Shown: piece by piece, positions 1 through 55,309 of the stretch | Numbering within the stretch: the stretch's first letter is position 1 | Layout: every line of letters begins with the position of its first letter | Translations under genes and position numbers: made by a program | From: a virus | Taxonomy: Duplodnaviria; Caudoviricetes | Length of the DNA stretch: 55,309 nucleotides | IMG/VR virus record: IMGVR_UViG_3300044518_000003 | Location: 1 to 55,309 of that record | Reading direction: 5' to 3' (one strand) | Notes under the pieces: model-generated | What the model was told of the DNA's origin: nothing | Databases searched by the model: none | Seen by the model: only the letters and a program-made list of their open reading frames with translations

Positions 1-103
1 GGCTGCAGGGACGCACTCTCTAGCGTCGAGCTGTCACTCTGGACTCGATCAAGGCGGATTCGCCCGCGTCTTTCCAGAGCACTTCTCAATGCCCATACCA
101 AGG

Positions 104-135
104 AGGGCGGAAATCGAAAGGTTTCCGCCCTTTTT
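104..135 (+). terminator. Rho-independent terminator
   Basis: 12-bp stem AGGGCGGAAATC/GGTTTCCGCCCT (one G-U), GAAA tetraloop, T-run at 131-135. Confidence 0.75.
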
Positions 136-161
136 CATTAGTTAACGAGAGGAGTGAATTT

Positions 162-827
162 ATGGCACCGACATTGAGCAAGGCCGAGCGTGACGTGTTC
201 AACGAACGCCGGCGTCAAGTCAAGGAAGAAGGCTTCACCGCACGCGGTGATGACCAGTACGACGCTGGCACGTTGGCATCGGCCGCTACCTGCTACGGCA
301 TGTATGCCGCCGACATGCTGCATCCCATGAGCCAGGGAGATGGTTTTGCCGCCCTCGAGGGCAAGGCACCCATCAACTGGCCGTGGCGCGCTGAATGGTG
401 GAAGCCGAAGAACCCGCGTGATGCGATGGTGAAGGCAGCTGCCATGTTGCTCGCGGAGATCGAGAGCTACGACCGCAAGCATCCGCAGCACGAAATCACG
501 GACGCCAGCTCGGCGGCAAGCGATCCGACGATCGTTACCGGCCTGGAAATCATCCCCGAGATGACGGATCCGCTCGGCCAAGGCTGGGAGCAACCCAACC
601 GCGCCAACATCAAGGTGCTCGATGGCCAGGCCTTCGTGTCGCCGGCAGACTTCGCACGCCTGTCGAGCTATGACCGCTCGTTCCCGTCCGGCGTCTATAC
701 CGGGAAGATGTGGAAGCGCCACAACAGCGGCGTGAACTGGCTGTGCTGGTTCGGTGAAGAGCGTGCCGGCCAGTGCCCCGTGCATCACCTGGTGCTCAAG
801 ATCGTCGAAGAGCCGGTGGCAGCATGA
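162..827 (+). CDS. Two-domain phage hypothetical protein (N-terminal ERRRQ...WPW..WWKP...LLAEIE domain; C-terminal DPLG..WEQP...YTGKMWKR domain)
   Basis: 221-aa ORF, SD GAGGAG upstream; both halves resemble recurrent phage accessory domains. Confidence 0.85.
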   Translation: MAPTLSKAERDVFNERRRQVKEEGFTARGDDQYDAGTLASAATCYGMYAADMLHPMSQGDGFAALEGKAPINWPWRAEWWKPKNPRDAMVKAAAMLLAEIESYDRKHPQHEITDASSAASDPTIVTGLEIIPEMTDPLGQGWEQPNRANIKVLDGQAFVSPADFARLSSYDRSFPSGVYTGKMWKRHNSGVNWLCWFGEERAGQCPVHHLVLKIVEEPVAA

Positions 828-1066
828 CCATGCTCTCCACTCAGATCGTCCCTCACGACGCCATCAAGGTGCTTGATGCCTATGACAAGTCTGAACACGG
901 CTGGCATCTCGTTTCAGTACACAGCCCTGTGAGCAATATCCACGCATTTCAGATCGTGCAGGACTGTGCTGAGGAACCTGTGACCATCCGGTTGTACTCC
1001 GATGGCCGCTGGGAGATGCACACTGAAATCGCGATTGACGGGGGCGAAAAATGCTCGACTCGATGA
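824..1066 (+). CDS. Hypothetical protein (80 aa)
   Basis: ATGA overlap with previous stop at 824-827; start revised from track start 773. Confidence 0.7.
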   Translation: MTMLSTQIVPHDAIKVLDAYDKSEHGWHLVSVHSPVSNIHAFQIVQDCAEEPVTIRLYSDGRWEMHTEIAIDGGEKCSTR

Positions 1067-1584
1067 GCACCTTCGTGAGCGTCTTCGCTGACCTGGACGA
1101 TACCCAGAAGAAGATCCTCGAAGGCTTCACCCGGATGGACTTCGCCACGATCGAACAGCGCCTGATCTCGCACATGATTCGCCCGTTGGGCAAGTCGCGT
1201 GCTGGGGAGCTGGCGAATCTGGTCATCGGCTGTGACTGGGCAGACGGCCCTGATCATGTAGCCATGACCGCCATGCAACGCTGCGGCGATGTGTATTTCA
1301 TCATCGACGACCTGGCCACGATGAAGGAGATCGATCACCAGTGCATCTATGACGTGCTCCAGATCACGCCGGCGCAGCTCGAGCAACGCATTCGACAGAC
1401 GCCGTTTCGTGGAGATGCACTGCTAGGAGACAACGTGATGGATATCAAGGTCGGATTCGTCGATGACTTCCGCTTCATCATGCCCCCGAAGGAAGAATCC
1501 TTCGAGGACCAGGCGAAGTACGCACCCAAGACCCAGGGACAGAAAAAGCCCCTGCCGTATTACCAGGGTAAGCGGAGATTTTGA
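1051..1584 (+). CDS. Hypothetical protein (177 aa)
   Basis: ORF with phage-typical GC3-rich codons, short overlap with upstream gene. Confidence 0.8.
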   Translation: MLDSMSTFVSVFADLDDTQKKILEGFTRMDFATIEQRLISHMIRPLGKSRAGELANLVIGCDWADGPDHVAMTAMQRCGDVYFIIDDLATMKEIDHQCIYDVLQITPAQLEQRIRQTPFRGDALLGDNVMDIKVGFVDDFRFIMPPKEESFEDQAKYAPKTQGQKKPLPYYQGKRRF

Positions 1585-1662
1585 CAGTGTTTGATTATTA
1601 TCTCGGGGCCACATTCGGGGTGAATGTGCCGATTATGCAAATCACATAACTGAGAGACCAAA

Positions 1663-1785
1663 ATGACCGTTCTTCAATACATGGATGCCAACCCTGTCGT
1701 GACCGTTGTGCTCGCAGCAATCGCAGCAGCGGCTATTGCCAGTGTGGCCGTGTCCATCGGCGTAGCTATAGGTGGGAGAAAATGA
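1663..1785 (+). CDS. Small single-pass membrane protein (40 aa)
   Basis: Manual translation MTVLQYMDANPVVTVVLAAIAAAAIASVAVSIGVAIGGRK; GAGAG upstream; ATGA-coupled to next ORF; below ORF-track cutoff. Confidence 0.6.
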   Translation: MTVLQYMDANPVVTVVLAAIAAAAIASVAVSIGVAIGGRK

Positions 1786-1919
1786 CCAACGCAAACCAGT
1801 GGGCGCTGGTGGGACTTGTTCTCATTGGCTCCAGCATGCCGCGATCGATTCGCTTTGTCCTAGGCTGCTGCGCAATCGCGTACTGCATCCAGATCATCCC
1901 ACCCGGGGTGCTGCACTGA
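1782..1919 (+). CDS. Small hydrophobic protein (45 aa)
   Basis: Manual translation MTNANQWALVGLVLIGSSMPRSIRFVLGCCAIAYCIQIIPPGVLH; GGGAG upstream; ATGA overlap upstream and TGATG overlap downstream. Confidence 0.55.
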   Translation: MTNANQWALVGLVLIGSSMPRSIRFVLGCCAIAYCIQIIPPGVLH

Positions 1920-2176
1920 TGGAGATCACCCAACAGAACTTCCGCATCGATGCAGCGCTGCGTGCAGCATTGAAGGCCGGCACGATCTCCGCCGAGGACT
2001 ACAGCTCGGCATGCCGCCGCATCACCGATGGTGAGAACGTCGCCAAGCAGCTGAAGCCCGAGCAGATCATCAAGCTCGCGAACGAATCGTCGGCCACCTG
2101 CACCTCTCGTGAGTGGCTGTTCGAGCAGGATCATCTCGTGGCATTTGCGAGTGCCATCCGTGCTGCTCGCCAATGA
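1919..2176 (+). CDS. Hypothetical protein (85 aa)
   Basis: Start revised to MEITQQ at 1919 (TGATG coupling). Confidence 0.7.
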   Translation: MEITQQNFRIDAALRAALKAGTISAEDYSSACRRITDGENVAKQLKPEQIIKLANESSATCTSREWLFEQDHLVAFASAIRAARQ

Positions 2177-2475
2177 CAGCCTGCACCTACGACAACCCGG
2201 ACACGATGACCCGGGAGTGCTGGCAGGACGGCAGACTGCTGTGTAGCTACACAGCAGAACTGCTGACCCAGGAAGCAGAACTCCCGGCTCAATACCTTTT
2301 CTTTGGTGCGAACGTTGGGCCGTGGAAGCCCGGTCAACTCTTCGGAACCAGGGAAGCAATGGAACCTCAAGATGGCAACCGCACAAGCAATCCCCGCAGG
2401 AGTACAGCTCATGCTGAATCTGAGCGTACTGGAAGCAAACGTTCTGAAGGCAATGATGCAAAACCCGTTGAGTGA
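2173..2475 (+). CDS. Hypothetical protein (100 aa)
   Basis: ATGA coupling at 2173; C-terminal third overlaps next gene. Confidence 0.55.
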   Translation: MTACTYDNPDTMTRECWQDGRLLCSYTAELLTQEAELPAQYLFFGANVGPWKPGQLFGTREAMEPQDGNRTSNPRRSTAHAESERTGSKRSEGNDAKPVE

Positions 2476-2548
2476 AAGTGAAACTGAAGTTGAGAAACAA
2501 CTCCGGTTCACGATCTTCAACGCAATGACCAACGCAGGCATTGTGTAA
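2372..2548 (+). CDS. Hypothetical protein (58 aa)
   Basis: MATAQAIPAG...; TAATG coupling to next gene. Confidence 0.55.
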   Translation: MATAQAIPAGVQLMLNLSVLEANVLKAMMQNPLSESETEVEKQLRFTIFNAMTNAGIV

Positions 2549-3027
2549 TGGCGCGCACCCGATTTTTCCAGTCCCGCAAAGCAGCCGTTCCCAAGTCCAC
2601 ACTCTTTCGCCACACAGCCCAGCAGGAGTTGAGCCTGCAGATCCTTCCGCATGCCCACCTGATGGCGCTTGTCGAAGGTCGTGGTGAGGAGAACGAATTT
2701 CTGACCGTGGTGTTTCGTGTGACAGCCGGCAGCATGCTGACTGTGCACGCCGACGACGAAGGCCGACTGATTCTCGACGTCATCTTCAGAAATGCAATTA
2801 ACGGTCTGATTTCTGTGGGCGACCGCTACAAGAAGCACGGCAAGTTCGGATTCTCCGGGGACGACCTGAAGGATATCAAGGAGGCGCTTTGCATGTCCGA
2901 CGAACTGCAGAAGGTCTGCACCCGCCGCCAGCAGCTCGTGGTCTACCAGCACACAGAGCGCTTCGTGGGTGGCTTCGAGTTCACCCTGAAGAACCTGAAG
3001 GAACTCCAGGCGAGGATTACCCAGTGA
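2548..3027 (+). CDS. Hypothetical protein (159 aa)
   Basis: Clean ORF translationally coupled on both sides. Confidence 0.8.
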   Translation: MARTRFFQSRKAAVPKSTLFRHTAQQELSLQILPHAHLMALVEGRGEENEFLTVVFRVTAGSMLTVHADDEGRLILDVIFRNAINGLISVGDRYKKHGKFGFSGDDLKDIKEALCMSDELQKVCTRRQQLVVYQHTERFVGGFEFTLKNLKELQARITQ

Positions 3028-3473
3028 CCAAGAAGATAGTGGGGCGTCGAGTGTCCCGCGTCATCTACACGAAGCAGGGCAGGCGCCTGTACGCGAGCTG
3101 GCGGTATCTGGAAGCCGTCACCATGCAGCTGCAGCGTGGCGGCCCGCAGACCGTCAACGAACTCATGGAAGTGCTGCACCAGAACACCCACCCGTCAACC
3201 ATGATGGTCATCAATGCCTTGCGTCAGGGGCTGGTGCCATATGAACGGCTGCGCATCTGCAGGCGGGAGCGGCCCTTGCGCTCCGGCGAATATCGCCCAG
3301 TCTATGAGTTCAGCCCGAAGGGCGATGCTGCATGGACAAAACAGTCCGAGGCCGAGAAGACGGCACGCTACCGGCGAAAGAACGCCGGCGTGCTGGCGGC
3401 CCGGGAGATTGCCAGAAAGCGGGGCACCCCCGCTGGACCCTTCGATGGGTTGTTCCCATCCGAGGCACGTTAA
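3024..3473 (+). CDS. Basic protein, possible winged-helix DNA-binding protein (149 aa)
   Basis: GTGA overlap start; GPQTVNELMEVL helix and RPVYEF wing-like strand; very Arg/Lys-rich. Confidence 0.6.
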   Translation: MTKKIVGRRVSRVIYTKQGRRLYASWRYLEAVTMQLQRGGPQTVNELMEVLHQNTHPSTMMVINALRQGLVPYERLRICRRERPLRSGEYRPVYEFSPKGDAAWTKQSEAEKTARYRRKNAGVLAAREIARKRGTPAGPFDGLFPSEAR

Positions 3474-3475
3474 CG

Positions 3476-3493
3476 TTAGAATCAAGTTTGTGG
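3476..3493 (+). promoter_or_regulatory. Intergenic motif TTAGA-N6-TTTG, copy 1
   Basis: TTAGA ATCAAG TTTG TGG; same spacing at 3575 and 13585. Confidence 0.4.
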
Positions 3494-3534
3494 TGCGTCC
3501 TGAAGTGCTCCCCGGCACTTGGGGCGTGTGTTTT

Positions 3535-3565
3535 GGGGCAGTTGGAAACGACTGCCCCTCTTTTT
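3535..3565 (+). terminator. Rho-independent terminator
   Basis: GGGGCAGTTG-GAAA-CGACTGCCCC followed by TCTTTTT. Confidence 0.8.
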
Positions 3566-3574
3566 CCACACTGA

Positions 3575-3593
3575 TTAGAAATATATTTGAAGG
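3575..3593 (+). promoter_or_regulatory. Intergenic motif TTAGA-N6-TTTG, copy 2 (candidate middle promoter for rIIA)
   Basis: TTAGA AATATA TTTG AAGG, AT-rich, between a terminator and the rIIA start. Confidence 0.45.
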
Positions 3594-3605
3594 ACCACAC
3601 ACGCC

Positions 3606-6071
3606 ATGCAAGTCGCAGACATTCAGCAGGAAGCCACCACCGCAACACTCGGTGCACAGGAAACGACCGCAGTCGAACTGGTTGACGACGCAGCGTTCCT
3701 GATCATGATGTCCACCAACCTCTACTCGAACCAGAAGCTGGCCATGGTTCGTGAGGTTCTGTGCAATGCCTGGGACGCCAACATCGAGGCGGGCACCACT
3801 GACACGCCGCTGAAGGTGACGATCACCGACAAGTTCGAGCTCGTTATCGAGGACTCGGGCCTGGGTATTCCGCACGACAAATTCCCCAAGGTCTACGGCA
3901 CGGTCGGCGGCTCGACCAAGAAGACCAACCTGATGGTCACGGGCGGCTTCGGCCTCGGTGCCAAGTCACCGTGGGCCTACGTGGAATCGTTCCGCGTGAT
4001 CAACGAACACGCCGGCATCAAGACCGTAAACAACCTGGTGAAGGCCAGCGTCGAAGCCGAAGGCAGGCCCGCCATCCAGTGCGTCACCTCGATGCCGACC
4101 GAACGCAGTGGCCTCACAGTCCGGATCCAGATGGAACAGAAGGACGTGGAGGTGATCGTGCTCTACATCCGCTACGTCGCCATGCACGGTGACATGCTGG
4201 TGGACTTCACCCGCCAGGACGCCACGATTCGTCTGGAACGTATCGAGATGGACACGACTCCCGGCACCTACAACGTGGCCTCGGACAAGTGGCATGCCCA
4301 CTACATGGGCAACCACAAGCTCTTCGTGCGCTACGGTGCCGTCATCTACCCGATGCTGCAGACGCCTGGCACCCAGAAGGCAGTGGACGTGCTGCTGGAG
4401 TTCATGGAGATCATCGGCTTCAGCCGCATGGTTGTGCAGGCAGCACCCGGCACACTGGCACTCACGCCTTCGCGTGAAGCACTCTCGTCGTCGAAGATGA
4501 CCGAAGACGGCATCACCGATCTGTGCGTGTCACTCGTGGCCCGCATCGAGGAAGATCTCATTGCCCAGGTGCCGGGTTCCATCACGGAAGCCATCAACGA
4601 CCTGGAAAAGGGTGTCAACCGCAGTGTCCTGGATGGTCGTGCAGACGTGTGGCAGTACGTGAACCCGTATGCCGTGCGCCGCTACCTGCAGTCTCCGCTG
4701 GGCACAGCCAAGCGCGCGAAGCATCACCCCGAGCTGCTGGCCGCAGAGCACCGCGGATTCAAGGCGACGCACACCTTCAGCAACCGCTCGGCCACGATCC
4801 AGTACCACCGCATGCGTACCCGGATCAAGGCAGCCTCCTATGGCAAGAGTGGCGATATCCTCAACTGGTTCAAGAATCACTATGTCATGCGCCCGCTTGG
4901 CAAGGTGTTCTTCACCAACAAGGCACTCCTGAAGCTGGAGAACCTGCGCTATTCCGCGAACCACTATCACGACCGCAAGATCGAAGCGAAGGAGTTCGTG
5001 CGTAGACACATGAACGCGGACTTCCGGACACTCAAGGATCTGATCGACGACCCAGTGGTTTTCGTCACGTCGCGTCTGAAAGATCTCCCTGACAGTATCG
5101 ACTGCTGCCCGGAGATCCGCAGCGAACAGGCCGTCTGGGTCTACAAGATCGCAACTGGTGACAAAGACCGTGAAGCCATCATCAAGGCATTCGAGGACGG
5201 TGGCTTCGAGGTCGTTGACCTGACGCTGAATCACGACTGGGATGATGTGGCCCAGGAACTGATCTTCAAGCGCGATACCAAGGCGGCGGAGCAGAAGGCA
5301 AACCGTCCCGCTGGTGCACCTGCTGTCGCGAAGTCGAAGAACCAGCTCATCTCGCTGTCGGCTCTCTACAACGAGCAAGGCAAACGGAAGATGAAGCAGC
5401 ACGATGCGAAAACGCTGACGGAGCATGACGCGACCACGGATACGCCGCTGTTCTTCCTCGAGCTCGACGACTACAAAGCCACCGGAAAAATCGGCCTGTT
5501 CGCCTACTACGTTGACCTGACGGAAGACGAGCGCAAGCACGGTGTCATCGTGCGCAGCGGCACCGAGCGCAACATGGCAGTCAAGCGTGGTGCCCAGAGA
5601 GCGAACGCCTACTTCGCCCAGCGCTTTTTTGATGCGGCTCTCAGTGAGGAGTACAAACGTTACGCGACCCAGTTGCGTAAGCCGAGCCTGCCGGACGATC
5701 ACTTCATCACCTCGACCGATCTGAAGCTCTTCGACACCTTCGGCATCAAGCTGCCGGGGTACGAGAAGCTCACCTTCGATCCGAAGATGGAGCGACTGCG
5801 CCAGCTGGTCAAGGACGTCAATTCGAGCACGATCGGCGCATGCATCAGTGCAGAAGTCGCATCGCTCGTTCACTACAGCATGGTGGTCCAGCAGTACAAG
5901 CTCGATGAGCTGCCGTTCATCAAGAAGCTGAAGACCATGCAGAACGACCGGCTGCTCCAGAAGCTCGGGCGCGGTGAAGGGATCCTCGAACTGCTTGCAG
6001 AAAACCCGGAGCGTAAAGCCGCTCTCAAATCTCTCGTGCAACTTGCACTCAAATCCGGAACCAAGAAATGA
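3606..6071 (+). CDS. rIIA: rIIA-like protein (N-terminal GHKL/HATPase domain)
   Basis: LYSNQKLAMVREVLCNAWDA, IEDSGLGI, GGFGLGAKSP and LTPSREALS motifs; followed by rIIB as in N4. Confidence 0.92.
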   Translation: MQVADIQQEATTATLGAQETTAVELVDDAAFLIMMSTNLYSNQKLAMVREVLCNAWDANIEAGTTDTPLKVTITDKFELVIEDSGLGIPHDKFPKVYGTVGGSTKKTNLMVTGGFGLGAKSPWAYVESFRVINEHAGIKTVNNLVKASVEAEGRPAIQCVTSMPTERSGLTVRIQMEQKDVEVIVLYIRYVAMHGDMLVDFTRQDATIRLERIEMDTTPGTYNVASDKWHAHYMGNHKLFVRYGAVIYPMLQTPGTQKAVDVLLEFMEIIGFSRMVVQAAPGTLALTPSREALSSSKMTEDGITDLCVSLVARIEEDLIAQVPGSITEAINDLEKGVNRSVLDGRADVWQYVNPYAVRRYLQSPLGTAKRAKHHPELLAAEHRGFKATHTFSNRSATIQYHRMRTRIKAASYGKSGDILNWFKNHYVMRPLGKVFFTNKALLKLENLRYSANHYHDRKIEAKEFVRRHMNADFRTLKDLIDDPVVFVTSRLKDLPDSIDCCPEIRSEQAVWVYKIATGDKDREAIIKAFEDGGFEVVDLTLNHDWDDVAQELIFKRDTKAAEQKANRPAGAPAVAKSKNQLISLSALYNEQGKRKMKQHDAKTLTEHDATTDTPLFFLELDDYKATGKIGLFAYYVDLTEDERKHGVIVRSGTERNMAVKRGAQRANAYFAQRFFDAALSEEYKRYATQLRKPSLPDDHFITSTDLKLFDTFGIKLPGYEKLTFDPKMERLRQLVKDVNSSTIGACISAEVASLVHYSMVVQQYKLDELPFIKKLKTMQNDRLLQKLGRGEGILELLAENPERKAALKSLVQLALKSGTKK

Positions 6072-7882
6072 ACAAGACGCTGGTAACCATCGTAGCTTTG
6101 TCGGTGGATAGCCGTCACGCTACCCTCTACATGGCCGATGGTTCGACCATGAACATTCCTCAGGGCGATGCCCGTCTGCCCAGCATCGTGGCGGCCGCCA
6201 AGCTGCCGCTGGAGAAGGGCGAGTCCGTACTGGTGGACGTAACGCCAGTGCTGGCCCAGCGCACCGAGTTCATCGATGCGGAAAATGGCACCCAGGGGAT
6301 GATCAAGTTCTTCCGTGTGGCCAAGACGTTCCTGCGCCACCTGATCAACACCGACTCGCCGGAAAACGTGGACGTGACACTGGCCCTCGTGACACCGCTC
6401 CAGGTCGGCACGTTCCCGGGACAGGACGATCCGCAGCCGGCTATGGCCGACGAGATCGATGTGGAGGCAACGGATTCGTCTTCCCTGGCTCAAGCGGCAC
6501 AACCTGCCGGCCAGACCAACGACGAGAAGGTGGAAGCTGCCCGCACGCGCATGAACATGCTGATCGGCAACAGCAAGAGCACGGCCACGGCTGAGTTCCA
6601 TGCACCGCTCGACGAGTCGACGGAAACGATCGTCGCTGTCCACTCGGGCACCGGCGCCATCGTTCCGGATGCCCACAAGCTCAGTCGCCAGCTGCGCCAG
6701 GCCAGCCGTCTGCAGGACTTCGCCGGCTTCCAGAAGTTCGTGGAACGCCTGTCGGTCATCATCGACCAACGCGGTCACTCGGTCGAAGACCTGATGAAGT
6801 TCATCGAGAAGGGTGACCTGCCGATCGCTGACGATGGCTCGATCGTCATCTACAAGCGCCTCGTGCGCAGCGGCAACGGCGTCTTCCTCGACCCGTACAC
6901 CAAGAAGATCCGCCAGAAGGTCGGCTCGTTCGTCTTCATGCGGGCGGAACTGGTCGATCCGAACCGTCGCCAGGATTGCTCCCATGGGCTGCACGTAGCG
7001 TCGCTCGGTTACCTCGGCAACAGCTATTTCAGCAGCAACGGGGGCGATGTCACGATCGTCGCCAAGGTGCGACCGGAAGACGTATGGGCGGTGCCTCAAT
7101 ATGACGCGACCAAGATGCGTGTGTGTGGCTATCACATCCTGGTCGAGCTGCCGGAAAAGCTCCGCCAGATCGTGAACAGCGGTGGCTCGATCAGCAGCGA
7201 CAAGGACGGTGCCATTCTGCTGAACAGCATCCTGCGCGGTAACCACGTCGGCATTTCCCAACATGTGGAGATCGGCGGTCAGATGGGCGCGAACGTGACC
7301 TACACGGACGTTGAAGATTCAACAGCCACCAGGAAGCTCTCGATAGCCGATGCAACGCGCAACTCGACCCTCGATCTGAACGAGTCGCTGGAGCCGGAAG
7401 TGCCCACGGCACCGGGCGTGCGAGCACATGATCTGAAGTCGAACGAAAGTTCGATAACTTCTATTATGTCCAATGGTTCCAATGTCGCGGATACGCAACA
7501 AACGGGCCAGGTCGGGAGCCAGGAAGGAAATGTTAAATCCCTCGACCAGAAGGGTCAGGCTGCCGAGCTCTATCGCCTGATGCTTGAATCTTCAACACCG
7601 GTCGATGCACAGCGCTATGCAACCCGTCTGAAGGACTTCAAGAAGACGGCACGCAAGGGCTGGGCCGCACTGGGCTTGCCTGAGACGACTGGTGAGGACA
7701 TTGCCGGCATGCTGGGTGAGGTCCGTCAGAGCACGCCGCAGGCTGCGCCCGTGATTCCGAATCACGAAAAGATGCAGGCGCTGGCCATCAAATACCTCAA
7801 AGAAGGTTCTACAAATGTTGAGGTCGCCAAGAAAACGGGGCTCTCCAAGGACCAGGTATACCGCTTGAAGAAGAAGCTCTAA
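6068..7882 (+). CDS. rIIB: rIIB-like protein with C-terminal HTH
   Basis: LPIADDGSIVIYK and VDPNRRQDCSHGLHV motifs; ATGA-coupled to rIIA. Confidence 0.92.
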   Translation: MNKTLVTIVALSVDSRHATLYMADGSTMNIPQGDARLPSIVAAAKLPLEKGESVLVDVTPVLAQRTEFIDAENGTQGMIKFFRVAKTFLRHLINTDSPENVDVTLALVTPLQVGTFPGQDDPQPAMADEIDVEATDSSSLAQAAQPAGQTNDEKVEAARTRMNMLIGNSKSTATAEFHAPLDESTETIVAVHSGTGAIVPDAHKLSRQLRQASRLQDFAGFQKFVERLSVIIDQRGHSVEDLMKFIEKGDLPIADDGSIVIYKRLVRSGNGVFLDPYTKKIRQKVGSFVFMRAELVDPNRRQDCSHGLHVASLGYLGNSYFSSNGGDVTIVAKVRPEDVWAVPQYDATKMRVCGYHILVELPEKLRQIVNSGGSISSDKDGAILLNSILRGNHVGISQHVEIGGQMGANVTYTDVEDSTATRKLSIADATRNSTLDLNESLEPEVPTAPGVRAHDLKSNESSITSIMSNGSNVADTQQTGQVGSQEGNVKSLDQKGQAAELYRLMLESSTPVDAQRYATRLKDFKKTARKGWAALGLPETTGEDIAGMLGEVRQSTPQAAPVIPNHEKMQALAIKYLKEGSTNVEVAKKTGLSKDQVYRLKKKL

Positions 7883-7903
7883 GGAGCTATGTGGGGCACC
7901 GAA

Positions 7904-7949
7904 CTTAAAATATACCTCTAGTTCTGGCAAACTAGAGGTTACTTTTAAG
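7904..7949. promoter_or_regulatory. Long imperfect palindrome upstream of HTH gene (candidate operator/promoter)
   Basis: CTTAAAATATACCTCTAGTT-ctggca-AACTAGAGGTTACTTTTAAG: 20-bp arms, 17/20 paired, ending 12 nt before the ATG. Confidence 0.6.
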
Positions 7950-7961
7950 GGAGTGTGTTCC

Positions 7962-8297
7962 ATGTCTTCTGTGTACCGGGCCAACCGAAAGGCCACTGAC
8001 GACGACATTATTCGTCTAAACAGCGTTGGACTGTCGTTGTCTACGATTGCAAAGCAACTTGATTGTCATCCAACGACGATTACTTTGCGGCTAAAGGCGC
8101 TCAACATACCCCCAGCGGACACTCGACGCACCTTCATGGAAGATGTGTGGGTGTCCCTCTCAAAACAGCAACAGGACTGGCTCGTTAATCAGCTCGGCCC
8201 GCACATATCTGTCAAAGACTTCGTGCGTAACCTGCTGGTCAAGGAGTTCCTAGCTAAGAAGGGAACCAAAAAGCATGACCACGAAGAAGCAGCATAA
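7962..8297 (+). CDS. HTH DNA-binding protein (N4 gp35-like)
   Basis: GLSLSTIAKQLDCHPTTITLRLK HTH; position after rIIB; SD AAGGGAG. Confidence 0.85.
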   Translation: MSSVYRANRKATDDDIIRLNSVGLSLSTIAKQLDCHPTTITLRLKALNIPPADTRRTFMEDVWVSLSKQQQDWLVNQLGPHISVKDFVRNLLVKEFLAKKGTKKHDHEEAA

Positions 8298-8784
8298 AAA
8301 GGATCTGACCACTAATACCTTGAGCGATACCATTCGCTGGTTTGCATTGGCCAGACCCAATCCCACCAGTAAGCAATTCCATACCCAGTTGGGAGTTCAC
8401 TTCGAAGAAGTGGGCGAGATGATCGACGAGATCACTCCTGTCGCCCCGCAAGCAGCTTTCCTGCTGCATGAAGCGAAGGTATCCCTCAAGGCATTGGCGA
8501 GCTATCTGAAGGCTTCCGATGAAGCTGTCACCGTCGAACCGCATGCCCGTACCAACTTCCTGGACGCACTCTGCGACCAGATCGTGACCGCTACTGGCGT
8601 CGGCCAGCATTGTGGTTTCCCGATGGTCGAGGCCATGGATGAAGTCAACGCATCCAACTGGTCCAAGTTCGTCGATGGCCTGCCGATCGTCGATGCGAAC
8701 GGCAAGATCATGAAAGGTCCGGACCACTTCAAGCCCGACCTCTCGGCCTACGTGCCGACTCGCAGTCCGGCCCTCTCGGACTAA
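8275..8784 (+). CDS. All-alpha NTP pyrophosphohydrolase, MazG/HisE-like (N4 gp36-like)
   Basis: HFEEVGEM, LDALCDQIVT, EVNASNWSKF and GKIMKGPDHFKPDL motifs. Confidence 0.9.
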   Translation: MTTKKQHKKDLTTNTLSDTIRWFALARPNPTSKQFHTQLGVHFEEVGEMIDEITPVAPQAAFLLHEAKVSLKALASYLKASDEAVTVEPHARTNFLDALCDQIVTATGVGQHCGFPMVEAMDEVNASNWSKFVDGLPIVDANGKIMKGPDHFKPDLSAYVPTRSPALSD

Positions 8785-8803
8785 GCATCCCCACCTGACG
8801 TCT

Positions 8804-8840
8804 GTCCTGCCCCTGTAGCCCAGGGGCGGGGCTTTCTTTT
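8804..8840 (+). terminator. Rho-independent terminator
   Basis: GTCCTGCCCCTG-tagcc-CAGGGGCGGGGC followed by TTTCTTTT. Confidence 0.7.
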
Positions 8841-8853
8841 GCCTGGAGAAACC

Positions 8854-9060
8854 GTGGCAACCAAACAGAAATTCCTCGTTACGTACTCCTGTGTAAGTTC
8901 CGCAGGTAACTCCCAGTACGGCATGGAAGTGACGGACGATGTTGTTCGTTGGCTCGAGAACTGCCAGCAATACAACGGCGAGACGTATTACCTCATCAAC
9001 CAGCTGCCGATCACGGACGCAGAAGCTGCGCGCATCGACGGCGAACTGCGGGGCATGTGA
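8854..9060 (+). CDS. Hypothetical protein (68 aa)
   Basis: GTG start after GGAG; TGATG coupling to helicase. Confidence 0.7.
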   Translation: MATKQKFLVTYSCVSSAGNSQYGMEVTDDVVRWLENCQQYNGETYYLINQLPITDAEAARIDGELRGM

Positions 9061-10361
9061 TGGAACAGCTCAAGACCATTCCCCTGAACCAGGGACAGCA
9101 GGCTGCTGCCGATGGCTTTTTCGAAGCACTCTTCAGCCCGGACAAGGAGATCAACATCGCCGGCCCTGGTGGTGTGGGCAAGACCTTTCTGATGGGCCAT
9201 CTCATCGACCAGGTGATGCCGCGGTATCTCGACACCTGCAAGATGATGGGCATTGCCCCTGAGTATCTGGACGTCGAAATGACGGCCACGACCAACAAGG
9301 CCGCCGAAGTGCTCTCGGAAGCCACGGGCCGCCCGACCTCGACGATCTATTCCTTCCTGAGCCTGAAGATGAAGGAGGACTACGAGACCGGTGAGATCCG
9401 TGTGGCGAAAAGCAAAGAGTGGAAGGTTCACCAGAACAAGATCATCTTCGTCGACGAAGCCGGCATGACTGATCGCGTGCTGCGCAACTACATCAACGAA
9501 GGTACGCAGAACTGCAAGATCATCTATGTGGGTGATCACTGCCAGCTCGGCCCGGTGACTGAGCATGTCTCGTCGATCTACACGGACAGCCTGCCTTTTT
9601 TCGAGCTCACCGAGCCGATGCGGACAAATGTTCCGGAGTTGCACGCTATCAACCTGCAGCTGCGCGAGACGGTGGAAACTGGTGAGTTCAAGCCGATCCA
9701 ACTCGTCCCCGGCGTCATCGATCTGCTCAACGATGAGCAGATGGCGCACGAGCTGAACACGCAGTTTCTCGAACAGACGCACGACAAGCGCATCCTCGCC
9801 TACACGAACAAGCGTGTGATCCAGTACAACGATCACATCCGCACCGTGCGTCAGTTGCCGGATACGTTCGTGCCCGGCGAATTCCTGATCAACAACTCGG
9901 CAATCCAGCACAAAGTTGGCATGATACGAGTTGAGGAAGAGGTGGAGATCGAAAGTCAGTCATCCGAAACGGAACAAATCCTGATAGCGGAAAACGTCAA
10001 TCTGGAAGTCCGTCGCACGACTCTTCGTAATCGCCGTGGCAGCATCTACACGGACGTCATGGTGCCCGTCGATCGTGAGCACTTCACCGCCCTCGTCAAG
10101 TATTACGCGCAGAACAAGAACTGGAACCGCTACTTCTTCCTGAAGAACACGTTCCCGGACCTCCGCCAGCGTGATGCCGCCACTGTGCATAAGGCACAGG
10201 GCTCGACTTACGACACCGTATTCATTGACCTGGCAGATCTGTCGAAATGCCATAACCCGTTTACGGTTGCCCGTCTGCTTTACGTGGCCTTCTCTCGTGC
10301 GCGCAAGCGTGTCGTGCTATACGGCGAGCTCGCAGAAAAGTATGGAGGCCTGATCCAGTGA
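9060..10361 (+). CDS. SF1B Dda/RecD-like DNA helicase (N4 gp37-like)
   Basis: Walker A GPGGVGKT, FVDEAGM, VGDHCQL, TVHKAQGSTY, YVAFSRAR. Confidence 0.95.
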   Translation: MEQLKTIPLNQGQQAAADGFFEALFSPDKEINIAGPGGVGKTFLMGHLIDQVMPRYLDTCKMMGIAPEYLDVEMTATTNKAAEVLSEATGRPTSTIYSFLSLKMKEDYETGEIRVAKSKEWKVHQNKIIFVDEAGMTDRVLRNYINEGTQNCKIIYVGDHCQLGPVTEHVSSIYTDSLPFFELTEPMRTNVPELHAINLQLRETVETGEFKPIQLVPGVIDLLNDEQMAHELNTQFLEQTHDKRILAYTNKRVIQYNDHIRTVRQLPDTFVPGEFLINNSAIQHKVGMIRVEEEVEIESQSSETEQILIAENVNLEVRRTTLRNRRGSIYTDVMVPVDREHFTALVKYYAQNKNWNRYFFLKNTFPDLRQRDAATVHKAQGSTYDTVFIDLADLSKCHNPFTVARLLYVAFSRARKRVVLYGELAEKYGGLIQ

Positions 10362-10368
10362 GGAAAGA

Positions 10369-10872
10369 ATGGCACGCACTGAGATTTATCCCCTCATCGA
10401 GGGGATCAAGGTCAAGCTCTTCGAACCTGAAGAGCGGCGCCTGAAAGCTGGTATCGACCGGCTGGTCGAGCAGCATGAAGAAATTACCGGGCGAGTGCAT
10501 GAACGCGGGTTCATGTTCAGCGGTGAGACCTACCGGCACAGCCGTGCGGACCTCATCTACAAGTCCTACCCCATGCTGACATGGGCACTCAATGATGAGA
10601 TGGAAGCATGGCTAAAAGATCGCAAGGCCATCAACCTCGATCGGGACCAGATCGGGCAGATGCTGTTCAAGCTGCTCTATCAGGCGAACGACCAGCAGGA
10701 GATGCGGGACACCTTACCAGAGTGTGTGGTGAACCTCTTCCCCTCGCTCCGTGGGATGAGCCGGAAGTTCAACCAGGAGTTTCTGATCCGGCACAACGAA
10801 CGGGACTTGAAACAGTTCCGAAAGATCCTGCCGAAGATCGAGCTGTACGCAATGGCCAGGCTGATTTACTGA
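10369..10872 (+). CDS. Conserved hypothetical protein (N4 gp38-like position)
   Basis: 167-aa ORF between helicase and polymerase, GAGG SD. Confidence 0.8.
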   Translation: MARTEIYPLIEGIKVKLFEPEERRLKAGIDRLVEQHEEITGRVHERGFMFSGETYRHSRADLIYKSYPMLTWALNDEMEAWLKDRKAINLDRDQIGQMLFKLLYQANDQQEMRDTLPECVVNLFPSLRGMSRKFNQEFLIRHNERDLKQFRKILPKIELYAMARLIY

Positions 10873-10880
10873 GGAACAAG

Positions 10881-13550
10881 ATGCGTCACCACGTCTATGC
10901 AGAGCAGCCCGAGTATCCGGTCTGCCTGCTGGTCGGACAGATCCGCAAGGATGAAATCCGGCAAGCCTACTTCGACGGTTCCGGCGTTGACGCTGAGGAC
11001 TGCCTGGTGCTGGATCTGCATCAGGCCGAGGGCAAGAAGAAAACGCCCGCCTCGGAAATGAAGGCCTACATCACCGAAGCACTGCAGGAAGTGCTCGATG
11101 ACAACCGGGTGCGCTATGTCGTGTGCACGGACTCCGACTACTTCAAGACGCTCACCGGCGTCTCGAAGGTCGATGCCAACCTCGGCTACGTGCTCGACTC
11201 GAAGTATGGGTCGCAAAAGGTCATCTATGCACCGAGCTACCGGGCCATCTTCTATGACCCGGCAGGTGTGAAGAGCAAGATCGCCCGTGCCATGCAGGCA
11301 CTGGTGGACCATGCGACCGAGCAGTATCAGGATCCGGGCCACGGCATCATCAAGTTCGCAGAGTATCCGCAGACCGACGAGGAGATCGAGGCGTGGCTCA
11401 TCCGGCTGCTGGAGATGGACTGCCCGCTCACGATCGACATTGAGGCCTTCAGCCTCAAGCACTATGACGCCGGCATTGGCACGATCAGCTTCGCCTGGAA
11501 CCAGGGAGAAGGGATTGCTTTCCCGGTGGACTATGTGCCCATCGAGGGTGCGACCGAGGCACCGTTCGGGATCCAGGTGAGGAATGAGTACCGCCGCGAG
11601 ATGCTGCGGGCATTCTTCCTTCAACTGGCTCACAAGGCGATCTATCACAACATCGCCTTCGATGCCTATGTGCTGATCTATCAGCTCTTCATGAAGGATA
11701 TCTGCGACACCGCAGGCCTGCTGGACGGGCTGGAGGTGATGCTGGGTGAAGGCAAGTGGGACTGCACCAAGCTCATCACGTACCTGGCCACCAACTCATG
11801 CGGCGGCAATGAACTGGGTCTGAAGGACCAGTCGCAGGAGTTCGCGGGCAACTATGCCCAGTCGGACATCCACGACATCACGAAGATCCCGCTGCCGGTG
11901 CTGCTCAAGTACAACCTGGTCGATGCACTGGCCACCTGGTATGTGCACGGCAAGCACTATTCCACGATGGTGGCCGACCAGCAATTGGGTGTCTACCAGA
12001 CACTCTTCCAGCCAGCCACCCTGGATATCGTCCAGATGCAGCTCACCGGCATGCCACTGAGCATGGAACGGGTGCTGGAAGTCGAGGCCGCCCTGCAGGC
12101 GATCTATGACGATGCTGTCACCCGCATCAAGCAGACGAAGTGCATCCAGCAGTTCGAGTACCGGCTGAAGGAAAAGTACATCGAGAAAAAGCATGCTGAG
12201 TGGAAGAAGAAGCGCATCACCATGGCCGAGGTGCCGGATGACGTCGTGTTCAATCCACGCAGCTACCCGCAGTTGCAGGATCTGCTCTACGAGATGCTGG
12301 GCCTGCCCGTCATTTCGTACACGAAGACGAAGCAGCCGTCAGCGGATGGCGACACGCTGGAGTTGCTGCGCAACCACACGCAGGACCAGGACATTCTGGA
12401 TCTGCTGAATGCACTGATCGACCACGCAGCCGTGGACAAGATCCTGGGCACCTTCATCCCGGCGATGAAGAATGCGCAGCTCGGCCCCGATGGCTGGCAC
12501 TACCTGTTCGGCAACTTCAACCTGGGTGGTACGGTCTCCGGCCGCCTGAGCTCGAGCGACCCGAACATGCAGAACCTGCCGGCCAATGTCGCCATGGTGA
12601 TCTCGGCGGCGCTCCTGGCGCTCTACCCATTCCTGGCGCAGTTCACCAAGAAGGGCAAGCTGTCGCTAGGCAAGCTGATCAAGTATTGCTTCATGCCGCC
12701 GCCCGGATGGATCTTTGCCGGACTGGACTTCGCTTCACTCGAGGACCGCATCAGTGCCCTTACAACCAAAGATCCAAATAAGCTCAAGGTCTACACGGAC
12801 GGCTATGACGGCCACTGTCTACGCGCACATGCGTACTTCGGGGAGTCGATGCCTGATATCGACGCTACATCTGTGGCTTCGATCAACTCCATTGAGGGCA
12901 AGTACAAGGACTTCCGTCAAGACTCGAAAGCGCCCACCTTTGCGCTTACGTACCAGGGCACCTTCAAGACGCTGATGACCAACTGTGGCTTCTCCCTGGA
13001 GAAAGCGCAGATGGTTGAGGGACGCTACAAGGCGCTCTACAAGGTGTCGATCGACTGGGTGCAGGCCAAGCTCGACCAGGCCTCGAAGGACGGTTATGTC
13101 ACGGCAGCTTTTGGCTTGCGGGTTCGCACTCCCCTGCTCGCCCAGGTCATTCGTGGCACGAGCAAGACACCGCACGAGGCGGAGGCCGAAGGCCGCACAG
13201 CTGGCAATGCACTCGGCCAGAGCTGGTGTCTGCTCAATTCCCGTGCTGGCTCGGAGTTCATGGGCAAGGTCCGGACGAGCGAGCACCGGCTGAATATCCG
13301 TCCGTGTGCGCAGATCCACGACGCCGGCTACTTCCTGATCAAGGAGGATCCGGACGCCTTGCTCTACACAAACAAACATCTAGTTAAGGCAGTGCAATGG
13401 CAGGAACATCCTGACATTGCCCATGATCAGGTGAAGCTCGGCGGAGAAGTGTCGATCTTCTTTCCTGACTGGTCCAACGAGATAACTATCCCGAATTCGG
13501 TGTCCACACCGGAAGAGTTGGGTGAAGTCATCGAAGCGGCACTGAGTTAA
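10881..13550 (+). CDS. Family A DNA polymerase with 3'-5' exonuclease
   Basis: Exo motifs DIEAF, HNIAFD, YNLVD; TVSGRLSSSDPN; motif A DFASLEDR; motif B RQDSKAPTFALTY; motif C QIHDA; start revised to 10881 (GAGG SD). Confidence 0.96.
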   Translation: MRHHVYAEQPEYPVCLLVGQIRKDEIRQAYFDGSGVDAEDCLVLDLHQAEGKKKTPASEMKAYITEALQEVLDDNRVRYVVCTDSDYFKTLTGVSKVDANLGYVLDSKYGSQKVIYAPSYRAIFYDPAGVKSKIARAMQALVDHATEQYQDPGHGIIKFAEYPQTDEEIEAWLIRLLEMDCPLTIDIEAFSLKHYDAGIGTISFAWNQGEGIAFPVDYVPIEGATEAPFGIQVRNEYRREMLRAFFLQLAHKAIYHNIAFDAYVLIYQLFMKDICDTAGLLDGLEVMLGEGKWDCTKLITYLATNSCGGNELGLKDQSQEFAGNYAQSDIHDITKIPLPVLLKYNLVDALATWYVHGKHYSTMVADQQLGVYQTLFQPATLDIVQMQLTGMPLSMERVLEVEAALQAIYDDAVTRIKQTKCIQQFEYRLKEKYIEKKHAEWKKKRITMAEVPDDVVFNPRSYPQLQDLLYEMLGLPVISYTKTKQPSADGDTLELLRNHTQDQDILDLLNALIDHAAVDKILGTFIPAMKNAQLGPDGWHYLFGNFNLGGTVSGRLSSSDPNMQNLPANVAMVISAALLALYPFLAQFTKKGKLSLGKLIKYCFMPPPGWIFAGLDFASLEDRISALTTKDPNKLKVYTDGYDGHCLRAHAYFGESMPDIDATSVASINSIEGKYKDFRQDSKAPTFALTYQGTFKTLMTNCGFSLEKAQMVEGRYKALYKVSIDWVQAKLDQASKDGYVTAAFGLRVRTPLLAQVIRGTSKTPHEAEAEGRTAGNALGQSWCLLNSRAGSEFMGKVRTSEHRLNIRPCAQIHDAGYFLIKEDPDALLYTNKHLVKAVQWQEHPDIAHDQVKLGGEVSIFFPDWSNEITIPNSVSTPEELGEVIEAALS

Positions 13551-13584
13551 CTGGACGCCCCCACAATCCTCAAGTAATATCTAA

Positions 13585-13603
13585 TTAGAGTTAAGTTTGA
13601 GGG
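13585..13603 (+). promoter_or_regulatory. Intergenic motif TTAGA-N6-TTTG, copy 3
   Basis: TTAGA GTTAAG TTTG AGGG in an AT-rich gap after the polymerase. Confidence 0.45.
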
Positions 13604-13635
13604 GAACCGAACAGACCGTTCCCCTCTTTTCTTTC
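13599..13635 (+). terminator. Terminator-like hairpin
   Basis: GAGGGGAAC/GTTCCCCTC 9-bp stem followed by TTTTCTTT. Confidence 0.55.
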
Positions 13636-13647
13636 AGCGAGATCCCC

Positions 13648-14058
13648 ATGAGCAAAACCGCCAAGAAGTTCTATTTCCTCGTCGCTGCACAGATCATCTT
13701 CGTGATCCCGGATCCGGAAGGCAAGGACGATCCCAACATGAGCACGGCGTTCATCAACGGCGTCGTCACGAACGACCGTGACCTGTTCCCGTCGCACCTC
13801 GTGGGCAAGGCCCAGCAGGTCGCACAGATGCAGTTCTTCAAGCGCCTCGGTGACGAAGCGCCGAAGGTCCAGGTGATCGACGTGGTGATCGTGAACATCA
13901 ACAACCTCGGCTACATGACCGAGGAAGAGTTCACGGCAGCGCCGGCAGGCATGGTCAAGCAGGAAAAGAAGGAAGAGCCGAAGCTCACCATCGTCGGTAG
14001 CGGTGCAGACGTGCTCGACCCGGCAGCCATCGCCGCAGCAGCGAACACCCTGCAATGA
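13648..14058 (+). CDS. Hypothetical protein (136 aa)
   Basis: MSKTAKKFYFL...; strong codon bias; ATGA-coupled downstream. Confidence 0.8.
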   Translation: MSKTAKKFYFLVAAQIIFVIPDPEGKDDPNMSTAFINGVVTNDRDLFPSHLVGKAQQVAQMQFFKRLGDEAPKVQVIDVVIVNINNLGYMTEEEFTAAPAGMVKQEKKEEPKLTIVGSGADVLDPAAIAAAANTLQ

Positions 14059-14534
14059 GCCAGGAAAAGCAACTGGAGAGCTCTGGGGGCCGGGTGAATT
14101 ACTACCTGGTCCAGGTCGATCATCCGCAGCGTGAAGACCAGGCTCCGTATCAGGCCGAGTGCGAGGACATCATCGATGCACTCGGCTGCACGCCGGACGA
14201 GGCGAATATCCTCAAGGAAATCTGGCGTTCGGCCAATGAACGCACTCACGGTAAGGGTAAGGTCGGCAACACGGTCCTGCGCTCCGCCGAGAAGATCGTG
14301 CACTACGGTGGCCGCATACTGCGCAAGGCGAAGCGGGTAACTGTGCCGACAGTCAAGAAGGATCGGTCACAGGAGCGTCTTTGGAGTGAGCACGACCAGA
14401 CCGGATCCTATCCGCTGGGCGTACTCAGCGGCACCCTGGTCAATGTCGTTGATATCCAGGGCATCCGGTACAGCAACCTGACAGCCCGAGAGATCCACTG
14501 GAAAAGCGTCCAGACCTGGCAACACGCCCGCTGA
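14055..14534 (+). CDS. DUF3310-like protein with C-terminal extension
   Basis: GGRVNYY...ECEDII...ANILKEIWR...AEKIVHY resembles the DUF3310 pattern. Confidence 0.6.
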   Translation: MSQEKQLESSGGRVNYYLVQVDHPQREDQAPYQAECEDIIDALGCTPDEANILKEIWRSANERTHGKGKVGNTVLRSAEKIVHYGGRILRKAKRVTVPTVKKDRSQERLWSEHDQTGSYPLGVLSGTLVNVVDIQGIRYSNLTAREIHWKSVQTWQHAR

Positions 14535-14603
14535 CTGACCTCTGACGGGCACCTGATTCTTTCCTTGGTTCAAGTGCCCTTCATTCCCCCTGGGACTCCT
14601 AAC

Positions 14604-15581
14604 ATGCAACGAATCACGAACAACGGCGATATTTCGCTGGCGCTCGCCGTGTGGATTCTCCACGACGAGTACGACTATGTGAACGAAGAGAACTACATCA
14701 GCGCAACCCGCCTGATGCGCCCTCTGCGTCAACTGGTGCTGCCCAATCGCATTCCCGAGCCGCAACGCCGGCTGCCGGACGTCGAGGATTTCATCCCCTC
14801 GGCACTCGGCAAGAGCCTGCACGACTCGATCGAAAAGGCATGGGTCAAGGGTTACGCCAAGATCCTGAAGTCGCTCGGCTACACCGACGATCTGATCTCC
14901 CATGTCCGAATCAACCCGGAAGAGCCAGAGGAAGGCACGATCCCCATCTACCTCGAGCAGCGCAGCACGCGTCAGGTCACGGTCAATGGCCGGGTCTACA
15001 CCGTGGGCGGCAAGTTCGACATGGTGATGGAGGGCATCGTCCAGGACAACAAGTCCACCACCGCCTACACCTGGCTGTATGGCGGCAAGGATGACGACTA
15101 CCGCCTGCAGGGCTCGATCTATCGTTGGCTGAACCCCGACAAGATCACCGAGGACTTCATCCGCATCAACTTCATCTTCACGGACTGGAAGAAGGCTGAC
15201 GCCCGCTCGAATCCGAATTATCCGCAGCGCCGGGTGATGCACAAGGACATTCCGCTGCTCTCGCTCGACGAGACTGACGCATGGATCCGCGCGAAGCTGA
15301 CCCAGGTGCAGAAGTACATGAAGGCACCGCAGGAGCAGATTCCGGAGTGCACCGACGAAGAGCTGTGGCGCTCGGATCCGAAGTTCAAGTATTACTCGGA
15401 CCCGGCTAAGGTCGGCGGCAAGTCCACCAAGAATTTCGACACCCTGGCTGAAGCCAATGCGCATCTCGCAGAGAAGGCCAAGGGCATCGTCATCACCGTG
15501 CCTGGTGAAGTCAAGCGTTGCGGCTATTGCGATGCATATGACATTTGCCAGCAGAAAGACAGGTATCTCACACCATCATGA
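14604..15581 (+). CDS. PD-(D/E)XK nuclease, Cas4/RecB-like (N4 gp42-like)
   Basis: GKSLH, GKFD...QDNKST, LQGSIY; C-terminal Cys cluster ECT...CGYCDAYDIC. Confidence 0.88.
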   Translation: MQRITNNGDISLALAVWILHDEYDYVNEENYISATRLMRPLRQLVLPNRIPEPQRRLPDVEDFIPSALGKSLHDSIEKAWVKGYAKILKSLGYTDDLISHVRINPEEPEEGTIPIYLEQRSTRQVTVNGRVYTVGGKFDMVMEGIVQDNKSTTAYTWLYGGKDDDYRLQGSIYRWLNPDKITEDFIRINFIFTDWKKADARSNPNYPQRRVMHKDIPLLSLDETDAWIRAKLTQVQKYMKAPQEQIPECTDEELWRSDPKFKYYSDPAKVGGKSTKNFDTLAEANAHLAEKAKGIVITVPGEVKRCGYCDAYDICQQKDRYLTPS

Positions 15582-17743
15582 TCGACCTGACCGGGGTTAT
15601 CCACCATCCGGCTGTGGAAGAGCTCGTCGAGGTTCTGTGCAACAAGACGCAGAACACCGACAAGGGGTTCTTTCGCACCGAAGTCGCCTACTTCCTCGGG
15701 AAGATGGCGAGCAACATGCGGGCGCTGATCGTCACGAAGGACCGTGGCGAGATCCCCGTGAACATCTACGCACTGGCATTGGCCACGTCCGGCTTCGGCA
15801 AGGGCCACTCGGTCCATGTCGTCGAGAACGAATTCATGAAGGGCTTCAAAAAGCGCTTCATGGAAGACACCATGCCGGTCATCTCGGAGAAGCACCTGAA
15901 CGAGATGGCGAACCACCGTGCTGGCAAGAATGGCACGGACCCGCAGGAAGAGCTGGAGGCCCTGCACGGCGAGTACAAGCGCGCCGGCGCATTCCCGTTC
16001 ACCTTCGACTCGGGCACGGCTCCGGCTGTGAAGCAGTTGCGCCAGAAGCTGCTGCTCTCGGCCTGTGGCTCCATTAACCTGCAGATCGACGAGATCGGCT
16101 CGAACCTGGTCAACAACATCGAGGTGCTGAACCTGTATCTCGAGCTCTACGACCAGGGCATCGTGAAGCAGAAGCTCACGAAGAACACGGCAGAAAACAC
16201 GCGTGGAGAGGAAGTCGATGGCAAGACCCCGGCCAACATGCTTCTGTTCGGCACGCCGTCCAAATTACTGGACGGGGGACAGACGGAGAATGAGTTTTAC
16301 TCGTTCCTCGACACCGGTTACGCACGTCGCTGCCTGTTTGGTTTCGGCCAACAGGATCGGAAGGCTTCGCACTCCATGTCGGCGGAAGAGGTCTATAAGC
16401 GCCTGACCGAACCGACCAACAACGTGGTCGTGGCCAAGTGGTCGGCTCACTTCCACAAGCTGGCTGATCCGGCTGTCTACGGCTGGAAGATGACGGTCGA
16501 GGATGATGTGGCGATCGCCCTGCTCCAGTACAAGATCCACTGTGAGCAGGTGGCCGACGCCATGGCCGAGCACGAGGAGATCAAGAAGGCGGAGCTCGGA
16601 CACCGTTACTTCAAGGCTCTGAAGCTGGCCGGCGCCTATGCGTTCGTCGACGAATCGAACGAGGTCGAGATGGACCACCTGAAACAGGCCATCCTGCTCG
16701 TCGAAGAGTCGGGTGCAGCGTTCCAGACCATCCTGAACCGTGAGAAGTCTTACGTGAAGCTGGCGAAGTACATCGCCACCTGCGGCACGGAAGTCACCCA
16801 CGCGGATCTGCTCGAAGCGCTGCCCTTCTACAAGTCGGGCAATGCTGCACGCAACGAGATGATGGGTCTGGCCGTGGCCTGGGGCTACAAGAAGCACATC
16901 GTCATCAAGAAGTTCTACATCGACGGCATCGAGTTCTTCAAGGGTGAGACTTTGCAGGAGACGAACCTCGATGAGCTGATCCTTTCGTATGGCAATAGCT
17001 GGGCCTACGACTACCTGGACGAACTGGTGCCGTTCGACCAGCTGCACATGCTCGCACAGGCAGCCCAGGACGATGGCAGCCCGATGCACTGGGTCAACCA
17101 TCGGCTCAAGCGTGGCCACCGTGCGGAAGAGAACGTGATCGCCGGCTTCAATGTGGTTGTGATCGACGTGGACGAAGGTGTGTCCCTCGAGACCTGTCAT
17201 GAACTGATGAAGGACTACAAGTTCCTGACGTACACCACGAAGCGACACACGGACGAGTGCAACCGCTTCCGCCTGATCCTGCCCATCAACTATGTGCTGG
17301 AACTGGACTCCGAGGACTACAAGGAGTTCATGAACAACATCATGGAATGGCTGCCGTTCAAGACGGACGAATCGGCAAACCAGCGAGCCAAGAAGTGGGA
17401 AACCTACCCCGGTGGGAAGTACCACTACAACCTCGAAGGCGAGATCCTCGACGCACTGCGGTTCATCCCGAAGACGACGAAGAACGAGCAGTATCTGAGC
17501 GAGATGAAGCAGATCGGCTCGATGGACAACCTCGAGCGCTGGTTTGCTGGCCGTATTGCCTCGGGCAACCGCAACAACCAGATGATCAAGTACGCGCTGG
17601 CACTCGTCGATTCCGGCATGGACCTGATGGCCGTCAACAGCCAGGTGCACGCATTCAACTCGAAGCTGAACAACCCGCTGACGGCGGATGAGATCAACAG
17701 CACCATCATGGTGACGGTCTCGAAGCGCTACCAGAAACACTGA
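15578..17743 (+). CDS. DNA primase / DNS protein (N4 gp43-like)
   Basis: ATSGFGKG P-loop, VVIDVD, YTTKRH, RFRLILP, C-terminal PriCT-like GNRNNQMIKYA. Confidence 0.9.
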   Translation: MIDLTGVIHHPAVEELVEVLCNKTQNTDKGFFRTEVAYFLGKMASNMRALIVTKDRGEIPVNIYALALATSGFGKGHSVHVVENEFMKGFKKRFMEDTMPVISEKHLNEMANHRAGKNGTDPQEELEALHGEYKRAGAFPFTFDSGTAPAVKQLRQKLLLSACGSINLQIDEIGSNLVNNIEVLNLYLELYDQGIVKQKLTKNTAENTRGEEVDGKTPANMLLFGTPSKLLDGGQTENEFYSFLDTGYARRCLFGFGQQDRKASHSMSAEEVYKRLTEPTNNVVVAKWSAHFHKLADPAVYGWKMTVEDDVAIALLQYKIHCEQVADAMAEHEEIKKAELGHRYFKALKLAGAYAFVDESNEVEMDHLKQAILLVEESGAAFQTILNREKSYVKLAKYIATCGTEVTHADLLEALPFYKSGNAARNEMMGLAVAWGYKKHIVIKKFYIDGIEFFKGETLQETNLDELILSYGNSWAYDYLDELVPFDQLHMLAQAAQDDGSPMHWVNHRLKRGHRAEENVIAGFNVVVIDVDEGVSLETCHELMKDYKFLTYTTKRHTDECNRFRLILPINYVLELDSEDYKEFMNNIMEWLPFKTDESANQRAKKWETYPGGKYHYNLEGEILDALRFIPKTTKNEQYLSEMKQIGSMDNLERWFAGRIASGNRNNQMIKYALALVDSGMDLMAVNSQVHAFNSKLNNPLTADEINSTIMVTVSKRYQKH

Positions 17744-17750
17744 GGACACG

Positions 17751-18023
17751 ATGAATTTCGGTGAAGCACTCCAGTTGATGAAAGAGGGTTATGCCGTCGA
17801 ACGCGAAGGCTGGAACGGGAAAGACATGTTCGTCTATCTAGTTCCGGCCAATGCCTACCCGGCACAAACCGGCGTGGCCAAGCGCCATTTCGGTGAGGGT
17901 GCTCTCGTGCCCTACGGCGCTTACTTCGCCATCAAGGGAACGGGCGGCGTGGTGAATACCTGGGTGCCGAGCGTCACGGACTGCTTGGCAGAAGACTGGC
18001 TGGTCAAACTGATCAACCCCTGA
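17751..18023 (+). CDS. tad2: DUF2829 / Tad2-like protein (putative cyclic-nucleotide signal sponge)
   Basis: MNFGEAL..MKEG..V.REGWNGKDMFV...PY...W.PS.TD.LAEDW is the DUF2829 signature; GAGG SD. Confidence 0.85.
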   Translation: MNFGEALQLMKEGYAVEREGWNGKDMFVYLVPANAYPAQTGVAKRHFGEGALVPYGAYFAIKGTGGVVNTWVPSVTDCLAEDWLVKLINP

Positions 18024-18068
18024 TCCCTTTCCTTGGCTCGGATGATTCTGAGCCAAGAGGAGAAACAC

Positions 18069-18833
18069 ATGAGCGAAGTATTGGAAGATGACGTCCAGCA
18101 GTTGGGCGAAGTCAATGACCAGCTGGTCCTGGTCGCGGGTTACTCCGGTGAAGGCAAGAGTGCATCGCTGCGTCACATCGAAAACCAGGAGCGCTGGGTC
18201 TACCTGAACTGTGAGGCCGGCAAGCGTCTGCCCTTCAAAAACCAGTTCAACAACGTGCGGATCACCGATCCGTATGAAGTCTGGGGCTACTTCGACGAGG
18301 CCACGGCGAACAAGGAGCATGTGGACGGGATCATCATCGATTCCATCACGTTCCTGCTCGACATGTTCGAGTCGCTCTACATCAACGGCGCGGCCAACGG
18401 CCAGAAGGCATGGGGCGACTTTGCCCAGTTCTTCAAGGTGCTGATGCAGCAGAAGGTCACGCTGTTCGGCAAGCCGGTGATCATCATCGCTCACTTGCTC
18501 GACGTCTACGACGAAGCCAGCCAGTCGATGAAGACCACTGTGCCGGTCAAGGGCTCGCTGAAGAACAATGGCATCGAGGCGTATTTCTCGACTGTCATCG
18601 CTGCCCGAAAGATCCCGCTCAAGGAGCTGGAGAAGTTCGGCAGCAAACTCCTCGAGATCACCGAGGAAGAGCAGGAACTGGGATACAAGCATGTGTTCCA
18701 GACCCGCATCACGAAGAACACCACCGGCATGCGCATCCGCAGTCCGATGGGCATGTTCGCAAAGGCAGAGACTTACATCGACAACGACTGCCAGAAGTTG
18801 CTGCACCACCTGAACGAGTTCTACGCTAACTGA
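18069..18833 (+). CDS. AAA/Sak4-like ATPase (N4 gp44-like)
   Basis: Walker A GYSGEGKS, Walker B IIIDS, RIRSPMGMF. Confidence 0.9.
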   Translation: MSEVLEDDVQQLGEVNDQLVLVAGYSGEGKSASLRHIENQERWVYLNCEAGKRLPFKNQFNNVRITDPYEVWGYFDEATANKEHVDGIIIDSITFLLDMFESLYINGAANGQKAWGDFAQFFKVLMQQKVTLFGKPVIIIAHLLDVYDEASQSMKTTVPVKGSLKNNGIEAYFSTVIAARKIPLKELEKFGSKLLEITEEEQELGYKHVFQTRITKNTTGMRIRSPMGMFAKAETYIDNDCQKLLHHLNEFYAN

Positions 18834-18901
18834 TCGGTCAACCCCCGTAAGCCAACAAAGAACCCGAAACCTTTTTAGTACACCTACAGAGAAAACACAT
18901 C

Positions 18902-19669
18902 ATGAGCATGTTCGGAAATATGACCTCCTCGGGCCTCGAAGAAGCACAGGACCGTCTGGGCGGCAACTTCGGCGCAATCGAATCCGACGTCTACCTGTTC
19001 ACGATCGCGGCGTTCTACGCCGGCAAGTCGCCCAAGGGCGCGCAGTTCATGCAGCTTATCGCCAAGCAGGGCGATCGCGAGTACCGCGAGCAGATCTATT
19101 TCACCAACAAGAAGGGTGAAAACTGGTTCCCCAACAAGGACGACAAGACGAAGAAGGTGCCACTCCCGGGCTTCACGACCGTGGACGATATCTGCCTGAT
19201 CACGACCGGCAAGCCGCTGTGCGAGCAGGTCACGGAAGAAAAGACCGTCAAGGTCTACGACGCCGACGCGAAGAAGGAACTGCCCAAGGCCGTGCCGATG
19301 CTCACCGACGTCGTGGGCCAGCAGATCAAGCTCGGCGTCCTGAAGCAGATCGTCAACAAGAACGTGAAGAACGAATCGACCGGCGAGTACGAGGCGACCG
19401 CCGAATCGCGTGAAGAAAACGTCACGGACAAGGTGTTCCACCCGGAATTCAACTTCACGGTCGTCGAAGCGAAGGCCGAAGCCACGGAACCGCAATTCCT
19501 CGGCGGCTGGCTCGAACGCAACAAGGGCAAGACCCGCGACAAGCGCTCGATCAAGGAAGGCGAAGCCGGTGCCGCTGGTGCGCCCCCGAAGGCAGCAGCC
19601 CGTGCAGGTGCGGCCCCCGCTCCGGCAGCCGGCGCAGCTCCGCGCAAGTCGCTGTTCGGCCCGAAGTAA
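18902..19669 (+). CDS. ssb: N4-type single-stranded DNA-binding protein / late transcription activator (gp45-like)
   Basis: DRLGG, YREQIYFT, LPGF, REENVTDKVFH; Ala/Pro linker and terminal KSLFG; synteny. Confidence 0.9.
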   Translation: MSMFGNMTSSGLEEAQDRLGGNFGAIESDVYLFTIAAFYAGKSPKGAQFMQLIAKQGDREYREQIYFTNKKGENWFPNKDDKTKKVPLPGFTTVDDICLITTGKPLCEQVTEEKTVKVYDADAKKELPKAVPMLTDVVGQQIKLGVLKQIVNKNVKNESTGEYEATAESREENVTDKVFHPEFNFTVVEAKAEATEPQFLGGWLERNKGKTRDKRSIKEGEAGAAGAPPKAAARAGAAPAPAAGAAPRKSLFGPK

Positions 19670-19683
19670 CCAGGATCTGAATC

Positions 19684-20265
19684 ATGCAGATCCCGGTCGT
19701 CGGTATGGATCCCAGTTTCCGTAACTGGGGTATCGCATCCGGCACGCTCGATCTGGACACTGGCGTCCTGTCTACCCCTCACCTCGCTGTCGTAAAGACC
19801 GGCGAGGAGCCAAAGGGGAAACAGGTTCGCCAGAACTCCTACGATCTCGAAGCGGCCGAGACACTGGCAAAGGCAGTCACGCCCGTTGCCCAGTATGCGA
19901 AGGTGGTCTTCGTTGAAGTCCCGCACGGTGCGCAGTCTGCGTCCGGAGCCAAGGGAAACGGAGTGGTCTACGGCATCCTTGGCTCATTGCGAGCCCGGGG
20001 CATCCAGATCATCGAGGTCACGGAAGCTGAGTCCAAGAAGCTCTTCGCCGGCAAGCGAACAGCGACCAAGGACGACATGATCCGTGCCGCCGTTGAGTTC
20101 TACCCGAATGCCAACTGGCCCCGCCAGGATAAGAACGGGGCGAAGTTCCAGAAGGGTGACATCAAGAACGAAGCCGAACACATGGCCGACGCCATCGCAG
20201 CAATTCACGCCGGGGTGCATACCCCGATGTTTCAAAATCTCATGCGACTATTCGCAAAGGTATGA
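19684..20265 (+). CDS. RuvC-like Holliday junction resolvase (N4 gp46-like)
   Basis: VVGMDPSFRNWG, VFVEVP, ATKDDM, HMADAIAAI acidic motifs. Confidence 0.88.
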   Translation: MQIPVVGMDPSFRNWGIASGTLDLDTGVLSTPHLAVVKTGEEPKGKQVRQNSYDLEAAETLAKAVTPVAQYAKVVFVEVPHGAQSASGAKGNGVVYGILGSLRARGIQIIEVTEAESKKLFAGKRTATKDDMIRAAVEFYPNANWPRQDKNGAKFQKGDIKNEAEHMADAIAAIHAGVHTPMFQNLMRLFAKV

Positions 20266-20810
20266 AAATGCAGATCATCATCGTCCAGTCCGAGATCGAA
20301 CAGGCCATCCGCAACCACATCAACAGCCTGCTCAACGTCAAGGACGGCAACCGCATCGAGATCCAACTCTCGGCCACCCGTGGCGAAGACGGCTTCAAGG
20401 CCACGATCGATATCGTCGCTGACGACGCAGCGCCGGCAGCCAACCCGGCACCGGTCGTGAAGGCTGAAGCCGTGCAGACCGCCTCGCGTGCAACGGCACC
20501 GGCGCCTGTCGTCAAGCAGGCCGTGCAGCCGGCAGCCACCCAGGTGGAAGCTCCCGCAAAGGAAGCATCCCAGGCATCGGCAGAATCGACCGCTGGTGCC
20601 AGTGCGGAGGAGGCTGGGACTGCCCAGAGTGCTGGGGCTGACGGCGCGGGAAACGCTTCGCCGGAATCTGCTTCGGACGCTGGTGCGACGGCTGCTGCAG
20701 CCGCCCCCGAGCAAACTGCCGAGGCTGAAGCCGCACCCGCAGCAGACGCACCCAAGCCCCGCAGCCTCTTCGCAGGCCTGCAGAAGCCCGGCAACAAGGT
20801 GACCGCCTGA
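20262..20810 (+). CDS. Hypothetical protein with small N-terminal domain and Ala-rich tail (N4 gp47-like position)
   Basis: MQIIIVQSEIEQAI...ATRGEDG; low-complexity linker ending PRSLF. Confidence 0.85.
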   Translation: MKMQIIIVQSEIEQAIRNHINSLLNVKDGNRIEIQLSATRGEDGFKATIDIVADDAAPAANPAPVVKAEAVQTASRATAPAPVVKQAVQPAATQVEAPAKEASQASAESTAGASAEEAGTAQSAGADGAGNASPESASDAGATAAAAAPEQTAEAEAAPAADAPKPRSLFAGLQKPGNKVTA

Positions 20811-20811
20811 C

Positions 20812-20985
20812 ATGCGTAACACGATCCTCTTCCTGGGGATCGTCATCGGCATCGTCATTGCGCTCGCTGCCGTGGTGATCTCCCACTACCTCGCCGCGAT
20901 CGTCCTGATCCTCGGCGGTCTGATAGCTATCGGCAGCAGAGCAGACCCTCCTTCGGGAGGGGGCGGCCCGCCTGCTGTGCCATAA
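20812..20985 (+). CDS. Small membrane protein (57 aa, two predicted TM segments)
   Basis: Manual translation MRNTILFLGIVIGIVIALAAVVISHYLAAIVLILGGLIAIGSRADPPSGGGGPPAVP; AAGGTG upstream. Confidence 0.65.
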   Translation: MRNTILFLGIVIGIVIALAAVVISHYLAAIVLILGGLIAIGSRADPPSGGGGPPAVP

Positions 20986-21034
20986 TGCAGTTTCCAAAAG
21001 GGAAGTCGAGAGCCCGAAAGGAAAGTAGCAAAGC

Positions 21035-21064
21035 AAAAACCCCCGGAGAGATCCGGGGGTTTTT
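21035..21064. terminator. Bidirectional Rho-independent terminator between convergent middle and late blocks
   Basis: Perfect AAAAACCCCCGGA-GAGA-TCCGGGGGTTTTT. Confidence 0.92.
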
Positions 21065-21070
21065 CATTTC

Positions 21071-24000
21071 TTAAAACAGGTGCAGCAGCGGATCGATGAT
21101 CGGCGCACCCACCAGCTCACCCAACCCGATACTCGGCCCGATGCGTCCTTCCACCGCCTGGGTCATGAAGTTGTCGGAGATGGCCGAGCCAACGGTGCCG
21201 AAGAGACTCGGTGCCGGCGTGAGGCCTGCCACCAGCGCATGGAACGGATTCTGGCGGATGGTGGACATGGCGACCTGGGCTGCCCGGATCTTGTAGTTGT
21301 AGAACCAGGCCATGCCCATGTTCTCCATGTAGCTACGGAACCGGCCACGCAGACGGACGTGGTTCGTGAAGGTCTGAGCCAGCATGTCCATGGCCTGCTC
21401 GTGATTCATCCCCTGGCGGCGCATCAGATCGTCGTAATACACCGCCTTGGACAGGAACACGCTGTAGTCCAGTGCCTTCTCGATACCCTGATAGAGCGCC
21501 GTGTCCTTGGTGAGCAGCGCATAGCGGCCCGCCGTCTTCATCGCACCCGGCAGCTTGTTCACGAGACTATCGACCCAGGAATAGAGCTTCCCGCTCGTGA
21601 GCTCGACGTCTTCGTGCGTGGCATGGCCACCCGTGACCGAGCTGAACTGACCGGCTTCGAGCAGCGGCCAGATCGACAGACGCTTGTGGCTGTCCGTGAT
21701 GGCCTGGATCTCAGCCTGCAGCTTGATGATCGCCGGACGGTCATTGCGGCCCTGTGCTGCACGCAGCTCGACGCCGGCTTCGATGCGTCGCACTTCCGAC
21801 TTCACGAAGGCCTGCACTTCTGCCGTCTTGCGAGGGAAGCCCGTCACGATCGACTTGACCGGCACACCACGGCTGATCATCTGGTAGGTGTCCGAGATCA
21901 TGTTCGAGAATGGCACCACCAGCGACTTGATCAGGATGTTGCCCCGCACGTCGCTCACCAGGTTCTGCCACTTCTGTTCCGCCTTCGTCATGTAGACGAA
22001 TGCCTTGTTACCGAACACCGACATGGCAATCTGGCGCACCTGTGCCTGCGTCTCGTCACTCCAGCGGGAGACGCCCGTCCAGGGATCACCCACCGATGCC
22101 TTACGCACGCCGGCCACGTCCGTCACCAGCTCACGGCGAACCCAGAACTGATTCTTGCCGAACTGCTCCTCGAGCAGCGACTTCACCTGGGGCGTGATGA
22201 GCTTCATCGCATCGGCCAGCACCGGATCCTTGGCCTGTTCGGCAGCCGAGAACAGGTTCACGTACTGCGACTGGTTGGTCGGATCCTTCTTCAGGTCTTC
22301 CGCGTACATGTCACCGAGGCGACCCACCACCTCGTTGTTGTACTGCTTGGCCTGGAATTCTTCGACCTGGCGGCCCTGCCACACGCCGAGCATCTTGTGC
22401 AGACGCGTGTCGTTCTCGACCTTGGCTGCGAGTGCCGGATCCAGGGAACGCTCGTAGGCCACGACCTCGCCGCGCTGATTGAAGACCGGCATCAGGTGTT
22501 CCGTGGCACCCTTCTCATAGCCGCTGCGGATCATCTCCGTAGCCTGTGCCACCTTCTTGGCTCCAACGATGCGGCCAGCGGTCATGCCAAGCGTGCGACC
22601 GTTGACCACATCGACGCCACCCGCCGACTGGCGAATGTTCTGCATCAGACCTTGCTCGTAGGGGGCACGGCCCGACACCGGCAGGTAGTAGTAGCCCCGG
22701 CCCGTCTTGCCATGTTCCGCCGAGCTGCCCTGGTAGTCGGCCATGCGCGAATATCCCATGCCCGTGAGACGACCGTGCTCTGCATCGTCGGCCACGACCA
22801 GATGCGAGCCCGGATCCTGCAGGGTCGGTACGAAGCCCTTGTAGTGATTGAACATCGCCATGGGCGACTCCATCGCCTTGGACTGCTCATCACGATACTG
22901 GCCCTGCAGGGAGGACAGCACGAACTGCATGCCATCCGACTCCTTGGCCATCAGCTCCGAGAGTGCCTGACGATCGGATTCAGCCACATGCCCGTAGGCA
23001 TAGTGGGTCACCAGCTGGTCGAGTGCCTTCACGAGATCGCCACGGTCACCCTTGAACGGCTTGGCCGCCTTCTCATTGAAGAGGGAGGCAATCGCCGTGG
23101 CATTGCGCAGCAGGTTCGAGCTCGTCTTGCCATTCATCATGTAGTCGGCCAGCTGATCCGACTTCTTCAGCAGGAGCTTGGCGTTGGCCGGGTCGATCTG
23201 ATGGATGGCTTCTTCGAGAGCCGCCGTCTTGTCCTTGAGCGTCTCCGGGTTGCGCATGAGATCGAGCGCATCCTTCTGAGCCAGGGAAGCGAGTTCAGCA
23301 CGGCCCATGGCACGGTGCATCATGCTCCAGGTCTCATCGGACGGCGCTTCGCTGAACTTGCCGGCGATCGTCTCGGGCACCACGTCACGGAACTCCTGAC
23401 GAACACGGTGCACCCAGGCATGGATGGTGCTGATCATGTCGAAGAGCGGTGCATTGGACTTCGTGCGGCCGATCGCATCCCGGGCCAGCTCACGGAACGG
23501 GCGAGCATTGTCCCCCTGGTTCAGGAACTTCAGGAACCCGTCGCTGACGTGACCGGCATGGTCCTGGGAAACGAAGGCCGCCAGAATCCGCGTGCTCGAG
23601 GCGAGCGCCTCCGTGAACCGGTTGCCGAACTTGTCATGCAGCGCCTCGGCACCCTTGACCACGGCATCCGCTCCATCGTTCATGACCGACACCAGTTTGG
23701 CGTTCAGGCCATCGCTGGCGCTGCCCGTCTTGTCGAGGAACGTGTCCGCAAACGATTCACGGTTCTGGGCGATCCCATTGAAATGCTTCGACAGGGCATC
23801 CATCGAGGCACGCACATCATCGGACTGGCCCACACCGGAGATGCGACGCGTGAACGAGTCCATGATCCGACCCGTCACATTCTCGATCGTGCGATCCGGC
23901 AGGTTGTCCGCGTGCGACTTCTCCAGCGCCGGCAGCTTCATGCCATCAAGCGCCTGCTGGAATGGCTCGTGCGTCATGTAGAGAGCCAGGAAGGCCGGCA

Positions 24001-27000
24001 ACAGCGTCGAGCGCTTCTGGGCATCCATGCGCTCGTAGTCATTGCCGAGCAGTGCGTTCAGGCGCTCCTGACCATAGCCACGCTCACGTTCCCACAGTGC
24101 CGAGCTCGTGTCCGTGCCTGCCGCCTGCTTGTCCATCAGCATTTCCGGCGTGAGCTGCTTGGAGACCGTGGACCAGATCTTCTGGGCTTCGGCCATCACA
24201 TTCGGATCGAACCGGGCTTCGGTAGCCAGTGCCGCCACGACCTTGCTGAAAGTCGTCTGCTCCTGCAGCGTCATCGGGAAGCGCGTGGCGAAATGGAGTG
24301 CCACTTCCGCACCGGCATCGACCGCATCGGTGGCCTGCGAGAGGCGACGGGCAAACTCGACGGTGGGCGACGGCACTTCCTTCAACCAATCCGTGACTGC
24401 ACGGTCGAAGGCTTGGTCCTTCTGCGTGAGGTCGTCGCTGTGGCCGTAGGCCGCCGACTGCATCATCGTGGTGTCGTGCATCACGTCCTGCATCGTCGGC
24501 TGGCTGCGCACGACCAGCGAGGCATTGAACATGAGGTTGCTGAACATGTCATTGCCCGGATCCTGCGGCGCAACCTTCTTGCCCCACACGATCTGCTTGA
24601 GGAAGTCGATCGCCTGCTGGGCCAGACGAACCAGGGGATTGGCTTCCGTGCGCTGCTGCAGACGCGTGAGTTGCTGATTCGACAGCGCCCACGCCATGAA
24701 CTCGTTGAGACCCTGAGCCTTCTGGGTTGCCGTGTCCAGCGTCGAATCGTTCAGGCGCCCGAGGATCGCAGCCTTCGCATTGGCGAAAGCACGCTGCAGA
24801 CGCGGCGTGCCACGCTCCACCTGGTCACCGAGCGAGAGGAACTGGGCCTGCAGCTTCTCCATGTTCTGGATCGCGCCGGCGATGATCTCGTGATTCGCTC
24901 CGAGGTGCTCACCCGCGTAGTAGGCCTGTACCGTCTTCATGGTGGCCGCGTGGACCAGCTCGTGCGTGAGCGTCTCGGACGAGGGAGAAACCATCCAGAT
25001 CTGTCCGGTGCCATCCTGCCCGATGCGCGTAAAGCCAGAGATCTTCGGATCAGTCAGCAGGGTGGCATCGACTGCGCCGCCCAGATCCCGGTTATGCGCG
25101 AGCAGTTGTTCACGGGTGCCGTAGATCACCCGGAAGCCTGCAGCCGCCAGCGACTTCTGGATCTGGTTGATGAGGTCGGCCTGAGTCTTCGGGATCTTCA
25201 GCTTGAGCTGCTGGGTGAGCTTGCCCAGTGCCGTCATCGACAGATCACGCGCACCCGAGGGCGTGGCCGTGCCAGCCGCAGCCAGTTCCGGCGAGATGTT
25301 CTCACGCGGCTTTTCTGGAGCTTCCTCTTGGAGCTTCTCCAGCTTGTCGAAGTAGATCTCCGACAGACGGGTAGCCTGCTCTTCCGGCGTGCCATCAACA
25401 GCTTCCCGATCCTGGATCTGATGCGGTGCCGAGGCGGCCGCCATCTGGTCGGTCGAGGTGTTCACCGTGTCGAGGGTCTGCTGACGGGCCGTGACTTCAC
25501 GCGCACCATCATCGAGCTGCTGCGAGAGCTCGCCCATGTAGCTGCGCACGGCGTCGAGCGGATAGTCACCGGCCTTTTCACCCGGGCCGAAGAGTGCACG
25601 GACCAGTGCGGAGTGGGCTTGGCTGCCCTCCTCGATGCCGCCGATCGGATCGTTCTTCAGGAAGTCGCTGAAGGACGTGTGCACGTCACGCAGCGGGTTG
25701 CCGTGCAGCGTGTTCCACACCGACTCGTTGGCCTGCTCGGAACCCAGGTCGATCTTGTCCAGCGGCATGTTCATGCCGTCGAAGATCTTCAGCGTGCCGG
25801 TGATCGCATTCTTCATGGTCGAGATGAGCTGCATCATCTTGCCATCGCCCATACCGATGTTCAGCGAGGCGAGCGCCTTCACACCGATGTTGGTCGGCTG
25901 CTCCAGCTTGGCCTGCACACGGTTATTGTCATCGAGTGCAGCAGCAAACTCTACCGGCGAACGCTTCTTCGCACCCGGCTTGCCTTCGGTAAGCAACGTC
26001 TTCAGCGTCGAGCCAATGGAGAAAGTCTGGCCCGGTGCATGAACGACCGGGGCCAGGTGTTTCAGGGACGCCGTAATCTGGTTGAGCTCGTCCTGCGACA
26101 GGTACTCACCCTTCGCATAGTCGCCCGAGGCCTGCTTCTTCGCGAGTGCTGCATCGACTGCCTTGCGGTAATACTCGGCATTGACGATCGACTGGGCCTG
26201 CGTTGCCTGACGAACCAGGTCGAAGGACTCCATGAGGGAGTCTCCGATCACGTTCTCGATCGACTGACGCAGCGGTTCGACGAACAGCGTCTTGATGTTC
26301 TCATGCAGAGCGCCAATCTCTTTCGAGTTGAGCTCGTAGTCCTGCGGCGTAGTGCTCTTGTTGTCCGGCAGAGCCTGGTCCTTGTAGACCTTCTCACCAT
26401 CTTCGATGGACCAGACCCGACCCGTCAGCGACTGCATGGCATCCTGGAAGATCTTCTGCTTGGCTGCATCGCCATTGAACAGATCTCCGAAACCGCGGTC
26501 ATGCACCGAAGCATCGGACATTTGCTGATAGATCTTGTCAGTGAGCATGCCAAGCAGCTTCGATGCGATACCAGCCTTACCCGCACCGTACAGCGTGGTG
26601 GTCATCGGGTTCTTGGCCACATCACGACCGAACTCAGGATCACCTGACTGGTCGTTGAAGTTGACGAACTTGTCACCCAGCATCAGGTTCATCAGCTTCA
26701 GGACGTGATCCAGGGATTCCCCATAGGCCTTGTCCTGCTCGCCGTCACCCAGACCATCGCGGATACGCTTGATGTTGGCGGCGAAGTCGTCCGACACCGC
26801 ACCGTACATGTCGATCGGACCATCGGTATTGGCCCGCTGCACAGTGGACGTGAGTGTCTTGTCCTTGGCTCCCTTGGGCTCAGTGCCGACATAGATGCCA
26901 CCCATCGCCACCTTGCGAAGGAACGATGCCGTGAAGTTGCCACGGGTGAAGAGCATCATGGCCATCAGCGGACCATTGGTCATGCCATCCGCTTCCAGGT

Positions 27001-30000
27001 ACATCTTGGTCTGGAATGCCTTGCGTTCTGCCTTGTCGGCATTCAGGTAGCGGGCATACTCGGTCAGCGCATGAAACTGCTGGAAGCTCGGGGATTCCGA
27101 CTTGAGCGATGCAGCAAGATCCGCACGCATCTGGGCCGTCATCTTCTCGCCATTCAGGTGAGCACGCAGCACATCGACAGCCGGCTTCAGCGGACCATCG
27201 AGCAGCGCCTGGGTCTTCTCGCGCATCAGGTCGAAGGGCATGTTGTGCACCTTGACACCGACTGCCTGACCGATACCCAGCATGAAGGCCTGCTTGTCAC
27301 GCTTCTTGCCGAGGTTCAGCTTGCTGTCAGTCGGCAGGATCGCTTCGCGCATGGCCTTGGAGGACTGCGGCGTGACAGCACCGACCTGCTGCATACGCCC
27401 CACCTTGCTCATGTTGTGGGGGAAGCGCACTTCCACGTCACCCAGCTTCACGCCAGTATCGTCGGCATGAGCACCCATCTGGGTCACCAGATCCTTGATG
27501 GCGTCGAAGGCCGAGGTGATCGACAGACGCTGGCCCTTCTTCGATTCCAGATCCTGCTTGTTCAGCTTCGACTCGTCGAACTGGCCGGGACCATAGGCAT
27601 CCACGAAGAAGTCCGTGCCCAGCTCGTCGTACAGACCCAGCACATGGAGGTTGGCCTTGTAGGGCGTGTCGCTCTCGTTCTCCAGCATGTGCACCTGCTC
27701 CGTCGAGTTCTCGACGGTCGGGTTGTTCATCTGCGTGCGGGGAATGTCCGGACGGGCGTCACCCAGGTAGTGCGACAGCTCCGGAGACGTGTTCACCACG
27801 CGCTCGATTGCATCCGGGAACGCACGGATCCCCTTGCCGAACTCCTCGAGCTTGGCCGGCTGGAGCACGGTCACGTCCTTCACGTTGCGACCTTCACCTT
27901 CACCCGCCTTCACGAACTCACCCGTGTCCATGTCGAAACGCTTCGACACTTCCTTAAGGAAGCCCGCCTTCTCCAGGTGTTCGACCAGCTCGGCAGCCAT
28001 GGCTTGCGGAATGCCCTGGGTGTAACTGATATCTTCCTTGCCGTTGCGAGCCAGGCCCCAGTAGGACAGGATCTTCGTGGCCAGATCGCCATAGGCCGTG
28101 TCCCGTGCCACACCGCTGCGCATGTGATTGAGCAGCGCAGAGGTCATGTTGTTGACGTCCATACCCAGTGCTTCGGCGGCATCCCGTTCATCCAGGTTGC
28201 CGTTGCGGCTACGCGAGGACATGACCCATTGCATGGCGGCGAGACCCGCCGACTCAGCCAGTCCCTGGTTCAGCTTGAAGCTGCCATCGGGCTGCTCTTC
28301 GACGAGGTTCAGCAGCTTGCCGGCACGCCAGCGCTGCGGGCTGATCTCACCCGACTTGAAGCCATCGAGCTTCGACTGGCCAGCCTTGTTCTCGCTGTTG
28401 AGGAAGTCGGCCACGCTGACATTGAGCGCCTTGACCATATTGGCCACGCCCTTGAACACCTGACGGTAGTCGCGGCGAGCCTGCTCATCGAGCGTGCGCT
28501 TGCCACTGTTCTTGCCAGCGGCCGCATTGAACGCTTCCTGTGTGGACAGGGATTCAGCCACCTTCGAGAGCGGCGACTCTTCACCCTGCAGGTTCGAGCG
28601 GCGGGTCTTCGGCAGCTTGAATGCCGAGAGGAACTTGTTGCCGGCCTTCGGCACGGCCAGGTTCGGATAGGACTTGGCCACACCTGCAGGCTCACCCTTG
28701 GCGGCTTCGCTGGCAGTGGGCATGGCCTTCTTCGCCTCAACCGGTGCTTCCGGTTCGGCAGCCGCAGCAGGTTCAGCAGCAGGCTTCTCGACCGGCGTAC
28801 TGTCGATAGCCTTCCCTTCCTGGGTCAGCTTGTCCTCCTCGGCCTTGACCTCGGCATCCGACTTCATAGGCTCTGCGGGCTTTTCAGCAACTTTTTGCTC
28901 AGGTTGCGCAACTTCTTCCACCGGCTTGGCTTCAGCCTTGGCCGGCGCTTCCTTGGAACCAGGAGCAGAAATAGGTGTCTCTGCATTGGCCCGACGATCG
29001 AGCTCGGCCCTGGCCTCCTGACGGAAAGCCTCCTGGCGCGTGTCGAAGTTCTCGTTCGTGCTCTGCTTGTCCAGACCCTTCACCAGACCCTTGAGCACAT
29101 CGGTCGGACGGGTCTTGACGATATCGCGCACGCTCGGACGCCATTCGTCTACCGACTTGCCATCAGCCTGCTTCAGCTCCGTGCGGTTGCCGGCCTCATC
29201 GACCGTACCCGGCACCTGACGCACACCGCTCTTGAACTCATCGGCAATATCCTTCGCCGTCGAGCCAGAGAGGAGAGGATGCAGATCCGTGTGTTCGATC
29301 GGCTTCGCACCCAGATCCGGATAAGCATCGGCCAGGTGGTTGTGCAGATCCGTGAGCATGCGAGCTTCGCCCGAGATGCGCTGAGCGAGATCGACCGAGT
29401 TCTGGCTGTGCGGCGTGATACCGATCGGCTGCGAGGTCTCGTCGTTGGTCAGGAAGAAGCCCTTGCCACGACCCGGAGTAGCAGCGATGCGGTGCACGGC
29501 ATTCTTCTCGCCGGTCTTGCCTTCATCGAGCAGACCGTTGAGCGTCGAAACCTTCTCCTGCTGGCTGCGGGCGAATGCACCGAGATCATCCAGACGCTGA
29601 CGTGCGAGATCCGTGTTGCCCGAGTCGTAGGCCTCACGCACACCCTTCGCATGGTCGAGGGCGGATTCCTTGCCTTCCATCTGGGTCTTGAGGGCCACGT
29701 CTGCGGCCACCTGCCCCGTGGACTTCGAACCATCCGCATTGGGTGCGATCCGGCCTTCAGCGGCCATCTGCTTCAGACCAGCCTGCTGCGCCTTGAGCAC
29801 ATCACCGACCGACTGGAGCGCTGCACGCTGCTTGTCCGTGAGCTCGATCTGGCCTGCCGCTTCCATCTTCAGGATGGTGTCAGCGACTTCCGGATGAACC
29901 TTCTCAGGAGCCAGAGTGGCCATGGCCGCCACGTTCTGAGCTGCTTGCTGGCCTTCGGGCGTCTTGGCCGATTCCTCGGTCACGTCACCCTGCTTGTCAG

Positions 30001-32050
30001 CCACCTGGTCAACCAGTTCGTCCTTCGCTTCGCCTGCACCCTTCATCAGCGGCGACTGCTCGAGCTGCTTATGCAGGTTGGCGATCTCGCTGATGGCAGC
30101 GTTGAAGGGATGCTCCGGTCCCATGGCGTTCAGAATGTCTGGCCGGCTCAGGACAGTATTGGCGACCTGCTCGATACCGCTCTGCAATACCTGGGCAGTC
30201 GTGAGACGGTCTGCAGCCGGAATCTGGTCATCCTTGACGTAGGCGCCCATGGTCTGCATGGCACGGATCAGGTTCGGGGAATCCTTGATGGCGTTATAGG
30301 CCGACTCAGGCAAACCCCATTGCGTAGCGAGCTGCGGATCGAACCGCAGCATGCCGGACACCTGCTTGCTGTACGCCTTTACTTCGTCCTGGGTTGCTAC
30401 GGGGGCATTCGCCGTCGCTTCATCCAGAGATTGCTGAATGGCCGGACCCTGCTGCTGAACCTGTGCACTCAGGTCATCAGCTGCCTGTGCAACATTCTGG
30501 TCCGATACCGGCGAGGCGGCTTCATTAGCCGCTTGTGCAGCTGCACCCTTCTTTGCAGCCAGATCCAGGACAGGACTAGCCACAGCGCCAGCAACCTTCG
30601 CCGTGCCCTTGAGCACCGGAGCGATGACACCCGGCACAGCAGCGGCACCCTTGGCGATACCGAGAGCGGCCGCTCCCGGACCCTGGAGTGCGCCGGCAGT
30701 CAAGGCGCCGGTCAGTGCACCCGAGCCTGCCGCTGCACCCACATTGTCGAGGAGATCCTGACCCGGATTGGCACCCGATTGCTGAATACCGAGATTGGTT
30801 GCGAGTGCACCCGTACCCGACTGGACGCCGAGGGACGTGGCTTCCTTGGCCATGTTGGCACCGACAGCCGGCAGCGAGGGAGCTGCGAGCGGATCGGACA
30901 TGAACGAACGGGACACCTGGCCCGCCAGCATGGCAGCCGGAGCCTGCACCGCAGCTGAAAAGAGGCCTGCCTTGTTGGCAATGATCTGCTTGGCCTGGTC
31001 CGGATCCATCTTCGGATGGCTGGGGTCATCCCCAACCATCTGAACATAGGTCGGTGAGTTCTGGCGAAGCTGGGCATCGGACATGCCCATCACGTTGTTG
31101 ACGGCATCCTGGTAGTTGCCGCCGCCGAACATCAGGCCGTTGGCCGCAGCGTGGGAGGCGTCTTCAGTCATCGCCGCGGCGTTTTTCGCACCCGTGAGAC
31201 CCTTGCCGAGATAGCCCGCTTCCTCGATCGCACCGACGAGCGGCTTGGCCACTGCGCCCACACCCTTGGCGATCGGACCACCGGAGAGCAGCATCCCGGC
31301 ACCATTGGCCAGGTTGTCGGAGAGTACGGTCGGATCGGACAGGTCTGAACCAACGGCGGTCATGGCATCGTTGCCCAGACGCTTCAAGCCTGCGACGAAC
31401 GCACCATCGGTCTTGGCGTCCTGAACTTCCTGCACTGCATTGTCCTGCAGGCCGAGCTGCTTCGTGGTACTCGCCAGATGCTTGTGCATCGCCAGCGCAT
31501 CGGACTCCAGCGTGTCCTGTGCAATGCTGTTGAACTTGTTCTGGGCCTGTGTGATGCCTACACCGGCTGCCGGACTGATGGCACCAGCACCGAGTGCAGC
31601 AATACTGGCCAGCGAGTTGCCGAAGCCAAGTGCCGCACCCGTCGCCATGTCACCTGCGGCCTGCGTCCAGGAACGGGTAGACGCCTGATCTGCCTGCACA
31701 CCGCCTGCGCCCTGCAGCTGAGACTGGACCATGGCCATGCCCTGCTGCACGCCGTACTTGCTGATCAAGTCCTGGGGCGAAAGGCTGATGATGTCCGCAT
31801 CCCTCTGGGTCGGGACTTGGCTCAAGCCCTTGCCAGTGAAACGGGTCACGGCATCCAGATAGGCCTGCGCCGGCGACGTGGTATTGGCTGCGAGCTCGGC
31901 ACGCTTCTGGTCGGTGACCTGAGCAACTTCGGCCTGCTTGTTGGCGGTGTCCGCTACAACCTGAGACTGGGCCGGCGACAGGAAAGGGTTAGGAGTGCCA
32001 GGCTGGCTGGCATCGAGATAGGAACTGAGGAAGTCTGTCGCGGAAGGCAT
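21071..32050 (-). CDS. Virion-encapsidated RNA polymerase (N4 gp50-like, 3659 aa)
   Basis: SKVGRMQ, motif A YLEADGMTNG, motif B RDVAKNPMTTTLYG, motif C KIFDG; giant size; no Cys seen by eye from the MPSATD start. Confidence 0.97.
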   Translation of the reverse strand: MPSATDFLSSYLDASQPGTPNPFLSPAQSQVVADTANKQAEVAQVTDQKRAELAANTTSPAQAYLDAVTRFTGKGLSQVPTQRDADIISLSPQDLISKYGVQQGMAMVQSQLQGAGGVQADQASTRSWTQAAGDMATGAALGFGNSLASIAALGAGAISPAAGVGITQAQNKFNSIAQDTLESDALAMHKHLASTTKQLGLQDNAVQEVQDAKTDGAFVAGLKRLGNDAMTAVGSDLSDPTVLSDNLANGAGMLLSGGPIAKGVGAVAKPLVGAIEEAGYLGKGLTGAKNAAAMTEDASHAAANGLMFGGGNYQDAVNNVMGMSDAQLRQNSPTYVQMVGDDPSHPKMDPDQAKQIIANKAGLFSAAVQAPAAMLAGQVSRSFMSDPLAAPSLPAVGANMAKEATSLGVQSGTGALATNLGIQQSGANPGQDLLDNVGAAAGSGALTGALTAGALQGPGAAALGIAKGAAAVPGVIAPVLKGTAKVAGAVASPVLDLAAKKGAAAQAANEAASPVSDQNVAQAADDLSAQVQQQGPAIQQSLDEATANAPVATQDEVKAYSKQVSGMLRFDPQLATQWGLPESAYNAIKDSPNLIRAMQTMGAYVKDDQIPAADRLTTAQVLQSGIEQVANTVLSRPDILNAMGPEHPFNAAISEIANLHKQLEQSPLMKGAGEAKDELVDQVADKQGDVTEESAKTPEGQQAAQNVAAMATLAPEKVHPEVADTILKMEAAGQIELTDKQRAALQSVGDVLKAQQAGLKQMAAEGRIAPNADGSKSTGQVAADVALKTQMEGKESALDHAKGVREAYDSGNTDLARQRLDDLGAFARSQQEKVSTLNGLLDEGKTGEKNAVHRIAATPGRGKGFFLTNDETSQPIGITPHSQNSVDLAQRISGEARMLTDLHNHLADAYPDLGAKPIEHTDLHPLLSGSTAKDIADEFKSGVRQVPGTVDEAGNRTELKQADGKSVDEWRPSVRDIVKTRPTDVLKGLVKGLDKQSTNENFDTRQEAFRQEARAELDRRANAETPISAPGSKEAPAKAEAKPVEEVAQPEQKVAEKPAEPMKSDAEVKAEEDKLTQEGKAIDSTPVEKPAAEPAAAAEPEAPVEAKKAMPTASEAAKGEPAGVAKSYPNLAVPKAGNKFLSAFKLPKTRRSNLQGEESPLSKVAESLSTQEAFNAAAGKNSGKRTLDEQARRDYRQVFKGVANMVKALNVSVADFLNSENKAGQSKLDGFKSGEISPQRWRAGKLLNLVEEQPDGSFKLNQGLAESAGLAAMQWVMSSRSRNGNLDERDAAEALGMDVNNMTSALLNHMRSGVARDTAYGDLATKILSYWGLARNGKEDISYTQGIPQAMAAELVEHLEKAGFLKEVSKRFDMDTGEFVKAGEGEGRNVKDVTVLQPAKLEEFGKGIRAFPDAIERVVNTSPELSHYLGDARPDIPRTQMNNPTVENSTEQVHMLENESDTPYKANLHVLGLYDELGTDFFVDAYGPGQFDESKLNKQDLESKKGQRLSITSAFDAIKDLVTQMGAHADDTGVKLGDVEVRFPHNMSKVGRMQQVGAVTPQSSKAMREAILPTDSKLNLGKKRDKQAFMLGIGQAVGVKVHNMPFDLMREKTQALLDGPLKPAVDVLRAHLNGEKMTAQMRADLAASLKSESPSFQQFHALTEYARYLNADKAERKAFQTKMYLEADGMTNGPLMAMMLFTRGNFTASFLRKVAMGGIYVGTEPKGAKDKTLTSTVQRANTDGPIDMYGAVSDDFAANIKRIRDGLGDGEQDKAYGESLDHVLKLMNLMLGDKFVNFNDQSGDPEFGRDVAKNPMTTTLYGAGKAGIASKLLGMLTDKIYQQMSDASVHDRGFGDLFNGDAAKQKIFQDAMQSLTGRVWSIEDGEKVYKDQALPDNKSTTPQDYELNSKEIGALHENIKTLFVEPLRQSIENVIGDSLMESFDLVRQATQAQSIVNAEYYRKAVDAALAKKQASGDYAKGEYLSQDELNQITASLKHLAPVVHAPGQTFSIGSTLKTLLTEGKPGAKKRSPVEFAAALDDNNRVQAKLEQPTNIGVKALASLNIGMGDGKMMQLISTMKNAITGTLKIFDGMNMPLDKIDLGSEQANESVWNTLHGNPLRDVHTSFSDFLKNDPIGGIEEGSQAHSALVRALFGPGEKAGDYPLDAVRSYMGELSQQLDDGAREVTARQQTLDTVNTSTDQMAAASAPHQIQDREAVDGTPEEQATRLSEIYFDKLEKLQEEAPEKPRENISPELAAAGTATPSGARDLSMTALGKLTQQLKLKIPKTQADLINQIQKSLAAAGFRVIYGTREQLLAHNRDLGGAVDATLLTDPKISGFTRIGQDGTGQIWMVSPSSETLTHELVHAATMKTVQAYYAGEHLGANHEIIAGAIQNMEKLQAQFLSLGDQVERGTPRLQRAFANAKAAILGRLNDSTLDTATQKAQGLNEFMAWALSNQQLTRLQQRTEANPLVRLAQQAIDFLKQIVWGKKVAPQDPGNDMFSNLMFNASLVVRSQPTMQDVMHDTTMMQSAAYGHSDDLTQKDQAFDRAVTDWLKEVPSPTVEFARRLSQATDAVDAGAEVALHFATRFPMTLQEQTTFSKVVAALATEARFDPNVMAEAQKIWSTVSKQLTPEMLMDKQAAGTDTSSALWERERGYGQERLNALLGNDYERMDAQKRSTLLPAFLALYMTHEPFQQALDGMKLPALEKSHADNLPDRTIENVTGRIMDSFTRRISGVGQSDDVRASMDALSKHFNGIAQNRESFADTFLDKTGSASDGLNAKLVSVMNDGADAVVKGAEALHDKFGNRFTEALASSTRILAAFVSQDHAGHVSDGFLKFLNQGDNARPFRELARDAIGRTKSNAPLFDMISTIHAWVHRVRQEFRDVVPETIAGKFSEAPSDETWSMMHRAMGRAELASLAQKDALDLMRNPETLKDKTAALEEAIHQIDPANAKLLLKKSDQLADYMMNGKTSSNLLRNATAIASLFNEKAAKPFKGDRGDLVKALDQLVTHYAYGHVAESDRQALSELMAKESDGMQFVLSSLQGQYRDEQSKAMESPMAMFNHYKGFVPTLQDPGSHLVVADDAEHGRLTGMGYSRMADYQGSSAEHGKTGRGYYYLPVSGRAPYEQGLMQNIRQSAGGVDVVNGRTLGMTAGRIVGAKKVAQATEMIRSGYEKGATEHLMPVFNQRGEVVAYERSLDPALAAKVENDTRLHKMLGVWQGRQVEEFQAKQYNNEVVGRLGDMYAEDLKKDPTNQSQYVNLFSAAEQAKDPVLADAMKLITPQVKSLLEEQFGKNQFWVRRELVTDVAGVRKASVGDPWTGVSRWSDETQAQVRQIAMSVFGNKAFVYMTKAEQKWQNLVSDVRGNILIKSLVVPFSNMISDTYQMISRGVPVKSIVTGFPRKTAEVQAFVKSEVRRIEAGVELRAAQGRNDRPAIIKLQAEIQAITDSHKRLSIWPLLEAGQFSSVTGGHATHEDVELTSGKLYSWVDSLVNKLPGAMKTAGRYALLTKDTALYQGIEKALDYSVFLSKAVYYDDLMRRQGMNHEQAMDMLAQTFTNHVRLRGRFRSYMENMGMAWFYNYKIRAAQVAMSTIRQNPFHALVAGLTPAPSLFGTVGSAISDNFMTQAVEGRIGPSIGLGELVGAPIIDPLLHLF

Positions 32051-32098
32051 CTGGGGAATCCCGATCCGATAATAAGTTTGAGGTAGGAGTGTACCTGG

Positions 32099-32138
32099 AA
32101 AACAGCAAACTCCACCCCCATCAGGAGGCGGAGTTTGC
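32099..32138 (-). terminator. Rho-independent terminator
   Basis: Minus strand GCAAACTCCGCCTCC-tgat-GGGGGTGGAGTTTGC followed by TGTTTT. Confidence 0.7.
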
Positions 32139-32150
32139 ACAGACCATCTC

Positions 32151-34352
32151 TTACTGGTACTTCAGGCCTTCGAGTGCAGCTGCCAGTGCTGCAGCCTGCG
32201 CCTGACCATCCGGTGTCTGGGCTGCGGCGTCTACCTGGGTCTTGGCATCGAGAGCTGCCTTGACCTTCGCCCGCATGTCCGACTGACCCAGAGGAACAGC
32301 GGTCGGCGGCGTGCCTGGAGGACTACCAGCCGGAGGCGTGTTGATGTATGCCTGGGCCGAGTTGACCTGGGCCTTGGCCACATTCATGTCGTTCAGGGCG
32401 CGGTTGAGCGCATCATCATCGATCGTGACACCGCGTGCCTTCAGGTTCGCCAGCGTTGCGTACCGGCTATAGGCCTGCTGGTAGAGCTGCGTGGCCGAGT
32501 TCAGCATGTTGGACTTCTGTGCGAGATCCGTCTGGGCACCTGCTGCACCAGCCGGCAAACCCTGCAGGGCATTCTTGATACCCTCCTGGAGGCCAGTGTC
32601 GTTGACCGACTGACCACCGACCAGCGTATTACCACCCCACCCCCGGATGGCATTACCCAGCCCGGACAGAAGACCGGAAGCACCAGGATTAAGGTGGTTG
32701 CCGATCAGCAGTGCAAGCTGCGCCAGATTCAGGTTGTTGCCTGTCGGGTTGAAGTCCTTGTCACGGGCCAGACTTGCATACTGGGTTTGCGCCGACTCCA
32801 GCATCTTCTGGACGGAGTTCTGGTCCGACTTGTAGTAGACAGACTTCGGATCCGCAATGAGCTTCTGTGCCATCGCCGTGGGCGATGTGGTGGGATCATC
32901 TGTTGCCGTTTTCCAGGCCGCCGGATCAATATTCAGTGCTGTGATGTTCTGTTGATTCCGGGTCTGGATCCCTGCCTGCGTCACCGTGTTGGCGATGTTC
33001 GCGTTGTTCAGCTGATCCAGTAGGGATTGGCCGGGCGTGCTCGACTCCGCCGCAGCGATACGCTGGCGCATCTGATCCCACGGCACATCCTTGTAGGCAC
33101 CCGGCGTCGAATCCGGCAGCGTCGGCCAGATCGCATGGAGGTTGCCATTCTTGCTTGCATTGAAGGCCGCCTCGGCAATCTTGTCCTGCTGCTGTGGGCC
33201 GAGATTCTGGTTCTTCCAGTCATCACCTAGCACCTTGGGTGCGTAGTTCTCGATCGTCTGATCGGTCAGCTGGTACGCCCCCACCGCCGAAGTGCCCAGG
33301 GGCTTGCCATCGGAACCCTTGAGGACATTGCCCTGTGCATCCTTCAGCTGGCCCTGCGTAGCCGGAATCAGGCTGTTCTTCTGCCAGTCGAGCACCGAGC
33401 TGATCGGCATCGTCGAGATCGGGGCGGGCGGCTTCGCATACTTGCCGTTCCCGTAGGTCGTGTCGAAACCCGACGCACCATCCGCCGAAGCCGCACCTGC
33501 AGGACCAGATCCACCCGCAGCGCCAGCGATCGCACCTGCCGCACCGCTGGGCGCAGTGAGCGGGATCGGGCCGCCCATACCGAGCGCACCTGCATTGGCC
33601 GGGTTGGTCGGATCCACATAACCCGCCTGCGTGAGCTTGGCACGCGTCGCCAGATAGACAGGCGCCGGCAGGTTCATGGCCTGCAAGCGCTGCTGCGCAC
33701 CGAGCGCATCGGTCGGCGTCTGCAGGATCTGGGCAAGCGCCGCCTGAGACTGCTGATCGTACTGGTCGTTACGGGCCGACTGGAGCAGCTGCAGGCCAGC
33801 GGTCCCGTTGGAGGTCGCCTTCGACTGGATCCCGAACTGCTGGTCCGGCGTGAGCTTGGAGAGTGCCGAAGCAAAGTCCGGATTAGCGTAGACCGCAGCC
33901 TGCTTGGCCGGATCGGAACCCGCAGCCGTGAGTGCTGCTACAGCCGGTTCAGCCGCAATCAGGTTGTCGTTCTGCGTCTTTTGCAGGCCGAAGTTGTAGT
34001 TGGCCTCATCCAGCTTCTGCTGGTTCGACGCATCGTTGATGAGCGTGCCGACCCGGGAATCCTGTGCGCCGATGGCACTGGCGCTCACCTTCGAGGGATC
34101 GACGCCCTGCAGGGAACCAAGGAGAGAACCGTTTGCCAATGCCGCCTTCAGGGAATCGGAGTCCTGATACTGGGACGCCGCCTGGGCGAAAGCGTTATTG
34201 GCAAGCGTGGTCTGTGCCTGGTTGTAGTTGCCCAGTGCATCGGAGATTCCACCCGAAGCATTCGAGAGCAGCCTGGCGGCCATGCCCAGGCCTTCCAGGG
34301 CAGTCCCGCCGCCCTGGGGTGCATCCACATTACGCCATGTCAAAACTGCCAT
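32151..34352 (-). CDS. Internal virion/ejection protein with lysozyme-like domain (N4 gp51-like)
   Basis: MAVLTWRNV start; FDTTYG, SAVGAYQ, QQDKIA and IWPTLP lambda-lysozyme-like motifs; synteny. Confidence 0.85.
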   Translation of the reverse strand: MAVLTWRNVDAPQGGGTALEGLGMAARLLSNASGGISDALGNYNQAQTTLANNAFAQAASQYQDSDSLKAALANGSLLGSLQGVDPSKVSASAIGAQDSRVGTLINDASNQQKLDEANYNFGLQKTQNDNLIAAEPAVAALTAAGSDPAKQAAVYANPDFASALSKLTPDQQFGIQSKATSNGTAGLQLLQSARNDQYDQQSQAALAQILQTPTDALGAQQRLQAMNLPAPVYLATRAKLTQAGYVDPTNPANAGALGMGGPIPLTAPSGAAGAIAGAAGGSGPAGAASADGASGFDTTYGNGKYAKPPAPISTMPISSVLDWQKNSLIPATQGQLKDAQGNVLKGSDGKPLGTSAVGAYQLTDQTIENYAPKVLGDDWKNQNLGPQQQDKIAEAAFNASKNGNLHAIWPTLPDSTPGAYKDVPWDQMRQRIAAAESSTPGQSLLDQLNNANIANTVTQAGIQTRNQQNITALNIDPAAWKTATDDPTTSPTAMAQKLIADPKSVYYKSDQNSVQKMLESAQTQYASLARDKDFNPTGNNLNLAQLALLIGNHLNPGASGLLSGLGNAIRGWGGNTLVGGQSVNDTGLQEGIKNALQGLPAGAAGAQTDLAQKSNMLNSATQLYQQAYSRYATLANLKARGVTIDDDALNRALNDMNVAKAQVNSAQAYINTPPAGSPPGTPPTAVPLGQSDMRAKVKAALDAKTQVDAAAQTPDGQAQAAALAAALEGLKYQ

Positions 34353-34362
34353 GGGTCACCTC

Positions 34363-34782
34363 TTAGGTCGAGAGCTTGTTGGCAGCGATGTACGCATCAC
34401 GCTGCGCATCGGTCTGGCCTTCAGTCACAGCACGGGCCGTGGCCTTGTCGGTCAATGCCGTGTTGTACGACTGCACGGAGTTGGCCAGATTCGTGTTCGC
34501 CAGGTTCTTCTGGAAGTTGAACTGGTCCTTGGCCAGACCCAAGGCCTGAATACCCGAGTAGAGGTTCGCGAGCGATGACAGACCCTGGAAGCCGAGCTGC
34601 AGCGTCGGGATGTTCATGCCCAGACCCGTCGAGGAATCCAAACCCGAGGTCACGCCAGCACCCGATGTGGGCGAAGTAAAGCCATAGGTATTCAGGGAGC
34701 TGTAGCCCGGGTAGCTGGTGTTACCAGAGCCAAGGCTGAATGGCGAGGATGCAGAACCACTGAAGAGGTTGGAAAAGTCCAT
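34363..34782 (-). CDS. Small virion/ejection protein (N4 gp52-like)
   Basis: LAKDQFNFQK...NSVQSYNTALTD pattern; synteny. Confidence 0.85.
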   Translation of the reverse strand: MDFSNLFSGSASSPFSLGSGNTSYPGYSSLNTYGFTSPTSGAGVTSGLDSSTGLGMNIPTLQLGFQGLSSLANLYSGIQALGLAKDQFNFQKNLANTNLANSVQSYNTALTDKATARAVTEGQTDAQRDAYIAANKLST

Positions 34783-34794
34783 GCGAATTCCTGA

Positions 34795-37347
34795 TTAGGT
34801 AGCGAGATTCTGAGAAACGTCCAGAGTCAATGACGCGTATTGCTCGATGATTGAGGAGTTCAACTCCGCCACATCGCTACCGGTCATCAGTGTTCTGTTC
34901 AAGAAGGTGTCAGCTGGCTCGTAGGTATGCAGTCCTGTAGTAGTCCCAGGTGCATCCGTGAGCTGCGTCACATCGAAATACGCGAGATTGTTGCCAATGA
35001 CGTCCCCGTACTGATCGGACACCGACTTCATCTGCGTATTGTACTGAGCAAGCATGTCCTGCGTCTGCTTTAGATAGTCCTGTGCCTCATAGCCCATGTA
35101 CTGACTGATGCCATTCGTGACCGCCGCAGTCAGCTGCAGATAGGTCGTTGGGCTCGTGAGCTGCGACAAGGCCGTAGTCCAGTCGCCACCGCTTGCATAC
35201 GCCGAGCCAATGACCATGATCACGACCGTTGCAATCGCGCTGAAGATGGCCCCCACCTTCTGCCCGAAGATCGCGGTGCCGACCAGTCCCAGGATCTTGG
35301 AGAGGATCATCGACGCGATCATGGAGATGGCAATGCCGGCAATGACGGCAGCCACACCGGATAAGCCAATGGCCTCACCGATCCCCCCATAGAGCGCCAC
35401 CGAAGGACCGGTGCCGGTGCCCCAGCTCACGATCGAGATAATGATGATGATGATGATCACGATGATCTGGAACAGACCCGTCTGATACCACTTCTTCTTC
35501 ACCACCTGGTAGCAGTTGAAGACGCAGTACATACTGGCCGTGGCCATCTGGGTGGCATCGATGAGCGAGGTATCCTGGTAGAGCTGCTCATGCAACGGAA
35601 TGATGAAGCCCGACTCCTCCGTGTCGTTGATCGCATCGGTAATGGCAATGTCCACCGACTTGCCGTTGTAGATGAGGTTTCGGTGCACCATGCCGTAGAT
35701 GTTCAGCGCCTTCCAGTTGTCGCTGTCCACCTGCCAGTAGAGCGTGACATGAGTCACCTGGAAGCTGTCGGTGATGCTCGAGGTGTCATCACCCAGACGC
35801 GTGCGGATAGTCTGGGAGAACGTATCGGCCCCATTGATCACCCACCAGATATCACCGACCGCATGGCTCGAATCGACCATGCCGGCCCCAATGGTCTGCT
35901 CGACACCGTTCCACGACATAATCATGTCGAAGTTGAGGTTCGAGTTGCTCGAGGTCTTGATCTCGATGGACTGGGTAGGCAGTGCTGGGTAGGACACCAG
36001 GCTCGGTGCCGTACCGATTCCGCCCCCATCCTCCCATGCAGCGTAGGCCGTCTGGCTCGCATCGGCCACCGCCCATGCCGCCTGAAAATTCTTGTAGGCG
36101 TGGTGGGTGAACGACTGTGAGTTCATGATGGCCTCGAAGAACGACCACATGTAACGCTTGGCCGTGATCTCGGCCACGTTCACCGATACGCCAAACACCA
36201 CGTAGGCGTAGTCGATATCACCGATCGACGAGTTGGCGTTGATCTTGGAAATCAGGTCATCGAACCGCTTGCCAGTGGCCTTGTAGTAGCCCTTTTTCGC
36301 CATGGCATACACGTCCGGCTTGTACGTGTCGGACACCATCTGGTTGTCGATACGCACCGGGATGTAGGGGAAGAACGAACCCATATCCGAGGGCGTATTG
36401 AACATCGCATCGAGCGTGGCATTGCCCGAACCCTGAGCGTAGATGAACACCTGCAGGCCGCTGGCCGTCATGTTCGTCATGTCGTAGGTGTCGATCGTGT
36501 AATACCGTTCGATCACCGGATTCCCATCAGGCGCCGTCATGTTCTGCACCTGGGTCATGACGAGCTTGGTCGAATGGGTGCGATTCTTGTTGTTCGGATC
36601 GACACCCAGATAAGTCGTCTTGTGGACCACTGTCTTGGTGTCGATACCCTGCACAACCGGAGTCCACTGGGTAAGGGAGACAGGTGTGTAGGTGCTGGAG
36701 TCAAACGTCCAGCCGTCTGTGGACGGAAAAGCCGTGGTCGAGTCGAGGTCAGTGCGGACACTGCTCACCACAGGACCATCATCCACACCCGTGTCCAGGG
36801 TGTAGGCGGCAAAGATGAACTTAGAGTCCTGAGCAAACCCAGCAGGGGTAAAGGTGTCCTGGCTACCATCGGCCCAGGTGATTACACCCTGGCTGTTCAG
36901 GTAGTCGCAGTGCCAACCTGTATTGATCTGGGTCGGCTTGTTCTCCAGGATCCACTGCTCGGCCCACCATGAGATATCGGCATAGCCCAGGGCGCTCGAC
37001 TCGATGCTGATCGAGTAACCGTCCGGCGCACCCAGGATCGACTGGATCTGGGCAGCCAGCGTATCCGTGTTCAGTGAGTTGCCAGTCACCAGCGAGCCAG
37101 AGGTGAAACCGACCGTGCTGTTGTAGCCGGAGCTGCCGGCAGCCCACTTATAGAACGAGCGAAGCGCTCGACCGGGACCATTCGCATAGGCCGACGAGAT
37201 GGCATCTCCGAGCGACGAGCTGCTATCACCCACGATGGCACCCTCCACCACCGACTTCAGGTAGTTCGGACGCTTGTTAACGTCCCCGGCCAGGTTGTAG
37301 ATGGACGAGGACACCACCGTTGTAGACCCACCGCCGAAGAATCCCAT
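34795..37347 (-). CDS. Virion structural protein with C-terminal hydrophobic helices (N4 gp53-like)
   Basis: MGFFGG...VSSSIYNLAGD; KKKWYQTG followed by an Ile-rich TM segment; synteny. Confidence 0.85.
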   Translation of the reverse strand: MGFFGGGSTTVVSSSIYNLAGDVNKRPNYLKSVVEGAIVGDSSSSLGDAISSAYANGPGRALRSFYKWAAGSSGYNSTVGFTSGSLVTGNSLNTDTLAAQIQSILGAPDGYSISIESSALGYADISWWAEQWILENKPTQINTGWHCDYLNSQGVITWADGSQDTFTPAGFAQDSKFIFAAYTLDTGVDDGPVVSSVRTDLDSTTAFPSTDGWTFDSSTYTPVSLTQWTPVVQGIDTKTVVHKTTYLGVDPNNKNRTHSTKLVMTQVQNMTAPDGNPVIERYYTIDTYDMTNMTASGLQVFIYAQGSGNATLDAMFNTPSDMGSFFPYIPVRIDNQMVSDTYKPDVYAMAKKGYYKATGKRFDDLISKINANSSIGDIDYAYVVFGVSVNVAEITAKRYMWSFFEAIMNSQSFTHHAYKNFQAAWAVADASQTAYAAWEDGGGIGTAPSLVSYPALPTQSIEIKTSSNSNLNFDMIMSWNGVEQTIGAGMVDSSHAVGDIWWVINGADTFSQTIRTRLGDDTSSITDSFQVTHVTLYWQVDSDNWKALNIYGMVHRNLIYNGKSVDIAITDAINDTEESGFIIPLHEQLYQDTSLIDATQMATASMYCVFNCYQVVKKKWYQTGLFQIIVIIIIIIISIVSWGTGTGPSVALYGGIGEAIGLSGVAAVIAGIAISMIASMILSKILGLVGTAIFGQKVGAIFSAIATVVIMVIGSAYASGGDWTTALSQLTSPTTYLQLTAAVTNGISQYMGYEAQDYLKQTQDMLAQYNTQMKSVSDQYGDVIGNNLAYFDVTQLTDAPGTTTGLHTYEPADTFLNRTLMTGSDVAELNSSIIEQYASLTLDVSQNLAT

Positions 37348-37350
37348 GGC

Positions 37351-38220
37351 TTAACCCGTCAGGCCGTTGTTGGTCTGGATCGCCGTGAGCACCGTATTGA
37401 TCACGTCATTGGTGAAGGCGTTGGGCGCCGTCAGGCCATCGTCAATGTTCTTCTGCGTGATCCACGCATCACTGAAGAGCTTGGCCGCCTTCTGCTCGGC
37501 ATCCCGCTTGTAACTCGTGATCTGCTGGGCGTAGAGCGCCTTTTGCTGACCGAGCACACCCACCACCGTCGCACCATCGGTGCGGGTATCGAGCGTCTGT
37601 GCACGCTGCACCTGGCCCTGCTCCTGCACGAGGAGCAACTGCGCCTCGGCAATCGAGAGCTGCACCGGCATGAGGTTGTCCACATTGAACTTGAGCTGAC
37701 CGTACTGTGCATCTTCCGTACCGATCTTGGCCTTCACCAGCGCCAGGTTGGCCTTGGCCGTCTCCGCCTCGATGCGCACAGTCACCGCCTGGAGCTTGGA
37801 CGTCTCCAACGTCACACGCGCCTGGATCGCTGCGATCTGGGCATTGACCGCTTGCCAGTAGGCCTGGTCCCGACCCAGAAGGAACTGGGTGGCATTCTGC
37901 ATGGCAGCCTGCACCAGTGCCACGTAGGCCTTGGTGTACTCGGCACCCGTGATCCGGCCAGCGCTGTATTCGCCCTTGAGCTGCGCCATAACGCCTGACA
38001 TCAGCACGTCGAACGAACCGGTGCCGCCCACTGCACCTGAGGTGTAGTCGGCATTCGTGAGGGCATTGATCTGCTGATACGCCGCCGAGGTGGTGTCGGA
38101 CGGAACGTTGAAGACGTTCTCGGTCAGGTCAACCGCATCGATGGCAATAGGCGTGGCCGAGAGCAGCAGGCTGTAGGCCAGGTTGGCATCGACGTCAATG
38201 CCGTAGGTTCCACTGGACAT
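37351..38220 (-). CDS. Virion structural protein (N4 gp54-like)
   Basis: GTGSFDVLM...GRITGAEYTKAY; QQKALY.QQITSYKRDAE. Confidence 0.85.
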   Translation of the reverse strand: MSSGTYGIDVDANLAYSLLLSATPIAIDAVDLTENVFNVPSDTTSAAYQQINALTNADYTSGAVGGTGSFDVLMSGVMAQLKGEYSAGRITGAEYTKAYVALVQAAMQNATQFLLGRDQAYWQAVNAQIAAIQARVTLETSKLQAVTVRIEAETAKANLALVKAKIGTEDAQYGQLKFNVDNLMPVQLSIAEAQLLLVQEQGQVQRAQTLDTRTDGATVVGVLGQQKALYAQQITSYKRDAEQKAAKLFSDAWITQKNIDDGLTAPNAFTNDVINTVLTAIQTNNGLTG

Positions 38221-38237
38221 GTTCTTTTCCCTGGATC

Positions 38238-38274
38238 AAAGAAAAAGGCCCGCCCGTTATCCGGGTACGGGCCT
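38238..38274 (-). terminator. Rho-independent terminator
   Basis: Minus strand AGGCCCG-ta-CCCG-gataa-CGGG-CGGGCCT followed by TTTTCTTT. Confidence 0.7.
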
Positions 38275-38294
38275 CTCAGGTGTGAGCGGAAGGC

Positions 38295-38909
38295 TTACGC
38301 GCGTTGAGCGTCTACCGAGCCCGCTGCGATCTGTGCCGTGGCCAGCTGATCGAGCTCTTGCTTCGTCAGCGGCGGCAGCACTTCGAGTGCAAACTCACGC
38401 ACCCAGCGGGACTCGACACGGTTCGTGCCCGTGCGGCGATCCTTGATCGTGCGAATGTCGTGGAACTTGCGCGCCTCGAGCTGCTTGAAGATGATGTACG
38501 GGACGTGGTAGCCGCCGTCCGTGAATTCACCGTAGGGGATGAACTTGCGCACAGTGCCCAGATGCTCGTTGGCGACCGTGAAGATTTCACCTGGCAGATC
38601 CTTCTTCTTCGGATCCAGGTTGGTGATGCGCACACGCACCAGCTTCATCTGTTCATCGAACAGGTGCTGACGCAGCGACTTGCGCTTGACCGGGACGGTC
38701 TCGCCGGCGAGGGGATTCGGTGCGAAGGTGCCATCTGCGGCAGGTTCCTGCGCCGGCTGCTCTTCGACTTTGCCTTCCATGGCGTCGTTCACCTTCTTGC
38801 GAAGGGCGTCGAGGCCAATGTTGTTGCTGAACGTGAGACCCATCATGCGGGCGCGTTGCTTGAGAACGTCGAGTTCGCTCGGCTGGGTCGGATCGAGGGG
38901 TTCCATCAT
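38295..38909 (-). CDS. Conserved morphogenesis protein (N4 gp55-like)
   Basis: ELDVLKQRA..MG..FSNNIG; KLVRVRITNLDPKKKDLPGEI; LPPLT..EL..LA. Confidence 0.85.
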   Translation of the reverse strand: MMEPLDPTQPSELDVLKQRARMMGLTFSNNIGLDALRKKVNDAMEGKVEEQPAQEPAADGTFAPNPLAGETVPVKRKSLRQHLFDEQMKLVRVRITNLDPKKKDLPGEIFTVANEHLGTVRKFIPYGEFTDGGYHVPYIIFKQLEARKFHDIRTIKDRRTGTNRVESRWVREFALEVLPPLTKQELDQLATAQIAAGSVDAQRA

Positions 38910-38935
38910 GTGCTCCAGGGATTCATTCGGAGGAA

Positions 38936-38986
38936 CCAGGGAAAGGAAGGAAGGCTGCGGGGACCAACCTCACTTCCCTTCCCTGG
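38936..38986 (-). other. Long stem-loop downstream of major capsid gene
   Basis: Minus strand CCAGGGAAGGGAAG/CTTCCTTTCCCTGG plus inner GAGGTTG/CAGCCTT; no clear U-tract. Confidence 0.55.
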
Positions 38987-39003
38987 CTCATTCAACTATC
39001 GGC

Positions 39004-40242
39004 TTAGACCGGGGCGACGCTCTTGAGCAGGCCGATACGTTCCGGGCGCTTGATCAGGATACCGTAGTACCACTTGATCGAGCTGAAGCCGGTTTCGCCA
39101 TACGGATCGTTACGATCCGCCGTGTCTTGACCCGGCATCTTCGTGAGCACCGAGAACTTGACGGTCTTGCCGTCCGTCTGGAAGCCGATCGTCGTGAACG
39201 AGTCGTCGCCCAGGCAGATCATCGGGTAGACGTCGTAGTGCTCGGCACCGCTGACCATCGACGCACGATAGCCCGGGTTCGTACCGACTGCAGCGCCAGC
39301 GCCTGCCCAGTGCTGCATTTCCGGCACCTGGATGATGCGGAACTTGTCGATCGAGCCGATTTCACCGTTCAGCACCGTGCCGGCCGCCGAGTAGTGCTGG
39401 ATCTCGACGAACGCCTTGTTGCCGAACAGATCCTTCATGCCCTTGAGCAGCGGGACGAGCTCGTTGCCGCAGTAGATCACGCGGGTTGCACCGATCACTT
39501 GCGTGTCGATGTTGCGCGAACCCGTGATGATGGTCGTCTGCGTCGGCGTGCGGTTGTCCGTGAGGATCTGGTCCAGGCGCATCATGTTCTGATACGTCAG
39601 GAGCGAGGCCGGGATTTCCGGCACCGCACCAGCAGCCGGCGTCACTTCACCGGTGATCTCCGAGTCCTGCGTAGCCGCGCCGGCGAAGATCACGACACCT
39701 GCCGAAGCCAGCAGGTCGGCCTGGAGAGCGGCTTCGGTCATCTGCACCGCACCGTTCATCAGTTCCGTCGAGAGATGGTCCATCAGGCCATCGTCCGAGT
39801 CGAAGTCGAGCGCTTCCTGCGTGAACTCAGTGAAGAAGCCGAACTTGTGGATCGTGCCTTCACGCGTGAGACGGGTAAAGCCGACGCGGTTCACGCGGCC
39901 ACCGTTTTCCGTGAGCGTCGGCAGCTTCGAGGTGATCGTGCCCACGTCACGGCTCGAACCATAGAGGTTGCCGTTGGCGAGCGTGACACCCGTGGCGTCG
40001 ATGCCCTGGTCGTTCACGTTGCGGTCGTCGAGCAGCGGCACGTATTCGAACACCTTGATGCTCTTGCCGAAGTTCTTCGGCATGTTCGTCACGTTCGCCA
40101 GCGGCATGAAGAACTGCAGCTTGCGAGCGTAGACGATGGCCTTCTTCAGGTAGAAGAAGGTGAGCATCTGGTTCGAACCAGCACCGTCAATGCCCGATGC
40201 CGTACCCGAAGCGGTGGTGGTTGGAGCGTTGTAATTCAACAT
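39004..40242 (-). CDS. Major capsid protein (N4 gp56-like)
   Basis: [27 protein letters not shown]; [16 protein letters not shown]; [16 protein letters not shown]. Confidence 0.96.
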
Positions 40243-40254
40243 GGATCAGGATCC

Positions 40255-41505
40255 TTAAACACGATTTTTCATCTGTTTGAGGAAGTCGTCATCGCTCAGG
40301 GAGAGCGGATTGACGAACTTCTCAGCCTTTCCGGGAGTGCTCCGCGAAGCCGCAGCGGCACTTGCCTGATCCCCATTCGAGACGTCCGACTTCGGCGTCG
40401 CAACGCGAGTAGCAACGGGCGTGACCGGTGTGTGCGTATGCACAGTTTGGGCCGAGCCTTGGGCAGGTTTCACGAGATCGTTGAACTTGCCCTGTTGCTG
40501 CATCACGTCACCGACAGCCTTGTAGGCCGACAGGAACGAGGTTCCGACCGGAATTTGCCCCAATGCCTGGAGACGGTTCACTTCAGCCGTGATGCGGTCG
40601 TAGATACCGTTTTCACGTTGCTGGTGAATCGCCGTCAGGATCTGCGGCTCCTTCCACAGCACTTCCTTACTGGCCTGATCCCACGTCGAGTTGACTGCCT
40701 GAAGCGTGAGCTTCCCGTCTGGATTGGAACTGAGGTCGTCCAGGACGTTGCGGAAGTTCGCTTCATCGTCACTGACCTTGTGATTTCCACCAAGGTAGTT
40801 TGATTCTTCGCTGGTATCGATGGACAGGGGATCGACTCCCTTGTCCTTCAGCAGCTTCTGGATTGCCTTGGAGTCGCCGTTGTTCACATCAATGAGGAAC
40901 GAGAGCTTGTCCGGGTCCAGCAGACCACTGTTTTCCAGCATCAGCAGCGTCTTTCGATGCGGCTGAATGTCCTGCATCTTGCGGGTGTAGTTGGCGCCCA
41001 TCTGCATGAGCTGGATCGCTTCCTGCGGATCACGCAGTTCGATCGTCTTGCCGTTTGCCTTGAACGGCGCCATCACCTGCTTGTAGAAACCTTCGTAATC
41101 GACAGCAGTGGCAGTGCTGGCGGCAGCAGCCGAATCCTTGCCGGTTGCGGCGGGATCCGTCTTCTGGGCACCGTCCTTGGCTGCAGCCGTCGCTGCTGCG
41201 GGAGCCGTGCTTGCAGTTGCCGTGTCAGTCTTGCCTTCCTGGCCGACTTCCGTATTGACCTGAGCATTATCTGCGTTCAGGTTAACTTTGTCAGCATCTG
41301 ACTCGACAACAACTTCAGCTTCAGCTGCATTGTGTTGCGGTTGAGCAGCAGGAGCTGCTGCTTCAACGGCTGCCGGGGTCTCGACAACGGCGACTTCTTG
41401 AACCTTCTGCTCCGGCTCGACCGGGGTCGAACCAGGCGGAAGCTGCTTCAGGAAGTCGTCGTCACTCAGGCCCAGCGGATTCACTGCATCCGTAGGAGTG
41501 CCCAT
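40255..41505 (-). CDS. N4 gp57-like protein (often annotated tape measure; scaffold-like)
   Basis: APFKANGK, LMQMGANYTRKM; position upstream of MCP. Confidence 0.85.
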   Translation of the reverse strand: MGTPTDAVNPLGLSDDDFLKQLPPGSTPVEPEQKVQEVAVVETPAAVEAAAPAAQPQHNAAEAEVVVESDADKVNLNADNAQVNTEVGQEGKTDTATASTAPAAATAAAKDGAQKTDPAATGKDSAAAASTATAVDYEGFYKQVMAPFKANGKTIELRDPQEAIQLMQMGANYTRKMQDIQPHRKTLLMLENSGLLDPDKLSFLIDVNNGDSKAIQKLLKDKGVDPLSIDTSEESNYLGGNHKVSDDEANFRNVLDDLSSNPDGKLTLQAVNSTWDQASKEVLWKEPQILTAIHQQRENGIYDRITAEVNRLQALGQIPVGTSFLSAYKAVGDVMQQQGKFNDLVKPAQGSAQTVHTHTPVTPVATRVATPKSDVSNGDQASAAAASRSTPGKAEKFVNPLSLSDDDFLKQMKNRV

Positions 41506-41507
41506 GT

Positions 41508-41843
41508 TTATTCACCCTGTTCCTGACGAGCGGCGACGAGTGCTTCCTCGACGGCTTCGATGTCACGCTCGGCAACACTGCCCATCTGGATCTTCACCGA
41601 CAGAAAACGGCGGAGATGGCCAGCTGCCTGGGCCATGGCCAGCGCATCAGCACGTTCATTCGCGCCGAGTGCCGGGTCTGCCGACGACTGCGCATACCGG
41701 GCGCATTCCTTCGTACAGAACTCGTCGAGGATCAGGGCACGGAATTCGCGGTTGTCCGCGAGTTTAAGTGCAAGACGCTTCTGCTCGACCAGGTGCTTTG
41801 CATCCTTGAGTTGACGTTCGAGTTGTTGGACTTCCGCAGACAT
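41508..41843 (-). CDS. Conserved hypothetical protein (N4 gp58-like)
   Basis: L..NREFR.LILDEF; between portal and gp57. Confidence 0.85.
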   Translation of the reverse strand: MSAEVQQLERQLKDAKHLVEQKRLALKLADNREFRALILDEFCTKECARYAQSSADPALGANERADALAMAQAAGHLRRFLSVKIQMGSVAERDIEAVEEALVAARQEQGE

Positions 41844-41853
41844 GGTTTGGTCC

Positions 41854-44181
41854 TTACATGTTCAAGTTAGGGTTGAGATCCGGATTCACTGCAGGATTAA
41901 AGTGCATTGAACCGAGGTTGTTTTGCGGGTTCACCTGGGGAGGATGCCCCCCAAAGTTACCTTGCGGAATGCTACCGTCAGGAGTACCAGGCTGTCCAGC
42001 ATTTGTCTGAGCTTTAGACAGTGCGTTATACCCCACAGCAGCCTTAACATTCGGCTTCGACTCCGAGCCATTGGCGTTTTTCGTGGGCTTGAGGAGTGCC
42101 TTGGTCACCTCGAGATTCTGGTTACCTTCGGCCTGCGCCTGCTGCTTCTGCATATCGCGTGCATGCTGGGTGCCAGATTCCTGCTCGACATAGTTGAGGT
42201 TCTGCATGTCAGCATTCGCACCGGCCATACGAGCTTGAGCCAGGAAGAGCTTGGCCTGCGCCTCGTTACGGTCGTACTCGGATTTCTTGACCTGCAGTTC
42301 CATCTGCTGCATCTGCTGCGTGAACGGATCCGGTTGCGGCTGGTAGTTCTCGATGCGATGAGCCAGTTCAGGCATACGCTTCAGACGTGCGATCTGCGCC
42401 AGGATGAGCTGCACCATGCCCCAGTCACCCTTCGGTCCCAGGGTCTGTAGCATGAAGGCCAGATCCTGCGACTGGGCGTTGTCCACCTCTGCCGTCGAGA
42501 TATCGACCTCGAGACTGAACTCACCCACCAGGTCGTCACGGCTGATCGTCTGGAACTGTTCCTGGGTGATAGGGACCACTTCCTGTTCCGAGAGAAACAC
42601 CCCGTTCATCGAGATGATCTTGCGGCCCACTTCGGACATGCCCTCGGCCAGCCGGCGAAGGATCGCCATTTCCCGCTTCGATGCTGCGTCGAGCATGCCC
42701 CGGATGCCGGCTGCCACGTCACCATAGGCCTCGCCAGACATGCCGCCCGAGAAGGACTTCACGCCCGTGAGCGATTCCGCCTCCTGGTTCATCATGTTGG
42801 CCATGAGCATGCCCGACTGCGGAATCTCGGGATACTTGTGCTCGATGAGCCCCTGCTGCACCGGCAGGTTCGGGTTGAACTCGTAGTCCTTGCCTTCCTC
42901 GTACCGGCGACGGTTCAGCGGATCGAGCATGCCCTTGGCGAAGCCCTGCTGGCCATTTGCCGATCGTCCCATCAGGTCGATCATGCCGCGCATGACTGCA
43001 CCGAGCACGGCCTGGTTGTCCTCGAGCAGCTCGGCATCCGGCTCACCGTAGGCTTCGCGCTTACGGGGCAGGTACGGCACGAGCACGAACGGCAGCTTCT
43101 GGTCCGGGAACGGGTTGAGCTCCATGCGGATCAGGACACTGCCGATCCAGGAAGCGACGAACGGCACGAGGTTGCCGTCCTTGTTGATGTCGTAGAAGCC
43201 CCAGTATTCGTAGACCACGACCTTCTTGCGCATCGGATCCTGGAACGAAAAGCTCGTCGGCGTCTGCGTGTAGTGGTCCGGCTGGTTCAGCGGCGCATTG
43301 CCCTCCCAGTCCACCTGGTCGAGGTTCTTGTAGCGGTCACCGTCCTTCTTGAGCTCGGACTGGTTGGTTTCCCAGGTGACGATCGCAAAGAGCGCCTTCG
43401 ACGGATCGCCATTGCACGAGGGGTCGAGGAAGAAGTTGCGGGGATCCAGGATCTCAGCCGTGGGCCGGTTCTCGACCACCTGCTCAACCGTCACCTTCGT
43501 GGTGCCAGTCTGCTGCGCAACAGTGGCCTGCCCTGATTCGTTGTAGAAGTCCACTGCCGACTGCAACTCAGGCGTGGCCTGTTGCTGGTAGGTTGCCGGG
43601 TCGGTCTGGGAGAGTTGCAGTGCCTGCTGGAAGGCCTGCATGTCCTCCGGCGACGTGATCTGGAAGTGGCTGAAGACCGGCGCATCCTGCTTGACCTTGT
43701 TGGTCACGCGCTTCCAACCCAGGCGAATGATGGCCGTGCCGTCATCGACCACCGAGCGCACGAAATCGTCGACGAACTTGACCCGGTTGAACTTGGTGCG
43801 GAACTGGTGGTTGAGCACCATCTCGTTCTGCTGGGCGGCCTTGGTCGAGGTCCAGTTCGCCGGCGAGACCTTGAAGAGCTTGTTGGAGCCAAGGAAAGGC
43901 TCGGTCAGGGCCGAGTAGCGCCACTCTGCCTGACGGCGGATGAGCTTCGGCTGCACACTGGAGCGGCCCTTGACCTTCGGAATCTTGGCCGTGCCCCGCA
44001 CATGGAGCAGGTCATTCCAGCGATCGATCTCCGTCACCATCAGGTCACGGGACGGTTTCGCCGACTGGAGATCTAGAGTCAGGGTCTGGAGTGAGGGTTC
44101 ATTGACCCAGTTGGTCAGCTTTTGCGAGACGTCCGGGCTGACCGGGAGTGCCTCGTTATTGCCTGTCGGGGGAGTTGCCAT
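41854..44181 (-). CDS. Portal protein (N4 gp59-like)
   Basis: [60 protein letters not shown]. Confidence 0.96.
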
Positions 44182-44221
44182 CGGTCAGTACCTGGTCGAT
44201 TCAGTCAGGAGTACCAGGCGC

Positions 44222-44266
44222 AAAAAGAAGGGGAGAAGAGAACATGTCCCTCCTCCCCTGCTTTTT
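44222..44266 (-). terminator. Rho-independent terminator ending the lysis cassette (possibly bidirectional)
   Basis: Minus strand AGGGGAGGAGGGA/TCTCTTCTCCCCT stem with T/A runs on both flanks. Confidence 0.75.
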
Positions 44267-44277
44267 ACGTCCGGGAA

Positions 44278-44670
44278 TTACGCAGCAACTGCAGCCGTGC
44301 TCGCAGCAGCTGCGACAACAGCGACGGGAGCGGCGGCCGCCGTCGAAACACTGGCCGAGCTCGAGCTGTCCGTGGCGGCTGCCGAGACAGCGTTGTACGC
44401 AGCCTTCGACTCACCGATGAACGCCGTGAGGGCTGCGACGAGATCCGCACCCAGGGTGATGCCCTTCGTGTTGGCCACCGCTTCGACAGCGGCGAGTACC
44501 GACTGGAGCTTCGACTCGCCTGCATTGATCGAATCGGCATAGGCCGTTTCCATCACGTCCATGAACTGGACGGCGTAGCCCTTGAGGGCGTCGAAGTCTG
44601 CGACGAGTGCATCGGCCACCGAGAAGGCGGTGGAGACGGCGGCTGCAATGCTGGTGAGTGAGAGTTTCAT
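44278..44670 (-). CDS. Ala-rich helical protein at the end of the lysis cassette (130 aa)
   Basis: Start revised to MKLSLTS at 44670, GAGGA SD; amphipathic helices. Confidence 0.75.
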   Translation of the reverse strand: MKLSLTSIAAAVSTAFSVADALVADFDALKGYAVQFMDVMETAYADSINAGESKLQSVLAAVEAVANTKGITLGADLVAALTAFIGESKAAYNAVSAAATDSSSSASVSTAAAAPVAVVAAAASTAAVAA

Positions 44671-44701
44671 GACCGGTTTCCTCTTCGGAGTGGGTTGTAC
44701 G

Positions 44702-45049
44702 TCAGTTGATAAGCCCTTGGGCTCGGAGATTGGAGAGACAGCTGGCAACTGCTCTTCGCTTGCCTTGCTCTCTGGCAAGCACGGCGTCGGAACTAACGGC
44801 CCAGTCTTGCCAGTGCTCGGCATAGTCGGTGACCTGTGGAAGCGAGTTTTCATCCACCGGAGGTACTGGGTAAGCTGGGGAACGTTCATACGGGGCATCC
44901 TCGCCGCAGTTAACCGTGGGTACGAGTACCCGTGTCTGCGCCACCTGCGGCTGAATCGTCGCGGGAGGCTTCGAGAACAGCTGCGCGAGCGCGCAACCCT
45001 GCAGCAGCAGCAAGCTGCTCATGGCGACTATCAGCGACGTCTTGCGCAT
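44702..45049 (-). CDS. o-spanin (Rz1-like lipoprotein)
   Basis: MRKTSLIVAMSSLLLLQG-C lipobox; AGGAGA SD; Pro-rich; starts inside the i-spanin gene in another frame. Confidence 0.85.
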   Translation of the reverse strand: MRKTSLIVAMSSLLLLQGCALAQLFSKPPATIQPQVAQTRVLVPTVNCGEDAPYERSPAYPVPPVDENSLPQVTDYAEHWQDWAVSSDAVLAREQGKRRAVASCLSNLRAQGLIN

Positions 45050-45251
45050 GTTGATCTCCTGCGTCAATGCTTTGCTGGGCTTGACGGGCTGCATCAGCCT
45101 CCACCGCAGCGGTTTTGTTCAGCGTCTGGACCGCCTGCGTCACTTCAGCCTCGGGGCTCGGTGCCGCAGACGACTTGCCAAAGATCGACTTGATGAAGGT
45201 CACACCCCCATTCAGGATCGACACGATGGTTGCGATGATCGTCAGGCTCAT
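44910..45251 (-). CDS. i-spanin (Rz-like)
   Basis: N-terminal hydrophobic segment, helical periplasmic part, directly after endolysin, overlaps lipoprotein gene. Confidence 0.7.
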   Translation of the reverse strand: MSLTIIATIVSILNGGVTFIKSIFGKSSAAPSPEAEVTQAVQTLNKTAAVEADAARQAQQSIDAGDQHAQDVADSRHEQLAAAAGLRARAAVLEASRDDSAAGGADTGTRTHG

Positions 45252-45679
45252 TGCACGTTCTTGAAAAAGATGTGGTTGCCGATCTGCACCGTCCGGGTAG
45301 CTGTTTTCGCCCAGGCCGGCGCAGCAATACTGGCTGCGTAGTAGTGCGTAGCGCCATCGGTCGGATCCGGTGCAAAGTTGCCAAGCACCTGGAGTGCAGC
45401 GTCTTCACACTGTGCATATGCACTCTGGGGAATTTGCTTCGAGCCAGAGAGGAAGGGATAGTTGGGGTCGTTGCTGTTCCAGCTCGAGAACTGGTACGGG
45501 GCTTTACACACCGCCGTGTAGTTCTTCCCCCACCATATGATTGGGGAAAGCACACGGTTAGCAATGACCCAGGCAACTCCAACCTGCCCTTCCTGCGGCT
45601 CTCCACGGGCTTCACCCCACAGAGTTCTCGTCACAGTGTCGAGATCACCCGCAGTATATGTTGGAAGAGTAACAGACAT
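45248..45679 (-). CDS. Endolysin, SleB/Hydrolase_2-type cell wall hydrolase
   Basis: TLWGEARGE, VAWVIANRV, YQFSSWN, DPTDGATHYY, IGNHIFF. Confidence 0.92.
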   Translation of the reverse strand: MSVTLPTYTAGDLDTVTRTLWGEARGEPQEGQVGVAWVIANRVLSPIIWWGKNYTAVCKAPYQFSSWNSNDPNYPFLSGSKQIPQSAYAQCEDAALQVLGNFAPDPTDGATHYYAASIAAPAWAKTATRTVQIGNHIFFKNVQ

Positions 45680-45939
45680 CAACCGTTATCCTTGTGCGAG
45701 ACCTCAAGCACCCGGGCAATGATCCCGAGGAACGTGCCGGCAGCCGGCCAGAACGTCTGCGGTTCCTGGGGGAAGAGAGTCTGGAGGTACGGGGAAAGCA
45801 CCGGCCAGTTGTCCGAGAGTTCGGCAGCCAGGTGGGCCAGTTCGGGAGTGGCCGCCATCAGGCCACTGAGCACGAGCATGATGCGGACTTCGGACCAACG
45901 CCAGGCGTCCTTCCAGTCCTCGACGAGCTTGATCTTCAT
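45679..45939 (-). CDS. Putative holin
   Basis: MKIKLVEDWKDAWRWS N-terminus, hydrophobic segments, GIIARV end; directly upstream of endolysin. Confidence 0.7.
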   Translation of the reverse strand: MKIKLVEDWKDAWRWSEVRIMLVLSGLMAATPELAHLAAELSDNWPVLSPYLQTLFPQEPQTFWPAAGTFLGIIARVLEVSHKDNG

Positions 45940-45940
45940 T

Positions 45941-46354
45941 TCATTGGTTCTCCCTTTGGGTGAGCACTTTCAGGATCCGCTCATCGCTTTCCTTGAGCGC
46001 CTGCAAGAGTTTTTTCTGGTCGATCAACGTGTCACGCTGGGCTTCCACCATGAGCATCACGCCCTTGAGCGTGCGTTCCTGGGCATCGGAAATCTGGCGT
46101 AGCTCCTTGACCATCTGGACTACCAGCCGCAGCATCTCCGCAGTCACCCGGGCCGACTCTTCCGCGACCATCATCAGGACTGCACCTGCCGTCGATGCTT
46201 CGATCGACATGATCAGGTTCGTCAGGCCGAAGTCGCTGTCGTAGCCCATCGTGCAATGGAAGACGAGCGACGAGGCGATGTACCCGCACAGGAGCCACAG
46301 GAAGTTCCTGGGATTCCTGAGTGTCAGGTACAGCTGGAGAAACTTCTTAGCCAT
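45941..46354 (-). CDS. DUF1003-like membrane protein with C-terminal coiled coil
   Basis: TM segment then D..FGLTNLIMSIEAS...VLMM, resembling DUF1003. Confidence 0.6.
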   Translation of the reverse strand: MAKKFLQLYLTLRNPRNFLWLLCGYIASSLVFHCTMGYDSDFGLTNLIMSIEASTAGAVLMMVAEESARVTAEMLRLVVQMVKELRQISDAQERTLKGVMLMVEAQRDTLIDQKKLLQALKESDERILKVLTQRENQ

Positions 46355-46778
46355 GGAAAATTCCCTTGATCTGGGCAACTCCCTGGGCGATTTCCATCAG
46401 GAAGAGCACCACCATCGCCCAGCTCATGCGGCGATTGAACTTCGTTTCCCGAGCCGTCTTGACCTCGGCCTTCTCGGTCTCGACCTCATCCAGCCGGGTC
46501 TTGTAGTGGTCAAGGCGCTCGACCATGAATTCGTCCCGCTCGAGTCGCTCGCGAAGATCTGCCCGCAGGCCGGCGATATCTTCCTTGGTCGCCAGGGTGT
46601 CCCGCAGCTCCGCCATGAAGGTGTCGAGCTGGGAGATGTGGCGATCGTGTCGTCCGAGAATCTCCTGATGGTCCCGCACGTTGCGGCGCAACTCCTCGAT
46701 CGCCTGGGCCTGCAGCCGGTCATTGGCCAGCAGTTCCTTGAGTGCGGCGAGTTGAACATCAGAAGAATCGATCGACAT
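46347..46778 (-). CDS. Coiled-coil protein with C-terminal TM anchor
   Basis: Heptad region, LATKEDI motif, terminal WAMVVLFLMEIA. Confidence 0.75.
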   Translation of the reverse strand: MSIDSSDVQLAALKELLANDRLQAQAIEELRRNVRDHQEILGRHDRHISQLDTFMAELRDTLATKEDIAGLRADLRERLERDEFMVERLDHYKTRLDEVETEKAEVKTARETKFNRRMSWAMVVLFLMEIAQGVAQIKGIFHG

Positions 46779-46796
46779 GTGAGAGCCCTGTAAACG

Positions 46797-46838
46797 AAAA
46801 AGGGGGAGCCAGACCGGTAAGGATCTGAGCTCCCCCTT
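46797..46838 (-). terminator. Terminator-like hairpin between tail and lysis modules
   Basis: AAGGGGGAGC/GCTCCCCCTT arms with a T-run on the minus strand. Confidence 0.65.
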
Positions 46839-46920
46839 GGTGAGTCATCGACTCACTGGGTATTGGATTGCTCACATGATACGGGAATGTTCCCTGGCAC
46901 TCCAGATTAGTCTGAGGAAA

Positions 46921-47109
46921 CTACTTCTTGCTGTAGCGTTCTTTCACCTGTTTGCAGTGCTGGATCCACGCAGCAGTCTTCGGCGGCAGAGGAATGCCCC
47001 GTTTCTGGAGGGCATCGAACCCTTCCATGATCGCATCGAGCTGGTCACCGAGATCCATGTAGGCTGCAGCCCGCAGAGGACGGTGATCAGGGTTGTGGCG
47101 AATCTTCAT
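46921..47109 (-). CDS. Small tail-fibre-associated protein (62 aa)
   Basis: R..AY..LGDQLDAI...VKERY.K pattern typical of genes following fibre genes. Confidence 0.65.
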   Translation of the reverse strand: MKIRHNPDHRPLRAAAYMDLGDQLDAIMEGFDALQKRGIPLPPKTAAWIQHCKQVKERYSKK

Positions 47110-47495
47110 GCCTGGGTCACCTCGAAGGTTGCGTCGAGCATCGGGAAAGCCGAGACCACCACCTTGTAGGTGGCCGGCTGCGTGAATTCCAGATCGCAGT
47201 GGTCATCTGTGCAGGTGTGTGACGTGCCATCGATCGAGATCGTGCACGGCACCGGCAGGTTCGTGAGGTTCATGCCGGTAAGCACAGCCGTGTTGGCTGG
47301 ACGGGGCACGATGGCACCGTCGCTCACATAGCTGGTTGCTGGATCACCATCACCCAGCACAATCGAACCACCATCCGGCTTGAACTGGGTTTCGACCATG
47401 AAGGCCGGCACATGACCCCGGGTCTCGATCTTTCCGGTGCTATCCGCGATGACGAACTTCGTCTGGGTGTGGTCGATCTCTACTTCTTCACTCAT
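47106..47495 (-). CDS. Tail-associated hypothetical protein (129 aa)
   Basis: ATGA-coupled on both sides; beta-rich. Confidence 0.7.
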   Translation of the reverse strand: MSEEVEIDHTQTKFVIADSTGKIETRGHVPAFMVETQFKPDGGSIVLGDGDPATSYVSDGAIVPRPANTAVLTGMNLTNLPVPCTISIDGTSHTCTDDHCDLEFTQPATYKVVVSAFPMLDATFEVTQA

Positions 47496-49183
47496 CGTTT
47501 TGCCTCAAAGACTGTCATCGAAATGGTTGCGTCCACAGCGCTGCTACCGCCATTGTTGATGAAGTTGGAATTGCCGTAGAGCGTGAGCGTGTGCGTGCCT
47601 GCAGAGAGTGTGCCCTGCCATGTCGTAAGGACCGGTCCTGGTGTGTTTGCATCGGTAGACACTCCGACAACACCTGTATCAGTGCTGCCATCGATTTTCA
47701 GTCCAATACTGAAGTCATTGCCTCCCGAACCCTGGTAGACGATCAAGCACTGACCGCCAGAAGCGGTGTAACTCGCAGTCCAGTTCCAGCCGCCAGATGT
47801 GTTGGAACCCGCTGTGGCCTGCCAGTTCGCCATCGTCGTGACAGCATTCGCACCGATCTTGGCGGTGGTCACCGTCAGGTCACCAATCACCGCAGCAGCC
47901 ACACTCAGGGTCGGCACACCATTGACGTTCTGAACAACAAACGGCTGCTGGCCGCTGTAACCGGGAAGCTGGACCGTGAACTTGTCCGCCCGCACGTTGA
48001 AACCAGTCGTGTTCCCATTGTTGATCAGGTTCAGGCCGGCAATGTAGCCATTGGTGTCCAGCGTTACTGCCCACTGGCTGTAGACCCCATTGAGAGACTG
48101 CTGCAGCGTGGTAATCGACGAAGAGTTGCTATTGACCGTGGTCGAGAGCGTACTGACCGAGTTCGCAGTCGCCGTGTCCGCTGCTGCCCGTGCAGTCTGC
48201 TCGGCAGTGATCGCCGCATTGGCCGAGCTCACCGAAGCCACCACCGAATCGATGCGATCGGACAGTGCACCATCGGCGTCGGCCCGAGCTGTCTGCTCCG
48301 TAGTCAGGTTCGCATTGGTCGAATCCAGCGATGCACTGACCGTATCGATGCGGGTAGACAGGGCGCTATCAGCATCCACCCGGGCCGTTTCCTCCTCCTG
48401 GATCAGGGCCGACTGGTTGTTGAAGGTGGCCGTCAGCGTGAGCAGGTTCGACGCATTCGACTGGTTGTAGGTTGAAAGCGCCGTCTGCAGATCCTGGATC
48501 TGAGCCAGATTCGAGCCAACGGAGGCTGTTACCTGGGTGATCTGGGTGGCCAGCGCCGTGTCCGCATCCGCCCGGGTCTGCTGCTCCTCCACAATGTCCG
48601 CAGTGTTCTGGGCGACATTGGCCACCACAACATCGATACGGTTGCTCAGTGCCGTGTCGGCATCTGTGCGGGCCGTCTGCTCCTCATTGATGGCCGCCGT
48701 ATTGCCGGCAGAGACAGCCACGGTCTGGTCGATGCGCAGTGAGATCGCACTTTCCGCCGTGGCCCGAGCTGCCTGCTCGTCCTGGAGTGCCGCCACGTTC
48801 TGGTCGATCCGGGCGCCTACCGTGGTGAGTGAGATCGCCGTCGAGTCGGTCTCCGTTTGCAGGGCTGCCTGCAACGAAGTGACCGAGGCCGTGACGATAC
48901 TATCAGCCAGCTGGCGGGCATCCACTTCGGCCTGAAGCACCGCCTGGGCTGCCGTAGTCGCAGTCGCCGTAGCGGTTTGCGTCACCGAAGCAATGAACGT
49001 GTCCTGTACTGCCTGGACGAGCAGATCCTTGTCTGCCTGGGTCAGACCTCCCGAATCGCCCTTGAAGTAGGGCGCAAAACTGGTATCCATGGTCGAACCA
49101 TCGGGTGCGACCAGCGAGATGACCAGGTTGGTGGCTGTCAGGGTTGCCGACAGATCCTCTTCAGAAACGGTCACATCGCTCAT
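47492..49183 (-). CDS. Tail fibre: coiled-coil shaft, DUF1983/gpJ-C-like domain and beta-sandwich tip
   Basis: 32-aa repeats; NGYIAG...F.VRADKF.V...PFVV; IGDLTVTTAKIGANAVT. Confidence 0.8.
   Translation of the reverse strand: MSDVTVSEEDLSATLTATNLVISLVAPDGSTMDTSFAPYFKGDSGGLTQADKDLLVQAVQDTFIASVTQTATATATTAAQAVLQAEVDARQLADSIVTASVTSLQAALQTETDSTAISLTTVGARIDQNVAALQDEQAARATAESAISLRIDQTVAVSAGNTAAINEEQTARTDADTALSNRIDVVVANVAQNTADIVEEQQTRADADTALATQITQVTASVGSNLAQIQDLQTALSTYNQSNASNLLTLTATFNNQSALIQEEETARVDADSALSTRIDTVSASLDSTNANLTTEQTARADADGALSDRIDSVVASVSSANAAITAEQTARAAADTATANSVSTLSTTVNSNSSSITTLQQSLNGVYSQWAVTLDTNGYIAGLNLINNGNTTGFNVRADKFTVQLPGYSGQQPFVVQNVNGVPTLSVAAAVIGDLTVTTAKIGANAVTTMANWQATAGSNTSGGWNWTASYTASGGQCLIVYQGSGGNDFSIGLKIDGSTDTGVVGVSTDANTPGPVLTTWQGTLSAGTHTLTLYGNSNFINNGGSSAVDATISMTVFEAKR
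48107..48778 (-). repeat. Seven tandem 32-aa (96-bp) degenerate repeats within the fibre gene
   Basis: EQTARADAD.ALS.RID.V.A....N.A.I.. recurring at exact 32-residue spacing. Confidence 0.85.
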
Positions 49184-49506
49184 GATGTCCTCTGGGTGCA
49201 GGCGTCGAGCACGTCAATCTCGATGGTGTTCGAGATCAGCACATTCCCTGCGGTGTCCGTGAGACGGACGTCCATCAGGTGCGGCATCACCAGCCACTTG
49301 ATCGTGTCGGTGGGGATTGCCGAGATGCTGATCTTCCCGGTGGCCGCATCGAGGATCGTGCACGTCAGCGACTGCACGAACTCGAAGTTGGTCTGGTTGC
49401 GGATATCCGCCTCCAAGGTGTAGCCATCGATCGGCCACGCCGCACCGTTGTTGGTGATCGAGCCAGAGAAAGAAAAGGTCTGCCCGCGCTTGAATGACAC
49501 TGCCAT
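49180..49506 (-). CDS. BppU-like beta-sandwich tail/adaptor protein
   Basis: FKRGQTF...IDGYTLEADIR...GKISIS...DVRLTD..G pattern; fibre context. Confidence 0.6.
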   Translation of the reverse strand: MAVSFKRGQTFSFSGSITNNGAAWPIDGYTLEADIRNQTNFEFVQSLTCTILDAATGKISISAIPTDTIKWLVMPHLMDVRLTDTAGNVLISNTIEIDVLDACTQRTS

Positions 49507-49766
49507 CAGACCACCTCCTTCACACCACGCCGAGCCAGTTTCTTCTGGGCATCGGCCAGCTGACGGGTGAGCTTTTCGATCGTCTCATTGGCCGCCGTCA
49601 GGCTCTGGTCCAGCTGCCTGGCGGATTCGGTCATGAGCTGCGCCTGTGCCTGGGCATCAGCGGCCTTTTGCACGGCACGATCGAGAAGCTCGCTCATCAG
49701 GTTGTTGCGCGCAGTTTCCTTTAGGTCTGCCAGGCGGCGCTGCATCGCCTGTTGTTGATCACTCAT
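49506..49766 (-). CDS. Small coiled-coil protein (possible fibre chaperone)
   Basis: 86 aa with heptad pattern, lying between fibre genes. Confidence 0.65.
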   Translation of the reverse strand: MSDQQQAMQRRLADLKETARNNLMSELLDRAVQKAADAQAQAQLMTESARQLDQSLTAANETIEKLTRQLADAQKKLARRGVKEVV

Positions 49767-49786
49767 ATCGGATCCAGTGAGAAGGG

Positions 49787-52700
49787 TTAGGCGATTCGCC
49801 GCACGACAATGCGGCCTGTTCGGGGCGTGCTCAACTGCAGCGAACCCAGCGAGTTCCAGAGCGTGGTGGTATCAGCCGGGAGTTGGGTATTAGCCGCCGC
49901 ACACCAGACCGAGGCACTCGTTTCCTCCTGAACGAGGGTGGCCGAGGCCAGTGCATGACCGATCACCGACTTGCACGCCGTCTTCGTGCTCACCAGCAGC
50001 CGGGAGAACGCCGAGAACTGACTGGGCAGACCGAAGCCATTCAGGAAGTTGCCGTTGCTCCAGAACTGGCCAGCGTAGGCTGTGTTGTTGGGGAGCAGCA
50101 CTTCACTCGTGCTGAAGGCGACATTGACCGGGGCGAACATCAGCACAACCTCATAGAGCTGGTTGTCAGCTGTGGCAATGTGCAGCGGAATGTATCCGGC
50201 GTTATTCACGTCGATCACTGCACCCTGTCCGACTGCCAGCACCGTGTCGGACGTCGCCGCCGTGTTGTTGATAAGACCCCCAGCGCCGGCGTCGATCGCA
50301 TTGGCCCCGCCCGTGCCCTGTACCGAGTGGATCCCAGTCCAGGTGCCCGCTGCCGGTTCCTGGCTGTTCAGGTAGCCGATTACCCGGTAGGAGCTATTGG
50401 CTGCCACGGCGGCCGCCGAATAGATGACCCCTGCCGAGTTCGACGCAGCGCTGATCGTCGTCGGGCTGATGAAGTTCGACTCGTCGAGCTGCATGCCACT
50501 CGCCAGGTTCACCACGCACAGCACCGGCACACCATTGTTCCAGGCTGCCAGCAGAGCCAGGGAGAAAGGAACGTTGCCTACCACGCCGAGTGTCGCCCCC
50601 TGCGGAATGACCAACGCCAGGTTGCCGATCACGTTCTGCTTCAGACCCAGCGGTGTGGCCGCATAGACACTGAGGCTCGGCCACTGCATCGGCCCGTTCG
50701 GCAACCACTGCACGTTGAGTGCGCCGCTGTCGGCCCAGGCTGCAACCTTCTGGAGCTGTGCCGGAATGGCTTCTGCAGACGGAATCGCATTGGCACCAGC
50801 GAACGCCTCCGGAGTCGAGACCGTACCACCTGCATTGAGTGCAATCGCCGTGTTTGCGGTCAGCTCGCCATTGACCGTGATCGTCCCGTCGAGCTCGGTT
50901 GAGAGAGCCAGCTTGACTGCATTGTTGAACGTGGCCGGCATGCCGAACACGGTCTCATTGTCGAACGCCACCTCATTGTTGAACTGCACCAGCCCATTGA
51001 GAATCAGCTCACCGTTGACCGTCACATCCCCGTCCAGCTCAGTAGGAGCCGTTGCCTTGAAGATGAGGCCATCGATATAGGTCTTGTTGTGCGACGTGAA
51101 GGACGCGTTGGAGACCACCGTGTTGTTGAACGTGGAGAGCGCATCGAACACCGTGAGGTTGTCGAAGGTCGTCAGGTTGTTGAACACGGCTTCGCCGTTA
51201 TGGGTCCAGGTGTTGTCACAGATCACCAGGCCCTGGAACTTGTGGTCGCCCTTGAAGAGTGCATCACCCCAGATCGTCCCTTCGAGCTGGGGGACCCAGA
51301 CCGAACGGAAGTAGAAGTAGAAGGCGCCTTTGTCCTCGACGAAGGCCTGCCAGCCTTGCTTGGGCGTGAAGAACTTCCAGTCTCCCGAGTGCGTGACTAG
51401 CGCCACGTTGCCATCCTCACCGGCCCACTCACCCGTTGCCCCAGTCGGGACGATGTAACGGTCACCGATACTGGGAGAAGCCGGGGGAGCCGTGACCGTC
51501 ATGGATGCCACCGACAGATGGGCGAGCGTATCCATCGCCTCGAGGTTGTCCTCGTAGGTCTTGGACCAGTTGGCCATACCAGCCACACCGGCGATCGACA
51601 GGCCAAGATTCAGGCCGAGGGTCTGCACCGCCCCACTGCCGCTGAGTGTCACCACATCAGGCGAGGACAGCGAATTGCTCTCGATGGTCAGCGTTCCAGT
51701 GCGTGCACCGAGTGCCGTGGGCGTGAACTGCACCTCGAGCTGGGCTGTGCCGCCGCCTGCCGCAACCGTGGCCGGAGTGGAACCAACGAGGGAAAAATCC
51801 CCATCAACGGTTACCTTGGAGATCTGCAGCACGTCCGAGCCGTTGTTGGTCAGCCGGAAGGCCTGCGTCGGCAGAGTGTTGCCAACCAGCCCGGTGCCGA
51901 AGGCCAGCTCGTACACCGACAGCGTGGACGTGGCCCCGAGATCGGGAGCCGGGTCACTCGCCGGCCCGAGTGCATTGAAGGCCTGGGCCTGCACCACAAT
52001 GCCCGGGTTGGTGTTGAACTGGTTGGCGCTTGAGAGCACCCCTTCGACCGTGCCCGTCGTGTCCGAGGCGTTCATCGCCCACAGGCTCGTCGAGATGTCG
52101 TTGGTGTCGCAGTAGGCCTGGAGCGCACCGACCCACAGCACATCGGTCGAACCTGCCGTCTCGAAGTTGCCGCCCCACTCGCCAATGAGGATCGGCGCGA
52201 TACCCTGCTTCGGGATGAATCCCCAGAAGGCGTCCCAGACGATCGGCATGTTGGCCGGGAAGTCCGCATCCGAGAGCCAGTCCTGACCGGCCTGCGTGTA
52301 CTCGTGCGGCGAGTAGACCAGCTTTTCCTGGATCGGAATCTTCACCGGGCGGGTGGCCACGCCAGCCAGATCCTGAGCGTAGACCGACCAGGACGTGTAG
52401 GCCTTGCCGGCGAACGGCACATCGCCCTTGGATTTGATGCCCTCGACGATGATGAGCACGTTCGGGTTGATCGCCTGAATGTCCGTGGCGATGCGCTCCG
52501 CAGCTGCCGGCCAGCCGGTAAGCGGATCATCGTCCCAGGTGCACGCATACGGCTCGTTCACCAGGTCGAAGCCACAGACCGTGGGCTCATTCAGGTAGTG
52601 CTGGGCGAGAAACTCCCACGCGGCGATGAGCTGCGCCTCGCTGCGCGGTTCGGCGGCCAGACCTGCCGTGTCGCCCAGGTCGCCCGGATCCATCGTCGTG

Positions 52701-53176
52701 TACCACTTGCCAATGAACCCCCGCTCATTGTCCGAGTTGGGCGATGAGCAGTGCATGTCGAAGAAGATCCGCAGCCCCAACTTCTTGCAGTAGGCCACCA
52801 CCTTGTCGAGCACTTCGATGGTCGTGATGACGTCGGCCGACGTGTTGTTGGCGCTCGGCGTGACTCCCGGCAGCAGGAAGTCCGGGTTGTAGATGCCCGA
52901 CATGGTGTAGCTGTCAGCCATCTTGCGACCCGGCCAGGTCACATCCTCACAGAGCGTGATGCGCATGCAGTTGAAGCCGAGCGAGGCCACCTGATCCAGG
53001 AGACCCTCGTAGACCACGCCATCGACGGTCACGGTTCGGTACGGACGAGACTCGAGACCGAGCCCCATGAGCACGTTCTCGAACCCGTACCACGCCACAC
53101 TTTTCAGGCGATACGGGGTGCCATCTTCATGAACCAGATGACCCCCGGAGGCCTTCAGCCACTGGAACTCGCTCAT
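49787..53176 (-). CDS. Fibre/spike protein with N-terminal GH5 endoglucanase, Ig-like (ASH-type) domain, DUF2793-like domain, hexad repeats and C-terminal domain
   Basis: WYGFE, GFNCMRI, DMH, GFDLVNEP (E208), LIIVEG, KLVYSPHEY, APILIGEWGG (E333); FTPTALGARTGTLTI; PPASPSIGDRYIV...W.G...W.FFTPKQGW. Confidence 0.9.
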   Translation of the reverse strand: MSEFQWLKASGGHLVHEDGTPYRLKSVAWYGFENVLMGLGLESRPYRTVTVDGVVYEGLLDQVASLGFNCMRITLCEDVTWPGRKMADSYTMSGIYNPDFLLPGVTPSANNTSADVITTIEVLDKVVAYCKKLGLRIFFDMHCSSPNSDNERGFIGKWYTTMDPGDLGDTAGLAAEPRSEAQLIAAWEFLAQHYLNEPTVCGFDLVNEPYACTWDDDPLTGWPAAAERIATDIQAINPNVLIIVEGIKSKGDVPFAGKAYTSWSVYAQDLAGVATRPVKIPIQEKLVYSPHEYTQAGQDWLSDADFPANMPIVWDAFWGFIPKQGIAPILIGEWGGNFETAGSTDVLWVGALQAYCDTNDISTSLWAMNASDTTGTVEGVLSSANQFNTNPGIVVQAQAFNALGPASDPAPDLGATSTLSVYELAFGTGLVGNTLPTQAFRLTNNGSDVLQISKVTVDGDFSLVGSTPATVAAGGGTAQLEVQFTPTALGARTGTLTIESNSLSSPDVVTLSGSGAVQTLGLNLGLSIAGVAGMANWSKTYEDNLEAMDTLAHLSVASMTVTAPPASPSIGDRYIVPTGATGEWAGEDGNVALVTHSGDWKFFTPKQGWQAFVEDKGAFYFYFRSVWVPQLEGTIWGDALFKGDHKFQGLVICDNTWTHNGEAVFNNLTTFDNLTVFDALSTFNNTVVSNASFTSHNKTYIDGLIFKATAPTELDGDVTVNGELILNGLVQFNNEVAFDNETVFGMPATFNNAVKLALSTELDGTITVNGELTANTAIALNAGGTVSTPEAFAGANAIPSAEAIPAQLQKVAAWADSGALNVQWLPNGPMQWPSLSVYAATPLGLKQNVIGNLALVIPQGATLGVVGNVPFSLALLAAWNNGVPVLCVVNLASGMQLDESNFISPTTISAASNSAGVIYSAAAVAANSSYRVIGYLNSQEPAAGTWTGIHSVQGTGGANAIDAGAGGLINNTAATSDTVLAVGQGAVIDVNNAGYIPLHIATADNQLYEVVLMFAPVNVAFSTSEVLLPNNTAYAGQFWSNGNFLNGFGLPSQFSAFSRLLVSTKTACKSVIGHALASATLVQEETSASVWCAAANTQLPADTTTLWNSLGSLQLSTPRTGRIVVRRIA

Positions 53177-53550
53177 GACACCACCAGGTTTGGCCGATAC
53201 GTGATGTTGCCGGTCGTCGCGTCACGGGTGACTGCCGGCTGGGTGAGCGTGACCACCGTGCCGTTGTCGCGAGAGTAGGTCACATGCCAGGCATCGCACA
53301 GGTCGGGGAAGGTCGTGTTGAACTTGTCAGCCATCCACGTCCCGATGTTGCCATCAGGCCATACGACGCCCTTCGAGGTCACCACACCACCGGCCTCTTC
53401 GACGTTGAACACCGAGACGTAGGCACTGGTGAGCGCCCAGCCGATCAGGTCCGTGGTCTGCGTGCTCGTCGAGGATGAGCCGTTGCCGCCACCATCCATG
53501 ACCCCACAGTAGGGCCGGCGATTGCGGTCCAGCGTGTTTCGCATGCCCAT
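53173..53550 (-). CDS. Hypothetical virion-associated protein (125 aa)
   Basis: TAATG coupling upstream and ATGA coupling downstream; VVWPDG...TQPAVTRDA. Confidence 0.7.
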   Translation of the reverse strand: MGMRNTLDRNRRPYCGVMDGGGNGSSSTSTQTTDLIGWALTSAYVSVFNVEEAGGVVTSKGVVWPDGNIGTWMADKFNTTFPDLCDAWHVTYSRDNGTVVTLTQPAVTRDATTGNITYRPNLVVS

Positions 53551-54260
53551 TATTTCCACCCGTTGCGTTCGAAGCGTTCGTTGGTCGTAGACAGGCTCGT
53601 GCCTACCAGATCCAGGGAGACAACCTCATTGCAGCACGCCTCGTACTGGTTCAGGTGGTCCTGGGCGTTTGCCATGGACTCCTGCGTTTTGATCTGGCCG
53701 TATGCCCGGTAGGCAATCCAGTTGCGCAGCGCCGGCACAAGCACATCGGGCAGCACGATCACCTGGGTCAGGTCAGCGAGCGTGAGCGGAACGTGCTTGG
53801 CCTGGTAAGCGATACTCAGCAGCTTGCCGCCGATCGGAGTCGGCACCTGGAGCATGTTCCCCTGCGGCGTGAACACGGAGAGCGGATCACCCTCATCGTT
53901 CAGCGGGAGCTCACGCCCGTAGCTGTCAAAGACATTGAGGATCTTGATCACGTCTTCCAGGAACAGGTCGTCCAGACCCCCCATGTCCATGATGTAGGAC
54001 GTGGTGTTGGGGTTGGATGCGGCCTGCGACTGGGCGTACTTCTGCAGCAGCCAGTAGGTCTGCTGGCCGTCGATCATCTGGATCAGGACGTCCTTTTCAC
54101 TCAGGACGAAGCGGGAGTAGAGCTTGATCAGCCCGTCATTGGCAAAGCGGATGATCCGCTCTTTCCCGGCGTCGGTAATGAGCCCCGTCCCCTCTTCCGA
54201 GAGGGCGAGACTCGACAACTCTCCATAGGAGAGATCTGCAAACAGATCGGAGATATCCAT
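53550..54260 (-). CDS. Head-tail adaptor/structural protein (N4 gp67-like)
   Basis: LSYGELS, LYSRF, DVIKILNV, PLND...SVFTP, F..NGW end; follows terL; GAGG SD. Confidence 0.88.
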   Translation of the reverse strand: MDISDLFADLSYGELSSLALSEEGTGLITDAGKERIIRFANDGLIKLYSRFVLSEKDVLIQMIDGQQTYWLLQKYAQSQAASNPNTTSYIMDMGGLDDLFLEDVIKILNVFDSYGRELPLNDEGDPLSVFTPQGNMLQVPTPIGGKLLSIAYQAKHVPLTLADLTQVIVLPDVLVPALRNWIAYRAYGQIKTQESMANAQDHLNQYEACCNEVVSLDLVGTSLSTTNERFERNGWK

Positions 54261-54268
54261 CCCCCACC

Positions 54269-55309
54269 TCACACGATGTAGTTAGCCAGCCCGCTTGGCT
54301 CGGACGCGTGATGCTCTTCCTCGTAGATTTGCACTTCATGGGGGGTAGCCGGAGCGGAGTCGCTCGGTCGCCACGGCTTGAGATAACCGAGCATCGACAC
54401 CGTGTCGATGAAGTCATCCTTGCCCTTGATACCCGACTGGGTGACCAGCTTGAGCTGGTTGGTGGCGAGGCCCATGATGATGCTGTGCTTCATCTCTTCC
54501 GGGAAGTACATCTTTCCGGCCTTGAACCAAGGAACAACAAGATTGAAGCGGGAGAGCTTGTCGGTGATTGGACGAATACCGGGGGAGTTTCCCTTCTCCG
54601 CAGACGAGGCGAAATTGAACCAGATGTTCCGGGTAATTTGCTCGCGCTGCAGCCAGGAAATGAATCCGCCCTGCTGGCCCGTGATCTCGATGCCTACCTG
54701 CTGCGGTTTATATAGCTGTACCAGGCGAAATAGATCATCGACTGTTTTGTCCATCTTCTGGCGTTCGATGATGCCATCGACCCAGAACCAGTCGCCGTTG
54801 GAATTGTACGCCCACACACTGATCACGGAGAAGTCTGCCGTCTGCTTTTCGCTCGTGGCAAAGTCGGTCGTGATGTAGAAGTTGAACGACCCCTTGTTCT
54901 CCAGCAGGTTGGTGCGCTTGTACCAGCGGATCTCCTCATCCTGGACGAGACGCTCTTCCTCGGACGTGATGCGCAGCATCAGTTCCTGCATGAAGGCAGC
55001 GACCTTGCCCGTCTTCACGGCCATGTCGTACTGGTCCTTCACATAGGTGTAGGTGAAGCGGTCCTCCCAGGCACCACAGAACTCTTCTTCCGTGCAGGGG
55101 AAGCGCTCACACACCGGCCACACGTTCACGTCCCAGGCGCCTGACTCGACTGCCTCGATCAGAATGTCGTCGGAGTTGAACGGCGTGCCATTGAACACCA
55201 CCTTACGCCGGGTTGGGTCCAGTGCATGGTTCACGCCCTTGTATACAGTGTCCTTGATCGCCTCCATCGCCGCCTTTGACTTGGCGTCGTCATCCGAGAT
55301 CAGGTCATC
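54269..55309 (-). CDS. terL: Terminase large subunit, C-terminal part (5' end beyond window)
   Basis: Frame open to window edge (DDLISDDDAKS); GTPFN, FMQELML, YITTDFATS, ADFSVI, KDDFIDTVS nuclease motifs. Confidence 0.95.
   Translation of the reverse strand, partial: DDLISDDDAKSKAAMEAIKDTVYKGVNHALDPTRRKVVFNGTPFNSDDILIEAVESGAWDVNVWPVCERFPCTEEEFCGAWEDRFTYTYVKDQYDMAVKTGKVAAFMQELMLRITSEEERLVQDEEIRWYKRTNLLENKGSFNFYITTDFATSEKQTADFSVISVWAYNSNGDWFWVDGIIERQKMDKTVDDLFRLVQLYKPQQVGIEITGQQGGFISWLQREQITRNIWFNFASSAEKGNSPGIRPITDKLSRFNLVVPWFKAGKMYFPEEMKHSIIMGLATNQLKLVTQSGIKGKDDFIDTVSMLGYLKPWRPSDSAPATPHEVQIYEEEHHASEPSGLANYIV

Follow-up and report, generated by a model that had tools for sequence, protein, structure and literature searches.

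The window, by which we mean the whole stretch of 55,309 nucleotides analysed here, comes from a metagenome assembly with an estimated completeness of ~75%. A 3689-aa open reading frame (ORF) at 21071..32140 (minus strand) matches the virion RNA polymerase family PHROG 2206 with 2334.6 bits across profile positions 14-3404 of 3406, and PHROG matches also reveal an N4-type structural module in the N4-type order (portal, gp57-type protein, major head protein, gp67-type adaptor, and terminase) that is collinear with those of JWAlpha and S6. The portal is 61-64% identical to those of Erwinia and Achromobacter N4-like phages, and the best DNA matches of the structural module are a Xanthomonas phage and Achromobacter phages. 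On these sequence grounds the phage is N4-like (Schitoviridae), as the initial annotation had it. The fibre gene studied here and its surroundings contain the following features:

45248..45682, minus strand: endolysin, SleB-type cell-wall hydrolase (Pfam PF07486 Hydrolase_2, E 1.9e-19)
47492..49183, minus strand: second tail-fibre gene, 563 aa (PHROG 496 'tail fiber protein', E 3e-22)
49180..49506, minus strand: small ORF preceding the second fibre gene, 108 aa (weak LtfC-like match, E 0.0037, below cut-off)
49506..49766, minus strand: small ORF preceding the second fibre gene, 86 aa (ORF list)
49787..53176, minus strand: whole fibre gene, 1129 aa, ATG start (ORF list)
49790..50281, minus strand: C-terminal tip, residues ~966-1129 (beta-sandwich model and shared C-termini)
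50294..50752, minus strand: fibre module B, residues ~809-961 (conserved core LDExNxISPTTIS...YSAxAVxANSxYRV)
50777..51259, minus strand: putative fibre shaft, residues ~640-800 (repeats seen by eye in the translation)
51293..51550, minus strand: DUF2793 domain, residues 543-628 (Pfam PF10983, E 2.6e-26)
51632..51931, minus strand: Ig-like choice-of-anchor-D domain, residues ~416-515 (NF012200, Pfam, likeness to S6 gp095)
51977..53176, minus strand: GH5 (cellulase-type) catalytic domain, residues ~1-400, barrel from ~6 (Pfam, PDB, motifs)
53173..53559, minus strand: 128-aa ORF between the adaptor and fibre genes, its stop overlapping the fibre start (ATGA)
53550..54272, minus strand: N4 gp67-type adaptor / virion structural protein (Pfam SU10_adaptor, E 2.3e-11; PHROG 2125, E 4.4e-75)
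54269..55309, minus strand: terminase large subunit, C-terminal part (PHROG 38, E 7.6e-63); the ORF exits the window end

The fibre gene thus lies in the tail module after the adaptor gene, where it had been placed before, with a single 128-aa ORF intervening. JWAlpha gp83 and S6 gp097 share 40% and 36% identity, respectively, with the adaptor. The 128-aa ORF has no Pfam, PHROG, or NCBIfam match; in the Atlas it falls among small viral proteins alone with a score of 0.87 (guide 0.9), which is a lead only, and BLASTP of JWAlpha gp81-83, S6 gp93-97, and the proteins in the corresponding slot of the related contig L004 against the window's module returned no counterpart of it. Same-slot BLASTP comparisons with JWAlpha gp82 and with the N-terminal regions of the relatives' GH5 proteins likewise returned no shared anchor region. 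Since the phage encodes a separate endolysin, the GH5 protein is not its lysis enzyme.

From its N- to its C-terminus the fibre protein is predicted to consist of the GH5 domain, the choice-of-anchor-D Ig domain, DUF2793, the repeat shaft, module B, and the beta-sandwich tip. Residues 1-412 are encoded by 51940-53176, and this region had been read as carrying the GH5 signature motifs in order with both catalytic glutamates. All eight motifs are indeed present: WYGFE (29-33), GFNCMRI (67-73), DMH (140-142), FDLVNEP (203-209), LIIVEG (241-246), KLVYSPHEY (285-293), WGFI (318-321), and PILIGEWGG (328-336), the catalytic pair being E208 (acid/base, in FDLVNEP) and E333 (nucleophile, in IGEWGG). 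The Pfam family PF00150 matches residues 58-371 with 109.4 bits against a cut-off of 23.5 (E 2.8e-31; profile positions 25-271 of 272), and with 113 bits in a six-frame search of the genome. GH5 enzymes conserve an Arg, a His, a His-x-Tyr, and a Trp in the active site beyond the catalytic pair, and the set in the fibre protein is complete (R72, H142, N207-E208, H291, Y293, E333, and W366). E208 and E333 are invariant in two alignments of GH5 relatives (13/13 and 15/15); R72, H142, NEP, H-[ED]-Y, and E333 are conserved in all 15 relatives of the larger one, and W366 in 14/15. As judged from its sequence, the GH5 match is not a chance one, and it is confirmed at this level that the fibre protein of this N4-like soil phage opens with an intact cellulase-type GH5 domain.

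The best solved relative is the Acidothermus cellulolyticus endocellulase E1, which a phmmer search of PDB sequences matched to residues 9-357 (1VRX_A, E 1.4e-42; 1ECE_A, E 4.5e-42), with NEP aligned on NEP and GEWG on GEFG. E1 is a secreted bacterial enzyme, whereas the phage domain is fused to a fibre, and alignment gaps indicate insertions in the phage domain at about residues 85-112 and 150-180. Together with Xanthomonas EngXCA (4TUF) and Pyrococcus EGPh (3VVG), E1 is among the top PDB relatives, which we take to be members of GH5_1, and every PDB relative at E <= 1e-17 bears the title endocellulase or endo-1,4-beta-glucanase. A single-sequence AlphaFold model of residues 1-520 has a mean pLDDT of 41.7, too low for the model to be of use; we infer a (beta/alpha)8 TIM barrel because the domain is homologous to the solved E1 structure over 349 residues.

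Behind the GH5 domain, the choice-of-anchor-D Ig domain is matched by NCBIfam NF012200 (63 bits, cut-off 45, E 3.3e-17) and by the HYDIN and DUF1573 Ig families of Pfam. The DUF2793 region that follows also matches PHROGs 7049 and 35360, both 'tail fiber protein', and is modelled with pLDDT 81-90 at residues ~560-610; this domain is found as a single or tandem module in phage tail fibres, and P0112 and P0116 each have a row of four. The putative shaft has no Pfam or PHROG match and a pLDDT <50 in the monomer model, and inspection of the translation by eye, without statistics, shows repeats of the xFNNxxxFDN type, which are short and imperfect, as well as two copies of an ELDGxxTVNGEL motif. 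Module B (pLDDT mostly >90) is matched by many of the 150 listed HMMER relatives, and two of the proteins that carry it, P0120 and P0121, have N-termini that match tail-fibre PHROGs. It also occurs in 11 Beta- and Gammaproteobacterial genome loci (Herbaspirillum, two of Pseudomonas, Rhodocyclaceae, two of Methylotenera, Chromobacterium, Halovibrio, Chromohalobacter, Robbsia, and one betaproteobacterium), a distribution that gives only a broad hint of the host.

The tip, modelled with pLDDT 70-95, recurs at the C-terminus of P0110 (64% identity), P0111, P0113, P0117, P0123, P0198, and others, and is probably the receptor-binding end of the fibre. Structural comparisons used a model of residues 520-1129 built from an alignment from which seven misaligned rows had been removed. 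In the wide VIA-align search the tip showed a generic galectin/jelly-roll resemblance with a best Z of 6.4 (guide ~8); no chain reached Z >= 8, and the listed matches all came from the tip, so that module B and DUF2793 were barely probed. Foldseek against the PDB gave two matches at E <= 0.001 whose TM scores (<= 0.15) and rmsd (~19 A) are not meaningful, and the BFVD contained 22 viral models at E <= 0.001, reaching E 2.3e-13. When three chains of residues 840-1129 were modelled as a complex, the scores were 0.00 and 0.01 (mark 0.42), which speaks neither for nor against a trimer. Through DUF2793, the tail-fibre PHROGs, the sharing of module B with tail-fibre proteins, and the 22 BFVD models, the assignment of residues 520-1129 to a phage tail fibre is supported, in keeping with the initial annotation of a fibre protein.

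A metagenome assembly of ~75% estimated completeness might unite a cellulase gene with a fibre gene by chimerism or a frameshift artefact, and full-length relatives are indeed absent: none of 351 phage records covers >=80% of the query, and a word-index search with residues 520-1129 returned the query as its sole match (the relatives of this region came from an exhaustive HMMER search). However, P0004, a protein of 930 aa that is 44% identical over residues 14-684, independently carries GH5, Ig, and DUF2793 in the same order in a single polypeptide; a search for it in genome contigs recovered no locus. A second assembly, made from a soil-metagenome run that possibly derives from the same sample, contains a 21,268-base Logan contig that covers 49500-53700, differs from the window at 0 positions there, and is free of joints and loose ends. 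GC content is even across the gene. An artefact, of which a chimeric assembly had been named earlier as one outcome that would overturn the reading, is thus extremely improbable, and on the strength of the P0004 order and the second assembly we regard the fusion as real.

The nearest characterised phage relative of the protein is gp095 of Erwinia phage vB_EamP-S6 (Schitoviridae, Waedenswilvirus), which is likewise N4-like and shares with the window the gene order terminase, gp67-type adaptor, small gene(s), and GH5 protein. The two GH5 domains are 32% identical (E 1e-41), and the single Ig domain of the window protein is 29-33% identical to the two choice-of-anchor-D Ig domains of gp095. Both catalytic glutamates are present in each, as passages of PMC9544554 indicate for gp095. 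The architectures differ: in S6 gp095 (782 aa) a short N-terminus leads into two Ig domains and GH5 is C-terminal, whereas in the window protein (1129 aa) this order is reversed, with GH5 first, followed by one Ig domain, DUF2793, the shaft, and the tip, so that the S6-type architecture is not what we find here. S6 also encodes an adjacent GH48 protein, gp094, for which Pfam scans of the window's module revealed no counterpart. In the domain tree, the window GH5 falls within a clade of 31 rows (SH-aLRT 98) and S6 gp095 in another; this separation, together with the ~32% identity, means that specificity could differ.

GH5 genes occur in many cultured phages, with annotations of endoglucanase, cellulase, hydrolase, or tail protein, and phages of Pseudomonas, Serratia, Klebsiella, and Erwinia have genes labelled as GH5 tail proteins. 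The closest one in a cultured phage is gp18 ('hydrolase', PHROG 18474) of Pseudomonas phage Skulduggery, whose host is P. fluorescens SBW25 (44.6% identity, E 1e-96); it falls within the same 31-row clade, and its gene lies in the structural module of a phage that has an N4-gp56-type capsid gene. In contrast to the window protein, its GH5 domain is C-terminal and DUF2793 and the fibre part are absent; in the near-identical P0009, GH5 stands behind a Gp77 fibre-tail-adaptor domain and Ig domains. A single-sequence GH5 search of viral contigs returned no related loci. Three distinct close N4-like relatives nevertheless carry GH5 in the slot that it occupies in the window (the viral and metagenome contigs L004, the same as L030; L005, the same as L026 and containing L006; and L025), and they are the nearest phage lineage found, with terminases 67-75%, adaptors 46-48%, and GH5 domains 39-47% identical. 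Their GH5 domains have Ig domains ahead and an Ig domain and an SGNH esterase behind (in L004 the SGNH/GDSL domain spans residues 633-797, E 4.1e-17; P0003 likewise has one), and DUF2793, shaft, module B, and tip were found in 0/34 loci at E <= 1e-5. In these closest relatives, a conserved stop/start overlap within an Ig domain would join GH5 to its upstream partner, and either a programmed -1 frameshift or a splitting of that domain would account for it.

P0004 is the only other protein found with an N-terminal GH5 domain ahead of fibre parts, and a narrow search of the phage-cellulase and tail-fibre literature found no description of such a protein. The unusual feature is the order, with GH5 at the very start of the polypeptide (residue ~6), no anchor domain ahead of it, and a complete fibre of ~600 aa behind; it is rare, with one further example found. 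Characterised fibres and tailspikes generally attach through their N-termini, and a barrel that begins at residue ~6 without an N-terminal anchor counts against the reading of this protein as a virion tail fibre.

S6 provides the clearest functional parallel. According to passages of PMC9544554, gp095 breaks down carboxymethyl-cellulose, cellulose is the first receptor of S6, and infection needs cellulose synthesis; S6 virions show cellulase activity, as a passage of PMC13220884 reports. The analogy with gp095 and with E1, an 'endocellulase' in the PDB, makes it reasonable to suppose that the virion of the window phage targets cellulose or another beta-glucan. The reading we favour, with somewhat better than even confidence, is that the protein is a virion tail fibre with a catalytically competent GH5 endo-beta-1,4-glucanase whose target is a host beta-1,4-glucan, most probably bacterial cellulose; that the enzyme is active and on which substrate, that the protein is part of the virion, how it is oriented there, that it is a trimer, and which host it serves are all things that we infer. 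The fibre, presumably a trimer, would have its receptor-binding region at the distal end, made up of the beta-sandwich tip and module B, and its GH5 domains at the opposite end of the shaft, held by the Ig-like linker. There they would cut the secreted glucan and allow the short tail to reach the outer membrane, as in S6. Plant glucan, which the initial annotation had offered as a further target, finds no support.

The GH5 family spans several specificities, and the substrate might instead be a different glycan of the host whose backbone sugars are beta-1,4-linked, for which xanthan-like or substituted glucan, mixed-linkage beta-glucan, mannan-type EPS, capsule, and O-antigen are candidates. 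The divergent clade apart from S6 gp095, the insertions relative to E1, and the DNA matches of the structural module to Xanthomonas and Achromobacter phages would fit such a substrate, as would the esterase behind GH5 in L004 and P0003, which suggests that substituted (acylated) glycans are targets of the lineage. However, the titles of the PDB relatives point uniformly to cellulose and beta-1,4-glucan, and the sole assayed phage relative acts on carboxymethyl-cellulose (passages of PMC9544554). We consider a substrate other than cellulose proper plausible but unlikely.

Returning to a fibre that cuts cellulose, a more specific proposal, which we put forward tentatively as possible though on the doubtful side, is that this is a 'reversed' depolymerase fibre, with the enzyme N-terminal and presumably virion-proximal and the lectin-like tip distal, and that GH5 and choice-of-anchor-D form a mobile cassette. 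The surface receptor would be bound first, after which GH5, hanging close to the tail on its Ig linkers, would open a path through the mesh of cellulose that surrounds the tail axis. In the window and P0004 a fibre follows the GH5/choice-of-anchor-D unit, in the closest relatives an SGNH esterase does, and in Skulduggery and S6 the unit stands behind an adaptor domain; N4-like phages may thus graft it onto different tail proteins.

Virion-borne depolymerases can act in both entry and release, and GH5 might serve mainly the release of progeny and their spread through a cellulose-rich biofilm matrix. Its fusion to a receptor-binding-type fibre fits entry better, and S6 infection itself requires cellulose synthesis (passages of PMC9544554), so that we regard a main role in release as improbable. 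It is very improbable that the gene is a non-structural auxiliary metabolic gene whose product, as a soluble cellulase, aids the infected host in using plant cellulose. The run with this DNA is labelled soil metagenome, and soil-virus CAZymes are often interpreted as carbon-cycling genes (passages of PMC13507307), but the same passages leave tail-fibre-linked CAZymes out of such counts. Moreover, the GH5 domain shares a single ORF with DUF2793 and fibre modules in the tail module, between the adaptor and second fibre genes, and no signal peptide is evident ahead of the barrel. Soil viromics should take this as a warning: the viral GH5 described here would be a structural infection device and not a carbon-cycling auxiliary gene.

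The concept of a phage cellulase is not new. The passages of PMC9544554 describe the S6 GH5 in the equivalent slot and cellulose as its receptor, and explicitly draw the parallel, through c-di-GMP, between the cellulose of S6 and the glycan of N4. N4 gp65, an enzyme-bearing tail protein from the equivalent polymorphic region, acts on the c-di-GMP-dependent secreted NGR glycan, and the N4 enzyme is proposed there to be a deacetylase/mannase that modifies the glycan rather than depolymerising it. Our findings are not surprising enough to shift current views, and the N-terminal enzyme on a complete fibre raises the structural question of how it is mounted on the virion. They extend the S6 finding of an N4-like phage with a cellulase and a c-di-GMP-dependent exopolysaccharide past Erwinia phages, to an uncultured soil lineage in which GH5 is found at one and the same slot in the window and its three relatives, which makes at least four distinct contigs. 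This recurrence suggests that phages of this family repeatedly meet cellulose-type matrix glycans as their first obstacle or receptor.

The 55,309-base IMG/VR virus record, with an estimated completeness of ~75%, encodes in ORF 49787..53176 (-) a protein of 1129 residues, and the stretch in which the initial annotation had seen an intact GH5 cellulase-type domain (51940-53176) corresponds to residues 1-412. All eight GH5 motifs claimed for it are found, in order, between residues 29 and 336, as are both catalytic glutamates, E208 within FDLVNEP and E333 within IGEWGG, and the Pfam Cellulase (GH5) model matches residues 58-371 with 109.4 bits against a cut-off of 23.5 (E 2.8e-31). When all PDB sequences were searched, 17 distinct chains matched at E <= 0.001. 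The best of these is the Acidothermus cellulolyticus endocellulase E1 (1VRX, 1.4e-42; 1ECE, 4.5e-42; residues 9-357), and the top matches also include CelE2 (8FC0, 5.8e-39), the major endoglucanase of Xanthomonas (4TUF, 3e-27) and a Pyrococcus endo-1,4-beta-glucanase (3VVG, 2.5e-18). In the alignment with E1, the NEP of the query lies over that of E1 and its GEWG over GEFG. An alignment of 13 relatives shows no variation at R72, H142, N207, E208, H291, Y293 and E333 and almost none at W366; these are the canonical GH5 active-site residues. They are also kept in 15/15 GH5 rows of a second alignment, with W366 present in 14/15. A single-sequence fold of the GH5 region reached a pLDDT of 41.7, and we infer the barrel fold from homology to the solved structure of E1.

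The 600 residues beyond the enzyme make up a phage fibre that carries a lectin-like tip, an identity that follows from DUF2793 and PHROG matches, the kinship of module B, and structure matches. After the GH5 domain comes an Ig-like domain (residues ~416-515; NCBIfam choice-of-anchor D, 63 bits where the cut-off is 45), and then DUF2793 (residues 543-628, E 2.6e-26), which matches PHROGs labelled tail fiber protein and which elsewhere either stands alone at an N-terminus or is repeated four times in tandem, with a tail-collar domain on the N-terminal side and a gp53-like C-terminus behind. Residues 520-1129 also served as query in an exhaustive HMMER search, which returned 9594 proteins at E <= 0.001 and separates three further parts: residues 640-800, which are weakly conserved with short FNN/FDN repeats seen by eye; module B (residues ~809-961; 50294-50752 (-)), strongly conserved with the core LDExNLISPTTIS...IYSASAV.ANSPYRVVG; and the tip (residues 966-1129), in which a handful of other proteins end as well (64% identity in P0110). 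The N-termini of proteins with module B match tail-fibre PHROGs. Module B itself is very common among phage fibres, folds with confidence and matched no Pfam or PHROG family; most of its relatives continue with a C-terminal domain of ~100 residues ending in W.ELR, whereas the window tip is different and longer.

For residues 520-1129, AlphaFold run on an alignment gave a model (mean pLDDT 66.1) that is confident at the DUF2793 core, module B (mostly above 90) and the tip (70-95), with the shaft unmodelled. In structure searches the tip gave generic beta-sandwich matches only (galectin, jelly-roll and CBM-like; best Z 6.4), none of them at Z >= 8. Predicted viral structures yielded 22 matches at E <= 0.001, mostly Caudovirales proteins without names, and a few weaker rows are annotated as side tail fibre or tail-collar fibre. 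Beside this fibre, the view of the gene as a soluble auxiliary metabolic gene is a minor alternative.

The order GH5, Ig, DUF2793 recurs in P0004, a 930-residue protein that aligns to residues 14-684 with 44% identity and is the only one of 108 non-self matches to combine PF00150 and PF10983. In a soil-metagenome run, a Logan contig (21,268 bases) covers 49500-53700 without a single difference, joint or loose end; it possibly comes from the source sample, so that it amounts to a second assembly only and is no independent evidence. An assembly artefact is likewise a minor rival, and a chimera is unlikely. The novelty is architectural, an enzyme-first GH5 fused to a complete fibre with one other example found (P0004); tail proteins that carry GH5 are already known from podophages, N4-like ones included.

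The contig is that of an N4-like phage: the PHROG of the virion RNA polymerase is hit by a 3689-residue ORF with 2334.6 bits, and the structural genes of N4 type, portal and major head protein among them, follow in the usual order. Its portal shares 61-64% identity with the counterparts in Erwinia phages phiEaP8 and Ea9-2 and in Achromobacter phage JWAlpha, so the window phage represents a distinct lineage.

Genes around the GH5 fibre gene
54269..55309+, (-): terminase, first in minus-strand gene order
53550..54272, (-): gp67-type adaptor (SU10_adaptor, PHROG 2125)
53173-53559, (-): ORF128, 128 aa; stop overlaps the fibre-gene start (ATGA), translationally coupled
49787..53176, (-): GH5 fibre gene, directly after ORF128
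49506-49766 and 49180-49506, (-): two small ORFs, 86 aa and 108 aa, between the GH5 gene and the second fibre gene
47492-49183, (-): second tail-fibre gene, 563 aa (PHROG 496), with Ala/Thr-rich repeats
45248..45682, (-): SleB-type endolysin, among small genes past the second fibre gene; the portal comes next

The polarity of the fibre protein is its unusual trait: since the barrel begins at residue ~6, with residues 9-33 already aligning to the first strand region of E1, it has no N-terminal attachment domain. ORF128 is at most a candidate for the connector to the adaptor. ORF128 gave no family match and resembles only small viral proteins without names (Atlas score 0.87, structure TM 0.68), a likeness that serves as a lead only. 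One of the small ORFs ahead of the second fibre gene has a weak LtfC-like beta-sandwich match (E 0.0037, under the cut-off). From the presence of that second gene beside the GH5 fibre gene, the window phage probably has two kinds of fibre; JWAlpha has one 817-residue protein in the slot.

In the phage collection, 351 records match by tblastn, and 0/351 cover at least 80% of the protein; among the 40 records listed, H1-H34 match the GH5 part only. To these listed GH5-only matches belong many Erwinia phages, including S6 (vB_EamP-S6) and phiEaP8, both N4-like, together with Serratia phage Parlo and Klebsiella phages ZX1, SJM3, LASTA and SopranoGao, and Pseudomonas phage Skulduggery (host P. fluorescens SBW25) has a GH5 match of 44.6%. 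The annotations of the matching phage genes read endoglucanase, cellulase, hydrolase or tail protein. Passages of PMC9544554 describe for S6 a C-terminal GH5 domain in gp095 and degradation of carboxymethyl-cellulose, cellulose as the first receptor, inhibition of infection by Congo red, gp095 homologues in Skulduggery, Parlo and SJM3, and a dependence on c-di-GMP-stimulated exopolysaccharides common to S6 and N4. With the cellulase, the cellulose receptor and the c-di-GMP parallel with N4 set out in those passages, the central idea of the initial annotation, a virion that may bind or cut bacterial cellulose, is not new and was already in print for another phage of this family; the observation behind it holds, and its interpretation does so in part only.

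The S6 layout is the same as that of the window (terminase gp098, structural protein gp097, gp096, GH5 hydrolase gp095), and gp095 is followed in S6 by the GH48 protein gp094 and then by lysis genes and the portal. The choice-of-anchor D type is reported twice in gp095 in the same passages (PMC9544554), whereas the window protein has one copy, 29-33% identical to those two. S6 gp095, Skulduggery gp18 and close relatives also have sequence ahead of GH5, which the window protein lacks; in Skulduggery gp18 (P0009) a Gp77 fibre-tail-adaptor domain lies there.

Scans with the GH5 alignment found 9 viral and 25 metagenome loci, and in 6/34 the terminase and the adaptor of the window also have counterparts, with identities of 67-75% and 46-48%. 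The six represent three distinct contigs (L004=L030; L005=L026, which contains L006; and L025), in which GH5 occupies the same slot, with Ig domains before it and Ig and an SGNH/GDSL esterase after; the DUF2793, shaft, module B and tip parts were found in 0/34 loci at E <= 1e-5. In all three (L004:7740-7880, L005:7740-7880, L025:4858-4998), the halves of an Ig-like domain lie in two ORFs: the first closes the upstream ORF and the second opens the GH5 ORF (MSITIPPFGS...). At the nucleotide level the stop/start overlap ...GTACCATGAGTATTAC... is kept, and the conserved junction CCATGAGT is the site of either a programmed -1 frameshift joining both ORFs or one Ig domain split over two polypeptides.

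Built from 96 GH5 domains, a quick maximum-likelihood tree, unrooted and with several long branches flagged, from which no transfer direction is drawn, places the window as sister to P0004 (SH-aLRT 95), with both inside a 31-row clade (98) that holds Skulduggery gp18 and the relative contigs; S6 gp095 lies outside it. Two tandem GH5 domains occur in each of P0002, P0003, P0005, P0006, P0008 (= L007:7746-10901), P0013 and P0014, and the tandem copies sit in different sub-clades. In the lineage of these relatives GH5 is also repeatedly paired with an SGNH/GDSL esterase (L004:7818-10928; P0003, P0005, P0015, P0017 and P0021), and downstream in L004 (12268-15411) there is a second esterase-bearing protein of 1047 residues. 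This pairing hints at acylated (e.g. acetylated) glucan targets. Both the divergent clade of the window GH5 and the esterase partners of its relatives suggest the main rival, that the substrate is another substituted or mixed beta-glycan, which we consider possible but rather unlikely.

Cellulose is made by many Beta- and Gammaproteobacteria. Module B is present in the genomes of both groups, the nearest cultured relatives of the window phage infect Erwinia, Achromobacter, Pseudomonas, Xanthomonas and Burkholderia, and its GC content is 55-63%. Enzymatic activity and substrate are inferred, as are the place of the protein in the virion, its oligomeric state and the host. A function in exit only is a minor alternative; the reading that we favour, and hold to be reasonably probable, is a virion fibre bearing an active endo-beta-1,4-glucanase that cuts a host glucan, probably cellulose, as in S6. 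The tip and module B would bind a surface structure while the GH5 domains cut secreted beta-1,4-glucan of the host, and this cutting would let the short tail reach the outer membrane, as it does in S6.
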